Positions 1-64,000 of a DNA stretch of 64,000 nucleotides are shown in pieces. The translations under genes were made by a program, and so were the position numbers. Below the pieces are notes generated by a model that worked only from the letters and a program-made list of their open reading frames with translations, was not told where the DNA came from and searched no databases. Position 1 is the first letter of the stretch. Each line of letters begins with the position of its first letter. The stretch covers positions 129,874 through 193,873 of the forward strand of contig JABJKG010000013.1 of assembly GCA_018660415.1 (NCBI GenBank), read 5' to 3'. This DNA comes from a bacterium. Lineage in GTDB: Bacteria > Babelota > Babeliae > Babelales > UBA12409.

Positions 1-10039: not shown

Positions 10040-11227
10040 ATGTCCAAGCTTATCATTCTCATCATTGGTACACGCCCAGAAGCTATAAAAATGGCTCCCG
10101 TTTACTTTGCATTAAAGCGCAATAATATTCCGGTTAAAATATGTGCTACCTTTCAACATACCAACTTACTCCAAGAAGTGTTTGATATCTTTGGTATTGT
10201 TCCTGATTTTAATTTGAATATTATGAAAGCCGGTCAAGACATTTCTTACTTAACACAAGCTGTATTACGTGAGACTCGTATTGTATTTGAACAAGAAAAT
10301 CCATCACTGGTATTAGTACAAGGTGACACTACGACAGCGTTTGCAGCAGCATTATCAGCCTTTTATCTTAATATCGAAGTTGGACACATTGAAGCGGGTT
10401 TGCGTACGTATGATATATCATCGCCCTTTCCAGAAGAGTTTAATCGACAGGCGGTTAGCCTTTTTGCCAAGTTTAATTTTGCACCAACTTCGCTTGCTGT
10501 ACAAGCCCTTCAACGAAGTAATATCAAACAAGATTCAATTTTTTGTACTGGTAATACCATTGTCGATGCTTTATCGATCATGCAACGCAAGGTAGAACAA
10601 CAAGAAGTGGTGGTATCAAGCGCTTTAAAGAATTTAGTGAGTCAATGTGATACTAAAAACCAAAAGAAAATTTTGCTAACAGTGCATAGACGAGAATCAT
10701 TTAACGGTGGTATTAAACGGGTGCTGGAGACCATTAAAGAGTATGCCTTAGCTCATCCTGATGTTTTTTTCTTTTACCCCTTCCATCCTAATCCAGTAGT
10801 ACAGAAAGCCATACTTGAGGTCGGACTGAAGGATGTGAATAATATATATATGTGTGAGCCGCTACTTTATCCAGACTTGATTTACCTTTTAGTAAATATG
10901 GATCTAATACTGACTGATTCAGGAGGTATTCAGGAAGAAGCAATAAGTCTTGGAAAAACCGTGCTTGTAGCTCGAGATAAGACTGAGCGTATGGAAGGTG
11001 TTAATGCTGGTATTGCACACCTGGTTGGGACCAATAAACGTAAAATTAAAATGGCCTTGAATACGTATATTCGAAGAGAAAATGTTGAAGCAACTCAGAT
11101 ATATGGTAATGGGCGTGCTGCAGAAAAAATTGTTGAAATAATCGAACGTAATGGGAAAGCACATGAAAAAAGTTTGTGTAGTAGGACTCGGGTACATAGG
11201 GCTTCCAACAGCGATCATTGCTGCTGA
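10040..11227 (+). CDS. wecB: UDP-N-acetylglucosamine 2-epimerase (non-hydrolysing)
   Basis: Motifs GTRPEAIKMAPV, HIEAGLRT and TDSGGIQEEA. The 3' end runs 65-77 nt into wecC. Confidence 0.9.
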   Translation: MSKLIILIIGTRPEAIKMAPVYFALKRNNIPVKICATFQHTNLLQEVFDIFGIVPDFNLNIMKAGQDISYLTQAVLRETRIVFEQENPSLVLVQGDTTTAFAAALSAFYLNIEVGHIEAGLRTYDISSPFPEEFNRQAVSLFAKFNFAPTSLAVQALQRSNIKQDSIFCTGNTIVDALSIMQRKVEQQEVVVSSALKNLVSQCDTKNQKKILLTVHRRESFNGGIKRVLETIKEYALAHPDVFFFYPFHPNPVVQKAILEVGLKDVNNIYMCEPLLYPDLIYLLVNMDLILTDSGGIQEEAISLGKTVLVARDKTERMEGVNAGIAHLVGTNKRKIKMALNTYIRRENVEATQIYGNGRAAEKIVEIIERNGKAHEKSLCSRTRVHRASNSDHCC

Positions 11228-12458
11228 AAAAGGATATGAAGTTGTAGGTTTTGATGTGGATCAGGAGCGAGTTGATAGGATTAATAAGTATGATCCTGTT
11301 ATTGAAGAGCCTGAAATTATTGGACGACTTGAGTCGGTTTTAAAAAATAAATCATTTCGAGCTACTACTGAAATTGAGCCTGCAGATTATTATGTTGTAG
11401 CAGTTCCCACCCCCCTTACTTTACATCATGGTGTTGATCTTCAATTTGTATGGTCCGCCCTTGCGTCTATCATGCTAGTTATGAAGCCAGGAAGTACCGT
11501 TATCCTGGAATCAACAGTGCCCGTTGGGACTACCGAGAAAATGGTTCAACGTATTCATCGTTATAATAAAGAATGGAAAGTTGGTGTCGATTTCTTTGCC
11601 GCGCATTGTCCTGAACGTGTGTTGCCAGGCAATATTTTTTATGAACTAGAGCATAATGATCGCATTATTGGTGGCTATGATGACACATCATCCGAGCATG
11701 CAGCAGCATTTTATCGTTCATTTGTTACGGGTGAAATTTACATGAAAAGTGGTCGTCTTGCTGAAATGGTCAAGTTGATAGAAAACAGCTCTCGAGATGT
11801 ACAGATCGCTTTTGCTCACCAAGTAGCCTCTATGGCTGAAGCTGCCAAGCTTGATCCTTATGAAGTAATTGATATGGCCAATAAACATCCTCGTGTTAAT
11901 GTTTTAAATCCAACCAGTGGCGTTGGTGGACATTGTATCGCTATAGATCCATATTTTTTGATGGAATCATTTCCGCAACAAACACAGCTTATCGCTGCAG
12001 CACGACAAGTTAACAACTTACGAACACAACAGGTTATTGATCAAATTCACCATGCTGTAGCCGAATTTAAGCAACCTCCTACCTTGTTGTTGGCTGGTTT
12101 GACCTATAAAGCAGATGTTGATGACTTGCGTGAGTCTCCAGCGCTCAAGATTGCACAAACATTACAAGGATATGACAATATTAATTTCTTAGTAACTGAG
12201 CCCAATGTATCAAAAGCTAACTTACAGCAGTATTTTAAGCCAGAGCAAATAGTGTCTTTCGAGCAAGGAATTGAAAAAGTAGACATGATTGTATTGTTGG
12301 TAGCGCATAGTGTATTTAAAATAGATTTACATGTTCAAGTACTGCAGTCCAAGCATATACTTGATTATTGTGGTAGTTGGTTTAAGGCTATACAAAAAAC
12401 CGAAAACAGTTTTTATCGCCCTTCTGTAGTTGAAAAAAACTTTGATCAAAAGCTTTAA
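11151..12458 (+). CDS. wecC: UDP-N-acetyl-D-mannosamine dehydrogenase (UDP-sugar 6-dehydrogenase family)
   Basis: Rossmann VCVVGLGYIGLPTA and catalytic Cys context GVGGHCI. It lies directly after wecB. An alternative start is the ATG at 11163. Confidence 0.85.
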   Translation: MGKHMKKVCVVGLGYIGLPTAIIAAEKGYEVVGFDVDQERVDRINKYDPVIEEPEIIGRLESVLKNKSFRATTEIEPADYYVVAVPTPLTLHHGVDLQFVWSALASIMLVMKPGSTVILESTVPVGTTEKMVQRIHRYNKEWKVGVDFFAAHCPERVLPGNIFYELEHNDRIIGGYDDTSSEHAAAFYRSFVTGEIYMKSGRLAEMVKLIENSSRDVQIAFAHQVASMAEAAKLDPYEVIDMANKHPRVNVLNPTSGVGGHCIAIDPYFLMESFPQQTQLIAAARQVNNLRTQQVIDQIHHAVAEFKQPPTLLLAGLTYKADVDDLRESPALKIAQTLQGYDNINFLVTEPNVSKANLQQYFKPEQIVSFEQGIEKVDMIVLLVAHSVFKIDLHVQVLQSKHILDYCGSWFKAIQKTENSFYRPSVVEKNFDQKL

Positions 12459-12554
12459 AATTTGTGAATAACCTTAAAAAGAGTTAAGTTGAAATATAAG
12501 TAAGCGTGCTCATTATGAGCTTTTTTTAAGACTCTTCTTGGGGAGATATCGACC

Positions 12555-14720
12555 ATGAGACAAGTATTCCTAAATAAGGAGGCTTTATCTATTAAAGAGG
12601 TATGCCAGCCTTTATTAGATGACTATTCAGTTTTAGTTTCCGTTACTTACTCCTTCATGAGTACCGGAAAAGGACTAGCCAATGTATTACAGTCCAATCA
12701 ACAACACTATTCAGGAGGTATTCCTGAAAAAATAAGACATCTTGTGCATCTTATTTCGCATCAAGATACAGGTCCGGCTAAAAACATTATAAAAGACTCT
12801 GGCAGTTATATTCCTCTTGGACAGTCATGTTCTGGTGTTATCATTGCCATCGGCAAAAAAGTACAAAAATTTCGTATTGGCGACTATGTGGCATGTACGG
12901 GCGATGGACTTGCCAACCATGCCGATGTTGTTTGTATTCCTGAAAAATTAGCCGTTCGTATTGAAGACGAAAATTTTCTCAAGGAAGCCTGTATAACCGG
13001 TATTGGTGCTATGGCACTGCAGAGCGTTCGACGTGCAAGTATAGAACTAGGAGACTTTGTTGCTATTGTTGGACTGGAGACACTAGGTCAACTTATGGTA
13101 CAACTGGCTAAGCTTTCAGGGGCGCGGGTTATTGCCTTTGATACGGAGCCTACACGGCTTGAGCTTGCAAGAAAGTCTGGTGCCGAGCATGTGTTTAATT
13201 TGAACGATAAAGACTTTTCTCAAACGATTAAATCGCTAACCTCATCTCATGGGTTGGATCGCGTTATTATTTCACCAGATTGTTTTTGTGATAATATTGA
13301 CGAGCTTTTTCTTGATCTTACACGCAAAAAAGGAACAATTGTCGTTGCTGGAAATAAGAAAGCAAAGTTTAACCAAGAGTCATCATATCAAAAAGAAATT
13401 AATGTTTTATTTTCATTTTCCCATGGTCCTGGGCGTTATGAGCAAGACTATGAGTATGGTGGATATGATTATCCCTATGCTTTTGTTCGATGGTCAGAAA
13501 ATAGAAATTTACAGCTGTTTGCTAATATGATTGTTCAAAAACAATTGCGGCTTGAGCATTTATTAGAAAAAGAGGTTCAGTTGAGTGAATTGACTAACCT
13601 TTTGGATCAGCGAAATAACGATGGCATTGGATTTGTTTTAGACTACGACAAAAAGGATGAAAAAGACAGTGGTGCATGTCCGGTTCAACTGTTAAAAAAG
13701 AACTTGGATTCTGGCTCATTCATCCCTGCTCGTTATGATCGTAAGGTTAAAGTAAGCTTTTATGGGCTTAATGGTGTAACACAAAATGGTATACTTCCAA
13801 CCATGGCTGGACTGAAAGATTTTGCGATTGATCGAATTGTTGATCGAAACATATCTCATGCATTAAACACAGCAAATAAATATCGTGGAGCGGTGCCATT
13901 AACGGGTGGCCTTGAAATTTTACGTGATATTGATCAGACTGATGCGATTTTTTTTGGCTCACTTAAGGGGGTTTCTCTTGAGAATTTTATGACCATATTA
14001 GAACAGCAAAAAAGCCTGTTTATTACCCATCCGCTGGCTAAAAAAGAATCAGATATAAGAGCTATAGAAGATTTTTTTGAAAAATCTCCTGAATCAAAGT
14101 TGTTTATTTGTTTTAATAGAACCTACTCCCCTTTCATTAAAAAAATAAAAACACAAATTGATCAGCGCTCAGTTAAGCCAATGATGATGAATTATCGAGT
14201 TAATCTTAAGGCCGTTGATAGGGTTCAAAAAAAATCAGATCAAGAAGGAAGTATTATTGCACGGGCATCACATATTATTGATGTTCTTTGTTACTTAAAT
14301 GATTCCAAGCCGGTAAGCATATCTGTGGAGGCGTTGTCGCCACGAGTTAATCATATTTTTCCTACAGATAATTTTAGTTGTCAGATTAGTTTTGCCAATG
14401 GTTCAGTTTGTAGCATTCTTTTTACCGCTCTTGGTTATGAAGATAGTGGCAATGAGCGTCTCGAGATTTTTTATGATTCTAAAACTATTGTCATGGAAGA
14501 TTATGTTCGCTTGACTGGTTTTGGGTTACCACAGACGTTTGACGAACTAGTGCGTGAGCCAGACATGGGTTATGGAAAGATGCTAGAAGAGTATTTGAAG
14601 TACATGAATTTGCCAAAGCAAGATCTTTTATCTTCTATTGTGCGTTGGAATACGGTTCAAAGTTTAACTTTAGCGGTTGATGAGCTGGCATGCCAGGGTG
14701 GTGGTGAAAAGACGGTTTAA
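12555..14720 (+). CDS. Bi-domain oxidoreductase (MDR/zinc-ADH-like N-terminal half fused to a Gfo/Idh/MocA-like C-terminal half)
   Basis: 721 aa. The N-terminal half resembles a medium-chain dehydrogenase (GDYVACTG, Rossmann GLETLGQLMVQLAKLSGARVIAFD). The C-terminal ~330 aa has a second dinucleotide-type fold. Confidence 0.6.
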   Translation: MRQVFLNKEALSIKEVCQPLLDDYSVLVSVTYSFMSTGKGLANVLQSNQQHYSGGIPEKIRHLVHLISHQDTGPAKNIIKDSGSYIPLGQSCSGVIIAIGKKVQKFRIGDYVACTGDGLANHADVVCIPEKLAVRIEDENFLKEACITGIGAMALQSVRRASIELGDFVAIVGLETLGQLMVQLAKLSGARVIAFDTEPTRLELARKSGAEHVFNLNDKDFSQTIKSLTSSHGLDRVIISPDCFCDNIDELFLDLTRKKGTIVVAGNKKAKFNQESSYQKEINVLFSFSHGPGRYEQDYEYGGYDYPYAFVRWSENRNLQLFANMIVQKQLRLEHLLEKEVQLSELTNLLDQRNNDGIGFVLDYDKKDEKDSGACPVQLLKKNLDSGSFIPARYDRKVKVSFYGLNGVTQNGILPTMAGLKDFAIDRIVDRNISHALNTANKYRGAVPLTGGLEILRDIDQTDAIFFGSLKGVSLENFMTILEQQKSLFITHPLAKKESDIRAIEDFFEKSPESKLFICFNRTYSPFIKKIKTQIDQRSVKPMMMNYRVNLKAVDRVQKKSDQEGSIIARASHIIDVLCYLNDSKPVSISVEALSPRVNHIFPTDNFSCQISFANGSVCSILFTALGYEDSGNERLEIFYDSKTIVMEDYVRLTGFGLPQTFDELVREPDMGYGKMLEEYLKYMNLPKQDLLSSIVRWNTVQSLTLAVDELACQGGGEKTV

Positions 14721-15390
14721 AAGGTAGCCTTTACGTTTTTTTTTAGCTTTGTATTGCTTTAAACAATCAAGTGTTTTTTTCCCGTAGGGCATAAAGGCTT
14801 TTTCAAGATTAAATGTTTGCTGCTTAATTTCATGTTCTCTTTTGCAAAGAAATTTTTCAGTAACCTCAGCCCAATTATTGATTATAAGGACAGGAAGATT
14901 TTTATCCATCTCCAGATATATATGATTCTGGGGCGATTGCCCGGCGTAATAGTACTGCACAATACAAAAAAATAAATCCATACAATTTTCATTTTATTTT
15001 ACTTTCTTGAGGACGTTTTAATTTTTAAAGGAAAGCACATATAAATTTTGTGTAGAGGTTATAAAGATATGAAAGAAAGATGCTAGAGTATGGGCAGAAT
15101 AACTATAATATAAAGTGAAATAAAAGAGAATTGAATACTATAGCTGGAGTATCAGTGTTGTGTTTTTTCTCATAAGAAGAGGGTTGATTTCAATTTTCAA
15201 TTAGTTTTGCAAATAGATCGGTCTACAGTATACTTTGGGTATATCTCATGGATCAGCAGCAGTAATGAACCTATTTTATAAATTCTATGAGTTCCCTTAG
15301 ATAAGACAAACTTATTCCGAGAGAAACCACATGACTGAGTTGGGGTGTTAAGGTAGTGGTACAAGCGGATTTATAAAATAGGAAGAGTTC

Positions 15391-16509
15391 ATGAAGAAGC
15401 TATTAAGTGTTGTATGTTTGATTTTCTGTGGTTCTTTGTATGGTATGCAAAAAAAAGCTATTATTTTTGGAGTTACCGGGCAGGACGGATCTTATTTAGC
15501 TGAATTGCTATTAAGCAAGGGGTATGAGGTTCATGGGGTTAAGCGCAGGTCTTCTTCCTTTAACACTTCTCGGTTAAATAGTTTGTATCAAGATTCTCAT
15601 GGTGAGAATGTTAGTTTTAAACTTCATTATGGTGATCTAACCGATTCTCTCAATATAACGAGCCTTTTACGAGAAATAGAACCAGATGAGATTTATAATC
15701 TTGGAGCTCAAAGTCATGTTCGGGTGTCATTTGATATTCCAGAGTACACCGGTAACTGTGACGGCTTAGGTACGCTTCGCATTTTAGAAGCAATTAGGTT
15801 TTTAGGGCTAGAGCAAAAAACAAAATTCTATCAAGCATCGACTAGTGAACTTTATGGATTAGTTCAAGAGATCCCTCAAAAAGAAACGACGCCTTTTTAT
15901 CCACGATCACCCTATGCTGTAGCTAAGATATATGGGTATTGGATTACCGTGAACTATCGAGAATCATATAATATGTTTGCGTGTAACGGTATTTTATTTA
16001 ATCATGAATCTCCTCGTCGTGGAGAAACTTTCGTAACCAAAAAAATCAGTATGGCTATTGCTAAAATTAAGTATGGTCTTCAGGATTGTTTATACTTAGG
16101 AAATATGGATTCCAAGCGTGATTGGGGTTATGCAGCTGATTATGTTGAAGCTATGTGGATGATGTTACAACAGGATAAGCCGCAAGATTTTGTTATAGCT
16201 ACTGGTGAAACTCACACAGTTCGGGAGTTTGTTGAAGTTGCTTGTAAAGAGGCTGGCATTGCTTTAACGTGGCAAGGATCTGGTCTTGATGAAGTAGGAA
16301 TTAATGCTTCTGGTAAAACAATAGTTAAAATTGATCCTCGTTACTATCGTCCAGCAGAAGTGGAATTTTTACTTGGAGATCCTTCAAAAGCTGAAAAAGA
16401 ACTTGGATGGAAGCCTAAGGTTTGTTTTAAAGAGTTAGTTAAGCGGATGGTTCAGTTTGATTTAGAACAGTGTTGTATGAGTAATAATGTACGTCGAAAC
16501 AAGGAATAA
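15391..16509 (+). CDS. gmd: GDP-mannose 4,6-dehydratase with an 18-aa N-terminal hydrophobic extension
   Basis: Motifs [22 protein letters not shown] and NHESPRRG. A Shine-Dalgarno-like AGGAAG lies 7 nt before the ATG at 15391. No such site precedes the internal Met at 15445. Confidence 0.93.
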
Positions 16510-16510
16510 C

Positions 16511-17503
16511 ATGAAAAAAACATATGTATTGATGATCGTCTTTTTATTTGTCACTATGGCTGAATGTGCTATGGATAAAAACGCAAGGATTTTTGTTGCT
16601 GGTCATAGAGGGTTAGTGGGCTCGGCATTGGTTAGAATCCTGGACGATCTTGGTTATCATAATTTAATATTACGGTCTCATGATGAACTTGATTTAACTG
16701 ACAAATTGGCTGTAGAAGAGTTTTTTGCGCAAGAAGAGCCGGATTATGTATTTTTAGCTGCAGCCAAGGTAGGGGGTATCGTTGGAAATAGCCGCTATCC
16801 GGCAGACTTTATATATGAAAACCTTCAAATTGAAACCAATGTGATTCATTCTTCCTATAGATTTGGAGTTAAAAAGCTCCTATTTCTAGGTTCATCTTGT
16901 ATATATCCGCGTATGTGTCCACAACCAATTAAAGAAGAGTATTTATTAAGTGACTATTTAGAGCCCACAAACGATGCCTATGCGATCGCAAAGATTGCTG
17001 GGATCAAAATGTGCCAATCGTATAATAAGCAGTATGGGACTAATTTTATAGCCTGTATGCCTACAAACCTTTATGGGCTTAATGATAACTTTGATTTAGA
17101 AATGTCGCATGTGCTTCCAGCTCTTATTGCAAAGGTTCAGAAAGCCAAGGCTAATGGCGATAAAAACTTTGTAGTTTGGGGGACAGGTCAAGTTAAACGA
17201 GAGTTTCTCTATGTTGATGATTTAGCTGAAGCATGTGTTTTTCTTATGAACAATTATGATGACAGTGATATTATTAACATTGGGACCGGTGAAGATGTAA
17301 CTATTGCTCAATTGGTGGAGGCTGTGAAAAGGGCTATAGGATATGACGGTGAAATTATTTATGATACTACCAAGCCGGATGGTACTCCTCGTAAGTTACT
17401 GGATGTAAGCAAAATAAATAATCTTGGGTGGAAGGCTAAGCATTCTTTAGCGGATGGTTTAGAGCTGACAACCAAATGGTATAAGCGGACCATTATCGGA
17501 TGA
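16511..17503 (+). CDS. fcl: GDP-L-fucose synthase (GDP-4-keto-6-deoxymannose 3,5-epimerase/4-reductase) with a 20-aa N-terminal hydrophobic extension
   Basis: Motifs RIFVAGHRGLVGSA and YAIAKIAG. AAGGAA lies 6 nt before the ATG at 16511, which is 1 nt after the gmd stop. Confidence 0.9.
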   Translation: MKKTYVLMIVFLFVTMAECAMDKNARIFVAGHRGLVGSALVRILDDLGYHNLILRSHDELDLTDKLAVEEFFAQEEPDYVFLAAAKVGGIVGNSRYPADFIYENLQIETNVIHSSYRFGVKKLLFLGSSCIYPRMCPQPIKEEYLLSDYLEPTNDAYAIAKIAGIKMCQSYNKQYGTNFIACMPTNLYGLNDNFDLEMSHVLPALIAKVQKAKANGDKNFVVWGTGQVKREFLYVDDLAEACVFLMNNYDDSDIINIGTGEDVTIAQLVEAVKRAIGYDGEIIYDTTKPDGTPRKLLDVSKINNLGWKAKHSLADGLELTTKWYKRTIIG

Positions 17504-17530
17504 TTGATCTTTTTTAAATAAAGGTTGCAT

Positions 17531-18406
17531 ATGAAGAGTAAAGCGGTAACAGCTATTACTTTATGCTTTTTGCAGTTAACGTTTGGAGACTCTGCTATAA
17601 GTTATCAAATTTCCGGTGGGAGACTCGGAGATCAGTTGATTTCCTACTGTATAGCTAAGGAGATTTCTCTTAAATATGACATTCCCTTATTGTATAAACC
17701 CTTTAAGTATTCAGATCAGCTTCAATTATCATTATTAGATAAGTCTTTTTCTTCAAATTTTGATCACTATACAACTGTGGAAATAGGGCATGATCTTCCT
17801 AAAGAAATTAAAAAGAAAAAGAAGAAGGCAACGCATATTTTATATGAAGTGGCTTTTCAGCACTGGAGAGCTTCTACTCCTGATAAAGCATGGTATGGGG
17901 TTTGTTCTGACCAATCATTTCGGCAGGAACTAAGAAAATACATTGCACCATGTTCAGATATTTCTGTTGTAAAGCCACCAAAAGGTGTAATCAGTGTAGC
18001 GATGCATGTTAGAACTGGTGATGGCTATGATCCAGGGAGCTTAGTGGATAGTTATTATGAAAAATTTCCTAAAGATGATTTTTTTATTGATCAAATTCTG
18101 CGGTTAAATGAGATATTTAGAGGTAATTCATTATATATTTATATTTTTACGGACTCTTTGAATACGGGTGTAATTAAAGCTAAATTTCAGTCGGTTTTTA
18201 GTGATTATCCAAGTATAGTTTTTAATTGTAAGGACGGAGACAATGGCTGGGATAATAATGTACTGGAGGACTTGTTTTCAATGCCTTACTTTGACTGTTT
18301 GATTCGTCCAAAATCAGGTTATTCGGTCATTGCTCAAGCCATAGGGAATTATAAAGTTGTTTTATATCCAGGAGGGGAAATCAATAATTTAACAACTTCG
18401 AATTGA
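17531..18406 (+). CDS. Putative fucosyltransferase (GT11/GT23/NodZ-type superfamily) with signal-anchor
   Basis: Motifs GGRLGDQLISYCIA (compare GGLGNQMFQYA), HVRTGD (compare HxRRGDY), IFTDS and LFSMPYFDCLIRPKSGYS. It lies directly downstream of gmd-fcl. Confidence 0.5.
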   Translation: MKSKAVTAITLCFLQLTFGDSAISYQISGGRLGDQLISYCIAKEISLKYDIPLLYKPFKYSDQLQLSLLDKSFSSNFDHYTTVEIGHDLPKEIKKKKKKATHILYEVAFQHWRASTPDKAWYGVCSDQSFRQELRKYIAPCSDISVVKPPKGVISVAMHVRTGDGYDPGSLVDSYYEKFPKDDFFIDQILRLNEIFRGNSLYIYIFTDSLNTGVIKAKFQSVFSDYPSIVFNCKDGDNGWDNNVLEDLFSMPYFDCLIRPKSGYSVIAQAIGNYKVVLYPGGEINNLTTSN

Positions 18407-18417
18407 CGATCTGGAAA

Positions 18418-19557
18418 TTAGTTCCAATCGATATCCCAAATATCCAACTTCTTGAATAAGGATTTTCCATACTGTTCTAACCATACTTGTACTTGTATTT
18501 TTTGCCAACTTTTGGCATGAGCATAAATATCCTTGTCAAAAAACTTATATTCTGAAAACCAGCTTTGTGGAGAAACTTTAGTTTCTAATCCAACTTCATT
18601 TTTGCTTTCACCGTATATTTTATTTATTTTATAAGGGTTCATTTTTGGATTACGAATTCGCTCTAAACATCGATACCATGCTTGTTTTATTAAAAGATTC
18701 TCCCAATTAACAAATTGGAAATGCATGAGGCCCACAGAGTAATCTCCTTGATAACGGGTGGTGATTACACTAGTAAATTGGTTTGTTGAATAGATTGTCC
18801 AAGCTTTAGTGGCTTGCGCTTGAGGAGATAAATCTGCATATTTTTCTTGTACGAAGTGTAGAACTTGAGTCAAGCGTATGCGTTGCTGGTAGTTTAAATG
18901 TATAACTTGTTGTGGCCTAAAATGCAGTAAAGGATCTTCAAGAGTAAGGTTATATCTTTGTCCTGTGAGATTCAGGTTCGGTGATCTAGAGCAGTGGATG
19001 AAGTTAGAGTTATATGAGCAGCCAGGCTGATCACAAAATATACAGTCATTAAGACTTCCAGACCAAGGAGAGCTATCGTATCGATATTGTTCTGTAGATC
19101 GCCACAGTTGAATCCAAGTAGCGTGTAGAACATCACCAGGTTGTAAAGATAAAATTTTATTACGAAGGAAATTTTTATGTAGGCAGTTACTAGTGAAAAT
19201 TTCATCAGCATCAATAACGATGAAATGGGTTCCACCAGCCTTTCTACCCGCCTCTAGTAGTTTGTTTTTATCTCCAGGTTCATCTCTAAACCAAACCGTT
19301 TTTTTGATTATTTGTACAATATTACATTCGTTAGCTAGTGACTCTAGTATTGGAACTGTTTTACCATCATCCGATGCATCATCAAGAACTATAATAGCAT
19401 CTGTATATAAAGATAGTGCTTTGAGACATTGTCCTACTATATCAGCTTCGTTCCTTACTGCCACAAGCCCAATGATTTTGTGTGGTTTTTTAATTTGATT
19501 GTATGCATTTATACTTAGAACGAAGAAGGAAAATAAGAGTATACTTAATTTTTTCAT
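18418..19557 (-). CDS. GT2-like (GT-A fold) glycosyltransferase with signal-anchor
   Basis: Motif VAVRNEADIVGQCLKALSLYTDAIIVLDDASDDG...FIVIDADE (DxD). Confidence 0.6.
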   Translation of the reverse strand: MKKLSILLFSFFVLSINAYNQIKKPHKIIGLVAVRNEADIVGQCLKALSLYTDAIIVLDDASDDGKTVPILESLANECNIVQIIKKTVWFRDEPGDKNKLLEAGRKAGGTHFIVIDADEIFTSNCLHKNFLRNKILSLQPGDVLHATWIQLWRSTEQYRYDSSPWSGSLNDCIFCDQPGCSYNSNFIHCSRSPNLNLTGQRYNLTLEDPLLHFRPQQVIHLNYQQRIRLTQVLHFVQEKYADLSPQAQATKAWTIYSTNQFTSVITTRYQGDYSVGLMHFQFVNWENLLIKQAWYRCLERIRNPKMNPYKINKIYGESKNEVGLETKVSPQSWFSEYKFFDKDIYAHAKSWQKIQVQVWLEQYGKSLFKKLDIWDIDWN

Positions 19558-19575
19558 AGTTTTAACCTATTTTAT

Positions 19576-20472
19576 TTATTTAAATTTTATAAAATCTTTA
19601 AATTTATAGCGCATGCCATTTTGGGAAATAAATATAGACGTTTCTGGTAGAAGTGCTTGACTATCCCAATGTACATGGATTGGGTCTAATGGATTGTTCT
19701 TTGATTCGAGAGGAATCCATCCTTGAAGGGAAATATCAAAATTTTGAATATTCGCATAGATACTGTATAAGGGTTGATCATGGCGTGCTGCTCCTAATCC
19801 AAGAGGTGAAGATCCATCGTCTTCAAAAATACTTATATTTGAAGAAAGTTGGTATATAGGGAGAACATAATCATCATAAACTTTACGAGAGAGACCTTGC
19901 ATGCCGGCTGAAATACTCAGTGCGTTTGGGCTTAAAAGATGATGTTTGTGCTCGGAAAATTGTTCATTTATTATATTGTGTAACACATTTTTTGTTAATC
20001 GACAGGCAATGTCATGACCACAATCTACCAGGAAATATCCTTTGTTTTCTATATGCTCAAATAGAGTATCTAGTGGTTGTAAAACGGAAATGCCTGCATC
20101 GAGATAAAGCATATAAGGGAAAAGCTCAAGCCCTTGCTTTATGGCTACTGGCTTCCAAGTAAAACATCCTCGCACTTTTCGGGTAGGTCCTGTGAGCATT
20201 CGTTCAAACATTTGCGGATTAGTTTTTTCAAGGTTGTATACTTGTACCTTATTAATGGTTTGTAAGAGTTTGCATTGTTTCTTTGTAAATCCTAGATCAA
20301 AAACTGCAATTTCTTGTAAGTTACCAAAGTTTGTTTTATGAATACTTCCAATTAAATTGAGTAATAGTTCAAAATGTTCCTTATCTGCACTGGTGCAGTA
20401 ATATTGAGGGATAGGGTAACTAAGTTGGGTTACAGAAACTAAGAGAAAGATAAATAATTTAGTGAATTTCAC
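19576..20472 (-). CDS. Unassigned GT-A-like protein, paralogue of 29025-29933, with signal peptide
   Basis: Shares QLSY.IPQYYCT..D......LLNLIGSIHKTNF, WKPV.IKQ.L..FPY..YLDAG and ARHDQPL.SI with the ORF at 29025-29933. Confidence 0.6.
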   Translation of the reverse strand: MKFTKLFIFLLVSVTQLSYPIPQYYCTSADKEHFELLLNLIGSIHKTNFGNLQEIAVFDLGFTKKQCKLLQTINKVQVYNLEKTNPQMFERMLTGPTRKVRGCFTWKPVAIKQGLELFPYMLYLDAGISVLQPLDTLFEHIENKGYFLVDCGHDIACRLTKNVLHNIINEQFSEHKHHLLSPNALSISAGMQGLSRKVYDDYVLPIYQLSSNISIFEDDGSSPLGLGAARHDQPLYSIYANIQNFDISLQGWIPLESKNNPLDPIHVHWDSQALLPETSIFISQNGMRYKFKDFIKFK

Positions 20473-20636
20473 TAATTTCCTTTCTTGAGGAATTTACACA
20501 GGATATTCTTTCCAAAAATTATCAAATTATTCCAAAAACTACAACTTGATTTTTGTTGACATAAAATGGTTAAATCTAATAAAGATTAATATATTTTAGT
20601 TTTTAAAATATAAATAAGGAATTTACTTATGGGTAA

Positions 20637-20906
20637 CACAAGCCAAGTCTTTGGAATAAGATAGGAAAGGACATCCACTGGAGTGTTGTTTTTATAGATC
20701 ATCGTCCGGGTGAAAGGCGTATTGAAGATGTGCGTCGGCTAAGAAAGAATACAGATATTTTTATTGTGCATGATACAGAAGAGGCTGGATACAAATACGA
20801 ACCAACCTTTTCGTCTTTCAAGTCTGTATATAGATTTTCTAGGTATAGGTCTCTCACAACTGCAGTAAGTGATACGGTGGATGTTTCAAAACTGTTTGAT
20901 TATTAG
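20637..20906 (+). pseudogene. Start-less 89-codon reading frame, probable 3' remnant of a methyltransferase-like gene
   Basis: The frame is open from the stop at 20634 to the TAG at 20904 and has no ATG/GTG/TTG near its 5' end. It encodes ..WSVVFIDHRPGERRIEDVRRLRKNTDIFIVHDTE.., which resembles the FLDAHW...VIIVDD region of the ORF at 33941-34897. Confidence 0.35.
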
Positions 20907-20910
20907 TATT

Positions 20911-20946
20911 CAAAATGGCCCGACTACAAGTCGGGCCATTTTTGTT
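20911..20946. terminator. Bidirectional rho-independent terminator
   Basis: Stem aatggcccgac, loop tacaa, stem gtcgggccatt, flanked by caaa upstream and tttg downstream. It sits between convergent reading frames. Confidence 0.8.
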
Positions 20947-20963
20947 ATAAAAGTAAGATATGT

Positions 20964-21761
20964 TTAATTAAGTTTGGCAATTGATAGCATTTGATCAATC
21001 ACGTGTTTGTATTGTTTATATGGACGAGAACAATGAGCATCGATATAGCGTTGGTTTCTAAGATGTGAAGCATTGAATTTCATATTATCACCACGGTCTA
21101 TTCTTGGACCTACATTATGGTTTAATTTAACGCAATCTTGTGAGTATCTTTGCCAGCGAGTTAAGCATTCATATAGCATGCGTTCATCAGTAAACCAGCC
21201 CATTCCAAGTGTGTGCCAGTGACTCATAAGAGCTCGCATATCATCAAAACTCTCTACTTGGAAAATTTCCTTAAAAGTACTTCCTAAAGCTGCATTGTAG
21301 CACATTGGAAATGCATTTGGATTAGGCCCGTATGCAGCATTGCGGTATACTATAAACTTATGATCAGGTATTTTTCGAATTGGCTTAGTAAAGTATTTTA
21401 ATTGTAGTGGAAACATATCAATATCGGACAACAGACAGAAATCTGTTGGGAATAAGGCAGGTATCAAAACTCGAATTACTTGGGCCTGGTATCCGGTATT
21501 TAATCCCTCTACTGGATCTATATAAACAACATCACCATATGTTTCATCAATTGGATTGTTTTCATCCCTTGTTCCAATAAATGCTAGAGTTGGTCGAACC
21601 GTATTGTTGGAAATTCGGCACCAAGCTTTTGATACCAGTGGCCAAAACTCTAGATATGTAGGATTATTATCTGATGCAAAAATCACACGATTTATTTGTG
21701 CAGTTTGAATATTTTGGCATGTCAAAGCAAGTGCCAAAATAAAGAAAAGTCCCTTTTTCAT
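20964..21761 (-). CDS. Putative glycosyltransferase of unassigned family with signal peptide
   Basis: 265 aa with signal MKKGLFFILALALTC. A DxD-like motif LLSDIDMFPL follows a hydrophobic strand. The call rests on context within the glycan island. Confidence 0.45.
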   Translation of the reverse strand: MKKGLFFILALALTCQNIQTAQINRVIFASDNNPTYLEFWPLVSKAWCRISNNTVRPTLAFIGTRDENNPIDETYGDVVYIDPVEGLNTGYQAQVIRVLIPALFPTDFCLLSDIDMFPLQLKYFTKPIRKIPDHKFIVYRNAAYGPNPNAFPMCYNAALGSTFKEIFQVESFDDMRALMSHWHTLGMGWFTDERMLYECLTRWQRYSQDCVKLNHNVGPRIDRGDNMKFNASHLRNQRYIDAHCSRPYKQYKHVIDQMLSIAKLN

Positions 21762-22099
21762 TATTTCCCCCTATTTAGAAAATATCATTACTATATGACT
21801 ATAAATACTAATTTGTCTCCCCCAAGACTTGCACGACCCCTTCAGTTTTTTTTGTTATAACCTATAAATTAAGCTTAATCGATAGTAATTATCGAGAGCA
21901 ATGATTAAAACAAAGCTGCGCACCCATTACCAATAGTAATTATTTTAAATTGAAGTATGTAAAGTGCCGCTACAGAGTTTTTGTATGCATTGCCTTGTAT
22001 GAGCTTCTTTCTTGCTGCAATATCTTTTGCATGTTTTATTTAGAGAGTTGGATATAATAAAGAAAAGAACGAAAAACTAAATAAGGACGGAGCAAGTTA

Positions 22100-23509
22100 A
22101 TGCATTTTAAATATATGATGTTGATTATAGGTTTGTTAAGTACTTTTCATATTACAAAAGGCGATGGTCAAAATAGAGACACTCCCTTGTATGTTCCCGG
22201 TGAGTATCTAGAAGAGTCTCCTTTGGTGCTAGTTAATGCACAGAGATTTGATCTTATGGCGAAGTATTTGTTTGCACAGTCGTATATTATGAACTTAAAA
22301 ACAGATTGGTTTTCTTGTTTGTATGAATCACATTTAAGAGTTTGGAATGGTTGCCATGAAGAGTATCCTCCGTCTTCTATTCTCAATTTTAATTGTGCTC
22401 GAGAATATAAAGAAAAAAGAGGAATAAGAGAGTATATTGAGTCATTTAGTGCCTTGTTAGATTCTATACGGACAAAAGGATTTGATCTTTCTCAGTCAAT
22501 TATTCCTACTAATATACACAAGCAAATTAAAGATGGGGCACATCGAGTTTCAGCTTGCTTGCTATTTGATAAGCCGGTTAAATATAAGAAATTTGATGAT
22601 TCTAATTTCATAGCTGCTACAGCAGAATACTTTAAGAAAGCGGGTCTAGAAGATGGGTTTTTAGATGCTATGGCATTGCAGTATTGTAAATTGAAGTCTA
22701 ATACCTATGTTATTAATCTTTTCCCAGACGCTTTGAAGAATGAAGCTGAAGTGTATAAAATATTGTCCAAGTACGGGACAATTGTATACGAAAAAAATGC
22801 TACTTTGTTTAAAAATGGCCCATTAAATCTTATTCGCATGTTATATGAAGAGCCATTTGAAGGGTGGAACAATAACTTTGCTAAGGAAAAAAGCGAGCAT
22901 TGTTTTTTTGGAAAACATAAAAAACATCGTATGAGATTTATTTTGTTTGAGTGTGATTCTTTAGAAAAAACTACGAAATGCAAGTCTGAAATCAGAGCCT
23001 TCTTTAAGAGTTATGACGTTATCCACATCAATGATACACATGAGGAAAGTATTTTATCGGCTCAAACAGCGTTTAATAATAATAGTCTACATTTTATCAA
23101 CCATGCCTCTCCTAAGCACTTTAAAAACTTTACCGATCTTTTTGGTCGGTTTAAGCAATGGATCGCTAGAGAGGGTTATTCCCTAGATTATTTTTGTATT
23201 GATACGAGTGCGGTTTTGTCTGTTTATGGCATTCGAGAATGTGCTGATTTAGATTATTTGCATTCTGGTAGCCCAATTGATTCAGGAATTGTTGGTATTG
23301 ATGATCACGACTGTGAATTAAGATACCATGCAAGTTCAAAGGATGATATTGTTTTCAATCCAGAGAACCATTTCTACTTTAAAGGTGTAAAGTTTTGTTC
23401 TTTGAACACTATAAAAAAATTGAAACAAAAACGGAATGAAGTAAAAGATCAAAAAGATATTAAGATGATTAACGAGCTGCTAGCAAGTAAAAAAGCAGCT
23501 CGTTGTTAA
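22100..23509 (+). CDS. Hypothetical two-region protein (ParB/Srx-like DGAHR region plus minimal nucleotidyltransferase-like region) with signal-anchor
   Basis: Motifs KDGAHRVSACLL and CIDTSAVLSVYGIRECADLDYL (an hG[GS]-x(9-13)-DxD-like pattern). Confidence 0.4.
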   Translation: MHFKYMMLIIGLLSTFHITKGDGQNRDTPLYVPGEYLEESPLVLVNAQRFDLMAKYLFAQSYIMNLKTDWFSCLYESHLRVWNGCHEEYPPSSILNFNCAREYKEKRGIREYIESFSALLDSIRTKGFDLSQSIIPTNIHKQIKDGAHRVSACLLFDKPVKYKKFDDSNFIAATAEYFKKAGLEDGFLDAMALQYCKLKSNTYVINLFPDALKNEAEVYKILSKYGTIVYEKNATLFKNGPLNLIRMLYEEPFEGWNNNFAKEKSEHCFFGKHKKHRMRFILFECDSLEKTTKCKSEIRAFFKSYDVIHINDTHEESILSAQTAFNNNSLHFINHASPKHFKNFTDLFGRFKQWIAREGYSLDYFCIDTSAVLSVYGIRECADLDYLHSGSPIDSGIVGIDDHDCELRYHASSKDDIVFNPENHFYFKGVKFCSLNTIKKLKQKRNEVKDQKDIKMINELLASKKAARC

Positions 23510-23510
23510 C

Positions 23511-24890
23511 TTATGCTTTGAGTTTCTTTTTTGAATTGAAATAGTAAAAATAATAAGGTTTTTTTATTTTTATTTCTTTTTTTAACAAGCCGGAATTGCA
23601 TATTTGCATTGCCCAGGGGGTATCTTCAGCATAGGAGAGCTCAGGGAAAGCAAACTTGCATGCTATTGATTTTTTTATTGGGTTAAGGTGATTTGGCGGT
23701 CGATAATAAGCTTTTTTGTCATCACTATATTTTTTATATTTTATAGAATGAATAAATGGCTTATCAAATTTATTGTTAACAAAATAATGGCCAGTTAAGC
23801 TAACACAATCGGGATTGTTTAAAATTGCTTTGTAGATGATTTCGATATAGTCTTCAGAAATTTTGTCATCATCATCAATAAATGAAATATATTCCCCGGT
23901 ACAGTCGGCTACTAATGCATTACGCTTAGTTCCTACCGATAAATCAGTGTTATCCCTAAAGAAAACTATTTCAATTTTGTCTTCGAGGCAATTTTTTTGT
24001 ATTTGTTGTTCCAGTTGCGTTAAGAGACTACTAAATGTTTTTTTTCTTGAGTCTAGCGTAGGGATTAAGATGCTCCATTTAATTTGAGAAGTTTGCATAT
24101 AAAAATTATGGTCTCGTCTAGTCCAGAAAGTAACTTTATCTTCATCGTGGAAAGAATCATTATGGCGATAAAGTTCATCCATTTTAGTTGCATCATTACC
24201 ACCCCAAGCTGGATGTCGATGCTCTAATAGAGTTTGATGTACATAGCGTTCTTTTTGTAACAGCTTTGCAATTGCAGTAAATTCATTGTCTGAACAAAGA
24301 GACTTGTAGACGGGGTTATAAAGAAACCCAAATTGTCGGTAATATTTGTTATCCATTATTGAATAGGTAATAATTTCTTCTCCAGCGTGCCCATCATAGA
24401 AGTTTAAAACTCCGTTTCCTGTGGGGAAAAATTTTTGCATGTTCTCAGCAATAACAAGGTCAAACCCTTTCGTAACAGGATACATGTCATCACTTGCAAG
24501 AAGAATAATGTCAAAGTCATCTATATGCTTATCTACATCAGCATTGCATGCAGATATTTTCCCATTATTATTGCCAAAATAATAACTCAAGTTTGGGAAT
24601 TGTTTGAATTTATTTATACTTTTGGGGCAATTCATTGTTTTGTCATCTATATCACAAGAAATAACAAAATGAACAGGAATTTTGTGCGAAAGATGGTGAT
24701 AAAAACGTTTGAGATTTTTGAAAAATAGATCGGGACGTGATCTTGTAGGCCATTTAATCAAAAGGCGTGGTTGGGTGTTATTATGAAAACATACATCGTT
24801 AGAAGAAATTTGTTTAACAATGGGTACAATCCTATAAGGAGTGTATAATCCAATACATAAAAGAATCACAAAAATGGATTTAATTTGCAT
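23511..24890 (-). CDS. Two-domain glycosyltransferase: N-terminal unassigned domain (paralogue of 25709-26512) plus C-terminal GT2
   Basis: The N-terminal half aligns by eye with ORF 25709 (LLIK.PTR.R, ISCD..D..MN, LLASDDM.P, GVLNF.DGH, FGF.Y.P.Y). The C-terminal half has ILIPTLDSR...FIDDDD. Confidence 0.65.
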   Translation of the reverse strand: MQIKSIFVILLCIGLYTPYRIVPIVKQISSNDVCFHNNTQPRLLIKWPTRSRPDLFFKNLKRFYHHLSHKIPVHFVISCDIDDKTMNCPKSINKFKQFPNLSYYFGNNNGKISACNADVDKHIDDFDIILLASDDMYPVTKGFDLVIAENMQKFFPTGNGVLNFYDGHAGEEIITYSIMDNKYYRQFGFLYNPVYKSLCSDNEFTAIAKLLQKERYVHQTLLEHRHPAWGGNDATKMDELYRHNDSFHDEDKVTFWTRRDHNFYMQTSQIKWSILIPTLDSRKKTFSSLLTQLEQQIQKNCLEDKIEIVFFRDNTDLSVGTKRNALVADCTGEYISFIDDDDKISEDYIEIIYKAILNNPDCVSLTGHYFVNNKFDKPFIHSIKYKKYSDDKKAYYRPPNHLNPIKKSIACKFAFPELSYAEDTPWAMQICNSGLLKKEIKIKKPYYFYYFNSKKKLKA

Positions 24891-25012
24891 TATTACTACT
24901 TTCTAAATTCATAAAAATATTAAATATTATTTCCAGTTAAAACTTGCAAAAACTATAAAATTTGTAAAGGTTTTATATTATGTATAAAGGGTTGTAAAAA
25001 GGAAAAACTACT

Positions 25013-25690
25013 ATGAAAAGTTGGTTGCTGTTAGGGCTGTTGCTAGGGGTATACTTTGTTGTTGAGTCTAAGTTTTACAGTCAATGTAAGCAGGATCAAT
25101 TTGTTTATGAAACTTTTTTTAAGGATAAAAAGGATGGTTTTTTTGTTGAAATAGGGGCAGATGATGGTATTACATTTAGTAATACCTTATTTTTTGAAGA
25201 ACTTGGCTGGAAGGGAATATGTATTGAGCCTAGACCTACAGCTTTTACAAAGTTAATACAAAATAGACACTGTTTTTGTGATAAGCAAGCTATTGCGGCC
25301 AAAAAAGGAAGTCGAGAGTTTTTGGTTGTAGAAGGTTATTGTCAAATGCTGAGTGGATTTGTTGATACTTATGATCCAGTTCATTTACAACGGATAAAAA
25401 GAGAGTTAAAACAATTTGGTGGCACGAGTTATGTAGAGACTGTTCCATGTATTTCTTTTAACGAACTATGTGACACGTATAATGCTAAAAAAATAGATTT
25501 GTTAAGTGTTGATACTGAGGGTAGCGAGCTGGAAATTCTTAAGCTCATTGATTTTGATCATATTTATATACAGGTGATTGTAGTAGAGAATTTATATGGA
25601 AGTAAGGCTATTAAGGAATTACTCACAAAAAATGGGTACTCATTGGTCAAGGTGCTAGATAGTGATGAAGTTTATTATAAGCCACACTAA
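25013..25690 (+). CDS. FkbM-family SAM-dependent methyltransferase with signal-anchor
   Basis: Motifs FVEIGADDGITFSNT and DLLSVDTEGSELEILK, the Methyltransf_21/FkbM signature. Confidence 0.75.
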   Translation: MKSWLLLGLLLGVYFVVESKFYSQCKQDQFVYETFFKDKKDGFFVEIGADDGITFSNTLFFEELGWKGICIEPRPTAFTKLIQNRHCFCDKQAIAAKKGSREFLVVEGYCQMLSGFVDTYDPVHLQRIKRELKQFGGTSYVETVPCISFNELCDTYNAKKIDLLSVDTEGSELEILKLIDFDHIYIQVIVVENLYGSKAIKELLTKNGYSLVKVLDSDEVYYKPH

Positions 25691-25708
25691 AGGTGGGTAA
25701 GGAGAGTA

Positions 25709-26512
25709 ATGGGTAGATGCAGATTGGTGGTTGGAATATTGTTTTTATTGAGTTTATCAAGTTTAACCGAGCCTTTGAATGCAGCGGAATTGCTTATAAA
25801 ATTTCCTACACGTGAACGAACCAAGAAGTTTTTTAAGTGCTTAGATCAGTATTATAAACTTCTTTCTAAAAAGCATTCATATCATTTTTTAATTTCTTGT
25901 GATGCAAATGATGTAAAGATGAATAATGCAAAAGTGAAAGAGCGTTTTAAGAAATATGACAATTTAACCGTTATTTATGGGGAGCGGGTTGGTAAGATTG
26001 GTGCATGCAATCGGGATATGGATTTGGCTCCAGATTTTGATATTGTACTGCTTGCTAGTGATGATATGTGGCCTTATACACAAGATTATGATGATATTAT
26101 TATCCAGCATATGGAAAAAGAATTTCCTGACTTTGATGGGGTTCTGAATTTTGCAGATGGTCATCCTAAAGGCTCTCATGTACTTAACACCTATCCCATT
26201 CTAGGTAAAAAATACTTTAATCGCTTTGGGTTTATATATCATCCCGCCTACCTATCCTATTTTTGTGATTTAGAATTAGCATTGGTTTCAAGGTTGTATG
26301 GTAAAGAGGCAATTGTTGATATAGAGCTGTTAACACATAACAACCCTGCTTTTACTAATGAAAAAGATGCCCTATATAATTTTAACCAGAAACTATATCA
26401 TAAAGATGAACAGATCTTTATGGAACATCTTACTAATAAGTTTGAATTGGATTTTCTTACATTAGAGCAAGTGGATTATTTAGAATTCTGTAAGTCTAAA
26501 ATGGATGAATAA
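25709..26512 (+). CDS. Stand-alone copy of the unassigned GT-like domain found in 23511-24890
   Basis: Strong AAGGAG site before the start and a signal-like LVVGILFLLSLSS. Paralogy as described for 23511-24890. Confidence 0.6.
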   Translation: MGRCRLVVGILFLLSLSSLTEPLNAAELLIKFPTRERTKKFFKCLDQYYKLLSKKHSYHFLISCDANDVKMNNAKVKERFKKYDNLTVIYGERVGKIGACNRDMDLAPDFDIVLLASDDMWPYTQDYDDIIIQHMEKEFPDFDGVLNFADGHPKGSHVLNTYPILGKKYFNRFGFIYHPAYLSYFCDLELALVSRLYGKEAIVDIELLTHNNPAFTNEKDALYNFNQKLYHKDEQIFMEHLTNKFELDFLTLEQVDYLEFCKSKMDE

Positions 26513-26533
26513 TTTTATTTCAAGGAAAATCGT

Positions 26534-27979
26534 TTGAAAAACAAATTTTTTTATATTTTCGGAATGAGTTTGTTATTCCTCACTGCCTTAACCACCAATC
26601 TTTGTGCTGATGAAAAAGGCTTAGAAAAGCATTTAACTATCATTATTCCAAGTTATAACAATGCACAATGGTATGAAAAGAATTTGCGGTCGGTGTTCAT
26701 GCAAAAGTACTCTAATTATTCGGTTATATACTGTAATGACTGTTCTACTGATGATACTTTCAATAAAGTACAAAAATACATTTGCAGTGTTGGTATGGAG
26801 GATAAAGTAACATTAATTTCTAATCCGGTTAGGCGAGGTAAGGCTGCTAATTTATGGCTAACTCTTCATAATCGAAACTCTGAATATATTATTTCCGATG
26901 AAAGTATTGTTGTTGTTTTAGATGGTGATGATTGGTATCCACACGATGGGATTTTTTCCTATATTAATAAATTATATACGGAGAATGATATTTGGTTTTC
27001 TTATGGCGGATTTCAAGAGTATCCTTCTCAAAAAAAATGCTTTAATAAGCCAATTCCACAAAAAATATTAGATACTAATAGTTTTCGTAAAGCAGGGGCT
27101 TTTGGTTCTCAACAGCGCACATTTTATGCATGGCTATATAGGCAAATAAAATTAGAGGATTGTATTTGTGAAGGATATTTTATTCCTGTCGTTAGTGATA
27201 TAGCTAAAGTTATTCCAATGTTAGAGATGTGTTCTCCACGCTTCAAATTGGTTGATGATTACATTTATGTTTATAATCGATTGAACACTATTAATGATGA
27301 TAAGATTGATCATAAACTACAATGGAAAATTGATCATTATTTTAGGTTGAAGCCAGCATATCCAAAATTGCATGAGCCCAAGTTTTTATCTCTTGATAGT
27401 TATGCTCCAATAGATTGTATTGTGTCAGTGCAGGAGCATCAATTGAATAAAATCGATCCTCAAAGTCTATATAGTCAATTAGAACAGCAGTTTTCTGATA
27501 TTGGAAGAGTAATTGTTCTAGCAGACCAAAAAAGTCGCTACTTAGTTGTAGAGCATGATGGTTCTAATCATTTTAAAACAACAAGGGGTGTTGGTTTAAA
27601 CTCTTTATTAAAGGGGGTTTCGAGCAAATATGTTTGTTTTCTTAACTTAGAAAAGCTGGCTTGTTTTAACAGTACCAATTTATCTGAAGTTAATCATTCA
27701 TTGGAAAAAACTCATGCATTTTGTTATGAAATTTTTCCAGCTAAGCAAAAGCATTATGAACAGCTTGGTAGCGGATTATGTGGCTATCAAACCAGTTGTT
27801 CTCTGTCTTATATAAAAAAGAGAGGCGGGTTTGATGGAATGGTTTATAAAACTGAGGAGCTAGTTTCTTTCCTGGGTGGACTAGAAGAAAAAACTTTTTC
27901 TTTTTTTAAGAAAAAGTGGGATGAGTACTGTTGTTCTCGTCAAAACAGGCATAAAATTTGTCTTCTGCATAAAAATTAA
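26534..27979 (+). CDS. GT2 glycosyltransferase with a ~220-aa C-terminal extension of unknown function
   Basis: TTG start after AAGGAA. Motifs IIIPSYNNAQWYEKNLRSV..Q.YSNY..IYCNDCSTDDT, LDGDDW and RTFYAWLYRQI. Paralogous to 29997-30758 and to the C-terminus of 31771-33918. Confidence 0.75.
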   Translation: MKNKFFYIFGMSLLFLTALTTNLCADEKGLEKHLTIIIPSYNNAQWYEKNLRSVFMQKYSNYSVIYCNDCSTDDTFNKVQKYICSVGMEDKVTLISNPVRRGKAANLWLTLHNRNSEYIISDESIVVVLDGDDWYPHDGIFSYINKLYTENDIWFSYGGFQEYPSQKKCFNKPIPQKILDTNSFRKAGAFGSQQRTFYAWLYRQIKLEDCICEGYFIPVVSDIAKVIPMLEMCSPRFKLVDDYIYVYNRLNTINDDKIDHKLQWKIDHYFRLKPAYPKLHEPKFLSLDSYAPIDCIVSVQEHQLNKIDPQSLYSQLEQQFSDIGRVIVLADQKSRYLVVEHDGSNHFKTTRGVGLNSLLKGVSSKYVCFLNLEKLACFNSTNLSEVNHSLEKTHAFCYEIFPAKQKHYEQLGSGLCGYQTSCSLSYIKKRGGFDGMVYKTEELVSFLGGLEEKTFSFFKKKWDEYCCSRQNRHKICLLHKN

Positions 27980-27999
27980 TTTTAAAAAAGGAAAATATA

Positions 28000-29019
28000 G
28001 TGAAAAAACACTATGGTTTATATTTGATTCTAACTTTTATTGGCTTGATAGGCAACATGGATGCCAAAAGGATTTATATTGTTCCACCGGGAGGATATGA
28101 AGATGGTAAGTTGTTTAAGCTTTCCAATGATTGGCTTAATCGGGACATGGTTAATCAGATTTGGTGTGATTTGAAAGCGGAGCTTAATCGAAGAGGGCAT
28201 ACAATTCAAACAGTGCGTATGAATGCCAATATGAATAATTGTGATGCTCTTATTGTGTGTGGTATTTTCCCTCAATATTTTAATGTTTATCAACGATTGA
28301 CTAATGCTGGAAAAAGAGTTATTTCTCTTTTGTTTGAACCAAAAACGGTTGAGCCTCAGAGCTATAATAGGAACTATTACAATCATTTTACAAAAGTAAT
28401 AACAATGTATGATGATGATGTAAGAGAGGTCGGTAACTGTATGAAATTACATTATGCTCAGCCTCATTTATCTATGCGTGAATCAGTATCGTTCTCTAAA
28501 AAACGCTTATGTACTATGATTAACTCCAATAAGAGTTCTAATTATAAAAACTCTCTGTATGGTGAGCGTCAAAATGCAGTAAAAGAGCTAAGTAAGCATC
28601 CCCAAGACTTTACATTCTATGGTCAAGGTTGGAATGTAAAGCGATGGAAGTGTTATGGTGGTGGTGTTAAGAGTAAGTCGGATACTCTTGTGAATTTTAA
28701 ATTCTGTATTTGCTATGACAATACGAATGATGCCAATGGATATATCACTGAGAAAATTTTTGACAGCATGCAAGCAGGGTGTGTTCCTGTTTACCTAGGA
28801 GCTCCTAATATAACCGACTATGTTCCGGCAGAATGCTTGATTGATAAGAGAGATTTTAGCTCATATGAAGATCTCTACAACTTTATGAAAAACATGACCC
28901 AGGAAGAGTACCAAAAATATATAGATAATATTCAAGCTTTTTATGCTTCCGAGATGGCAGAAAGGTTTTCTGGTGCCCATTTTGCAAAAACTGTCTGTGA
29001 AGCTCTAGCTGTCGAATAA
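28000..29019 (+). CDS. GT10-type alpha-1,3/4-fucosyltransferase-like protein with N-terminal signal-anchor
   Basis: Variant of the alpha-1,3-FucT motif, FCICYDNTNDANGYITEKIFD, followed by GCVPVYLGAPN. GTG start. Confidence 0.7.
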   Translation: MKKHYGLYLILTFIGLIGNMDAKRIYIVPPGGYEDGKLFKLSNDWLNRDMVNQIWCDLKAELNRRGHTIQTVRMNANMNNCDALIVCGIFPQYFNVYQRLTNAGKRVISLLFEPKTVEPQSYNRNYYNHFTKVITMYDDDVREVGNCMKLHYAQPHLSMRESVSFSKKRLCTMINSNKSSNYKNSLYGERQNAVKELSKHPQDFTFYGQGWNVKRWKCYGGGVKSKSDTLVNFKFCICYDNTNDANGYITEKIFDSMQAGCVPVYLGAPNITDYVPAECLIDKRDFSSYEDLYNFMKNMTQEEYQKYIDNIQAFYASEMAERFSGAHFAKTVCEALAVE

Positions 29020-29024
29020 ATAAC

Positions 29025-29933
29025 CTATTTATAACGTATAAATCTCATGGCTCCACCTTGATAGTTGGGGCCTTGAGTTCGTGATACATAAATAACGCTA
29101 TCTTGGTTGAGCTGACTTTCTAGGTGATGAATATGTACAACTTTTTTTTCATTTTTTAGTTGCAGAACAAAATAGCCTCGCTCAGTGAAAAGACGATAGC
29201 CGTTTATATGGGCTAGAATACTAAATAAAGGCTGATCGTGTCGAGCTTCTCCTTTACCTTTAGAAGAGCTTCCATCATCAACAAATAGAGTGACATCTTT
29301 AGCAAATTCATACATCGGCATTACGTACTCGTCGTAGACCTTTCGTGAAACCCCTTGAAGGCCAGCAGTTACAGATGGAGTATCCTTACAGGTTAATAGC
29401 CCTCTATATTGCGCATACAGCTGGTTCATGATTTGTTTACGCACTCGTTTGGTAGAGCGATCTATAATGTTGTGCTCAGGGCCAGGGGCTAATAAAAAAT
29501 AGCCGTTTGCTTCTATATACTCAAAAATATCATTCAATGATTTGAGAACAGTAACTCCAGCATCTAAATAAAATACATACGGGAATTTATCTAGGGATTG
29601 CTTAATGACAACTGGTTTCCATGCATATGATCCAGGAACTCTTTTTCCGCTTCGCGTAGTAACTATGGGTTTAATAATATCAGGATGGACATGATCAACC
29701 TCATGAACCGTTACTTTTGCAATTTGTTTGAGTGAGTTGATTTGTTTTGCAGACATTCCCAGGTTAAATACAGCAATTTCTACAAGCTCATCAAAGTTAG
29801 TTTTATGGATACTGCCAATTAAATTTAAGAGGTTGGGATAATAAGTAGCATCAGACGCGGTACAATAATATTGAGGAATGCTATAGCTGAGTTGGGTGAT
29901 GAGTAATAGTGATAAAAGGGAAAACTTTTTCAT
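29025..29933 (-). CDS. Unassigned GT-A-like protein, paralogue of 19576-20472
   Basis: Shares the motifs listed for 19576-20472 and has signal MKKFSLLSLLLITQLSYS. Confidence 0.6.
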   Translation of the reverse strand: MKKFSLLSLLLITQLSYSIPQYYCTASDATYYPNLLNLIGSIHKTNFDELVEIAVFNLGMSAKQINSLKQIAKVTVHEVDHVHPDIIKPIVTTRSGKRVPGSYAWKPVVIKQSLDKFPYVFYLDAGVTVLKSLNDIFEYIEANGYFLLAPGPEHNIIDRSTKRVRKQIMNQLYAQYRGLLTCKDTPSVTAGLQGVSRKVYDEYVMPMYEFAKDVTLFVDDGSSSKGKGEARHDQPLFSILAHINGYRLFTERGYFVLQLKNEKKVVHIHHLESQLNQDSVIYVSRTQGPNYQGGAMRFIRYK

Positions 29934-29996
29934 AAAGAATCCTTAGGCTAGTGAAAAATCTAATTTTTTTAAGGTAATCACAACTCAAAAAAGTTG

Positions 29997-30758
29997 TCAA
30001 AGCTCATGGTTGGTGATTTTTGGATATTGAGGCTTGCTGCGTATGACCTGAGCAATATCTAATTGTTCTTGATAATTGTTTTTAAAGTCATTGAGTGGGG
30101 TTTGATTGTTGTAGATATATAAGACTTCTCGAATAAATCGTATGTGTCCTCGTGCCATTTCGACCATTGGTAACATTTCAGCTACATCGCCAGCAATTTG
30201 AAAAAACTCACCCTGATGTTGAAGATCGTTTTTAGGAATTTTTTTAAAAAGCCATGCATAATAAGTTCTGAGTGCGCTTGTGTAATAACAGGTTGACGCA
30301 CGAAAATCAAAATCTTGGGGTAGTTTTTTACAGTGGCCTTTTTTATTACTAGGGAACCGTTTATATTGTCCGTACGTTACCCAGATATCATACTTAGAAT
30401 AGACTTTATTGATTTTCTTTAAGACATTATCATGAGCAAACCAATCATCACCATCTAGGATGAGAATTATTTCATTATTTTCACACAAGTGAGAGCCTTT
30501 ATAGCGGTTAGCGGTAGCGCCCTGCCGAGTTTCATTTTTAATGAGGGTTACACGCTGTTGTTGGTGTTTTTCATAAATGTACTGTTCTACTAGGTGAGCT
30601 GTGTTATCTGAAGAGTGATCATCAAGATAAATAATACGATAGTTGGTGTAGTTTTGGTTGAAGATGGAATCAAGGTTGTGTTTATACCACTGAGCATTGT
30701 TATAGGAAGGGACTACAACAACGAGTTTTTTTTCAGGGATAGGTTTAAAAAAGAACAT
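29997..30758 (-). CDS. GT2 glycosyltransferase (the only enzyme of the island without an obvious hydrophobic N-terminus)
   Basis: Motifs VVVPSYNNAQWYKHNLDSIFNQNYTNYRIIYLDDHSSDNT, LDGDDW and RTYYAWLFKKI. Confidence 0.8.
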   Translation of the reverse strand: MFFFKPIPEKKLVVVVPSYNNAQWYKHNLDSIFNQNYTNYRIIYLDDHSSDNTAHLVEQYIYEKHQQQRVTLIKNETRQGATANRYKGSHLCENNEIILILDGDDWFAHDNVLKKINKVYSKYDIWVTYGQYKRFPSNKKGHCKKLPQDFDFRASTCYYTSALRTYYAWLFKKIPKNDLQHQGEFFQIAGDVAEMLPMVEMARGHIRFIREVLYIYNNQTPLNDFKNNYQEQLDIAQVIRSKPQYPKITNHEL

Positions 30759-30760
30759 GT

Positions 30761-31774
30761 TTATTCCTTTAAGCAGGATAAGTAAGTTTCTATCATAGCT
30801 TCTTGGGAAAAAGGACGAGCTTGGGGTCCAGCCAAGAAGTTTTTTATATTGGTTAGGTATTGCTCATGTTTTTTTGCTGATATATTTTTTATAAAACTAT
30901 AGAGCTCTTGATATGAGTTAAAGTTTCTCATATTGATAAAACAGTTTTGAGGAATATATTTATCTATATTTGGTGCACCGAGATATATAGGGACACAGCC
31001 TCCAAAAAAGCAGTCAAAGATTTTTTCAGTGATATAGCCAGCAGGGCCATCCATGTTTTCAAAGCAAATGTAAAAGCGATAATTGCTCATGCATTTATAC
31101 TTATTATCAACGGAACCTTTATAGCTTTTCTGGCGATTGCCAGCACATGAACGGCCGAATAAATCAAGTTCATACGTGTTTAAATTGTCAAAGAAGTCTA
31201 TTATTTCTAGGCGTTTATTGAAGAGTGCCTGTGGGTGGTTGGAGTGGCGATTGCTACTAATCATGGTACAGAGCTTTTTTTTATTAAAAGGGCGTTGATC
31301 GTGCATGAATGGGTTGGTTGGATTTAAATTGTATTGCATCCAATGAAATTTATGCACCTTTTTATTATCAATTAGTTCGTCGTTCCAGGTGAATATATTA
31401 TCAACAATATCCCATCGACGTTGTTGGTATTGATGGGGGCTGGTAGCTGGTGGTTCAAATAGAAACGCTGCCGTTTTAGCATTGCGTAATGGCCTTAGCT
31501 TTCCATGGGTTAATGACATGGGCAAGTTGAAGAAAATAACACAATCGGCGTCATAGGAATCCTGTAGTGATTGTAGTGAGTACTTGGCGGCTTGAGCACT
31601 ATAACCCTTTTTATGTAGAGCTTTTTTAAATTTTTTCCAAAAACCATTATCGTGTTCATCTTGTTGAAAAAAGTCACCATAGTCTTGTGCAAGATCATAC
31701 AAAAGCCGCAGCTTTTTTTGTTGAGGCTGTATGAGCGTTGGGAGTAAAAAGGCGTATAATAATAGTTTTTTCAT
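30761..31774 (-). CDS. GT10-type alpha-1,3/4-fucosyltransferase-like protein with N-terminal signal-anchor
   Basis: Canonical FYICFENMDGPAGYITEKIFD followed by GCVPIYLGAPN. The preferred start forms an ATGA stop/start overlap with the upstream gene. An alternative ATG is at 31798. Confidence 0.8.
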   Translation of the reverse strand: MKKLLLYAFLLPTLIQPQQKKLRLLYDLAQDYGDFFQQDEHDNGFWKKFKKALHKKGYSAQAAKYSLQSLQDSYDADCVIFFNLPMSLTHGKLRPLRNAKTAAFLFEPPATSPHQYQQRRWDIVDNIFTWNDELIDNKKVHKFHWMQYNLNPTNPFMHDQRPFNKKKLCTMISSNRHSNHPQALFNKRLEIIDFFDNLNTYELDLFGRSCAGNRQKSYKGSVDNKYKCMSNYRFYICFENMDGPAGYITEKIFDCFFGGCVPIYLGAPNIDKYIPQNCFINMRNFNSYQELYSFIKNISAKKHEQYLTNIKNFLAGPQARPFSQEAMIETYLSCLKE

Positions 31775-33918
31775 AACTTTTCTGCGGTTTGGTAGCACGG
31801 AGTAGTGAGTACTTTATGATGAACTTTTGCTTCTACGGTTTTATCAATGTTTTTAAAATCGTTGAGTGGGGAATCGATATTGCGCATTAAAAGTGGTTTC
31901 GAAATATAGGAGATATTAGTTTCAGCCATTTCTAAAATAGGATAGAAGGTTGCAGCATCATGGAACACTGGGATGAAGGCATTATCGATCATGAGATCTT
32001 CTTTTCTTATCCGTTTGAAGAGCCACGCATAATAGGTGCGTAGTCCTGAATAATGCCAAACCCTTTCTCTGAATGCTTTATTTTTTACTACCCATAATGG
32101 TGTTTGTTTACACCAGTTTTGCATATTGAGCTTTTTTGCAAGCTCGGGAGGGTTGTTTATATAGTTTCCATATACGGCCCAAGAACCTTGTTGATACTCT
32201 TTGTTAAGTCGGGTGAGAACATAGGGATCGATTAAGTAGTCATCACCATCAAGCTCTACGATGATAGAGTCATCAGGGCATGAATGAATGGCGCTATAAA
32301 GGTTGCTGAGTTTTTTATTTCGGTGGCTATTGCAAACAAGGGTGACCAGATTTTTTTTGTCCTTTTGTTCTAAATATTCTTGAACGAATTGCCCCGTATT
32401 ATCTGGTGATTGATCATCAACGTATATGACATTGAAATTAGGATATTGTTGTTCAAGTACCGAATCTAAGTTCTTAACATAATATTTACTATTATTGTAG
32501 GAGGTTATTAGTACGGTAAAGTGGTGATCGTGTTCCTGGGCATATTTTCTATTCGAGAGTAATTGTTGCACATGATACATAAGGTTAGGAATTGTTGAAA
32601 GCCATCCATGCCTGATCCTTTTTATAAACATTTGGCTCAGGTGATTTTGTTGGTGAATAAGGATTCCATAAGTCATTACGAAAAACAATGCATTAGAGAA
32701 AAGAGTGGCAATTACGCAACCATAAATATTAAAACGTGGTATTAAAAGGATATTAAGGCCGATATTGGTGGATGCTGCAGAAATGTTAGTGACGAGAATG
32801 GTCCAGGTTTTTTTCTTAAAAACCAGATAACAGGAGCTAAAATAGGTTCCCATAAAAAGAACATTCCCGAGTAGCATTGGTAAGACATACTGGAGAGATT
32901 GGTGGTACTTTGTAGGTAAGAACCATGGTCCTACTTTAAGAGCAAATAATGAGGCAATGGTTACGCTGACTCCCATGAATGCCATAGCAAGCCACATGGT
33001 TTTGAGGTTGCGATTTTCTATTGTTTTAAGGGGTTCTTTTTTTTCAGCGTATTGTTTGAGCATATATGGAACGTAGGAACCGCTAAGAGGTAAAAGTACG
33101 GTCATTTGAAACATCATGGTTGATTGATCAGCAAATGCGTAAATACCTACATTATGCATATTGGTCAGATCTGCCAACACCCAACGATCGCCAAAAGAAA
33201 GGATCCAATTGAATAAAATATTAGGGATAAAGGGAAGTCCTAGCCATAATAAGTTTCTTGCATCTTTAAACTGAGGAATTTTTATATATTCTTTTTTTTT
33301 CAAACCAATTTGTTTTTTGTAATAAAAGAAGGCTATGGCACAAATGGTAGAGATTCCAAGAAAATTACTGGTGATAACACCAAGGATTCTGAAGTTGTAA
33401 TAAAAGACAAGAATAGCCGTGGAAGCGATCGATACTAAGGCAGCAGTAAGTTGGATAATGGTGAGCTTGCGGGCGTTACTTTGATAGCGCAATACCTGAA
33501 GATATAACTCGGAAAAAAACTGCACAAAACAATAGATCATGGCCAGTATCATGATGGTTTTTGATGCAAGTCCCAAAAATATAAATTGATTTAGCCAATG
33601 CTGGTTGATGATTAATAAAATAAATATGGGTATAGCAATTACAAGATACGTTTGGATGATGCTATGAAACACTTGTTTGCGCCCAGCCGAGTCATGATGG
33701 AAGTACTCGAGTCCAAATACTTGTCGGAGTCCAAGATTCAAAAAAAGAGGGAATAGCGCACAAAAATTATTTATGAGAGAAAGAAGCCCAAATTCTGATG
33801 TGGTTAGGATGGTTACCGTTACCAGAGTTGTGCCCCATGTAATTCCACGTAGTACAATGGCGCCACACGAGTATGTTAAAAAATTCTTGATGAGAGTTGT
33901 ATTGAAGTGTTTTATCAT
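31771..33918 (-). CDS. Fusion protein: Wzx/MOP-type polysaccharide flippase (about 440 aa, multi-TM) plus C-terminal GT2 domain
   Basis: The N-terminus has many TM helices and Polysacc_synt-like features (LIKNF..Y..G......TTSEFGLLSL). The C-terminus has VLITSYNNSKYYVKNLDSVLEQQYPNFNVIYVDDQSPDNT, LDGDDY and RTYYAWLFKRI. Confidence 0.65.
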   Translation of the reverse strand: MIKHFNTTLIKNFLTYSCGAIVLRGITWGTTLVTVTILTTSEFGLLSLINNFCALFPLFLNLGLRQVFGLEYFHHDSAGRKQVFHSIIQTYLVIAIPIFILLIINQHWLNQFIFLGLASKTIMILAMIYCFVQFFSELYLQVLRYQSNARKLTIIQLTAALVSIASTAILVFYYNFRILGVITSNFLGISTICAIAFFYYKKQIGLKKKEYIKIPQFKDARNLLWLGLPFIPNILFNWILSFGDRWVLADLTNMHNVGIYAFADQSTMMFQMTVLLPLSGSYVPYMLKQYAEKKEPLKTIENRNLKTMWLAMAFMGVSVTIASLFALKVGPWFLPTKYHQSLQYVLPMLLGNVLFMGTYFSSCYLVFKKKTWTILVTNISAASTNIGLNILLIPRFNIYGCVIATLFSNALFFVMTYGILIHQQNHLSQMFIKRIRHGWLSTIPNLMYHVQQLLSNRKYAQEHDHHFTVLITSYNNSKYYVKNLDSVLEQQYPNFNVIYVDDQSPDNTGQFVQEYLEQKDKKNLVTLVCNSHRNKKLSNLYSAIHSCPDDSIIVELDGDDYLIDPYVLTRLNKEYQQGSWAVYGNYINNPPELAKKLNMQNWCKQTPLWVVKNKAFRERVWHYSGLRTYYAWLFKRIRKEDLMIDNAFIPVFHDAATFYPILEMAETNISYISKPLLMRNIDSPLNDFKNIDKTVEAKVHHKVLTTPCYQTAEKL

Positions 33919-33940
33919 ACAAGTTCAGTAACGCCATCGA

Positions 33941-34897
33941 TTATGAAGTTTTTAATGCATTAGTGAGAGATTCTATTTTTGATGATTGATAGTTAATTTT
34001 TTTCAATAAATTTAGCGACTTATAGGCCTCTGTACGGTTTGAAGAATAGAAATCTATAATGCTTTTCCATAGAATATATGGCCCTAAAATACACTTGTCA
34101 GATCGACAGAACCGTTTGTACAGGTTTAACATAAATTCTTTATCTACAGAATTAATGTCTTTTAATCCAAGTTCTACATTGTTATTTACTGTTTGATTTT
34201 CTTCTTCTAAGCGACTTTGAGTCATAATTTTAATTGCAGGTGAAATTTCTACAGAGTCATCATCGAAGGCTATGAGTACGTCTCCATAAATAACTATTTG
34301 ATAGTGAGGGTTGATATCTTTAAGGAGGGCAATCGTTTCATTAAGGGTGGGATATCCACTTTGATCCCGGTGGGATGGGTAGGTATTATATTTTGAAAAA
34401 AAACGCATATCATCAACAATAATAACAGCATTGCTAACGTTTGACTGTTTAATAGCACGGAGCTCGTTTTTGATTGGTGTATTTTCTTCTCCTCGAGCAG
34501 TATCGCCACTGGACCAGTGAGCGTCAAGAAAGAAAAGTATTTTCCCTTGAGAGCCTTTGACCATTTGAGGTAAAGTAGCTGCAGAATCGCCATGATATAT
34601 ATGAATGTGTGATTGATTCTTAAACATGTTTTCACATCGTTTGAATAGGTGGTCAGAAAGTTCTACCGAGTGGATGTCAGAAAAGATAGGGGATGCAAAT
34701 TTTACGCTTTCTCCAGAACAAGTGCCAGTTTCAATGAATGTTACGATATTAAAGGTTTGTTTAATATAACGGAAAAAATCTGGTGTAAGAGCATCGTCAT
34801 AATTTTTAGCAGGCATCAATTCAAGACTGTTTGGGCATACATTTACGATAGAAAAAAGATTGAGAACCAATAGTATCTTTGATAGAGTTTTCTTCAT
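33941..34897 (-). CDS. Putative Rossmann-fold (SAM-dependent methyltransferase-like) protein with signal peptide
   Basis: Motifs FIETGTCSGES, HSVELS, FFLDAHW and IIVDDMRFF. Family not firmly recognised. Confidence 0.4.
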   Translation of the reverse strand: MKKTLSKILLVLNLFSIVNVCPNSLELMPAKNYDDALTPDFFRYIKQTFNIVTFIETGTCSGESVKFASPIFSDIHSVELSDHLFKRCENMFKNQSHIHIYHGDSAATLPQMVKGSQGKILFFLDAHWSSGDTARGEENTPIKNELRAIKQSNVSNAVIIVDDMRFFSKYNTYPSHRDQSGYPTLNETIALLKDINPHYQIVIYGDVLIAFDDDSVEISPAIKIMTQSRLEEENQTVNNNVELGLKDINSVDKEFMLNLYKRFCRSDKCILGPYILWKSIIDFYSSNRTEAYKSLNLLKKINYQSSKIESLTNALKTS

Positions 34898-34920
34898 GAA
34901 TTATTCCTTTTTTATTTTTC

Positions 34921-36153
34921 CTACTCAAATGGGAACTGCTGACAAAATAATTGTACCTTATCTTTAAGATCTTTCAAAATATTTTCATCGTTACGGTTTT
35001 GTAACGCTTGATCAATCCAGATAGCGATCTGTCGCATTTGCTCTTCTTTCATGTGCCGTGATGTCAGCATTGGAGTACCCAGGCGGATACCACTGGTTAC
35101 AAATGGTGACTGAGGATCAAATGGGATAGTGTTACGGTTTACATAGATATCAATAGATTCAAGAGTTTCTTCGGCTTCCTTGCCAGTTAGCTCTTTTGAT
35201 CGTAGGTCCAGAATGAAAAGGTGGTTGTCTGTTTCTTTTGATACGAGGTCATAACCTAAATTTCTAAACTCATTAGCCAGTGCTTGGGCATTGCGAATGA
35301 TTTGTTTTTGGTATTCTACATACTCAGGTTGCATGGCAAGATGATACGCGACAGCTTTTCCGGCGATTACGTTCATAAATGGTCCACCTTGCAATCCTGG
35401 CATGACGGCACGGTCAATTTGTGCGGCCCATTCTTTCTTGCACAATATGAAGCCTCCTCGTGGCCCTCTGAGAGTTTTATGGGTGGTGCTCGTGACAAAA
35501 TCTGCATATGGAACTGGGCTGGCATGGAGATGAGCGGCAACAAGGCCGGCGATATGGGCCATGTCGACCATGAGAAGGGCGCCAACCGAGTCGGCAATCT
35601 TTCTAAACTCGGCAAAATTGATTGAGCGTGAGTAGGCGGAGGCGCCTGCCACTATCAGCTTGGGTTTATGTTCGGTTACTATTTGCTGGATGGCAGCATA
35701 GTCGATCTCTTGGGTTTGTTCGTCGACTTCATAGTTGATGAAGTTATAAAAAGTTCCTGAGAAGTTGATGGGATGGCCGTGGGTTAAGTGTCCGCCACTC
35801 TTGAGGCTCATGGCTACAACGGTATCGCCAGGCTTGAGCGCTGCAAAATAGACTGCGGCATTGGCTTGGGATCCTGAGTGTGGTTGAACATTGGCATGTT
35901 CAGCTTGAAAGAGTGTCTTACAGCGATCACGGGCTAGGTTTTCTATTTCATCGACAAATTGGCAGCCAGCATAATACCGGCGGCCAGGATACCCTTCAGC
36001 ATACTTGTTTGTGAGTATCGAGCCTACAGCCTCGCGGACTGGTAGTGGGCAGTAGTTTTCCGAGGCGATAAGGTTGATAGTGCTTTCTAGGCGGTGAAAT
36101 TCTTTGTCGATAAGCTCATTGATAGCAGAATCAGCTCGTTTAAGTGCTTCCAT
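34921..36153 (-). CDS. glyA: Serine hydroxymethyltransferase
   Basis: Motifs [12 protein letters not shown] (PLP lysine), [13 protein letters not shown] and [10 protein letters not shown]. Confidence 0.97.
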
Positions 36154-36361
36154 GGTCCCTCTTTGTATTTTTTGCTTTCAGTGTACCCCTGTTGGCTGGT
36201 CTTGCCAATCCCGAAAGGCTTTTTTAAAGGGTTTGGTTTTTTTGACAATTTGCGTCAAATAAGGGAAAATAATAACAAGTTAACTTATCAAAAGTGGGCG
36301 GTTCAATAGAGAAAATATTCTTATTGGGATCGTATCCATCTTATCCTAAAAATTAGAGGAA

Positions 36362-36934
36362 ATGCTTGTGATTACAGCGTCAGAGTTTAGAAAGGGTTCA
36401 AAGTTTATCTATAACGGAGATCCACATGCTGTTGTAGACTTTCAACATGTTAAGCCAGGCAAGGGTGGTGCTTTTGTTCGAACCAAGATGAAAAACCTTA
36501 TTTCTGGGTCGATTTACGAAGAGACCTTTAGAACTGAAGAAAAATTCAAGCGTCCTGATCTTCAGTACAAGGATGTTCAATTTTTATATAACGATGCTGA
36601 AGGCTACCACTTCATGGATCAAGAGAGTTATGAACAGATTTCCTTAAAGTTGGACCAGTTGAGTGACGTTAAAGATTTTCTTAAAGAAGAGACTGTCTAT
36701 CGGGTTTTATCGTATGAAGATAATCCTATCGAGATTACTCCGCCATTGTTTATGGAGTTGGAAGTAACTGAAACGGTGCCTGGTATTCGTGGAGATACTG
36801 CTCAGGGTAGAGCTACAAAGCCTGCTACATTGGAAACAGGACTTGCTATTCAGGTTCCTTTGTTTGTAAATGAAGGTGATAAGATCAAGGTAGATACTCG
36901 TGATTCTAAATACATTGAACGAGTTAAGAACTAA
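36362..36934 (+). CDS. efp: Elongation factor P
   Basis: Loop HVKPGKGGAFVRTKMKNL. Length is 190 aa, consistent with the three-domain EF-P. Confidence 0.95.
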   Translation: MLVITASEFRKGSKFIYNGDPHAVVDFQHVKPGKGGAFVRTKMKNLISGSIYEETFRTEEKFKRPDLQYKDVQFLYNDAEGYHFMDQESYEQISLKLDQLSDVKDFLKEETVYRVLSYEDNPIEITPPLFMELEVTETVPGIRGDTAQGRATKPATLETGLAIQVPLFVNEGDKIKVDTRDSKYIERVKN

Positions 36935-36953
36935 AAAAAGAGGTTATAAAAAA

Positions 36954-37502
36954 ATGGACGATAACAATAATAACAACCTCGACAATAGTACGTTAGAAGT
37001 TGATTTACAGTTAATTCAGATCAAGAAGATAGACGGTGAGTATTCTCGTCGGCAGATTCGGTCACTTGTTTTCCACTTGTTATATGCAATGGAAGAGTTT
37101 GACTATGATGTGTCTTTAGACTCATTGATTGATAATTTCAATCGTGGGTTCGATCAAGAGATCGAGATTGATGGTGAAATCGCTACTATCACTCAAAAGG
37201 TTATTGATGATCGTCATGAACTGGATAAGCAGTTACAACCATTCCTAGAAAAATGGCGCTTGGAACGGCTTGGTGTTTGTACCAAAATTATACTTCGGCT
37301 TGGATTATGGGAGATGCTTCATGACAATGTCAGAACCATTATCGCTATCAATGAAGCCGTTGAGTTAGCAAAATGCTTTACTGAAAAGGATGCATACAAG
37401 TTTATCAATGGTGTCCTTGATAGAATCGCTACCCATCTTGGCAAGAAGGATGAGAAAGAGGATGATGATAAGGCTACTGATTCAGAAGAAGCTTCTGACT
37501 AG
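36954..37502 (+). CDS. nusB: Transcription antitermination factor NusB (poly-Asn N-terminus, acidic C-terminal tail)
   Basis: Motifs RRQIRSLVFHLLYAME, ILRLGLWEM, AINEAVELAK and FINGVLDRI. An AAGAGG site precedes the ATG at 36954. Confidence 0.8.
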   Translation: MDDNNNNNLDNSTLEVDLQLIQIKKIDGEYSRRQIRSLVFHLLYAMEEFDYDVSLDSLIDNFNRGFDQEIEIDGEIATITQKVIDDRHELDKQLQPFLEKWRLERLGVCTKIILRLGLWEMLHDNVRTIIAINEAVELAKCFTEKDAYKFINGVLDRIATHLGKKDEKEDDDKATDSEEASD

Positions 37503-37517
37503 AGCGTGAAAACAAAT

Positions 37518-37562
37518 AAAAATTCGCCTTAGCCTCACGAATGAGACCAAGGCGAATTTTTA
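37518..37562. terminator. Bidirectional terminator between nusB and the Cys-rich peptide gene
   Basis: Outer stem aaaattcgcctt / aaggcgaatttt with an inner ctca/tgag stem, flanked by A-run and T-run. Confidence 0.75.
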
Positions 37563-37585
37563 TATTTATCGAGTGTAACTCAGGG

Positions 37586-37783
37586 TTACCCTTGACACTT
37601 GTCACAGCAGCCAAGGCATCCAAGGATACCACAACCACAGTTACATGAATCACATGATTCTGTTTTCATAATCTTAGCAGGTTTTGAATCGCCACAACAT
37701 GATGTACATGTTGAGCAAGAACCAGCTTGAAGTAATCCAACACTACCTAACAAAACGAATAATGTTACTAATTTACCCTTCAT
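37586..37783 (-). CDS. Small secreted Cys-rich peptide (65 aa; 12 Cys in a ~45-aa mature part)
   Basis: Strong AAGGAG site and signal MKGKLVTLFVLLGSVGLLQA. The mature part is GSCSTCTSCCG...CDSCNCGCGILGCLGCCDKCQG. Confidence 0.7.
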   Translation of the reverse strand: MKGKLVTLFVLLGSVGLLQAGSCSTCTSCCGDSKPAKIMKTESCDSCNCGCGILGCLGCCDKCQG

Positions 37784-37832
37784 AATGATTCTCCTTTTTA
37801 AAGGGGGTTATTAATAATTGCCTTGAGAAATT

Positions 37833-37991
37833 TTATCTACCGCAGCAACCACTCTTACAAGAGCTACATGCTTTCTTAACTATTTTTCCATTTTTATCTT
37901 TAGTTTCCTTAGTTTCAGCTCGTCCACAACCAGCCTGAAGTAACCCAAGACCACCAACGATAACAAATAATGCCATTAATTTACGTTTCAT
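37833..37991 (-). CDS. Small secreted Cys-rich peptide, paralogue (52 aa)
   Basis: AAGGAA site, signal MKRKLMALFVIVGGLGLLQA, then GCGR... and C-terminal CSSCKSGCCGR. It shares the C-S-x-C-x-S-(G)-C-C-G motif with 37586-37783. Confidence 0.65.
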   Translation of the reverse strand: MKRKLMALFVIVGGLGLLQAGCGRAETKETKDKNGKIVKKACSSCKSGCCGR

Positions 37992-38291
37992 AGTTTTTCC
38001 TTTATATAAAACTACTCTTTCATTATTACTATCCCTATGATAGCAATAATTGAATTCAAATAGCAATAGTTTTGCAATAATAATGCTATCTTTGGGCGAT
38101 TGGCTGATTAGGTGGGTGTATTGGTGACAGTGAATAGGGCCGTTCTTGGTTGGGTGAAAGGTGTGTCCGGTTGCCAATAGTCGCTGTCAGTATTTGTATT
38201 GGGCGATTTTAACCTGCGGGGATGTTAAAAAGTGCTTAACGGTAGGCGTTTTGTTGGGTAGAAAGATTCTATATGTATAGAAGGTGGAAAT

Positions 38292-39377
38292 TTATATTGT
38301 GGCCAAAAGGGAGTAAAAGGGCGCTAGCTTGATACCTAGCGCTGGGACTAGGGAGATAGAGCTGTTAAGGGCGGAACTCATATGGTTTTTTATTGTATTG
38401 GTGTTATGGCCATAGTAGCCTGGAACCAGTTGGGCTTGAAAGCCGCTTGTTCTTAAGACTTCGATAAGATGGTAGGGATCCATAAGGTGTTCTGACCAAT
38501 TACCGGTGTGGGGATCACAGGTATCTGAGCTGGTAGGTTCAGCAGGAATGAGCCTTGTTTTTTTGAACTTATCTATGCAGGCGTGGATATCTTTTTGGAT
38601 CATACCGCGAGTTGCTCGAGATAGCTGGTCGATCTGATACTTAGTCAGTGAAGGCTTATATTTTCTAATAATATCCTTACGGATGGTATAGAAACTTTGG
38701 AGGCTATCCCGTTTTTTGTGGCCCCAGAGGTTGAGGCGATCTTCATATTCATGTTGATGATGCAGCTTGGTGAGTGCGCTTTTGATACGTGGGTTACAGG
38801 TATTGGCTCCTGAGGACATGAATATAGAAAGAGAGTTACGCGATGAGAGTTTTTTAAGCTTTTGGAGAAACTCTTCTATATTATACACGTGCTCAATGAC
38901 ATCATAGGAGGCTACAGCATTACATGAAATCTTATGATTCTTGAGGTACTCGATGACAGGATCGATATCACCGGGGATATAATGATCAGCCTCACAGCCG
39001 AGTGCTTTACCGATAGCTTGAGCGTCGTTACAGGAGACTGGGTATATATCATTGTATAAAACGGTTCCGACTCCAGCTTCCTTGGCTAACAGTGATAAAA
39101 TTCCCACACCACCGCCATACTCCATGAATACCACATCCTGCAGTGGAAGCTTGGTCGCATCGAGTGACCAGGCCAGAATATATGAATATTTTTGTAAGGT
39201 GCGCGTTAGATTGCTCAGATGGTCTTGAAATAAGTAGTTTTTGTTGTAGTCCGAGATATTGATGGTTGCAAAATTGAAATTAGAAAGTTTATCATACAGT
39301 CGTTGAGCAGCAATATCTATATGTTCACAGAGAGCTTGATTCTTTGGAAGTCTAGCGGCTTTGTATGTAAGTTTCAT
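38292..39377 (-). CDS. Class I SAM-dependent methyltransferase
   Basis: Motif I VFMEYGGGVGILSLLAKEAG, post-I YNDIYP, and ASYDVIEHV. Confidence 0.7.
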   Translation of the reverse strand: MKLTYKAARLPKNQALCEHIDIAAQRLYDKLSNFNFATINISDYNKNYLFQDHLSNLTRTLQKYSYILAWSLDATKLPLQDVVFMEYGGGVGILSLLAKEAGVGTVLYNDIYPVSCNDAQAIGKALGCEADHYIPGDIDPVIEYLKNHKISCNAVASYDVIEHVYNIEEFLQKLKKLSSRNSLSIFMSSGANTCNPRIKSALTKLHHQHEYEDRLNLWGHKKRDSLQSFYTIRKDIIRKYKPSLTKYQIDQLSRATRGMIQKDIHACIDKFKKTRLIPAEPTSSDTCDPHTGNWSEHLMDPYHLIEVLRTSGFQAQLVPGYYGHNTNTIKNHMSSALNSSISLVPALGIKLAPFYSLLATI

Positions 39378-39594
39378 AAGGTTTTACTCGATTTTGTCAT
39401 CATAAAGGGCTTTTTTTATAAGTGTAAGTGATTTGCAAAGCAAAGCAAGTCTCAGGCATATCTGATGGCGAGGGTTAACTTTTTGGCTTAAGAATGATCC
39501 ATAATACCTTTTCTTGTGTTGCTCAAGGCTAAACCATTGAGTTGAAAGTACAGCACGACTATAATGGTCTCGTTTTTAACTGTAAGGGGAAAGT

Positions 39595-40335
39595 ATGAAA
39601 AAGTTATTGTTATTATTTATTGTATTGAATATCTCTCAGTCTGTGTATAGTATGGATATTTTCAAGGCAATTGCTAATCGATGGGGCTGGGGGCAACCAA
39701 TGGAAGACGGAGAAGGGCTCGAGGCCGGTCCATCTGGTTTGCCGGTGGTGATGGGAGATGTTACTTTTGTAGATGGTAATGCTGGGCCACACTCTATGTA
39801 TGAAGTTAGTGGTGGGAGGGAATTTCAAGAGGGAGTTCCTGGTGATGATAATAGTGATGTAGAAATGGATGATCTTACTCTAGAAAAATTCAGAAATATG
39901 AGTGAAGAAGAACGAGATATGATGGAAGCAAATATCGACAGAATGATTGGACGGACACAAGGGGCACAGCAAACAGTTGCCAAAAGGCTTGCACCACAGG
40001 CTCCAACTCGTAGCGGGCTACCTAAAGTGAAGATTAGTGTGAGCGATAGTGAGTTTAAGGCAGGATTGCAAGATATGATAGTATCTGGAGCTTCTGTGCA
40101 AGAAACGTTAATGCTGAAGATACATTTTAATCAAATGAGAGCCGAAGAAGGACAACGTCGGGCTGCCATGGCATCCAATCTTTTTGCGCGAAAATCATTC
40201 TGTTTACAGGGTGTTCTGTTTTTATACACAAGTGGAACCGTGGGGATTGGTCTTGCTGCTTTAGCTTTAAATGAAACTGGATATACGGTAGCAGAACTTC
40301 TTGCTGCAGCTGCAGAAAATTTACCTATTGGATAA
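39595..40335 (+). CDS. Hypothetical secreted protein with C-terminal TM segment
   Basis: Signal MKKLLLLFIVLNISQSVYS, an acidic middle, and C-terminal VLFLYTSGTVGIGLAALAL. Confidence 0.55.
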   Translation: MKKLLLLFIVLNISQSVYSMDIFKAIANRWGWGQPMEDGEGLEAGPSGLPVVMGDVTFVDGNAGPHSMYEVSGGREFQEGVPGDDNSDVEMDDLTLEKFRNMSEEERDMMEANIDRMIGRTQGAQQTVAKRLAPQAPTRSGLPKVKISVSDSEFKAGLQDMIVSGASVQETLMLKIHFNQMRAEEGQRRAAMASNLFARKSFCLQGVLFLYTSGTVGIGLAALALNETGYTVAELLAAAAENLPIG

Positions 40336-40353
40336 TCATAAAAAATAAGACAA

Positions 40354-40392
40354 TAAAAAAAGCCGGAGTTTTTACGCTCCGGCTTAGTTTTT
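40354..40392. terminator. Bidirectional terminator (ndk versus the upstream convergent gene)
   Basis: Stem agccggag / ctccggct flanked by aaaaaaa and tttttt. Confidence 0.8.
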
Positions 40393-40406
40393 TAAGACTA
40401 TGGATA

Positions 40407-40814
40407 TTAGCCTTGGAAGAAGAGTGCTAGTTCAGCTTGTGCATTTTCAGCAGAGTCTGAACCGTGTGTTGCATTCTCTCCAACATCAGTACCAAACTTA
40501 CCACGAATGGTATCTTTTGGCGCTTCTTTAGAGTCAGTTGGTCCCATAAGATCACGCCATGCAGCGATTGCGTTTTCTTTACTGAGAGCCATAACAATAA
40601 CTGCACCTGATGTCATAAACTCAACAAGTTCACCAAAGAACGGGCGATCTTTATGAACAGCATAAAACTGTTCTGCAAGTTCTTTGTTCAACTTAAGTTT
40701 ATACATACCATCAATCGAAAAACCATTTTCTTCAATCATGTCAATGATCTTGCCAGCATTTTTAGCACGGACAGCATCAGGTTTGATGATTGCAAAGGTT
40801 CTTTCAATAGCCAT
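40407..40814 (-). CDS. ndk: Nucleoside-diphosphate kinase
   Basis: Motifs ERTFAIIKPDAV and NATHGSDS (active-site His). Confidence 0.97.
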   Translation of the reverse strand: MAIERTFAIIKPDAVRAKNAGKIIDMIEENGFSIDGMYKLKLNKELAEQFYAVHKDRPFFGELVEFMTSGAVIVMALSKENAIAAWRDLMGPTDSKEAPKDTIRGKFGTDVGENATHGSDSAENAQAELALFFQG

Positions 40815-40827
40815 ACTTCATAATCCT

Positions 40828-42612
40828 TTATTTTTTAGAATCCTTAACCATCTTCTCGAGTGCGAGTTGCAATTGAGTTTTTGGCTTCGGTCCTTGTTCT
40901 ATTTTAGGTTGAGCAGCTTTTCTTGGTTTTGCAGCAGTTGCAGTTGAAGGAGCTTTTTCTCTAGGCTCTTCTTTTGCAGCTGTTGCATCAAGCTTTGTGC
41001 TCAAGCTAAGTTTTCTATCATCTTTACTTACTTGGATAATACGGAATTCTTGTTCTTCATCGATCTTGAGAACATCGTTGATTTTCTTATCGCCGAAGTC
41101 GGAGATATGAACAAGCCCTTCGATACCATTAGGAAGTTTAACGAATGCACCAAAGTTGGCGATCTTCGTTGTTGTTCCTTTAACAATTGAACCGACAGTG
41201 TAGTCTTGTTCGATTGTATCCCATGGATCTTGAGTTAATTGCTTAATACCAAGAGAGATTTTTCTATTTTCTTCATCAATGTTTAAGATCATTGCTTCAA
41301 TAGGATCGCCCTTCTTGTACAAGTCACCCGGATGATCGATGTGCTCGGTCCAAGAAAGATCAGATACGTGTGCAAGTCCGTCAACACCAGGAACTAAGAG
41401 GATAAAGATACCAAACTCAGTAACATTACTTACTGTTCCAGTAATCTTGCTTCCAATCTTGAATCGTTCACTGATTGACTTCCAAGGGTTGTCTTTCAAT
41501 TGTTTAACACTGAGGGACATACGTCGATTTTCTTTATCAAGAGAAACAACAGATACATCGATATCTTGGTTCACTTCATACATCTTGTTTAAATCGTTAA
41601 CACGATCAGTCCAAGAGATTTCTGAAATGTGTACAAGTCCTTCGATACCTGGGAATACTTCAACAAAGAGACCGTAATCGGTAATGCTTGAAACTTTACC
41701 TTTAATACGGCTTCCTACTTCAACATCACTTGGAAGTTGTTCCCAAGGGTTGTCAGAGAGTTGTTTCATACCAAGAGAGATCTTGTTGTTGTCTTTATCT
41801 ATAGAAAGGATCTTCACAGTGATGGTATCACCCATATTGATCTTAGCGCTTGGGTGAGAAATTCGGCCCCAAGTCATATCAGTAATGTGTAATAATCCAT
41901 CAACGCCACCGATATCAACAAATACACCGTAGTTGGTAATATTTTTAGCGATACCTTGAATTACACTTCCTTCTGCAACGTTTTCAAGTACTTCTTTTCT
42001 AGCACCTTCACGTTGTTCAAAGAGATGTTGGCGACGAGAAATGATAACATTTCCACGTTTCTTATTAATTTTTATAATTTTTGCAGTTATAGGTTGTCCT
42101 ACATACTGATCAAAATTAGTAACTCGTTGTAAGTCAACTTGAGAGCCAGGCAAGAATGCAGGGATGCCAATATCAACACTTAAACCACCCTTAACAGTAT
42201 GAGTTACCATACCTTCAACAGATTGGTCTTCTTCGTGAAGTTTGCTGATCTTATCCCATGCTTTCATAGCTTTCGCTTTTTCATATGAAAGCTGAACGTT
42301 ACCTTCGATGTTTTCTAATTCATCCAGAATTACATCAATTGATGCATCTTCAGCAAGCCCTTTGAGCTCATGATCAGAAAATTCATATCGAGGAATGATA
42401 CCGTTAGATTTATAGTTGATGTCTACAACTACACCACTTGAGTCGATGCCTACAATGCGTCCAACAACCAAAGAACCCTTTTTGAGGTTATCTGTTGTTT
42501 CATTGTATAAGCTAAGTAATTCTTGTTGTTGCTGTTCGTTAAGCTCTGCTACCTCTTTAGGAGGAGTAGAGACGCGACCAAATTGCTCTGGTCTTATGAC
42601 TTCTTTTGCCAT
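40828..42612 (-). CDS. rpsA: 30S ribosomal protein S1 (six S1 domains plus a Lys/Ala/Pro-rich tail)
   Basis: Repeated G.V......G.FV....GL.H.S motifs. I chose the start at MAKEV (AAGGAA site) rather than the longer ORF beginning at 42732. Confidence 0.93.
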   Translation of the reverse strand: MAKEVIRPEQFGRVSTPPKEVAELNEQQQQELLSLYNETTDNLKKGSLVVGRIVGIDSSGVVVDINYKSNGIIPRYEFSDHELKGLAEDASIDVILDELENIEGNVQLSYEKAKAMKAWDKISKLHEEDQSVEGMVTHTVKGGLSVDIGIPAFLPGSQVDLQRVTNFDQYVGQPITAKIIKINKKRGNVIISRRQHLFEQREGARKEVLENVAEGSVIQGIAKNITNYGVFVDIGGVDGLLHITDMTWGRISHPSAKINMGDTITVKILSIDKDNNKISLGMKQLSDNPWEQLPSDVEVGSRIKGKVSSITDYGLFVEVFPGIEGLVHISEISWTDRVNDLNKMYEVNQDIDVSVVSLDKENRRMSLSVKQLKDNPWKSISERFKIGSKITGTVSNVTEFGIFILLVPGVDGLAHVSDLSWTEHIDHPGDLYKKGDPIEAMILNIDEENRKISLGIKQLTQDPWDTIEQDYTVGSIVKGTTTKIANFGAFVKLPNGIEGLVHISDFGDKKINDVLKIDEEQEFRIIQVSKDDRKLSLSTKLDATAAKEEPREKAPSTATAAKPRKAAQPKIEQGPKPKTQLQLALEKMVKDSKK

Positions 42613-42813
42613 GTATATCCGATTCCTTTGAAAAATAGATATGTGTTTTGTGAGAACAAAACACAGACGTATAAGTGTTAAAAATATATTAATTCTAGCA
42701 TCTATTCTACCATGTAAATTGCCCAATAGCAAATTATTAAAACCCTCTTAACGGTTGAGTTTTTTTGGGGTATAGATAAGAGGATTAATAGTTATTTTGA
42801 GGGATTAAAAACG

Positions 42814-43941
42814 GTGAATATTGTTATTGTTACTAATAATTACGCTCCTTATTCGGGAGGGGTAGTCAGCTCGATCAATGCATTTGCTCAAGGATTACGT
42901 GAGTTGGGGCATTCTGTTTTTATTGTGACGTTAGATTTTACGGGAGAGCCATCACAGGATCCCTTTGTATTGAATATTTTTTGTCCAGTTCGGTTCAAGT
43001 ATAAGAAGAATCACCTGGCCATCCCATGGCGTGCTACTAATGAGCTCAAGCTGATTATAAAGCGTCTTAATCCTGATGTTGTCCATTCACAGCATCCTTT
43101 CCTCTTGGGGGTGAGTGCGGTTCGGGTGTGTAAAGAGCTCAAAATTCCTATTGTATTCACCCACCATACGCAATATGTTCAATACTCTCACTATATCCCG
43201 CTTCCAGGATTGGTAGTCAAGCCGGTAATCAATCACCGGGTGCTTTGGTATGCCAAGCTCGTGGATGCAATAATTGCTCCTAGTGCTGTAATCAAGAATG
43301 AGTTAGTGCATAAAGGAGTTGAGAATGGTGTTTGTGTGCTTCCCAGTCCGTTATTACCGGTCTTTTTCGATTCACCGCAGGGCATTCATAGTGAATCGCG
43401 GTCGTTTAAGCTGTTGATTGTGAGTCGGTTTATGAAAGAGAAGAACATTCCGTTCCTGTTGGATATGTTTGCCAGGCTTCCCAGGGGCTTTACCTTGACC
43501 TTGGTTGGTTATGGTGCTCTCCTCCCAGATCTTAAGGAGTATGCTTATGATCGCTTGGGGCTATCAAAGCATAAGGTGCGTTTTGTGGTCAAGCCACCTA
43601 AGGCACGATTATTAAAACTGTATAGGTCTGCTGACTTATTTGTCTTTTCATCGCTTACAGAGACTCAGGGGCTGGTTGTGGCCGAGGCTATGGCCTCCGG
43701 GCTGCCTGTTGTTGCATTGGATAGTCCGGCCTTGCATGATATTATTCAAAATAAGGAAAATGGATTTTTGGTGTCTAATATCCAAGAGATGGTAGAGTGT
43801 GTGCAATCCATATCCCAGGATCCTGTGTTTTATTCCGCCTTAAAACAGGGGGCACTTAATACGGCCCAGGGCTACTCTTCCTGTAGCTTGAGCAAGCGCT
43901 TGATTGAATTTTATAATAAAACCATCCAGTCTCAAGGGTGA
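42814..43941 (+). CDS. GT4-family (GT-B) glycosyltransferase
   Basis: N-terminal IVTNNYAPYSGGV and C-terminal E.QGLVVAEAMASGLPVVA. GTG start. Confidence 0.8.
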   Translation: MNIVIVTNNYAPYSGGVVSSINAFAQGLRELGHSVFIVTLDFTGEPSQDPFVLNIFCPVRFKYKKNHLAIPWRATNELKLIIKRLNPDVVHSQHPFLLGVSAVRVCKELKIPIVFTHHTQYVQYSHYIPLPGLVVKPVINHRVLWYAKLVDAIIAPSAVIKNELVHKGVENGVCVLPSPLLPVFFDSPQGIHSESRSFKLLIVSRFMKEKNIPFLLDMFARLPRGFTLTLVGYGALLPDLKEYAYDRLGLSKHKVRFVVKPPKARLLKLYRSADLFVFSSLTETQGLVVAEAMASGLPVVALDSPALHDIIQNKENGFLVSNIQEMVECVQSISQDPVFYSALKQGALNTAQGYSSCSLSKRLIEFYNKTIQSQG

Positions 43942-44022
43942 TCCACCAGTTGAGGTTTTTGGTTATATCCTTATAATTAAGGGTAATTAGACATCATGGT
44001 GTGGACTTTGGAGGTTTTATAA

Positions 44023-44670
44023 ATGGTTGTTAAAAAAGCATTCTTATTAATTGTTTTTGTGGGTATGACATCGGTCTTACAGGGAGGTCAAGCTCAATCG
44101 CGTCAAGAGTATCCTCTTAATTTTGTTTCAGCACATCATGAAGCTGCTCACTCGGTAGTTGCAGTATTGCTAGCTGATCGCAATAAGCGTTTTGCACTAT
44201 ATGATACTGTCGTTTTTTTGAATGCGTCTTCTGACCAATCTTCAGGAGAAACCCGTTTTTATCCCAAGAGAAAACAAGAATTATTGCCTCGGGAAAATAT
44301 AGAGTCACTGCTTTGTATGATTATAACATTAATGGCAGGGCGTGCAGCAGAAGAAATACTTTTTAATGAGTCAGACTGTTGTTCTGCTGACTATGCACTT
44401 GCGTGTAAGTATGCACGAGATCTTGAATGCTATGCGAATGATTATAACTTTGTTTTTTGTTTTGAAGACCTTATCAAAGATCTCATTGGTGAAGAGTCAA
44501 ACATAAGCATTTACCAAGGGATACAAAGTGATGAAATTGTAAATCGATGCTTAGATGTTTCACGGCAGTTTCTGACTCATCATACAAAGCTTTTGGAAAG
44601 GCTTGCGACTGTTCTTTTGAATGGCAAGCGCCTGCGTGCACAAGAGGTCAAAAACATTCTTGCTCTATAG
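44023..44670 (+). CDS. Stand-alone FtsH-type M41 metalloprotease domain with signal peptide (no AAA+ module)
   Basis: Signal MVVKKAFLLIVFVGMTSVLQG. Motifs AHHEAAHSVVA (HExxH), LMAGRAAEEILF and SADYALACKYARD match the FtsH protease-domain pattern. Confidence 0.65.
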   Translation: MVVKKAFLLIVFVGMTSVLQGGQAQSRQEYPLNFVSAHHEAAHSVVAVLLADRNKRFALYDTVVFLNASSDQSSGETRFYPKRKQELLPRENIESLLCMIITLMAGRAAEEILFNESDCCSADYALACKYARDLECYANDYNFVFCFEDLIKDLIGEESNISIYQGIQSDEIVNRCLDVSRQFLTHHTKLLERLATVLLNGKRLRAQEVKNILAL

Positions 44671-44755
44671 GGAGTATTGATTGCCAAAAACAATCTTATG
44701 GACTATTTTGGTTAGGTTAGATGCGTCTAGTATTAAACTTAAAAAATAGTGATCA

Positions 44756-46306
44756 ATGAAGAAATTAAAAGTTTGTTTTTTGTTTTTTTTCTTAAGCTGT
44801 ATTGTCTATGATGCAGTTCCCGAACATAAATCTTTTTTTGCAGAAGTTGCTAAAGATATCATTGTTGGAACGGCTGTCTTTGCTTCTGTTATGGGGTTAC
44901 TACACGTTTTTAAATCAGTATTGGTTCAAGAGAATGGGCTGACTGAAATTAAGCATTCCAATGATACGTTTGAATCGGTAGCAGGTCTTGATGAGGCTAA
45001 AGAAGAGCTCACAGATATTATTGATTTTCTTAAAAATCCTGAAAAGTTTCAGTTTCTAGGTGCTCATATTCCTCGAGGTATTTTGCTAACGGGTGCGCCT
45101 GGTAACGGTAAAACTTTGCTTGCTCGTGCTATAGCAGGAGAGACAGGTTGTTCTTTTTACAGTGTTAATGGAGCTGACTTTGTTGAGCTTTATACCGGTG
45201 TTGGTCCAGCACGGATGCGTGAACTATATAAAGCAGCACAACAGAATGCACCATCGATTATTTTTATTGATGAAATTGATGCGGTAGCTCGCCATCGAAG
45301 TCGCGATAATAATGATCACGGTGAATATGATAATACGTTATTACAATTGTTAGTGCTCATGGATGGCTTTGAAAAGAACGATAAGCCAGTAGTATTTATT
45401 GGTGCTACTAATTTACAAGAAGCGTTGGATAGTGCACTACTTAGACCTGGAAGGTTTGATCGTATTGTTCATGTCTCGTTACCGGATATAAAAAATCGTA
45501 CAAAAATTTTACAATATTTTGCAGATTCTTTATGTATGGGTCCTAAGGTCAATCTTAAAGAGATAGCACAAACTACGGTCGGATTTTCTGGAGCGCATTT
45601 AAAGAATCTTATGAATGAGGCTGCAATTATTGCATCGCGTAAGAACCGCAAGCTAATAGCACAGGCTGACTTGATAGAGGCTCGAGATAAAACTATTTAT
45701 GGTAAAGCACTTAAGTCTCGTATTCTTACCGAAAAAGAAAAAAAGGTAACAGCTGTGCATGAGTCTGGCCATGCATTAGTGAACTTATTACTCAAAAAAT
45801 ATAGTCTTCCTCTTTATAAAATCACGATTGTGCCGCACGGAGAAGCTCTTGGATTTACTGGTATGTTGACCAATGAAGATCGTTATTCTTGTTCTAAGGA
45901 GGAGCTGGTTGCACAAATCATGATGCTTCTTGGTGGTCGTGCAGCAGAAGAGATAACGTTTGCACAATTATCTACCGGTGCTTCCGATGACTTTAAGCAC
46001 GCATCGCGGCTAGCACGCGAGATGGTTATGATCCACGGCATGTCTGCCGAAATGGGAACCGTATTTTATGATACGACACAGTATAGATTTTCTGAAGAGA
46101 CCCTACAAAAGATTGATAACCAAGTTAAGCGTATCATTCAAAAATGTTATGAGGAGACTCGGCTATTGCTGGCCAAGCATATTCGAGAACTCCAAGTTTT
46201 GTCTGATCGTCTCTTTATAGATGAAACCTTGTATTGTGAGGATGTCGCGACATTATATACCGATGATAGCCTTGCTGACGAGTCTTTCTACCTTCCAGCA
46301 GTTTGA
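44756..46306 (+). CDS. ftsH: FtsH-family ATP-dependent zinc metalloprotease paralogue with a minimal extracytoplasmic loop
   Basis: Walker A GAPGNGKT, Walker B IIFIDEIDA, SRH region LLRPGRFDR, and HESGHAL. Only about 60 aa precede the AAA module. Confidence 0.85.
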   Translation: MKKLKVCFLFFFLSCIVYDAVPEHKSFFAEVAKDIIVGTAVFASVMGLLHVFKSVLVQENGLTEIKHSNDTFESVAGLDEAKEELTDIIDFLKNPEKFQFLGAHIPRGILLTGAPGNGKTLLARAIAGETGCSFYSVNGADFVELYTGVGPARMRELYKAAQQNAPSIIFIDEIDAVARHRSRDNNDHGEYDNTLLQLLVLMDGFEKNDKPVVFIGATNLQEALDSALLRPGRFDRIVHVSLPDIKNRTKILQYFADSLCMGPKVNLKEIAQTTVGFSGAHLKNLMNEAAIIASRKNRKLIAQADLIEARDKTIYGKALKSRILTEKEKKVTAVHESGHALVNLLLKKYSLPLYKITIVPHGEALGFTGMLTNEDRYSCSKEELVAQIMMLLGGRAAEEITFAQLSTGASDDFKHASRLAREMVMIHGMSAEMGTVFYDTTQYRFSEETLQKIDNQVKRIIQKCYEETRLLLAKHIRELQVLSDRLFIDETLYCEDVATLYTDDSLADESFYLPAV

Positions 46307-46404
46307 TGAGTTTTTCCCTCTGTAAAAGCCTTAATTAGCTCTTTTGTGTTAATATGTTAAACTAAAGGATAATAAAATTCCGGGTTGATAAATAAAAGAG
46401 CGCT

Positions 46405-48387
46405 ATGAAAAATTTTAAGTTACATGTTCCATTTCCGCCAGCCGGTAGTCAGCCGGAGGCTATTAAGCAGCTTGTTAAAGACAGGCCTGGACGGTCGACG
46501 CTGCTTGGCGTAACTGGATCGGGTAAGACGTATACTATGGCCAACGTGATTGCTCAGGTGAATAAGCCCACCTTGATTTTATCGCCCAATAAGACATTGG
46601 CTGCACAATTGTACGAAGAGTTTTCATTGTTTTTTCCTGAAAATAAGATTTCTTATTTTGTCAGTTATTATGATCACTATCAACCGGAGTCATACCTTCC
46701 AGCGCAGGATATTTATATTCCTAAAGAGACTAAGATCAATGCAGAGATTGAGCGGTTGCGTGTTGAAGCTACTGCTTCATTGGTGAATCGTTCTGATACG
46801 ATCGTGATTGCCTCCGTGTCATGTATTTATTCTTTGGGGAGTCCTACCGATTATCGTGACTTGGCTTTTCAGCTCAATGTTGGGCAACAGATAACGCGTA
46901 CTCAATTATTACAACAGCTTATTTTCATTCAGTATCAACGTAATGATGTAGAAAAAGCGTCTGGAACCATTCAAGTATTTGGTAATACGGTTGAAGTTAA
47001 CTTGCCGTATCAAAAAGAGAAGCTTCGCATTGAACTGTTTGGTGATAAATTAGATTCGTTGGAATGGGTGGATAAGCATAATAATAAAGTTTTGCGCCAA
47101 TTGGACAATGCCCTTATCTTTCCGGCCAAGCATTTTGTTACAACACAAGAAAAGAAAGATGCAGCGATCAAAAGTATTACGACCGAGCTGGATTGGTGGC
47201 TACCTCAAATTAAAAATCCAGTCTATAAAGATCGCTTACAACGACGTGTTAACCATGACTTGGAGATGATCCAACAGGTTGGATATTGTTCTGGTATTGA
47301 AAATTACTCGAGTCACTTTGAAGGTAGAAAAACAGGACAAGCGCCCTCTTGTTTGTTTGATTTCTTTCCTGATGACTTTTTATTAATGGTTGATGAATCT
47401 CATATCGCCCTTCCGCAATTGCGTGGGATGTACGCTGGCGATCGTTCAAGAAAAAAATCATTAATTGATTTTGGGTTTAGATTACCATCCGCTTATGATA
47501 ATCGTCCACTCCAGTTTGAAGAGATAGAAAAGTATTTTAAAGATGCTGTATTTGTTTCGGCAACACCTGGGGACTATGAATTATCACAATCGTCTAGTGT
47601 TGTTCAACAGGTTATTCGCCCTACCGGTCTTTTAGATCCTGAGGTAGAAATACACCCAAGAAAAAATCAATTAAATCATCTTATAGAGCGGATTCGTGAA
47701 GTTAAGAGCAATAACTATCGTACATTGGTCACCGTTATGACTAAAAAGTCTGCTGAGGACTTGGCTGAGTATATCGAGGATCAAGGAATTAAGGTTTGTT
47801 ACCTTCATTGTGATATTAAAACCCCTCAACGGACTGAACTTCTACAAAAACTACGGCTTGGCGTCTTTGACTGTCTTGTCGGTGTGAACTTGTTACGAGA
47901 GGGGCTGGATCTTCCTGAGGTGGCGTTAATGGCGATCATGGATGCTGATATAGAAAGCTTCTTGCGTGATAAACGTTCATTGATTCAGATTATTGGTCGA
48001 GCGGCTCGGAACGCAAGTTCCAAGGTGATCATGTTTGCGGATAAGGTTACTAAGTCCATGAAGGGTGCAATCGATGAGACTAATCGTCGACGCAAGATGC
48101 AGCAGGAATTTAACGAGAAGCATGGTATCGTCCCGAAAACGGTAACGCGTGAAGTTAAGGAAAGCATTTCTTCAATGCAAAAGGCAATCGCCTCAGCATC
48201 AAAATCCAAAAAGAAAAAAAAGGACAAGAAGGTCCTTAATCAACAAGAACTTCTTACTCAAATTGTCAGCCTTGAAACCAAGATGCAAAAAGCAGCTCAA
48301 GATCTCGAGTTCGAGACCGCTATCGCATTGCGAGCAGAGTGGCAAGAACTGACAAATCAGTTTGAGAAATTGATCAACAAAAAATAA
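46405..48387 (+). CDS. uvrB: Excinuclease ABC subunit B
   Basis: Motifs GVTGSGKT, VDESH and a C-terminal UVR motif LEFETAIALRAEWQEL. Confidence 0.97.
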   Translation: MKNFKLHVPFPPAGSQPEAIKQLVKDRPGRSTLLGVTGSGKTYTMANVIAQVNKPTLILSPNKTLAAQLYEEFSLFFPENKISYFVSYYDHYQPESYLPAQDIYIPKETKINAEIERLRVEATASLVNRSDTIVIASVSCIYSLGSPTDYRDLAFQLNVGQQITRTQLLQQLIFIQYQRNDVEKASGTIQVFGNTVEVNLPYQKEKLRIELFGDKLDSLEWVDKHNNKVLRQLDNALIFPAKHFVTTQEKKDAAIKSITTELDWWLPQIKNPVYKDRLQRRVNHDLEMIQQVGYCSGIENYSSHFEGRKTGQAPSCLFDFFPDDFLLMVDESHIALPQLRGMYAGDRSRKKSLIDFGFRLPSAYDNRPLQFEEIEKYFKDAVFVSATPGDYELSQSSSVVQQVIRPTGLLDPEVEIHPRKNQLNHLIERIREVKSNNYRTLVTVMTKKSAEDLAEYIEDQGIKVCYLHCDIKTPQRTELLQKLRLGVFDCLVGVNLLREGLDLPEVALMAIMDADIESFLRDKRSLIQIIGRAARNASSKVIMFADKVTKSMKGAIDETNRRRKMQQEFNEKHGIVPKTVTREVKESISSMQKAIASASKSKKKKKDKKVLNQQELLTQIVSLETKMQKAAQDLEFETAIALRAEWQELTNQFEKLINKK

Positions 48388-48544
48388 TTTTATATAGTAT
48401 CTTTATACAGACAGAAACAACCGTGTTTTCAATTGGAAATATTAATATAGGGTGTTCACTTGTGAGTTGTCCTTTTTAGGAAATTCAACATGGTTTTTTG
48501 TTTGTTTAAAAGGATTTTAATTTAAAATTATAGGAAGCCGCATT

Positions 48545-50641
48545 GTGAATAAATATACATTTAGTGGTGGATTGTTATTCGTTTTGCTTGTTTTTGTTGG
48601 GACAGGTTTATTTATGAGAAAAGAAATTCAGGCGGGGGAATGCGTGATACAGGGTATTGATGATATTGAGCGGTTATTTTCTTATGATCCTCAGGAAATT
48701 AAGAAGCGGTTTGCGATGGTGGAGGAGTATATAACTGAGCAGGTTGATGATATCTTGGTAATTCCAGCAGGGGACCGTTCATTTGATAATACTATGCGGC
48801 CATTGGATAGCATTGTTCGGTTTGTAACAGCTAATATTGTACCGTTGTTTGATCAATCTTACGTAAATCCATCATCAGAGATTCGTAATTTGGTTCAACA
48901 AGAATGGGTAGCTCTGGAAAAGTTTATTCAGGACAAGGTAGAAAAGAACGTTGATTTATTTAAAGCGTGTCAGGCTTATGTTGCACAGAACTATAAAAAA
49001 CAACAGAAAGATTTAAGCCCCGAGTCTCAGCGATTTGTAGATGAAATCATGCTTAAGTTTAAGCGCAGTGGTTTAGATTTGCCAGCTGACAAGCTTAACG
49101 AGCTCAAGGATGTTACCAATAAGATCAGTGCTTTAACGATTGAATTTGATAAAAACATTGCAGAAAGTAACAAGAAAATCCATGTTGATCGCGCAGGACT
49201 TGATGGATTGTCTAATGATTTTATTGAAGGCTTGGAAAAGGACGCTGATGGTAAGTATATATTAGGTACTGACTATCCTACTTATCATGCCATTATGAAG
49301 CAGTGTATAGTAGAAGATACTCGAAAAAGAATGTATCAACTTTATAACACTCGTGCATATCCAGTTAATATTGAGGTGTTAAACAAGATTATTGCACTGC
49401 GTGATGAGCTTGCAAAAATTTTAGGATATAAAAGCTTTGCTGAGTATGAGCTTGAAGATCAAATGATTAAAACACCCAAGCGGGCGTATGATTTTATTGA
49501 AGCTTTAATGAAACGTGCGAAAGGTAAGCAGCTGGAAGAGTTTGAGATTCTCACAAAAGAGTTGCCACAGTCTGTTTCATTGTCAGCTGATGGAAAAATG
49601 AAGCCATGGGATGTTGCTTATTTAAAAGAAGAGTATAAAAAGAAACATTTTAGTATAGATGATGAAAAGGTTGCAGAGTACTTTCCGGTCGATCATACGT
49701 TACAAGAAATATTTACCGTATACCAAACACTTCTCGGTCTTAAGTTCGAGCCAGTAACAATCAAAGGGTTATGGGATCCTGAAGTCAAATCAATCAAGGT
49801 TGTTAACAAAGAGGATGATCGGGTTTTAGGGTATTTATTATTAGACCTTTATCCGCGTCCAGGTAAGTATACTCATGCATGCCAAGATACACTGGTGTTT
49901 GCAGAAAAATTGTCTGATGGTTCTTACTGTCCCGCTTTATCAATAGTGATTGCGAATTTTCCAAAACCACAAAATGGTCGTCCCGGTCTTTTGAAGTTTG
50001 ATGATGTTAAAACTTTCTTTCATGAGTTTGGGCATGCAATGCATGCATTGTTGGGTAGAACTGAATTAGCAACATTTTCAGGAACCAGTGTGAAGAGAGA
50101 CTTTGTTGAAACGCCATCACAAATGTTTGAACAGTGGCTTGATGATAAAGAAGTTTTACAGACTATTGGGCGACATTATATAACAGGAGAAGCGCTACCG
50201 GAAAATATTATTAAGAAACTTTCTGAGTTACTCAAATTTGATTCAGGTAGTTTTGTTGAAGGACAGGGTGTTTACTCTTTGTTAGCGTTAGATGTTTTTG
50301 GGCCCGGTGCTCATAAGGATACTCATGCAATAGCCGAAAAGTTATATAAAAATGCGTTACCCAATACTCAATGGGATCCTGATAATCATTTTGAAGCAGC
50401 ATTTGGACATTTGACTGGTTATGGTGCTCAGTATTATGGGTATCTTTGGTCTCGAGTTTTTGCTCTAGATCTTTTTGAGCAGATAGAAAAAGAAGGGTTA
50501 TTATCGCCTAAGGCTGGCCAACGTTTTATCAAAGAGGTATTAGGAAGAGGTGGGTCTGCTGATCCTGATGTGTTGTTGAAAAACTATCTAGGACGAGAGC
50601 CAAATCAAGAAGCATTCTTTAAAGCCTATGGTATTAAATAA
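48545..50641 (+). CDS. M3-family (thimet oligopeptidase/Dcp-like) zinc metallopeptidase with N-terminal hydrophobic anchor
   Basis: Motif HEFGHAMH followed by a downstream E in FVETPSQ. GTG start. N-terminal GGLLFVLLVFVGTGLF. Confidence 0.85.
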   Translation: MNKYTFSGGLLFVLLVFVGTGLFMRKEIQAGECVIQGIDDIERLFSYDPQEIKKRFAMVEEYITEQVDDILVIPAGDRSFDNTMRPLDSIVRFVTANIVPLFDQSYVNPSSEIRNLVQQEWVALEKFIQDKVEKNVDLFKACQAYVAQNYKKQQKDLSPESQRFVDEIMLKFKRSGLDLPADKLNELKDVTNKISALTIEFDKNIAESNKKIHVDRAGLDGLSNDFIEGLEKDADGKYILGTDYPTYHAIMKQCIVEDTRKRMYQLYNTRAYPVNIEVLNKIIALRDELAKILGYKSFAEYELEDQMIKTPKRAYDFIEALMKRAKGKQLEEFEILTKELPQSVSLSADGKMKPWDVAYLKEEYKKKHFSIDDEKVAEYFPVDHTLQEIFTVYQTLLGLKFEPVTIKGLWDPEVKSIKVVNKEDDRVLGYLLLDLYPRPGKYTHACQDTLVFAEKLSDGSYCPALSIVIANFPKPQNGRPGLLKFDDVKTFFHEFGHAMHALLGRTELATFSGTSVKRDFVETPSQMFEQWLDDKEVLQTIGRHYITGEALPENIIKKLSELLKFDSGSFVEGQGVYSLLALDVFGPGAHKDTHAIAEKLYKNALPNTQWDPDNHFEAAFGHLTGYGAQYYGYLWSRVFALDLFEQIEKEGLLSPKAGQRFIKEVLGRGGSADPDVLLKNYLGREPNQEAFFKAYGIK

Positions 50642-50776
50642 TTTATTAATTCAAAATTAATCTTTTGGATTATTCTGCTAGGCTGTGTATACTAAGTTCC
50701 TAAATATATAGATTGATTTTTTTCTATATATATTTTGTATGTAAAAGTGCAAAAATTTTTAATAAAAAGGATGAAA

Positions 50777-51499
50777 ATGAAGAAGTATATTGTGCTAGTT
50801 TTATTAGCAACAGTCTTAACAGGGTTGGGTAGAATTGTTCGTCGGAGTCCGGATGCACATTACCGGTTGCATCATCCAACTATAGAGAATTTAACATCAG
50901 TTTTTATGGATGCTGTTAACGCCAAAAATCATACTAAGCACAGAAAATTTATTACCTCGATGATGCATGATGAGAAAGCACTTGAGTCAGAGATGGCACA
51001 AGAGTTTGCCGATGCGTTATTGCGGTTAGTTGCTTTGCATGAAGAGCGTGCTCTTGCCCAACAAGAACCGGTAACTCAAATCAAAGAAACTCAAGTTATT
51101 GAATATGTAGAATCTGAAATTGAAGGTGCTGAAAAGGCTAAATTGATTCAGCATATCAATATCGCTAAAAATGCTCTCCGTTCCAAATCGTTTACTCCTG
51201 AAGATCTTATCTTTGCTTTAGCTGCAGTTGGATATCTTACGGGCTTGCTTGAGTCTCCACAGACCAAACAGTTGGTTGATATGGATATCAATGAGTTGGC
51301 AGCAGTCGAACAAAAGATTGTGGCACAAATTGAAAGCTCTACCGACTTGCTGGATGAACTCAAGTATATCAAGGAGGATGACGCTCAGCCGGTATATAAA
51401 TCTAAAAAGAAAGATAGTGTCAGCTATCAAGATCAAACGATTATAACTAGGGAGGGTGATCGAATCTGTACAAAAAAAATTAAACGATCGCACAATTAA
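50777..51499 (+). CDS. Hypothetical membrane-anchored/secreted protein
   Basis: MKKYIVLVLLATVLTGLG, then a helical charged region. No family recognised. Confidence 0.5.
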   Translation: MKKYIVLVLLATVLTGLGRIVRRSPDAHYRLHHPTIENLTSVFMDAVNAKNHTKHRKFITSMMHDEKALESEMAQEFADALLRLVALHEERALAQQEPVTQIKETQVIEYVESEIEGAEKAKLIQHINIAKNALRSKSFTPEDLIFALAAVGYLTGLLESPQTKQLVDMDINELAAVEQKIVAQIESSTDLLDELKYIKEDDAQPVYKSKKKDSVSYQDQTIITREGDRICTKKIKRSHN

Positions 51500-51610
51500 T
51501 AAGCCCTATAAAGTTAATTCTTGGAAAGACAAAAGAATTGATTTTATGTATAGTTCTGTGCTAGGACTATGATTGGTGTAGTAATCTTTTTACCTTATAA
51601 GGAAGTAAGT

Positions 51611-53191
51611 ATGAAAAAAATATTAAAGTTAAGTCTTGCGTTATTACTTGTGCTCGGAGCACAAGCGGATTATAACTATACAGGAAAGTCATTCTTTTCT
51701 ACCATTAATCCATCTCAATTAAGTTTCCCTGAACGTGTAGCAAGTTTCAGAACGGATAGACAGTACGCAAAAGAGTGTGGTTGGGGCGCGGCGTTCCAAG
51801 CTGTTGGATTCTGGCAAAGCTCTGGTAGTAGCGATCGCCTAGGTGAGTACTTCATGCCATTTAACAAGTGTGCATTGGTTGCGGGTGAATATGGTTCTAA
51901 CTCTGTTAAAACACATAGTAATGATCTTCTTGCTAACTACTTTGGTGTTTTCACCGATACAGTTAATACTACTGTGGGTGTTCCAAGTCCTAATACATTA
52001 ACCTTCCAAAGTACTATTTCCATGAAACCACAACATAAAGTATATGGTGTTGGGCTTACATGGCAGCAACGACTATTCAAGTGCTTATGGGCTGATGTTT
52101 CTACATCAATCGTTCAAGTTCAAAATAAGATGAACTTCTGTGAAAAAGTACAGAATTCTGGTGGCGGTAACGTTCCAGAAGGTTCATATGCAAACATGAC
52201 TGCAGCTTTTGCAAGTAACCGACTTAACTATGGCCGTATTACCAAGTGTAATATGAAAAAGAGCGGTGTTGCAGATGTAGAGTTCCGTCTTGGGTATGAA
52301 AAAGACCTTTGTGATTGCTGTGGCGTTGGTGGCATCTATGTTGGTGGTTTAATTCCAACAGGTAACAAGCCTGGTGATACCAAACTGAGTACTGCTACAA
52401 CAACTAGTTCTACTACAAAACCTTGTGATTATGGTCGTTATATGTTCCAACCAATCGTTGGTAATAACCATCACTGGGGAGTTCTTTTTGGATCTTATGG
52501 TCGCCTTGAAATAATTAACAGCAACAGTGGTTGCCCTCTAACGCTGATGACTGACTGTACTGCTAAGTATCTTGCTAGTAACAAGCAAAAACGTTCATTT
52601 GATTTAAAAGGTAAGCCTTGGAGTCGTTACATTCATACATGGAACAACTCAGCAGCTGTTGCAACTGACTTGACTCTAGCTAACCTTGTACCATTAATTA
52701 ACTACACAACTCTTAATTCAAATGTTCGACCAGGCTGGTCTCTTGATTGGAACAATGCATTGCATTACCAATACAAATGCTTCGCGTTTGAAGTTGGCTG
52801 TAATGTGTATGCGCGTGAAGGTGAAAGCATCTCATGCTGCCAAAAAATCCAAGGTGGTATTGGACTTGCTGATCTTTATGAGTGGGCTGATGAAGATACT
52901 GTAGTAACTGCAGGATTAGAAACCATTACTCGTGATAACTGGGGTAACGCTACCGATGTTGATATTGATGGTAATGATGTTTATCTTACTGTTGCTCAAG
53001 CTGATATTGATTATATGTCAGCAGCAGCGCCTCCTGTATTTAACGGTACTATTTATGGTGCTGTTACTTATGATTGGAACAACTGTAAAGTTCCTGCTTT
53101 CATTAGCGGTGGTGGTTCTTATACTTTCACTAGTGATAATGCAGCACTCAATAACTGGGTTGCTTGGGTTAAAATTGGTATAGCCTTTTAA
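51611..53191 (+). CDS. Putative Cys-rich outer-membrane beta-barrel (porin/MOMP-like)
   Basis: Signal MKKILKLSLALLLVLGAQA, alternating aromatic/polar strands, and a C-terminal ...WVKIGIAF ending in Phe. About 16 Cys, including CDCCG and SCCQ. Confidence 0.55.
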   Translation: MKKILKLSLALLLVLGAQADYNYTGKSFFSTINPSQLSFPERVASFRTDRQYAKECGWGAAFQAVGFWQSSGSSDRLGEYFMPFNKCALVAGEYGSNSVKTHSNDLLANYFGVFTDTVNTTVGVPSPNTLTFQSTISMKPQHKVYGVGLTWQQRLFKCLWADVSTSIVQVQNKMNFCEKVQNSGGGNVPEGSYANMTAAFASNRLNYGRITKCNMKKSGVADVEFRLGYEKDLCDCCGVGGIYVGGLIPTGNKPGDTKLSTATTTSSTTKPCDYGRYMFQPIVGNNHHWGVLFGSYGRLEIINSNSGCPLTLMTDCTAKYLASNKQKRSFDLKGKPWSRYIHTWNNSAAVATDLTLANLVPLINYTTLNSNVRPGWSLDWNNALHYQYKCFAFEVGCNVYAREGESISCCQKIQGGIGLADLYEWADEDTVVTAGLETITRDNWGNATDVDIDGNDVYLTVAQADIDYMSAAAPPVFNGTIYGAVTYDWNNCKVPAFISGGGSYTFTSDNAALNNWVAWVKIGIAF

Positions 53192-53215
53192 TAGTTAAGA
53201 GCTAAGTAAAAAGAG

Positions 53216-53260
53216 TATATAACAATGGGGGCCCTTAGCTGTGGTCCCCACTGTTATATA
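53216..53260 (+). terminator. Long hairpin downstream of the OMP gene
   Basis: 15-bp arms tatataacaatgggg / ccccactgttatata (one G-U pair) around a 15-nt loop. No clear U-tract follows. Confidence 0.45.
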
Positions 53261-53435
53261 GAGATGAATTGCTTTGTAGCTACTTGAAATGTCATTGTTT
53301 TACACCGATTGTTTATTAAGTGTGAAGCGTTATGTTACCTTTGTTGTATAGGGTACTATTGATTTATCAATAAAAAGTTTTATGACAATACAGTGTAGCT
53401 ATATTGAAATATGAATTTTTTAAAGAGGACGTATA

Positions 53436-54302
53436 ATGAAAAGACAAATGAAATTAATGTTAGTGTTGCTAACAGCAGGGATGTCACAAGCTGCGTTAGG
53501 TGAAGAAGTAAAATATGATTTAACCACTGTTAGCGGTTTGTCTCGGGCGTTTGATGCTGCTTATGCAAAAAATATGCATTCACCTGCTGCACGACATACA
53601 TTTAGAGTAAGCATGGGTGGTAACTCTAAAAACCCTGGAACTACTTTTAACAAAGCTATAAAAGCTGTTTTTGCAAAACAGAAAGGTGGGTCGGCAGCGG
53701 CTGCAGTAGCAGACAAAAGGGCAGCTTTAGCAGCTGCTAAGAAAACATCTGATGCAACGATAGCTCAGCTTAAAGCGTTAGTTAAGGACGGTCAGCCTGA
53801 CATAAAATCTATAGGTTTAAGTGGTTTAGTTGATCGGTATGGTAACAAGAACCGACCAAAAGATATCAACGCATATATAAATGGTATTCATACAGCAGGT
53901 GTAATAGATGGTCTTAGAAGATCTGAAGTAGGTAAAAAGGCTACTCAAGGAATAAGTGACCGACAATATGAGGACTTATTTCATGATCTCTATGAAAAAG
54001 AAATAGAGCAGAGGTTCAATGCTTATGAAGGATTAAAAACAGAAGTTTCTGACCATGAAGAAGCTGTAGAGGCTCTGCAAGCGCAGATTAAAGATTTAGA
54101 AGCTCAGAATAAAGCTACTTTAGGACATCTTACAGAGTTGAGAAAGGTTATGAGTGAGCAGGCTGGAATCATTTCTGCCAATGTTAATGCAAAAGGTGGA
54201 AAAACAAAGTGGGAAGCTGCTCTTAAGGTTCTAGAAAACCCTACTGCTGCTATGCCTGCGCAAGCAGAGGCAGGTAAGAATGAAATGGACGACGTTGACT
54301 AG
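53436..54302 (+). CDS. Hypothetical secreted Ala/Lys-rich coiled-coil protein
   Basis: Signal MKLMLVLLTAGMSQAALG and a heptad-like C-terminal half. Confidence 0.6.
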   Translation: MKRQMKLMLVLLTAGMSQAALGEEVKYDLTTVSGLSRAFDAAYAKNMHSPAARHTFRVSMGGNSKNPGTTFNKAIKAVFAKQKGGSAAAAVADKRAALAAAKKTSDATIAQLKALVKDGQPDIKSIGLSGLVDRYGNKNRPKDINAYINGIHTAGVIDGLRRSEVGKKATQGISDRQYEDLFHDLYEKEIEQRFNAYEGLKTEVSDHEEAVEALQAQIKDLEAQNKATLGHLTELRKVMSEQAGIISANVNAKGGKTKWEAALKVLENPTAAMPAQAEAGKNEMDDVD

Positions 54303-54336
54303 GTTAATTTAACGTCTAGTTTTATAAGTACGATGT

Positions 54337-54366
54337 AAGGAGGCCCAAAAGGGCCTCCTTTTTTGT
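54337..54366 (+). terminator. Rho-independent terminator
   Basis: Stem aaggaggccc, loop aaaa, stem gggcctcctt, followed by ttttgtt. Confidence 0.85.
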
Positions 54367-54445
54367 TGGTATTGGTCTGAGGTTTTATCATTACTACTTG
54401 ATTGACCTTTATATGTCCCTCAACTCTTGATTTCTATGTGTAAGA

Positions 54446-54465
54446 TTTATTACTATTATAAATAA
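54446..54465 (+). promoter_or_regulatory. Conserved upstream element TTTATTACTATTA..TAAATAA (copy 1)
   Basis: It ends exactly 31 nt before the ATG at 54497. A second copy lies at 57903-57925 with the same 31-nt spacing to the ATG at 57957. Confidence 0.45.
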
Positions 54466-54496
54466 AAACACAAGGTGTCGTAAAATAGGGATCAAG

Positions 54497-56440
54497 ATGA
54501 AAAAGTTAGTTATAGCATTAGTGCTGGTGGGAGTATGGATACAGGGAGCTTGTGGGGGTAGCTTTGAACCATTGAGACAAGAGTATCTTCGTATCATGGC
54601 AGAAGAGCCTAAAGCGATGATGAGTGTAAATATTCCACAATTAGATGGTTTACAAGCTGATATTGTTAGCTTGATAGGAGACGTAAGCATAAGCTCGGAG
54701 AAAGATCAAAAAATCCTATCCAGTCTTCAAATAAACCTCAAAACATTATCTAATCTATTGCGTAACCTTAAAAGACGCAAAGAAGAGATTGAAGGGTATG
54801 CCAAGCAGCAGCTTGTGGTTGCTAGGCAGGGTAAGCATGATGCAGAGATGCAATTAGCGGCCTTGCAAAGCAACTATGATCGAGCATTGGTGCAGATTGC
54901 GGGAGATCGCGAGGATGTCGCCGGAGCAGTTCTTGAACAATATAAGGGGGCTAGTCCTCAACAAAAAGCCAAGTTAGAAGAAAAGGTAGCAGAAGCTAAT
55001 AAGATGGTGGTCGATGGAGCGGAGCTGGTTTTACATCAAGCACGTGAGGGTGATAAGAAGGAAGAAGATATTTTCAAGGCGGCAAGTCAGATTGGACAAG
55101 CCCAGCAGATGAATGAAGCCCTGATTCAGGGTAAGAGTGATGATATTGAAGAACTTCAAAGAGAAGTAGCTCATGTAGAAGAGCAGCGCGATCAAGCAGC
55201 AGAAGAAGCAGAGGGCTTTAGCGAACAGCTTGATGAGGCACAAATTAAAGTAGAGCGATTGAAAAAAGAAGTAGCTGCCATCGAAAAGAGAGCTCTCCTA
55301 GCAAAAACCGAAGAAGAACGGGCTCGTTTAGCAGAACAAGCAGAACGAGAGAAAGAAGCTCTTAAAAAAGCCGAAGCAGTAGCTGCTGATTATCGAGAAA
55401 AAATTCAACATCGACAAGGATTAATAGATGAGCTTGAGCAAGAAAAGAAAAGAATCGAAGCTAATATCGAAGGCTTACGTAGCGATGTTGAAAATCTCAA
55501 AAATCGAAACGAGGAGCTCCAGCGGCTTCTTGAAGAGCTTTCTTTAGAGTCGAGTAAAATTGCGACTATTAGAAGCACAGTGGCTAATCTTTATAAGCAA
55601 GAAGTAGCCTTAGCGGGAATTGATGCGACTTATGTACGATTAAAAGCATTAGAAGGTATTGAGGATATTCCTGAGGATGTTAGAGAAGAAGCACACGCTA
55701 TGATTACCAGGTCGCGATTAGATCAAGGAGAAAAAGATCGACTCTTACATGAGTTGGCAGAGCCTCTTAGTGAAAAGCAGCGAGAAGAGCTTGCAGAACT
55801 TACTAAAGCAAGACGAGCAGTAACATTACATCAAATTAGAAACGCTCATACTACTATCAAGTCATTATTAGAAGATAAAGAGCGTGCAATTCAAGAACAA
55901 GTAGCGCCTACGCAGTCTACATGGCAGCGTTGGTGGTCTGGTGGTTATGATAAGGCCAATATAAAAGATGAAGCCTTGAGAGGTGATGTTTCTCTCTTAG
56001 AGCGCGAGGTAGAGCTTGGAAAAGCATTAAGGCAGGTTGACTATAATGCTACAGAGGCTATGCAAAAGTTCCCACACCTCTTTGATAAGAACCAGGTTAT
56101 GGGCATGCGTCCTGAAGCTGGAGGTTTTGCTCTGGAAGGACGCCAACACCTTCAGATTGAAGCTCCTGCTGGAGAGGAAGTGGTCGTTGAACAAGTAGCG
56201 CCAGGTCGCATGGCACAGTTGGCGTTGTGGGGATCTCGAGTGAAAGGTTGGGGAGCAGCAGCCGGTCGTTTTGCCAAGGATGTCTTTACACCAGGTGCTC
56301 CAGAAACGGACATTCTCAAGATCGTAGCTAATGCCAAACAAGAAGTACTTGATCGAGAGCATCGTGAGCAAGAGCAAGATCGTCAGGATCAAGACGAAAG
56401 AGAGGCTGAGTGGGAAAGAATGCGCCAAGAGCAAAGATAG
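54497..56440 (+). CDS. Secreted coiled-coil protein, family member 1
   Basis: Signal MKKLVIALVLVGVWIQGACG. About 300 aa of the C-terminal half are clearly paralogous to 56449-57804 (LYKQE.ALA.ID...RLKALE, VAPTQSTW..WWSG.YDK, GRMAQLALWGSR.K.WG.AAGRFA). Confidence 0.75.
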   Translation: MKKLVIALVLVGVWIQGACGGSFEPLRQEYLRIMAEEPKAMMSVNIPQLDGLQADIVSLIGDVSISSEKDQKILSSLQINLKTLSNLLRNLKRRKEEIEGYAKQQLVVARQGKHDAEMQLAALQSNYDRALVQIAGDREDVAGAVLEQYKGASPQQKAKLEEKVAEANKMVVDGAELVLHQAREGDKKEEDIFKAASQIGQAQQMNEALIQGKSDDIEELQREVAHVEEQRDQAAEEAEGFSEQLDEAQIKVERLKKEVAAIEKRALLAKTEEERARLAEQAEREKEALKKAEAVAADYREKIQHRQGLIDELEQEKKRIEANIEGLRSDVENLKNRNEELQRLLEELSLESSKIATIRSTVANLYKQEVALAGIDATYVRLKALEGIEDIPEDVREEAHAMITRSRLDQGEKDRLLHELAEPLSEKQREELAELTKARRAVTLHQIRNAHTTIKSLLEDKERAIQEQVAPTQSTWQRWWSGGYDKANIKDEALRGDVSLLEREVELGKALRQVDYNATEAMQKFPHLFDKNQVMGMRPEAGGFALEGRQHLQIEAPAGEEVVVEQVAPGRMAQLALWGSRVKGWGAAAGRFAKDVFTPGAPETDILKIVANAKQEVLDREHREQEQDRQDQDEREAEWERMRQEQR

Positions 56441-56448
56441 GAGTGACG

Positions 56449-57804
56449 ATGAACAGGGTTATATTAATTTTACTAGGATCCATGATAATGCAGGGGGTAC
56501 ATGCCCAAAGTGAGGAGCTCCGTATTATGCGTGAGCAGGTGGAACATGAACAGTTGATCAACAATAAGCGTAACGAGCTTAGAGAGCTTGAGCAGCAAAA
56601 AAATGTTCTCTTGCAAGATCATAGAGCAAAACTTGCTCAAGCAACTCAAGACTTTAATGAAAGGACTGAAGAGCAGCAACGCAACGTGAGAAAATTGCAA
56701 CAATTGGCTGCTGCTAGCCAAAGAGGCAACACACCAGACGCATTTAGGGATAGGCAGAACGTTGAAAGAGCAAATGAAAGGCTAGAGGCGATAGAGGAAG
56801 AAGAGCTGGCTTATCGTCAAACTAGAATAAGTGAGTGGACCCATGAAACAGCTCAAATAGATAGTAGGATTCGTGTCTTACAGCAGGAGATTGACACCCT
56901 TACAAGGGACAGTGAAGGGCGCGCCCGACACTTAGAAGGCTTTTCTTTAGACTCTAGTAGTATGGGTACGATTAAAACTACTGCTGCAAAGCTTTATAAA
57001 CAAGAGCAGGCTTTAGCAAAGATTGATGAAACTTTAATACGCTTGAAAGCGCTTGAGGCGATTAGGTCTATTTCTGAAGAGGTAAAAGCAGAAGCTCAGT
57101 CGATAATTCAAAGATCTCGCTTAGAAGACCCTGAAAAACAACACCTTTTATATGAATTGGAACATCCCTTATCAGCCGAACAACAAGTAGAGCTTACAAG
57201 GTTGAATAAAGAACGACGCGAGATAACGTTGTTTCAGATTAGAACTGCCCACGCTAATATCAAATCGTTGTTGAAAGATAGAGAGCGTGCGATTCAAGAA
57301 TTGGTTGCGCCGACTCAATCGACATGGGAGCACTGGTGGTCAGGTAGTTATGATAAGGATAATATTGCCGATGAAGGATTGAAAGGTGATATTTCTTTCT
57401 TAGAACAAGAGGTAGAGCTTGGAAAAGCATTGAGAAAGGTTGGCTATAATGCTACCAAAGCTATGAACAAGTTTCCAGAGCTGTTTAATATAGATCAAGA
57501 AGATGAATTTTTTGATATTGAGCCGCCGACTGTAGCGCCTAAGCCTGAGGCTGTAGAACCAGGACGTATGGCACAACTAGCGTTATGGGGATCTCGAATA
57601 AAAAGATGGGGTACTGCTGCAGGTCGTTTTGCACAACAGCTTCTAACACCAAGTGACCCTGAGAAAGACATTGTTAAGATTGTAGCTCATGCTCAGCAAG
57701 AGCTGCGTGATAGGGAGCATCGAGAGCTGGAGTATGAACGTCAAGAAGAGGAAGAAAGAGAAGCTAGATGGGAAAGTGTGCGTCAAGAAGGAGCAGAGAG
57801 CTAG
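56449..57804 (+). CDS. Secreted coiled-coil protein, family member 2
   Basis: Its AGGAG site overlaps the upstream stop codon. Signal MNRVILILLGSMIMQGVHA. Paralogy as described for member 1. Confidence 0.75.
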   Translation: MNRVILILLGSMIMQGVHAQSEELRIMREQVEHEQLINNKRNELRELEQQKNVLLQDHRAKLAQATQDFNERTEEQQRNVRKLQQLAAASQRGNTPDAFRDRQNVERANERLEAIEEEELAYRQTRISEWTHETAQIDSRIRVLQQEIDTLTRDSEGRARHLEGFSLDSSSMGTIKTTAAKLYKQEQALAKIDETLIRLKALEAIRSISEEVKAEAQSIIQRSRLEDPEKQHLLYELEHPLSAEQQVELTRLNKERREITLFQIRTAHANIKSLLKDRERAIQELVAPTQSTWEHWWSGSYDKDNIADEGLKGDISFLEQEVELGKALRKVGYNATKAMNKFPELFNIDQEDEFFDIEPPTVAPKPEAVEPGRMAQLALWGSRIKRWGTAAGRFAQQLLTPSDPEKDIVKIVAHAQQELRDREHRELEYERQEEEEREARWESVRQEGAES

Positions 57805-57902
57805 TTTAAATGTTTGACGTTTTGTAAGAAAAACCAGAATGGAGCCTTTAGTTAACAGAAGTTGAGGAAAAAAAGAGCAACTGTTGACTAAGCGCATGAG
57901 AG

Positions 57903-57925
57903 TTTATTACTATTAGAATAAATAA
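57903..57925 (+). promoter_or_regulatory. Conserved upstream element (copy 2)
   Basis: TTTATTACTATTAGAATAAATAA. The first 13 nt are identical to 54446-54458, and there is a 3-nt insertion. Confidence 0.45.
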
Positions 57926-57956
57926 GATTTTGTTTTGTTTAAAATGGAGAAGAAAA

Positions 57957-58826
57957 ATGAAGAAGTTTATAGGGTTCCTTGTTTTTATGGGAACGATTCT
58001 ACCAGCAGTGTCTTTTGGTGATCATGAGCCATTAAGGCAGAGATATCTTGAAATTCTAAGAGAAGAGGGTGTAGCTACAGCACATGGGGACCTTGAGAGA
58101 TTTGCGCAGGTAGAGCAGGCGATTCCGCAATTAATAACTGATATTCAAGCTGCTGCACCAGGAGATAAACGTATGTTAGGGATACTTCAGATAACACCAG
58201 CAAGATTAACTTCTTATAACCAAGAAGTACAAAAACGACAACGGGCTGCAGAAGAGTTACAATTAGTTGTTGCTCAGCGTAATGCTGTAGAAGAGGAAAG
58301 ACAGAGGCGACTTCTCGAAGAGGCCGAAGAACAACGACGAGCTGACGAAGAGAGAGAGGCGCGGGATTATGAAGACAGGCAGAATGAAGCCGAAAAGCAA
58401 CGACGAGCTGACGAAGAGAGAGAAGCTGAAGAAGAGCGACGAGCTGAAAAAGAAGCAGACTGGGTAAGGCAGCAAGAAAAAGTTCGAGAAGAAAGATTTG
58501 TTAATCCTCGAGAAGAGCATGATCGACAAGCTGCAGAGCGGGCAATAAGAGCTAAGGAAGTACAACAAGAAATAATAAGAGAACACGAGGACACAGGGGC
58601 ACATGCTTCTTGGTTCAGTAATTTTGGTCGTGGGGCTATGGATCAATTTGATGGCGGAGAAGGAATGTGGGATCGCGACGACTCAGATGATGAGCCATTT
58701 CCAGCACAAGAAGAAGTGCAACCTGACCAAGAAGTAGCTGAAGAAGAGGTGGTTGAGGAACCGGCTAGGGAAGAAGTAGAAGAGGCATTTGAAGAGCATG
58801 CTGCACCTTTCGATCCATTTAGCTAA
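57957..58826 (+). CDS. Secreted coiled-coil/charged-repeat protein, family member 3
   Basis: Signal MKKFIGFLVFMGTILPAVSFG. The post-signal motif HEPLRQRYLEILREE matches FEPLRQEYLRIMAEE of member 1. It also contains RRADEEREA repeats. Confidence 0.7.
   Translation: MKKFIGFLVFMGTILPAVSFGDHEPLRQRYLEILREEGVATAHGDLERFAQVEQAIPQLITDIQAAAPGDKRMLGILQITPARLTSYNQEVQKRQRAAEELQLVVAQRNAVEEERQRRLLEEAEEQRRADEEREARDYEDRQNEAEKQRRADEEREAEEERRAEKEADWVRQQEKVREERFVNPREEHDRQAAERAIRAKEVQQEIIREHEDTGAHASWFSNFGRGAMDQFDGGEGMWDRDDSDDEPFPAQEEVQPDQEVAEEEVVEEPAREEVEEAFEEHAAPFDPFS
58332..58460 (+). repeat. Intragenic 66-nt tandem repeat
   Basis: caacgacgagctgacgaagagagaga occurs at 58332 and 58398 (26/26 identical). A degenerate third copy starts near 58434. 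Confidence 0.8.
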
Positions 58827-58849
58827 AATTCAATAGAAACTAAAAAAAA

Positions 58850-58886
58850 GCAGAATAAGGGCGTTGGCTCTTATTCTGCTTTTTTG
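58850..58886. terminator. Bidirectional terminator
   Basis: Stem gcagaataag / cttattctgc flanked by aaaaaaaa and tttttt, between convergent genes. Confidence 0.8.
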
Positions 58887-58902
58887 TTTTAAAAGTCTCT
58901 AC

Positions 58903-59562
58903 TTAAGGGAATTGTTTGATTCCTAGTTTTTTCCAGTCCTCATCAAACTGTTTTATGCCTTGCTTAGTGAGGGGATGCTTGGTGGCCTTTTCTAAAATAT
59001 CGGTTGATACGGTTGCAACATCGACTCCAGCTTCAATTGCTTCATGGAGATGTTCCACGGTTCGCAATGATGCTGCAAGGATCCCCGTAGAAAAACCATA
59101 TGAGTCTTTCATATACTTAATCTCATGGAGCATTGAGATCCCATCTTCATCAATATCGGCAAGCCGTCCAATAAAGGGTGATATATATGTCACTCCCAGC
59201 TTGGACATGAATAAGCTTTGGATGAGTGTGAACACGAGCGTGATATTTAACTTTACCTGTTCAGCGACCAGTTTTTGGATAATAGGATAGTATTCTTCGG
59301 TGCATGGTATTTTTACGAGTATATTTGGGCCGAGAGCAGCGATTTTTTTTGCTTGGTCGTAAACCGCCTGAGGTTCTTTCTCGGTCACCTCGACGCTAAT
59401 TTCTCCGCTTGGGAGGAGATTCATAATGTCCTTAATGACCTTAACAGGATCGCCTCCTTCTTTACTCAGATGGCTTGGGTTGGTCGTAACACCGTCAATG
59501 ATACCCGTATCGGACCATTTTTTAATGTCAGAGACCTTGGCGGTATCGAGAAATATTTTCAT
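58903..59562 (-). CDS. tal: Transaldolase, short TalC / fructose-6-phosphate aldolase subfamily
   Basis: MKIFLDTA....IKKW...GIIDGVTTNPS and the Schiff-base Lys context (ILVKIP). About 219 aa. Confidence 0.9.
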   Translation of the reverse strand: MKIFLDTAKVSDIKKWSDTGIIDGVTTNPSHLSKEGGDPVKVIKDIMNLLPSGEISVEVTEKEPQAVYDQAKKIAALGPNILVKIPCTEEYYPIIQKLVAEQVKLNITLVFTLIQSLFMSKLGVTYISPFIGRLADIDEDGISMLHEIKYMKDSYGFSTGILAASLRTVEHLHEAIEAGVDVATVSTDILEKATKHPLTKQGIKQFDEDWKKLGIKQFP

Positions 59563-59572
59563 TACAGTTCCT

Positions 59573-60667
59573 TTAACTTTGTTTAAGAGCGGTCATATAA
59601 ACCGTTTCATATTCTTTAATTTCATCGGTGTTGAAGTAGTCCATAATAAAATCGTGGGCACCTTGGGCGAGGGCTGCTCGGTATCTGGGATCGTTATAAA
59701 AGGTGCGTGCTGCATTATACAGATCGATCGGTACTGATAAAAAGCATTGAAGGCCTGTCCGTCCTTCTTTGATAAAGATTGTGTTGGATGGGATTGCTGA
59801 TGCGATGATGGGTTTTTGCATGTACATAGCTTCGATAACAGCAAGGCTTTCTGCTTCTGACTGTGAACAGTTGATAGCGACGTTACAGCCTTTGTAGGCT
59901 TGCCAGATATCATCATGTGGTAATGGACCTAGGTACCGGATCCAGTCCTTGTCCTTAATGGCGTCCTGGAACTGGGTAAAGTATTCCTGATCGAGAATGC
60001 TTCCAACAAAGGCTAATTTAACGTTCGGATGTTGTTCATGGAGTTTTTCTAAGAGGTGTATGGGCATGAGATTATTTTTGACTGGTCTGATCCCGGCAAC
60101 GTGTAGGTAGATAAAATCATCCTCATTAAAATTGAATCGCTCTCGAAAATCATAGTGATTGGCATCACAGTGAGGTTCTCCGCGTCTGATTATGGAGCAT
60201 TGTTCCTTTAGTTCAGGATGTTTTTTTATTAACGCGTTCATTCCCGTATTATTGAGTCCCGTGTTGTTAAACGTTATTAAGTGTGAAGCCTTAAGGATTG
60301 TATCCTCAGTTTGAGCAGCCTTTGCAGGATCTAATAAGCATTGATTATAGTCGGTGCCACTGAGTGTTAAGACATAGGGAATATGAAGATGGTGAGCTAT
60401 TGCCACAGCTCGGCGGCTTTTAAAGCCATGAAATGCATGGATAATATCGGGCTTGAATTCAAGAATGGTTTCGATGTTAATAGCATCAGGTGTGAATACT
60501 AAGGTTTGATGTCCCAGTTGTTCAAGGCCAGTGGTGAGGCGATGAATATCAATACTATTACCTGTGACTGTAGGCAGTTTTGTGGGCGTGATAAATAGAA
60601 TATTCAGTGAAGATGATTGTTGAAAGATGATCGATAGAATAAGAAAGATTAATTTTTTATACGCCAT
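59573..60667 (-). CDS. GT4-like (GT-B) glycosyltransferase with N-terminal hydrophobic segment
   Basis: N-terminal KLIFLILSIIFQQSSS followed by the NILFITP strand. C-terminal SQSEAESLAVIEAMYMQKPIIAS. Confidence 0.6.
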   Translation of the reverse strand: MAYKKLIFLILSIIFQQSSSLNILFITPTKLPTVTGNSIDIHRLTTGLEQLGHQTLVFTPDAINIETILEFKPDIIHAFHGFKSRRAVAIAHHLHIPYVLTLSGTDYNQCLLDPAKAAQTEDTILKASHLITFNNTGLNNTGMNALIKKHPELKEQCSIIRRGEPHCDANHYDFRERFNFNEDDFIYLHVAGIRPVKNNLMPIHLLEKLHEQHPNVKLAFVGSILDQEYFTQFQDAIKDKDWIRYLGPLPHDDIWQAYKGCNVAINCSQSEAESLAVIEAMYMQKPIIASAIPSNTIFIKEGRTGLQCFLSVPIDLYNAARTFYNDPRYRAALAQGAHDFIMDYFNTDEIKEYETVYMTALKQS

Positions 60668-60749
60668 TATTACTTCTCTTAATGTATTGAAACTACGTTT
60701 GAGTAGAGTCTAGATAAGAGAAGTATAATTGGCAATTTTTAGTAAAAGA

Positions 60750-62474
60750 CTAATCTCTATTTTGTCCGTAGGTAATAAGTGCATTTTCAAGGCGATCCAC
60801 TTCTTCACGATGGGGGTCACTGACTGTACGGGTACTGTAAAGACTGGTATCTCGAGTGTTGAGTGCTTTTCTATAGTCTTCAGTCAATGCACGGAAATCT
60901 GCGTTTGTATCATATGAAGTTGTGTTTCGCTCTAAGGCGCTGACATCAACGGGCCATTGAAATTCACGAGATGCTTGTGAACGACCTTTTTTACGAATAA
61001 GCCTTCGTTGATTGGCACCTAACCTTTGAACCTTTTTAAGAACTTTAGGTCTTATTTCACCTATTTTTTCTGCATTAGCTTCAATGACCGTTTGAATCCA
61101 ATCAGGGTTTCCAAAACTGTGTTTTTGATGTTTTTTTACCGGTGAAGACCCTGTAAGACGATCAGTACTAGCTTTTTGAGCACGCCATATTTCTATTAAT
61201 GCATCATACTCAGTAGTACGTTGTTGTCGTCTTTGTTCTAATATACCTACTGAGTCTCCATCAGATTCAGAATCAGTATCCTCTTCAAGTTGAGGGCTAG
61301 GTAGCTCTTGTCCGAGTCCTAAGGCTGGTCTGACTTCTTCCTCTTCTTCTTCAGATGTACTATCGTCATCAGAACTAGTGTCTGAAACTGAATCTCCATC
61401 GGATTCAGAGTCAGTACCCTCTTCAAGTTGAGGGCTAGGTAGTTCTTGCCAGACTTCTTCCTCTTCTTCATCAGAACTAGTGTCTGAATCGGAACCATCT
61501 AGCGACAAGGTTTCTTCAACTTCTTCGCCTTCTCGAGCGCCGCCTCCTCTAATACCACTCCATAATCCTTCAAAGAGTCGTAGCAACCCTTCAATGTTGA
61601 TGGAATAGCTATAACTAGCACCTCCAGCGCCTGCAGCTATAAGAGCTGCAATAATGGCTTTTTTTCTATTTTTTCTTGCTTCAGCTTTTACGAACTCAGC
61701 ATGTGATATAGCTGCTTGCTCATCGAGCATTCTGTCCATAGCTTCTATTTCAGCGAGTTCGGCTATCGCTTTTTCTTCTAATTTTTTGAGTCTTGCGAAA
61801 GCTTGTTCTTTTTTCCATTGCTTATACTTATTCCAGCCATAGTATGATCCAGCAGCAAGTGCGATAGCTCCTAATGCCCACAAGGTTTTTGGAATTTTGC
61901 GGGAAACTTCTGCTACAGATTGTGTAGATTCAACTGATGGCACTGGGAATGGTATGTTGGTAGTCGGATTAGGGAACACTAACTCGGCTGGCATTTTGTT
62001 AGGGAATGTGACAGGTGGAATCATATAAGAAGGTGGCAATTGTTTGTGGAGTGCTGAAATCGCAGTTCCTAATGGTGGAAGTATTGCCGGAGTCTGTTTG
62101 GATATAGTTTCGGCTATCGTTTTAGCTACTGGTGTGTTCACCTTAGTAAAGGTTCCTTTTCCAATTTCTCGGGTCAATAGCTGAATGTCTTCCATTGTCA
62201 CTTTTTGTAGATTTTCTTTTTTAAGGAAGTTAGCAACCTCTCTTAAAGTGGTTTTGTTAGGAAATTTGGCAGCATTCTTTTGGTAGGTGAAATATTTAGG
62301 AAAGATTTCAGGAAGGTGCCAGACTCGTGCAGGCGAGTTTTGGGCCCATGGCCGCATAGCTCTACCTCCGGGTAAAACCGTAAAATCAACTTTAGGGAGT
62401 TTAGGTATCCCAAGTAGCGTATTGCCTGATAATGCAAACAATAGGACTAAAAGACCTTTTAATATTTTTATCAT
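60750..62474 (-). CDS. Hypothetical secreted/membrane protein with acidic Ser/Asp/Glu tandem repeats
   Basis: Signal MIKILKGLLVLLFALSG and two internal hydrophobic segments. It contains repeats of LPSPQLEE.TDSESDGDSV. Confidence 0.65.
   Translation of the reverse strand: MIKILKGLLVLLFALSGNTLLGIPKLPKVDFTVLPGGRAMRPWAQNSPARVWHLPEIFPKYFTYQKNAAKFPNKTTLREVANFLKKENLQKVTMEDIQLLTREIGKGTFTKVNTPVAKTIAETISKQTPAILPPLGTAISALHKQLPPSYMIPPVTFPNKMPAELVFPNPTTNIPFPVPSVESTQSVAEVSRKIPKTLWALGAIALAAGSYYGWNKYKQWKKEQAFARLKKLEEKAIAELAEIEAMDRMLDEQAAISHAEFVKAEARKNRKKAIIAALIAAGAGGASYSYSINIEGLLRLFEGLWSGIRGGGAREGEEVEETLSLDGSDSDTSSDEEEEEVWQELPSPQLEEGTDSESDGDSVSDTSSDDDSTSEEEEEEVRPALGLGQELPSPQLEEDTDSESDGDSVGILEQRRQQRTTEYDALIEIWRAQKASTDRLTGSSPVKKHQKHSFGNPDWIQTVIEANAEKIGEIRPKVLKKVQRLGANQRRLIRKKGRSQASREFQWPVDVSALERNTTSYDTNADFRALTEDYRKALNTRDTSLYSTRTVSDPHREEVDRLENALITYGQNRD
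61252..61495 (-). repeat. Intragenic ~138-nt tandem repeat (about 2 copies with indels)
   Basis: The 59-nt cores at 61252-61310 and 61390-61448 are nearly identical. Shorter shared blocks (gacttcttcctcttcttc, tcatcagaactagtgtctgaa) follow each core. Confidence 0.8.
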
Positions 62475-62729
62475 TATACTATAACCTTCATTTTATCCGC
62501 TTTATTATTTCTAATTCTATCATAGATTATTTACACATTGCAATAATTTAAAGAGCGACAATTCTGCTTTATTACAACTGTAAGTAGTGCGTGTATTAGA
62601 AATCCATTAAAATAGCTAATAATAGGATATATTGAGAGGTGAAAAGTGTCAAATGGTCAATAATTTATCAAAATAGGGGTATCTGTTGACCTAGCCGTGC
62701 TATTGAGTGTAAATGTGGCTTTGGCTGGT

Positions 62730-64000
62730 TTACCTTACAACGAAGTTGATCAGGCGTTTCGGTACATATATGGTTTTTACCACCTGTTTACCTTCTAGCC
62801 ATTTAGATACAGCTTTCTGGGCTTGGGACTCTGCTGTAGCCTGGTCTGTGTCTAGGGAGACCTGGATTGAGCTACGGGTCTTTCCATTAACCTGAACGCC
62901 CATCTCTACAGTGTCCTCTTGGGCCAGCTTGGGATCAAACTGAGGCCATGAACAATCTTCCAGTCCTTTTTGAGCTACTTGCTCAATCAGCTCTGCTGTC
63001 ATGAATGGGGCCATGATCGAAAGCATTACCAATATTGACTCTGCTGATTCTTTGCTCAAGCGCATCTTTTTTTGAATGATTTCGTTAAAGAATTCCATGA
63101 GTGCAGATATAGCAGTATTAGGTTTAAATGCTTCTACCCGTTGAGAGAATTCCTTAAGAGCACGATGGACGCGTTTGGTAGTAGCAACCTCTTCTTTGGC
63201 TCCGTCAGGCAAGATGTTGTCAGGATTTGAAAAGAAGTTCCAGACCTTGGTTGAGAATCGCTTGATTCCTTCAAGGCCATTATCCTGCCATTCACAATCA
63301 AGCTCAGGTGGACCCATGAATAAGATGTACATACGTAAAACATCGGATCCATACTTTTGTACGATGTCATCCGGGTTGACCACGTTGCCTTTAGACTTGG
63401 ACATTTTTTCAACAAGGCCACTTTTTTCAGACTTCTTTAAGACCATGCCTTGATTGAACAGTTGCTTAAACGGTTCATCAAAAGGTAAAAAACCAAGGTC
63501 GTGTAAAACTTTTACATAGAACCGAGCGTAAAGTAAGTGTAATATTGCATGTTCAATGCCACCAACATATAGATCTACCGGAAGCCAGTAATTAAGATCG
63601 TCTTGATTAAATGGTTTGTCAGTTAGGTCATGGTTTGGATAGCGTAAGAAATACCAGCATGAGCCAGCCCATTGTGGCATCGTATTAGTTTCTCGCTTTG
63701 CAGGACCGTTACATACCGGGCAGCTTGTGTTAACCCAGTCGGTCATTGCTGCAAGTGGAGACTCTCCAGTGCCGGTTGGTTCATAGTTCTCTACTTCAGG
63801 AAGTAATACGGGAAGTTGATCTTCTGGAACGGGAACGGTACCACACGTATCACAATGAATGAGTGGGATCGGTTCGCCCCAGTAACGTTGACGAGAGAAG
63901 ATCCAATCACGAAGTTTATACTGTGTTTCACCCTTCCCAGTCTTATGCTCTTCAAGGTGTTCAATAACTTTTGGAATAGCTTCAGATCGGGCATCAAGGC
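62730..64000 (-). CDS. leuS: Leucine--tRNA ligase, C-terminal ~423 codons (continues beyond the window)
   Basis: My own translation upstream of 63746 stays open to the window edge: [53 protein letters not shown]... The KMSKSKGN motif is present. Confidence 0.95.

Follow-up and report, generated by a model that had tools for sequence, protein, structure and literature searches.

Three transcribed, selectively maintained paralogues of a very narrow gene family in a marine Dependentiae bacterium

Introduction

Coiled-coil-rich effectors of Legionella and Chlamydia have long coiled coils, evolve fast and expand into paralogues; they use type III or IV secretion signals, and the Inc proteins carry a bilobed hydrophobic domain. 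Single alpha-helix (SAH) segments, rich in E, R and K, are a known class. In the obligately host-dependent phylum Dependentiae (candidate division TM6), signal-peptide-bearing ORFans, such as those of Chromulinavorax destructans and Babela massiliensis, are commonly assumed to be effectors, i.e. presumed secreted factors of host manipulation (PMC6561590, PMC4378268). Since 44% of the CDS of C. destructans bear a signal peptide (PMC6561590), its presence says little in Dependentiae. Type III or IV systems are unreported for TM6 (PMC4378268). TM6 envelopes are described as degenerate and devoid of canonical components (PMC4776705); particles of C. destructans contain dark-staining periplasmic material (PMC6561590). 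The Vibrio proteins CrvA and CrvB constitute a periplasmic filament module (bioRxiv 10.1101/2020.02.20.954503).

The tandem array described here (m1, m2 and m3) lies in a window (the whole stretch of DNA that was analysed) of 64 kb belonging to a marine, uncultured member of Dependentiae. It resembles CrvA/CrvB in several respects: adjacent homologous genes, apparently exported filament- or rod-type proteins, one ancestral gene duplicated with subsequent splitting of domains between copies, copies that are not interchangeable, and a taxonomically narrow family. The analogy is one of description, not of sequence: no Pfam domain is common to both, the Dependentiae proteins are wholly alpha-helical and built of other modules, and filament formation and periplasmic retention are features of CrvA/CrvB, the array being known here from sequence and models. 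With the ORFans of C. destructans and B. massiliensis, the array has in common the phylum, a Sec signal peptide, the lack of a recognisable domain and a lineage-restricted distribution; those ORFans are a heterogeneous, prediction-defined class, whereas the array genes are one family, syntenic and core-like, not a variable repertoire. With the Legionella and Chlamydia effectors it shares long coiled coils, fast evolution, paralogue expansion and a host-dependent bacterium; it differs by a predicted cleavable Sec signal and by the absence of an internal hydrophobic domain. Residues ~117-180 of m3 consist of E/R-rich units (EEQRRADEEREA...) devoid of a heptad hydrophobic pattern, and their likeness to SAH segments is compositional only.

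Organization of the array

Table 1. Features of the array and of its neighbourhood. Positions are those of the window unless residues are given.
Feature	Position	Strand	Characteristics
241-aa signal-peptide protein gene	50774-51499	+	29-45% identity to relatives
526-aa outer-membrane-type protein gene	51611-53191	+	product ends ...GIAF; 63-73% identity to orthologues
288-aa signal-peptide protein gene	53436-54302	+	relatives share N-terminal YDLTT-type motif only
Intrinsic terminator	54337-54360	+	end of upstream unit (526-aa and 288-aa protein genes); GC-rich 10-bp stem, T run
m1 promoter-like element	54427-54466	+	TTGATT-18 nt-TACTAT, inside TTTATTACTATTATAAATAA; 8/12 scan positions matched, hence not listed by the scan
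m1	54497-56440	+	ORF, 647 aa; full-length member of ancestral type
m1 signal peptide	~residues 1-21		basic N-terminus and hydrophobic core
m1 N-module	residues 22-135		helical
m1 heptad coiled coil	~residues 207-373		heptad scan
m1 C-module	~residues 345-530		helical; carries VAPTQSTWQRWWSG motif
m1 linker	residues 531-600		low-confidence; contains Trp-rich PGRMAQLALWGSRVKGWGAAAGRFA motif
m1 charged terminal helix	residues 606-646		
m2 RBS	56439-56443	+	AGGAG; overlaps m1 stop; sequence caaagaTAGGAGtgacgATG
m2	56449-57804	+	ORF, 451 aa from ATG 56449
m2 layout			signal peptide (MNRVILILLGSMIMQGVHA/Q), shorter coiled coil, C-module, charged tail
m3 promoter-like element	57884-57926	+	TTGACT-18 nt-TACTAT, inside TTTATTACTATTAGAATAAATAA; 9/12 scan positions matched
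m3	57957-58826	+	ORF, 289 aa from ATG 57957
m3 layout			signal peptide, N-module, E/R-rich charged helix with internal repeat, acidic tail
m3 internal tandem repeat	58319-58453	+	EAE(E/K)QRRADEEREA units; two 41-nt copies, 90% identical
Hairpin between convergent m3 and tal	58842-58885	.	stem 58850-58859 pairs with 58870-58879; A run and T run flanks

From its N-terminus, the ancestral protein (~640 aa) consists of a Sec signal peptide, an N-module of ~115 aa and a heptad coiled-coil rod of ~170 aa. A C-module of ~190 aa with the WWSG motif follows, both modules being helical; next come a flexible linker, which holds an amphipathic Trp-rich motif, and a terminal helix that is charged. AlphaFold2 models m1 as entirely alpha-helical (mean pLDDT 80), its long helices (55-83 residues each) occupying residues 81-135, 189-268 and 272-354; input alignments of the structural models were of 5-6 sequences and pTM was 0.46-0.57. 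The fraction of residues in heptad coiled coil is 0.32 for m1, 0.23 for m2 and 0.00 for m3, the heptad signal being well above that of shuffles. Of the three coiled-coil proteins announced in the preliminary description, m1 and m2 thus stand and m3 does not.

m2 is a copy of the ancestral gene minus the promoter and the N-module, and has no promoter of its own. As had been noticed, its RBS overlaps the m1 stop: the TAG of m1 (56438-56440) is part of TAGGAG, 5 nt ahead of the ATG, an arrangement which indicates translational coupling of m2 to m1. RNA contigs cross the m1-m2 junction (55821-56697, 55676-57004, 55081-57846). Gene callers place the start of m2 at 56482 (440 aa, P0002), cutting off the signal peptide.

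m3 is a copy in which the family promoter and signal peptide are retained, as is the N-module, whose homologous part in m1 is residues 22-119; the remainder is replaced by an E/R-rich helix and an acidic tail; C-module and heptad signal are both absent. Mature m3 has 20.8% E, 12.5% R and a pI of 4.5.

Similarity among the three proteins

The paralogy proposed at the outset is borne out. m1 and m2 are 48% identical over 418 aa (BLASTP, E 4e-114); their C-terminal module, which contains every motif previously listed, is 63% identical across 281 columns, and their DNA is 73-76% identical across 236-300 nt. m1 and m3 are 31% identical over the first 119 aa (E 1e-13). After removal of the signal peptides, they align with a Smith-Waterman score of 113, shuffled sequences averaging 31 (z=15; 0/5000 shuffles equal), so the similarity, initially seen as a motif following the signal peptide, spans the entire ~100-aa module, beyond EPLRQ.YL alone. 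No significant similarity was found between m2 and m3. The EEREA-type tails, described as common to m1 and m3, do not hold as a shared feature: composition-preserving shuffles reach the score of the m3 tail versus m1 or m2 in 638/2000 and 296/2000 cases, so that their resemblance is charge bias only.

Sec-type signal peptides are predicted by hydropathy on all three proteins, as previously stated: each begins with a basic stretch followed by a hydrophobic core (17-residue Kyte-Doolittle maxima: m1, 2.22; m2, 1.59; m3, 2.12). No internal hydrophobic segment was found in m1, m2 or m3 by the hydropathy scan.

Occurrence and breadth of the family

At least 17 metagenome runs, of seawater or marine origin, contain the window sequence. 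Independent assemblies reproduce the array (m1 on at least 21 contigs, m2 on 18), with identical sequences among many independent seawater assemblies; DNA contigs of other runs cross its gene junctions, and no rearrangement joints were found.

The exhaustive profile search with the C-module among 1.84 billion representative proteins retrieved P0001-P0005 only, i.e. no family homologue beyond four lineages. The outside members are three (P0003, P0004, P0005), each a single-copy, full-length m1 orthologue of 634-660 aa, retrieved at E 1e-11 to 5e-22 and located in the identical genomic slot. P0003 is OGB96991.1 (hypothetical protein A3F06_01405, candidate division TM6 bacterium RIFCSPHIGHO2_12_FULL_36_22), P0004 belongs to assembly GCA_002998485.1 (ETNP oxygen-deficient zone) and P0005 to run DRR337538; a neighbouring protein is also annotated Candidatus Babeliales. 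They align with m1 end to end (identity 30%, 30% and 23%, respectively), collinear from the signal peptide through the C-terminal helix. In contrast to the array, their loci are devoid of m2-like or m3-like partial paralogues. Since all outside members are single full-length orthologues in this slot, m1 is the ancestral form. P0004 differs from m1 by an additional C-terminal hydrophobic segment, YVVPATVVASGLGAYMLG, of borderline hydrophobicity (mean KD 1.54), followed by KKIRRR. All three orthologues are unannotated, hence uninformative on function. That the proteins belong to no recognisable family was confirmed: m1, m2 and m3 have no match in Pfam, NCBIfam, PHROGs or PDB sequences, and Foldseek against PDB and BFVD was likewise negative.

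All related loci share the gene order: FtsH-like, UvrB, M3 peptidase, signal-peptide protein, outer-membrane-type protein, small signal-peptide proteins, m1-type gene, then convergent tal and leuS. Orthologues of m1 are 23-31% identical to one another, those of tal 58-77% and those of the 526-aa outer-membrane-type protein 63-73%. The neighbours had been described as orphan secreted proteins; they do have N-terminal signal-like segments, but are not orphan, since related genomes hold orthologues.

Transcription

Upstream-unit RNA contigs end at 54331-54338 in four runs; the terminator located there, present at the equivalent place in orthologous loci, sets the array apart as a separate transcription unit. 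An RNA contig begins at 54471, downstream of the m1 promoter-like element. The -35/N18/-10 pattern occurs twice in the window (0 expected). Two of the three orthologue loci share the upstream promoter element of m1 and the preceding terminator, a 13-mer of the element being kept in loci L003 and L006; the m3 element is a duplicated copy of the m1/orthologue one. In run X22, RNA depth rises from ~9 (intergenic read-through contig) to 51 (m3 contig). m3 RNA contigs end at 58814-58863, and the m3-tal hairpin is likely a bidirectional terminator; its 10-nt loop is the reason why it escaped the terminator scan.

Seven marine metatranscriptomes cover m1, m2 and m3, at depths well above those of flanking housekeeping genes. 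RNA depths in run X22 are 71 for the outer-membrane-protein unit, 51 for m3, the highest of the three members, 12-21 for m1/m2, and 0-5 for uvrB, M3 peptidase and leuS. The conserved upstream genes (50774-54302) have the highest RNA depth in the region. DNA runs have a flat depth throughout this region.

Possible functions

The evidence leans to an envelope or surface component. The reading put forward, with a probability of 0.45, is that the paralogues divide among them the domains of a rod assembly of the envelope or surface, by analogy with CrvA/CrvB. After Sec export, the proteins would remain in the cell envelope (periplasm or cell surface), where they would be abundant and serve for structure or tethering, not as enzymes. 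m1 would be an elongated rod with one binding module per end. Since m2 has the rod and C-end of m1, and m3 its N-end, each partial paralogue could conceivably join, extend or cap one assembly, or occupy the same partners. Coupled translation would fix the m1:m2 ratio, and the common promoter element would co-regulate m1/m2 with m3.

This reading is supported by the fixed position in a gene run whose products all carry a signal or anchor segment at the N-terminus; the adjacent outer-membrane-type gene is the best conserved and the most transcribed, and the mRNA abundance of the array is comparable to that of this gene. The published degeneracy of TM6 envelopes (PMC4776705) and the dark-staining periplasmic material of C. 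destructans (PMC6561590) also speak for it. Judging from its sequence, the tail of P0004 would anchor an exported protein in the inner membrane, its body being periplasmic. The bases of the envelope assignment are gene context, the C-terminal tail of one orthologue and expression level.

Against it, the family diverges much more quickly than the neighbouring genes and has undergone lineage-specific duplication, both being also typical of host-interface or effector proteins. A serious alternative, somewhat less probable, is that the array encodes secreted host-directed effectors (Sec, then T2SS or outer-membrane vesicles), which would act on protist host structures through coiled-coil and charged-helix contacts, the paralogues reflecting diversification under host pressure. 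Dependentiae are obligate protist parasites with Sec/T2SS as the sole detected secretion route, and those of their ORFans that have a signal peptide are read as effectors (PMC6561590, PMC4378268, PMC4776705). The low identity between orthologues relative to neighbouring genes and the lineage-specific domain remodelling point the same way, as do the E/R-rich helix and acidic disordered tail of m3, which are like eukaryote-like interaction regions, and the lack of envelope-retention features: Pfam and sequence scans found no lipobox, beta-signal, transmembrane anchor or known peptidoglycan-binding domain in m1, m2 or m3. However, in four lineages, whose habitats range from groundwater to ocean, the gene is vertically inherited and holds a fixed place in an envelope-type cluster, pairwise dN/dS is well under 1, and one orthologue has a membrane-anchor-like tail. 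Furthermore, Pfam, NCBIfam, PDB and Foldseek searches gave no eukaryote-like domain and no similarity to known effectors, the signal peptide is uninformative given its frequency in C. destructans (PMC6561590), and coiled coils evolve fast irrespective of function. Of the two options of the preliminary description, surface or host-directed, the former remains and the latter is weakened by context, dN/dS and the P0004 tail.

An alpha-helical pore-forming or colicin-like toxin set, with long helical hairpins inserting into a target membrane, is very improbable: colicin Ia and tripartite alpha-pore-forming toxins (Smh, Ahl, XaxAB, NheA) are among the top Foldseek rows, but every such match has E > 0.1, a TM-score of 0.1-0.3 and an RMSD of 14-60 A, values that arise from any long-helix model; m1, m2 and m3 have no hydrophobic hairpin or head domain, and the Pfam search retrieved none of the Hbl, ClyA and colicin families.

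Duplication and selection

Between m1 and m2, dN/dS is 0.40/1.69 overall; the C-module core has 0.25/1.24 and the part with the Trp motif 0.18/2.0. For the duplicate copies, dN/dS is ~0.1-0.35 with dS of 1.2-2.0 or saturated, and their ORFs contain no frameshifts. The duplication is old, as dS is saturated, and both copies are under purifying selection; the positive selection for which a check had been suggested is not what pairwise dN/dS gives.

That m1 alone is functional, m2 and m3 being decaying, truncated duplicates heading for loss, would fit the absence from each of a module common to every orthologue and the sufficiency of one gene in relatives. It is barely credible and largely refuted by the intact ORFs and low dN/dS after so old a duplication and by RNA depth; moreover, m2 retains a proper signal peptide and a coupled RBS, m3 retains a conserved promoter and RBS with the top RNA depth of the three, and the sequences are identical in many independent assemblies.

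Low-complexity or coiled-coil charge bias as the sole similarity, without a real family, would account for the EEREA-type tails and for the coiled-coil words that flooded word-index homologue searches, but is practically excluded, being refuted by the composition-adjusted BLASTP, which includes non-repetitive motifs (VAPTQSTW..WWSG.YDK, GRMAQLALWGSR), by the N-module shuffle test and by the profile search, whose orthologues all lie in one genomic position.

Shared modules of the array

The three tandem genes m1, m2 and m3 form an array with shared modules that is real and far beyond chance. The products of m1 and m2 are 48% identical across 418 aa (E 4e-114) and 63% identical in their last ~280 residues; all the motifs that the preliminary description had listed as common to both are found in this alignment. 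The proposed m1-m3 relationship close to the N-terminus was confirmed as well (31% identity over the first 119 residues, E 1e-13). With the signal peptides removed, the m1-m3 local alignment lies 15 SD above composition-preserving shuffles, none of which (0/5000) scored as high. No significant similarity was found by aligning m2 with m3. The hidden Markov model (HMM) of the N-module (about residues 22-135 of m1) built from orthologues only gives 34 bits for m1 and barely scores m3 (4.7 bits); m3 is thus tied to the family via m1 only. Charged EEREA tails had been put forward as a further link. They are at chance for their composition (638/2000 and 296/2000 shuffles reach the score), shuffles also equal a Trp motif, and homology of these features between m3 and m1 or m2 is thereby ruled out. 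According to profile-profile comparison, the N-module is related neither to the small YDLTT signal-peptide family nor to the C-module.

Features of the array and its flanks
Feature	Position	Strand	Description
526-aa protein	51611-53191	+	Signal peptide; 3.2% Cys; C-terminal ...WVKIGIAF
288-aa protein	53436-54302	+	Slot between outer-membrane-type gene and m1
Intrinsic terminator, strong	54337-54360		Closes upstream unit
m1 promoter-like sequence	54427-54456 (element to 54466)		TTGATT-N18-TACTAT, within TTTATTACTATTATAAATAA
m1	54497-56440	+	ORF, 647 aa
m2	56449 (ATG, credible start; ORF open from GTG 56410) to 57804	+	451 aa
m3 promoter-like sequence	57884-57913 (element to 57926)		TTGACT-N18-TACTAT, within TTTATTACTATTAGAATAAATAA
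m3	57957 (ATG, credible start; ORF open from TTG 57930) to 58826	+	289 aa
Hairpin with flanking A and T runs	58842-58885		Between m3 and convergent tal

The m1 family is defined by a signal peptide, the N-module, a coiled coil and a C-module (about residues 345-530 of m1) with the pattern VAPxQ(S/T)xxQxW(W/L)SGxY ... YN(A/V) ... PxxF ... SRxxx(L/M)xxW ... (L/I)xKI(V/L/I). All of these are found in m1 and all except the N-module in m2; m3 has the signal peptide and N-module only. Each N-terminus is basic at the start and continues with a hydrophobic core and then a cleavage region of small residues (MNRVILILLGSMIMQGVHA/QSEE in m2, for instance). No second hydrophobic segment is found in the three proteins: outside the N-terminal signal peptide, no window exceeds KD 1.4. 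The description of all three as coiled-coil proteins holds for m1 and m2 and fails for m3: a crude heptad scan gives a strong signal at m1 66-104 and 207-373 and at m2 124-202 and 258-287, and none in m3. In m3, an E/R-rich repeat (E 21%, R 12.5%) takes up the middle and an acidic tail comes after it; at the DNA level this repeat comprises two 41-nt copies that are 90% identical.

Public gene calls start m2 at ATG 56482 (P0002, 440 aa), inside the signal peptide, which is thereby truncated. The ATG at 56449 is preceded by a canonical AGGAG 5 nt upstream and gives back the full signal peptide. The ribosome-binding site of m2 does overlap the m1 stop: the stop codon is inside TAGGAG, which is followed by 5 nt and then the ATG.

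Distribution and history of the family

When 1.84 billion cluster representatives were searched exhaustively with an HMM of the C-module, five proteins only were recovered: m1, m2 and three others. The latter (634, 660 and 639 aa; E 5e-22, 1.5e-20 and 1e-11) are collinear with m1 from signal peptide to C-terminus, with 30%, 30% and 23% identity. Word-index searches with m1, a two-sequence C-module and a five-sequence profile were swamped by coiled-coil words and gave, among the matches listed, only the window's own proteins. Nothing was found by C-module profile and M3 peptidase scans of GTDB-representative genome contigs or by a scan of viral contigs; a scan of metagenome contigs returned only two already-known contigs.

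One outside member, OGB96991.1, is a hypothetical protein of candidate division TM6 bacterium RIFCSPHIGHO2_12_FULL_36_22, with a neighbouring protein recorded from Candidatus Babeliales. Another is from an eastern tropical North Pacific oxygen-deficient-zone metagenome assembly (GCA_002998485.1). The window sequence has full k-mer coverage in many seawater/marine metagenomes. These relatives and this coverage indicate that the source organism is a marine member of the Dependentiae (TM6). Placement in the Chlamydiae was rejected on the TM6/Babeliales records of the relatives. The seawater population is essentially clonal; a second strain is represented by a few contigs of 90-95% identity. Such extra contigs were found in one sequencing run (X13) and match m1 (55009-55129) and the m3-tal spacer plus tal (58849-58984); a second related strain or species therefore has the locus, all other runs being identical to the window.

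Three related loci have the same gene order: FtsH-like, UvrB, M3 peptidase, a ~250-aa signal-peptide protein, a ~530-aa outer-membrane-type protein, small signal-peptide proteins, the m1 orthologue, convergent tal, a ~500-aa protein and leuS. Each relative has one copy of the m1 orthologue, directly next to tal, which indicates that m2 and m3 are additions in the lineage of the window. The spacer between the orthologue P0004 and tal is 240 nt long in its locus (L006) versus 14 nt at the METK locus.

With 63% identity in the C-module, m1 and m2 are closer to each other than either is to any orthologue (~30%); their duplication is thus younger than the split from those lineages. It is nevertheless old, as synonymous sites are saturated (dS 1.2-2.0). 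Both genes are under constraint (dN/dS ~0.23 overall, 0.20 in the C-module core, 0.09 around the Trp-rich motif of the linker). Recent gene conversion between m1 and m2 is ruled out by their DNA identity of 73-76% and the lack of long identical runs. The m2 gene kept the signal peptide, which is weakly similar to that of m1 (p ~0.01), and lost the promoter and the N-module. The upstream region shared with m1 indicates that m3 inherited the regulatory region of the family along with the signal peptide and N-module. A plausible route is repeated tandem duplication, then complementary internal or terminal deletions.

Conserved upstream element and transcription

The composite pattern TTGA[TC]T-N18-TACTAT occurs exactly twice in the 64-kb window (0 expected). 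Sequences upstream of m1, m3 and the orthologues of two related loci (METK and PVBE) align from the -35 hexamer through TTTATTAC[TA]ATTA and on to the TAAAATGGAGA ribosome-binding region. Within this alignment, the non-coding element TTTATTAC[TA]ATTA[TG]AA..TAAATAA lies at a constant 13 nt 3' of a TTG[AC].T hexamer. All four upstream regions share this element, the proteins of the two orthologues being only ~30% identical, and neither the window nor those loci have it at any other place. A 13-mer of the promoter element has two exact occurrences in the 64-kb window and one with one mismatch (0.33 expected). In related loci (~20 kb each) it occurs once per locus, at the aligned promoter position (9947-9959 in both L003 and L006). 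It was not found in the most divergent related locus, nor in the promoters of neighbouring exported-protein genes. The element may be an operator or a special class of promoter. No RNA family of Rfam was found within the window.

Contigs identical to the locus were found in seven marine metatranscriptomes. RNA depth along it is strongly uneven. In run X22, it is 71 for the unit encoding the 526-aa and 288-aa proteins, 51 for m3, 12-21 for m1/m2 and 0-5 for uvrB, the M3 peptidase gene and leuS, whereas depth across the same region in DNA runs is flat (1-7); the signal is therefore RNA, not DNA carry-over. RNA contigs end at the terminator at 54337, and one starts at 54471, 15 nt past the m1 -10 box. 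RNA contigs cross the m1/m2 junction, so m1 and m2 are co-transcribed; in one run they extend from m1 through m3 up to the final hairpin. The m3 gene has its own promoter plus some read-through from upstream. In two independent runs, the m3 RNA contigs follow adapter sequence without a gap, their first base being 57951 or 57952; this is 38 nt past the -10 box predicted for m3 and leaves 5-6 nt to the ATG. A tandem repeat of a 13-nt unit (AAAATGAAGAAGA, 1.9 copies, 57941-57965) is located where they begin. The contig starts may reflect either a break in the assembly or a genuine 5' end of the RNA.

Comparison with known families and predicted structure

The absence of any recognisable family, as first described, was upheld by every comparison. 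The best Pfam-A matches of m1 are DUF6547 (16.6 bits, cut-off 27) and DUF7803 (14.5 bits); m2 and m3 have none. The only NCBIfam match of m1 is SMC_prok_B, over the coiled coil (21.8 bits, cut-off 567). PHROGs gave no match and the search of PDB sequences with the profile gave E values of at least 0.24. The AlphaFold2 model of m1 (six-sequence alignment; mean pLDDT 80, pTM 0.46) is all-alpha-helical, with helices of 55, 80 and 83 residues; the N-module and C-module are confident and the linker (531-600) has low confidence. The C-module modelled alone has pLDDT 73 and pTM 0.57. Foldseek found nothing with E <0.1 for full m1 and the C-module against PDB or for the C-module against BFVD. The top rows (colicin Ia, SMC/Rad50 arms, alpha-pore-forming toxins, Smac, syntaxin; TM-scores 0.1-0.38) are generic matches attracted by any long-helix model. 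From these negative results, the family is undescribed, and neither sequence nor fold gives a functional clue.

Several known classes were rejected. SMC/Rad50-type coiled-coil ATPases are matched below threshold at 157-371 only; Pfam finds no ATPase domain and a signal peptide is present, and the SMC, MukB and Rad50 arms have Foldseek E >0.3 and TM-scores <=0.2. Alpha-pore-forming toxins (ClyA, Hbl, Nhe, Smh, XaxAB) and colicin Ia give Foldseek E values of 0.24-2.2, TM <=0.3 and RMSD 14-32 A; m1, m2 and m3 have no Pfam match to them and no hydrophobic hairpin. Outer-membrane beta-barrels and autotransporters are rejected by wholly alpha-helical models and by C-termini that are charged helices with no terminal beta-signal. 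Chlamydia-type Inc proteins are rejected by the lack of a bilobed hydrophobic domain (~40-60 residues) in all three. Lipoproteins would need a lipobox, [LVI][ASTVI][GAS]C, that closes the signal peptide and is conserved in the family; m1 (...WIQGAC) has Q at -3, and m2, m3 and the three orthologues lack Cys both within the signal peptide and past it.

The general kind is already familiar: exported helical proteins encoded by tandem paralogues in a bacterium that depends on a host. What is new here is an undescribed, very narrow family with a history of domain partition and an unusually conserved promoter element, in a phylum that is itself poorly known.

Probable role

The preliminary description had considered the proteins to be surface or host-directed. 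Of these two readings, the first is favoured: from context, the most likely role is an envelope or surface structural assembly (probability about 0.45). A run of genes with N-terminal signal or anchor segments extends from the M3 peptidase gene through m3, and the m1-family gene is fixed in this run in four lineages, from groundwater to the open ocean, which favours such a role. The rough probability of seven such genes in succession is 0.003 at a base rate of 44%, the proportion of C. destructans CDS with signal peptides (PMC6561590). The same reading is favoured by the adjoining 526-aa beta-barrel-type gene (...GIAF), the best conserved and most transcribed of the region, and by an array transcript level of the same order as that of this gene. 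One orthologue, P0004, has at its C-terminus (L006 11900-11983) an extra YVVPATVVASGLGAYMLG-KKIRRR, a hydrophobic segment plus basic tail resembling a membrane anchor or sorting signal; after N-terminal export, it would give an inner-membrane anchor and a periplasmic body, which also favours the envelope. Many canonical envelope components are reported to be lacking in TM6 (PMC4776705), and Chromulinavorax particles have a dense, dark-staining periplasmic material or layer (PMC6561590); both reports point the same way.

Secretion of m1, m2 and m3 as host effectors is a possible but somewhat less probable reading. Dependentiae are obligate parasites of protists with reduced genomes, and Sec plus type II secretion is the sole secretion route detected in them (PMC6561590, PMC4378268, PMC4776705); the type II system (T2SS) is reported as core in TM6 (PMC4776705, PMC4378268). 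Such a host-dependent lifestyle agrees with export of effectors by Sec and then by the T2SS or outer-membrane vesicles. So do the very fast divergence of the family relative to neighbouring genes, its lineage-specific expansion and the lack of a retention motif in m1, m2 and m3. No sequence signature is known for T2SS substrates. A toxin-like role, non-functional remnants and other alternatives share the remaining probability.

If the proteins act in an envelope assembly, m1 would be a rod with a distinct helical module at either end, and m2 and m3, with one end each, would plug into the assembly or partners of m1; that each paralogue keeps one end of the rod suggests this sharing. In Vibrio, CrvA and CrvB derive from one ancestral exported filament gene that was duplicated, one copy having lost a domain (bioRxiv 10.1101/2020.02.20.954503). 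The likeness is one of working logic, a functional analogy only and not family membership; Crv homologues are reported to be confined to Vibrionaceae (bioRxiv 10.1101/2020.02.20.954503). A more detailed version, unlikely as a whole, is a scaffold of the envelope or surface that is specific to Dependentiae, a "periskeleton" or particle coat that may belong to the dark-staining periplasmic layer. In this marine lineage, its ancestral rod would have been split into co-assembling m1 (full), m2 (rod plus C-end) and m3 (N-end cap). A dedicated operator or promoter element would drive the set, and the better conservation of the element than of the proteins would imply stage-specific control (infectious particle versus replicative) by some regulator.

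As it stands, the locus is a well-documented uncharacterised family, not a surprising mechanism. The phylum Dependentiae is widespread and has hardly any cultured members; exported proteins of unknown function make up close to half of its proteins. The locus is a concrete, tractable case with a clear ancestral form. The natural domain partition by which m1 gave rise to m2 and m3 shows which modules work independently, and a regulator might be reached through the DNA element conserved upstream. In the ocean, in-situ transcript depth is well above that of flanking housekeeping genes, m3 approaching the outer-membrane-type gene. Envelope scaffolds would help to explain how particles are built in a phylum with a degenerate Gram-negative envelope; effectors would be among the few conserved host-manipulation candidates of marine Dependentiae.

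Neighbouring genes and other parts of the window

The 526-aa protein matches no Pfam or NCBIfam family and shares 63-73% identity with the corresponding proteins of three related TM6 loci. Its gene, present in 16 RNA runs, has the highest RNA depth in 7/7 metatranscriptomes. In this clade of Dependentiae, the protein is a candidate for a major outer-membrane protein.

The slot between this gene and m1 encodes small proteins that start with (Y/F)(D/N)L.T..GL after the signal peptide. Relatives have two tandem paralogues of 93-165 aa there (L003 8848-9861; L006 8875-9861); the window has the 288-aa protein only, which shares just that N-terminal motif with them (E 0.02). Besides the m1 array, the slot thus seems to be another place where genes for exported helical proteins have duplicated in tandem.

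A GT4-type glycosyltransferase gene (59573-60667, - strand) lies between tal and a gene for a 574-aa protein (60750-62474, - strand). It is absent there in 3/3 related loci and is thus a lineage-specific insertion beside the array. The 574-aa protein has an N-terminal signal-like segment, other moderately hydrophobic stretches and an acidic S/D/E-rich region with the duplicated unit ELPSPQLEE[GD]TDSESDGDSV. It is conserved in relatives only in its C-terminal ~150-180 aa (26-30% identity), and its RNA depth is about that of m1/m2.

A large polysaccharide-biosynthesis region (~10000-36000) includes a UDP-ManNAc dehydrogenase-like gene and several GT2 and GT4 glycosyltransferase genes. Its 22-28 kb stretch has a low GC content (0.32-0.33) and holds two ~460-aa ORFs (22100-23509, + strand; 23511-24890, - strand); neither matches NCBIfam, and the first, the only one scanned against Pfam, has no match there. 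Two successive FtsH-type ORFs (44023-46306, + strand) encode 215 aa with a partial Peptidase_M41 and 516 aa with AAA, AAA_lid_3 and Peptidase_M41; the pair is also conserved in related loci.
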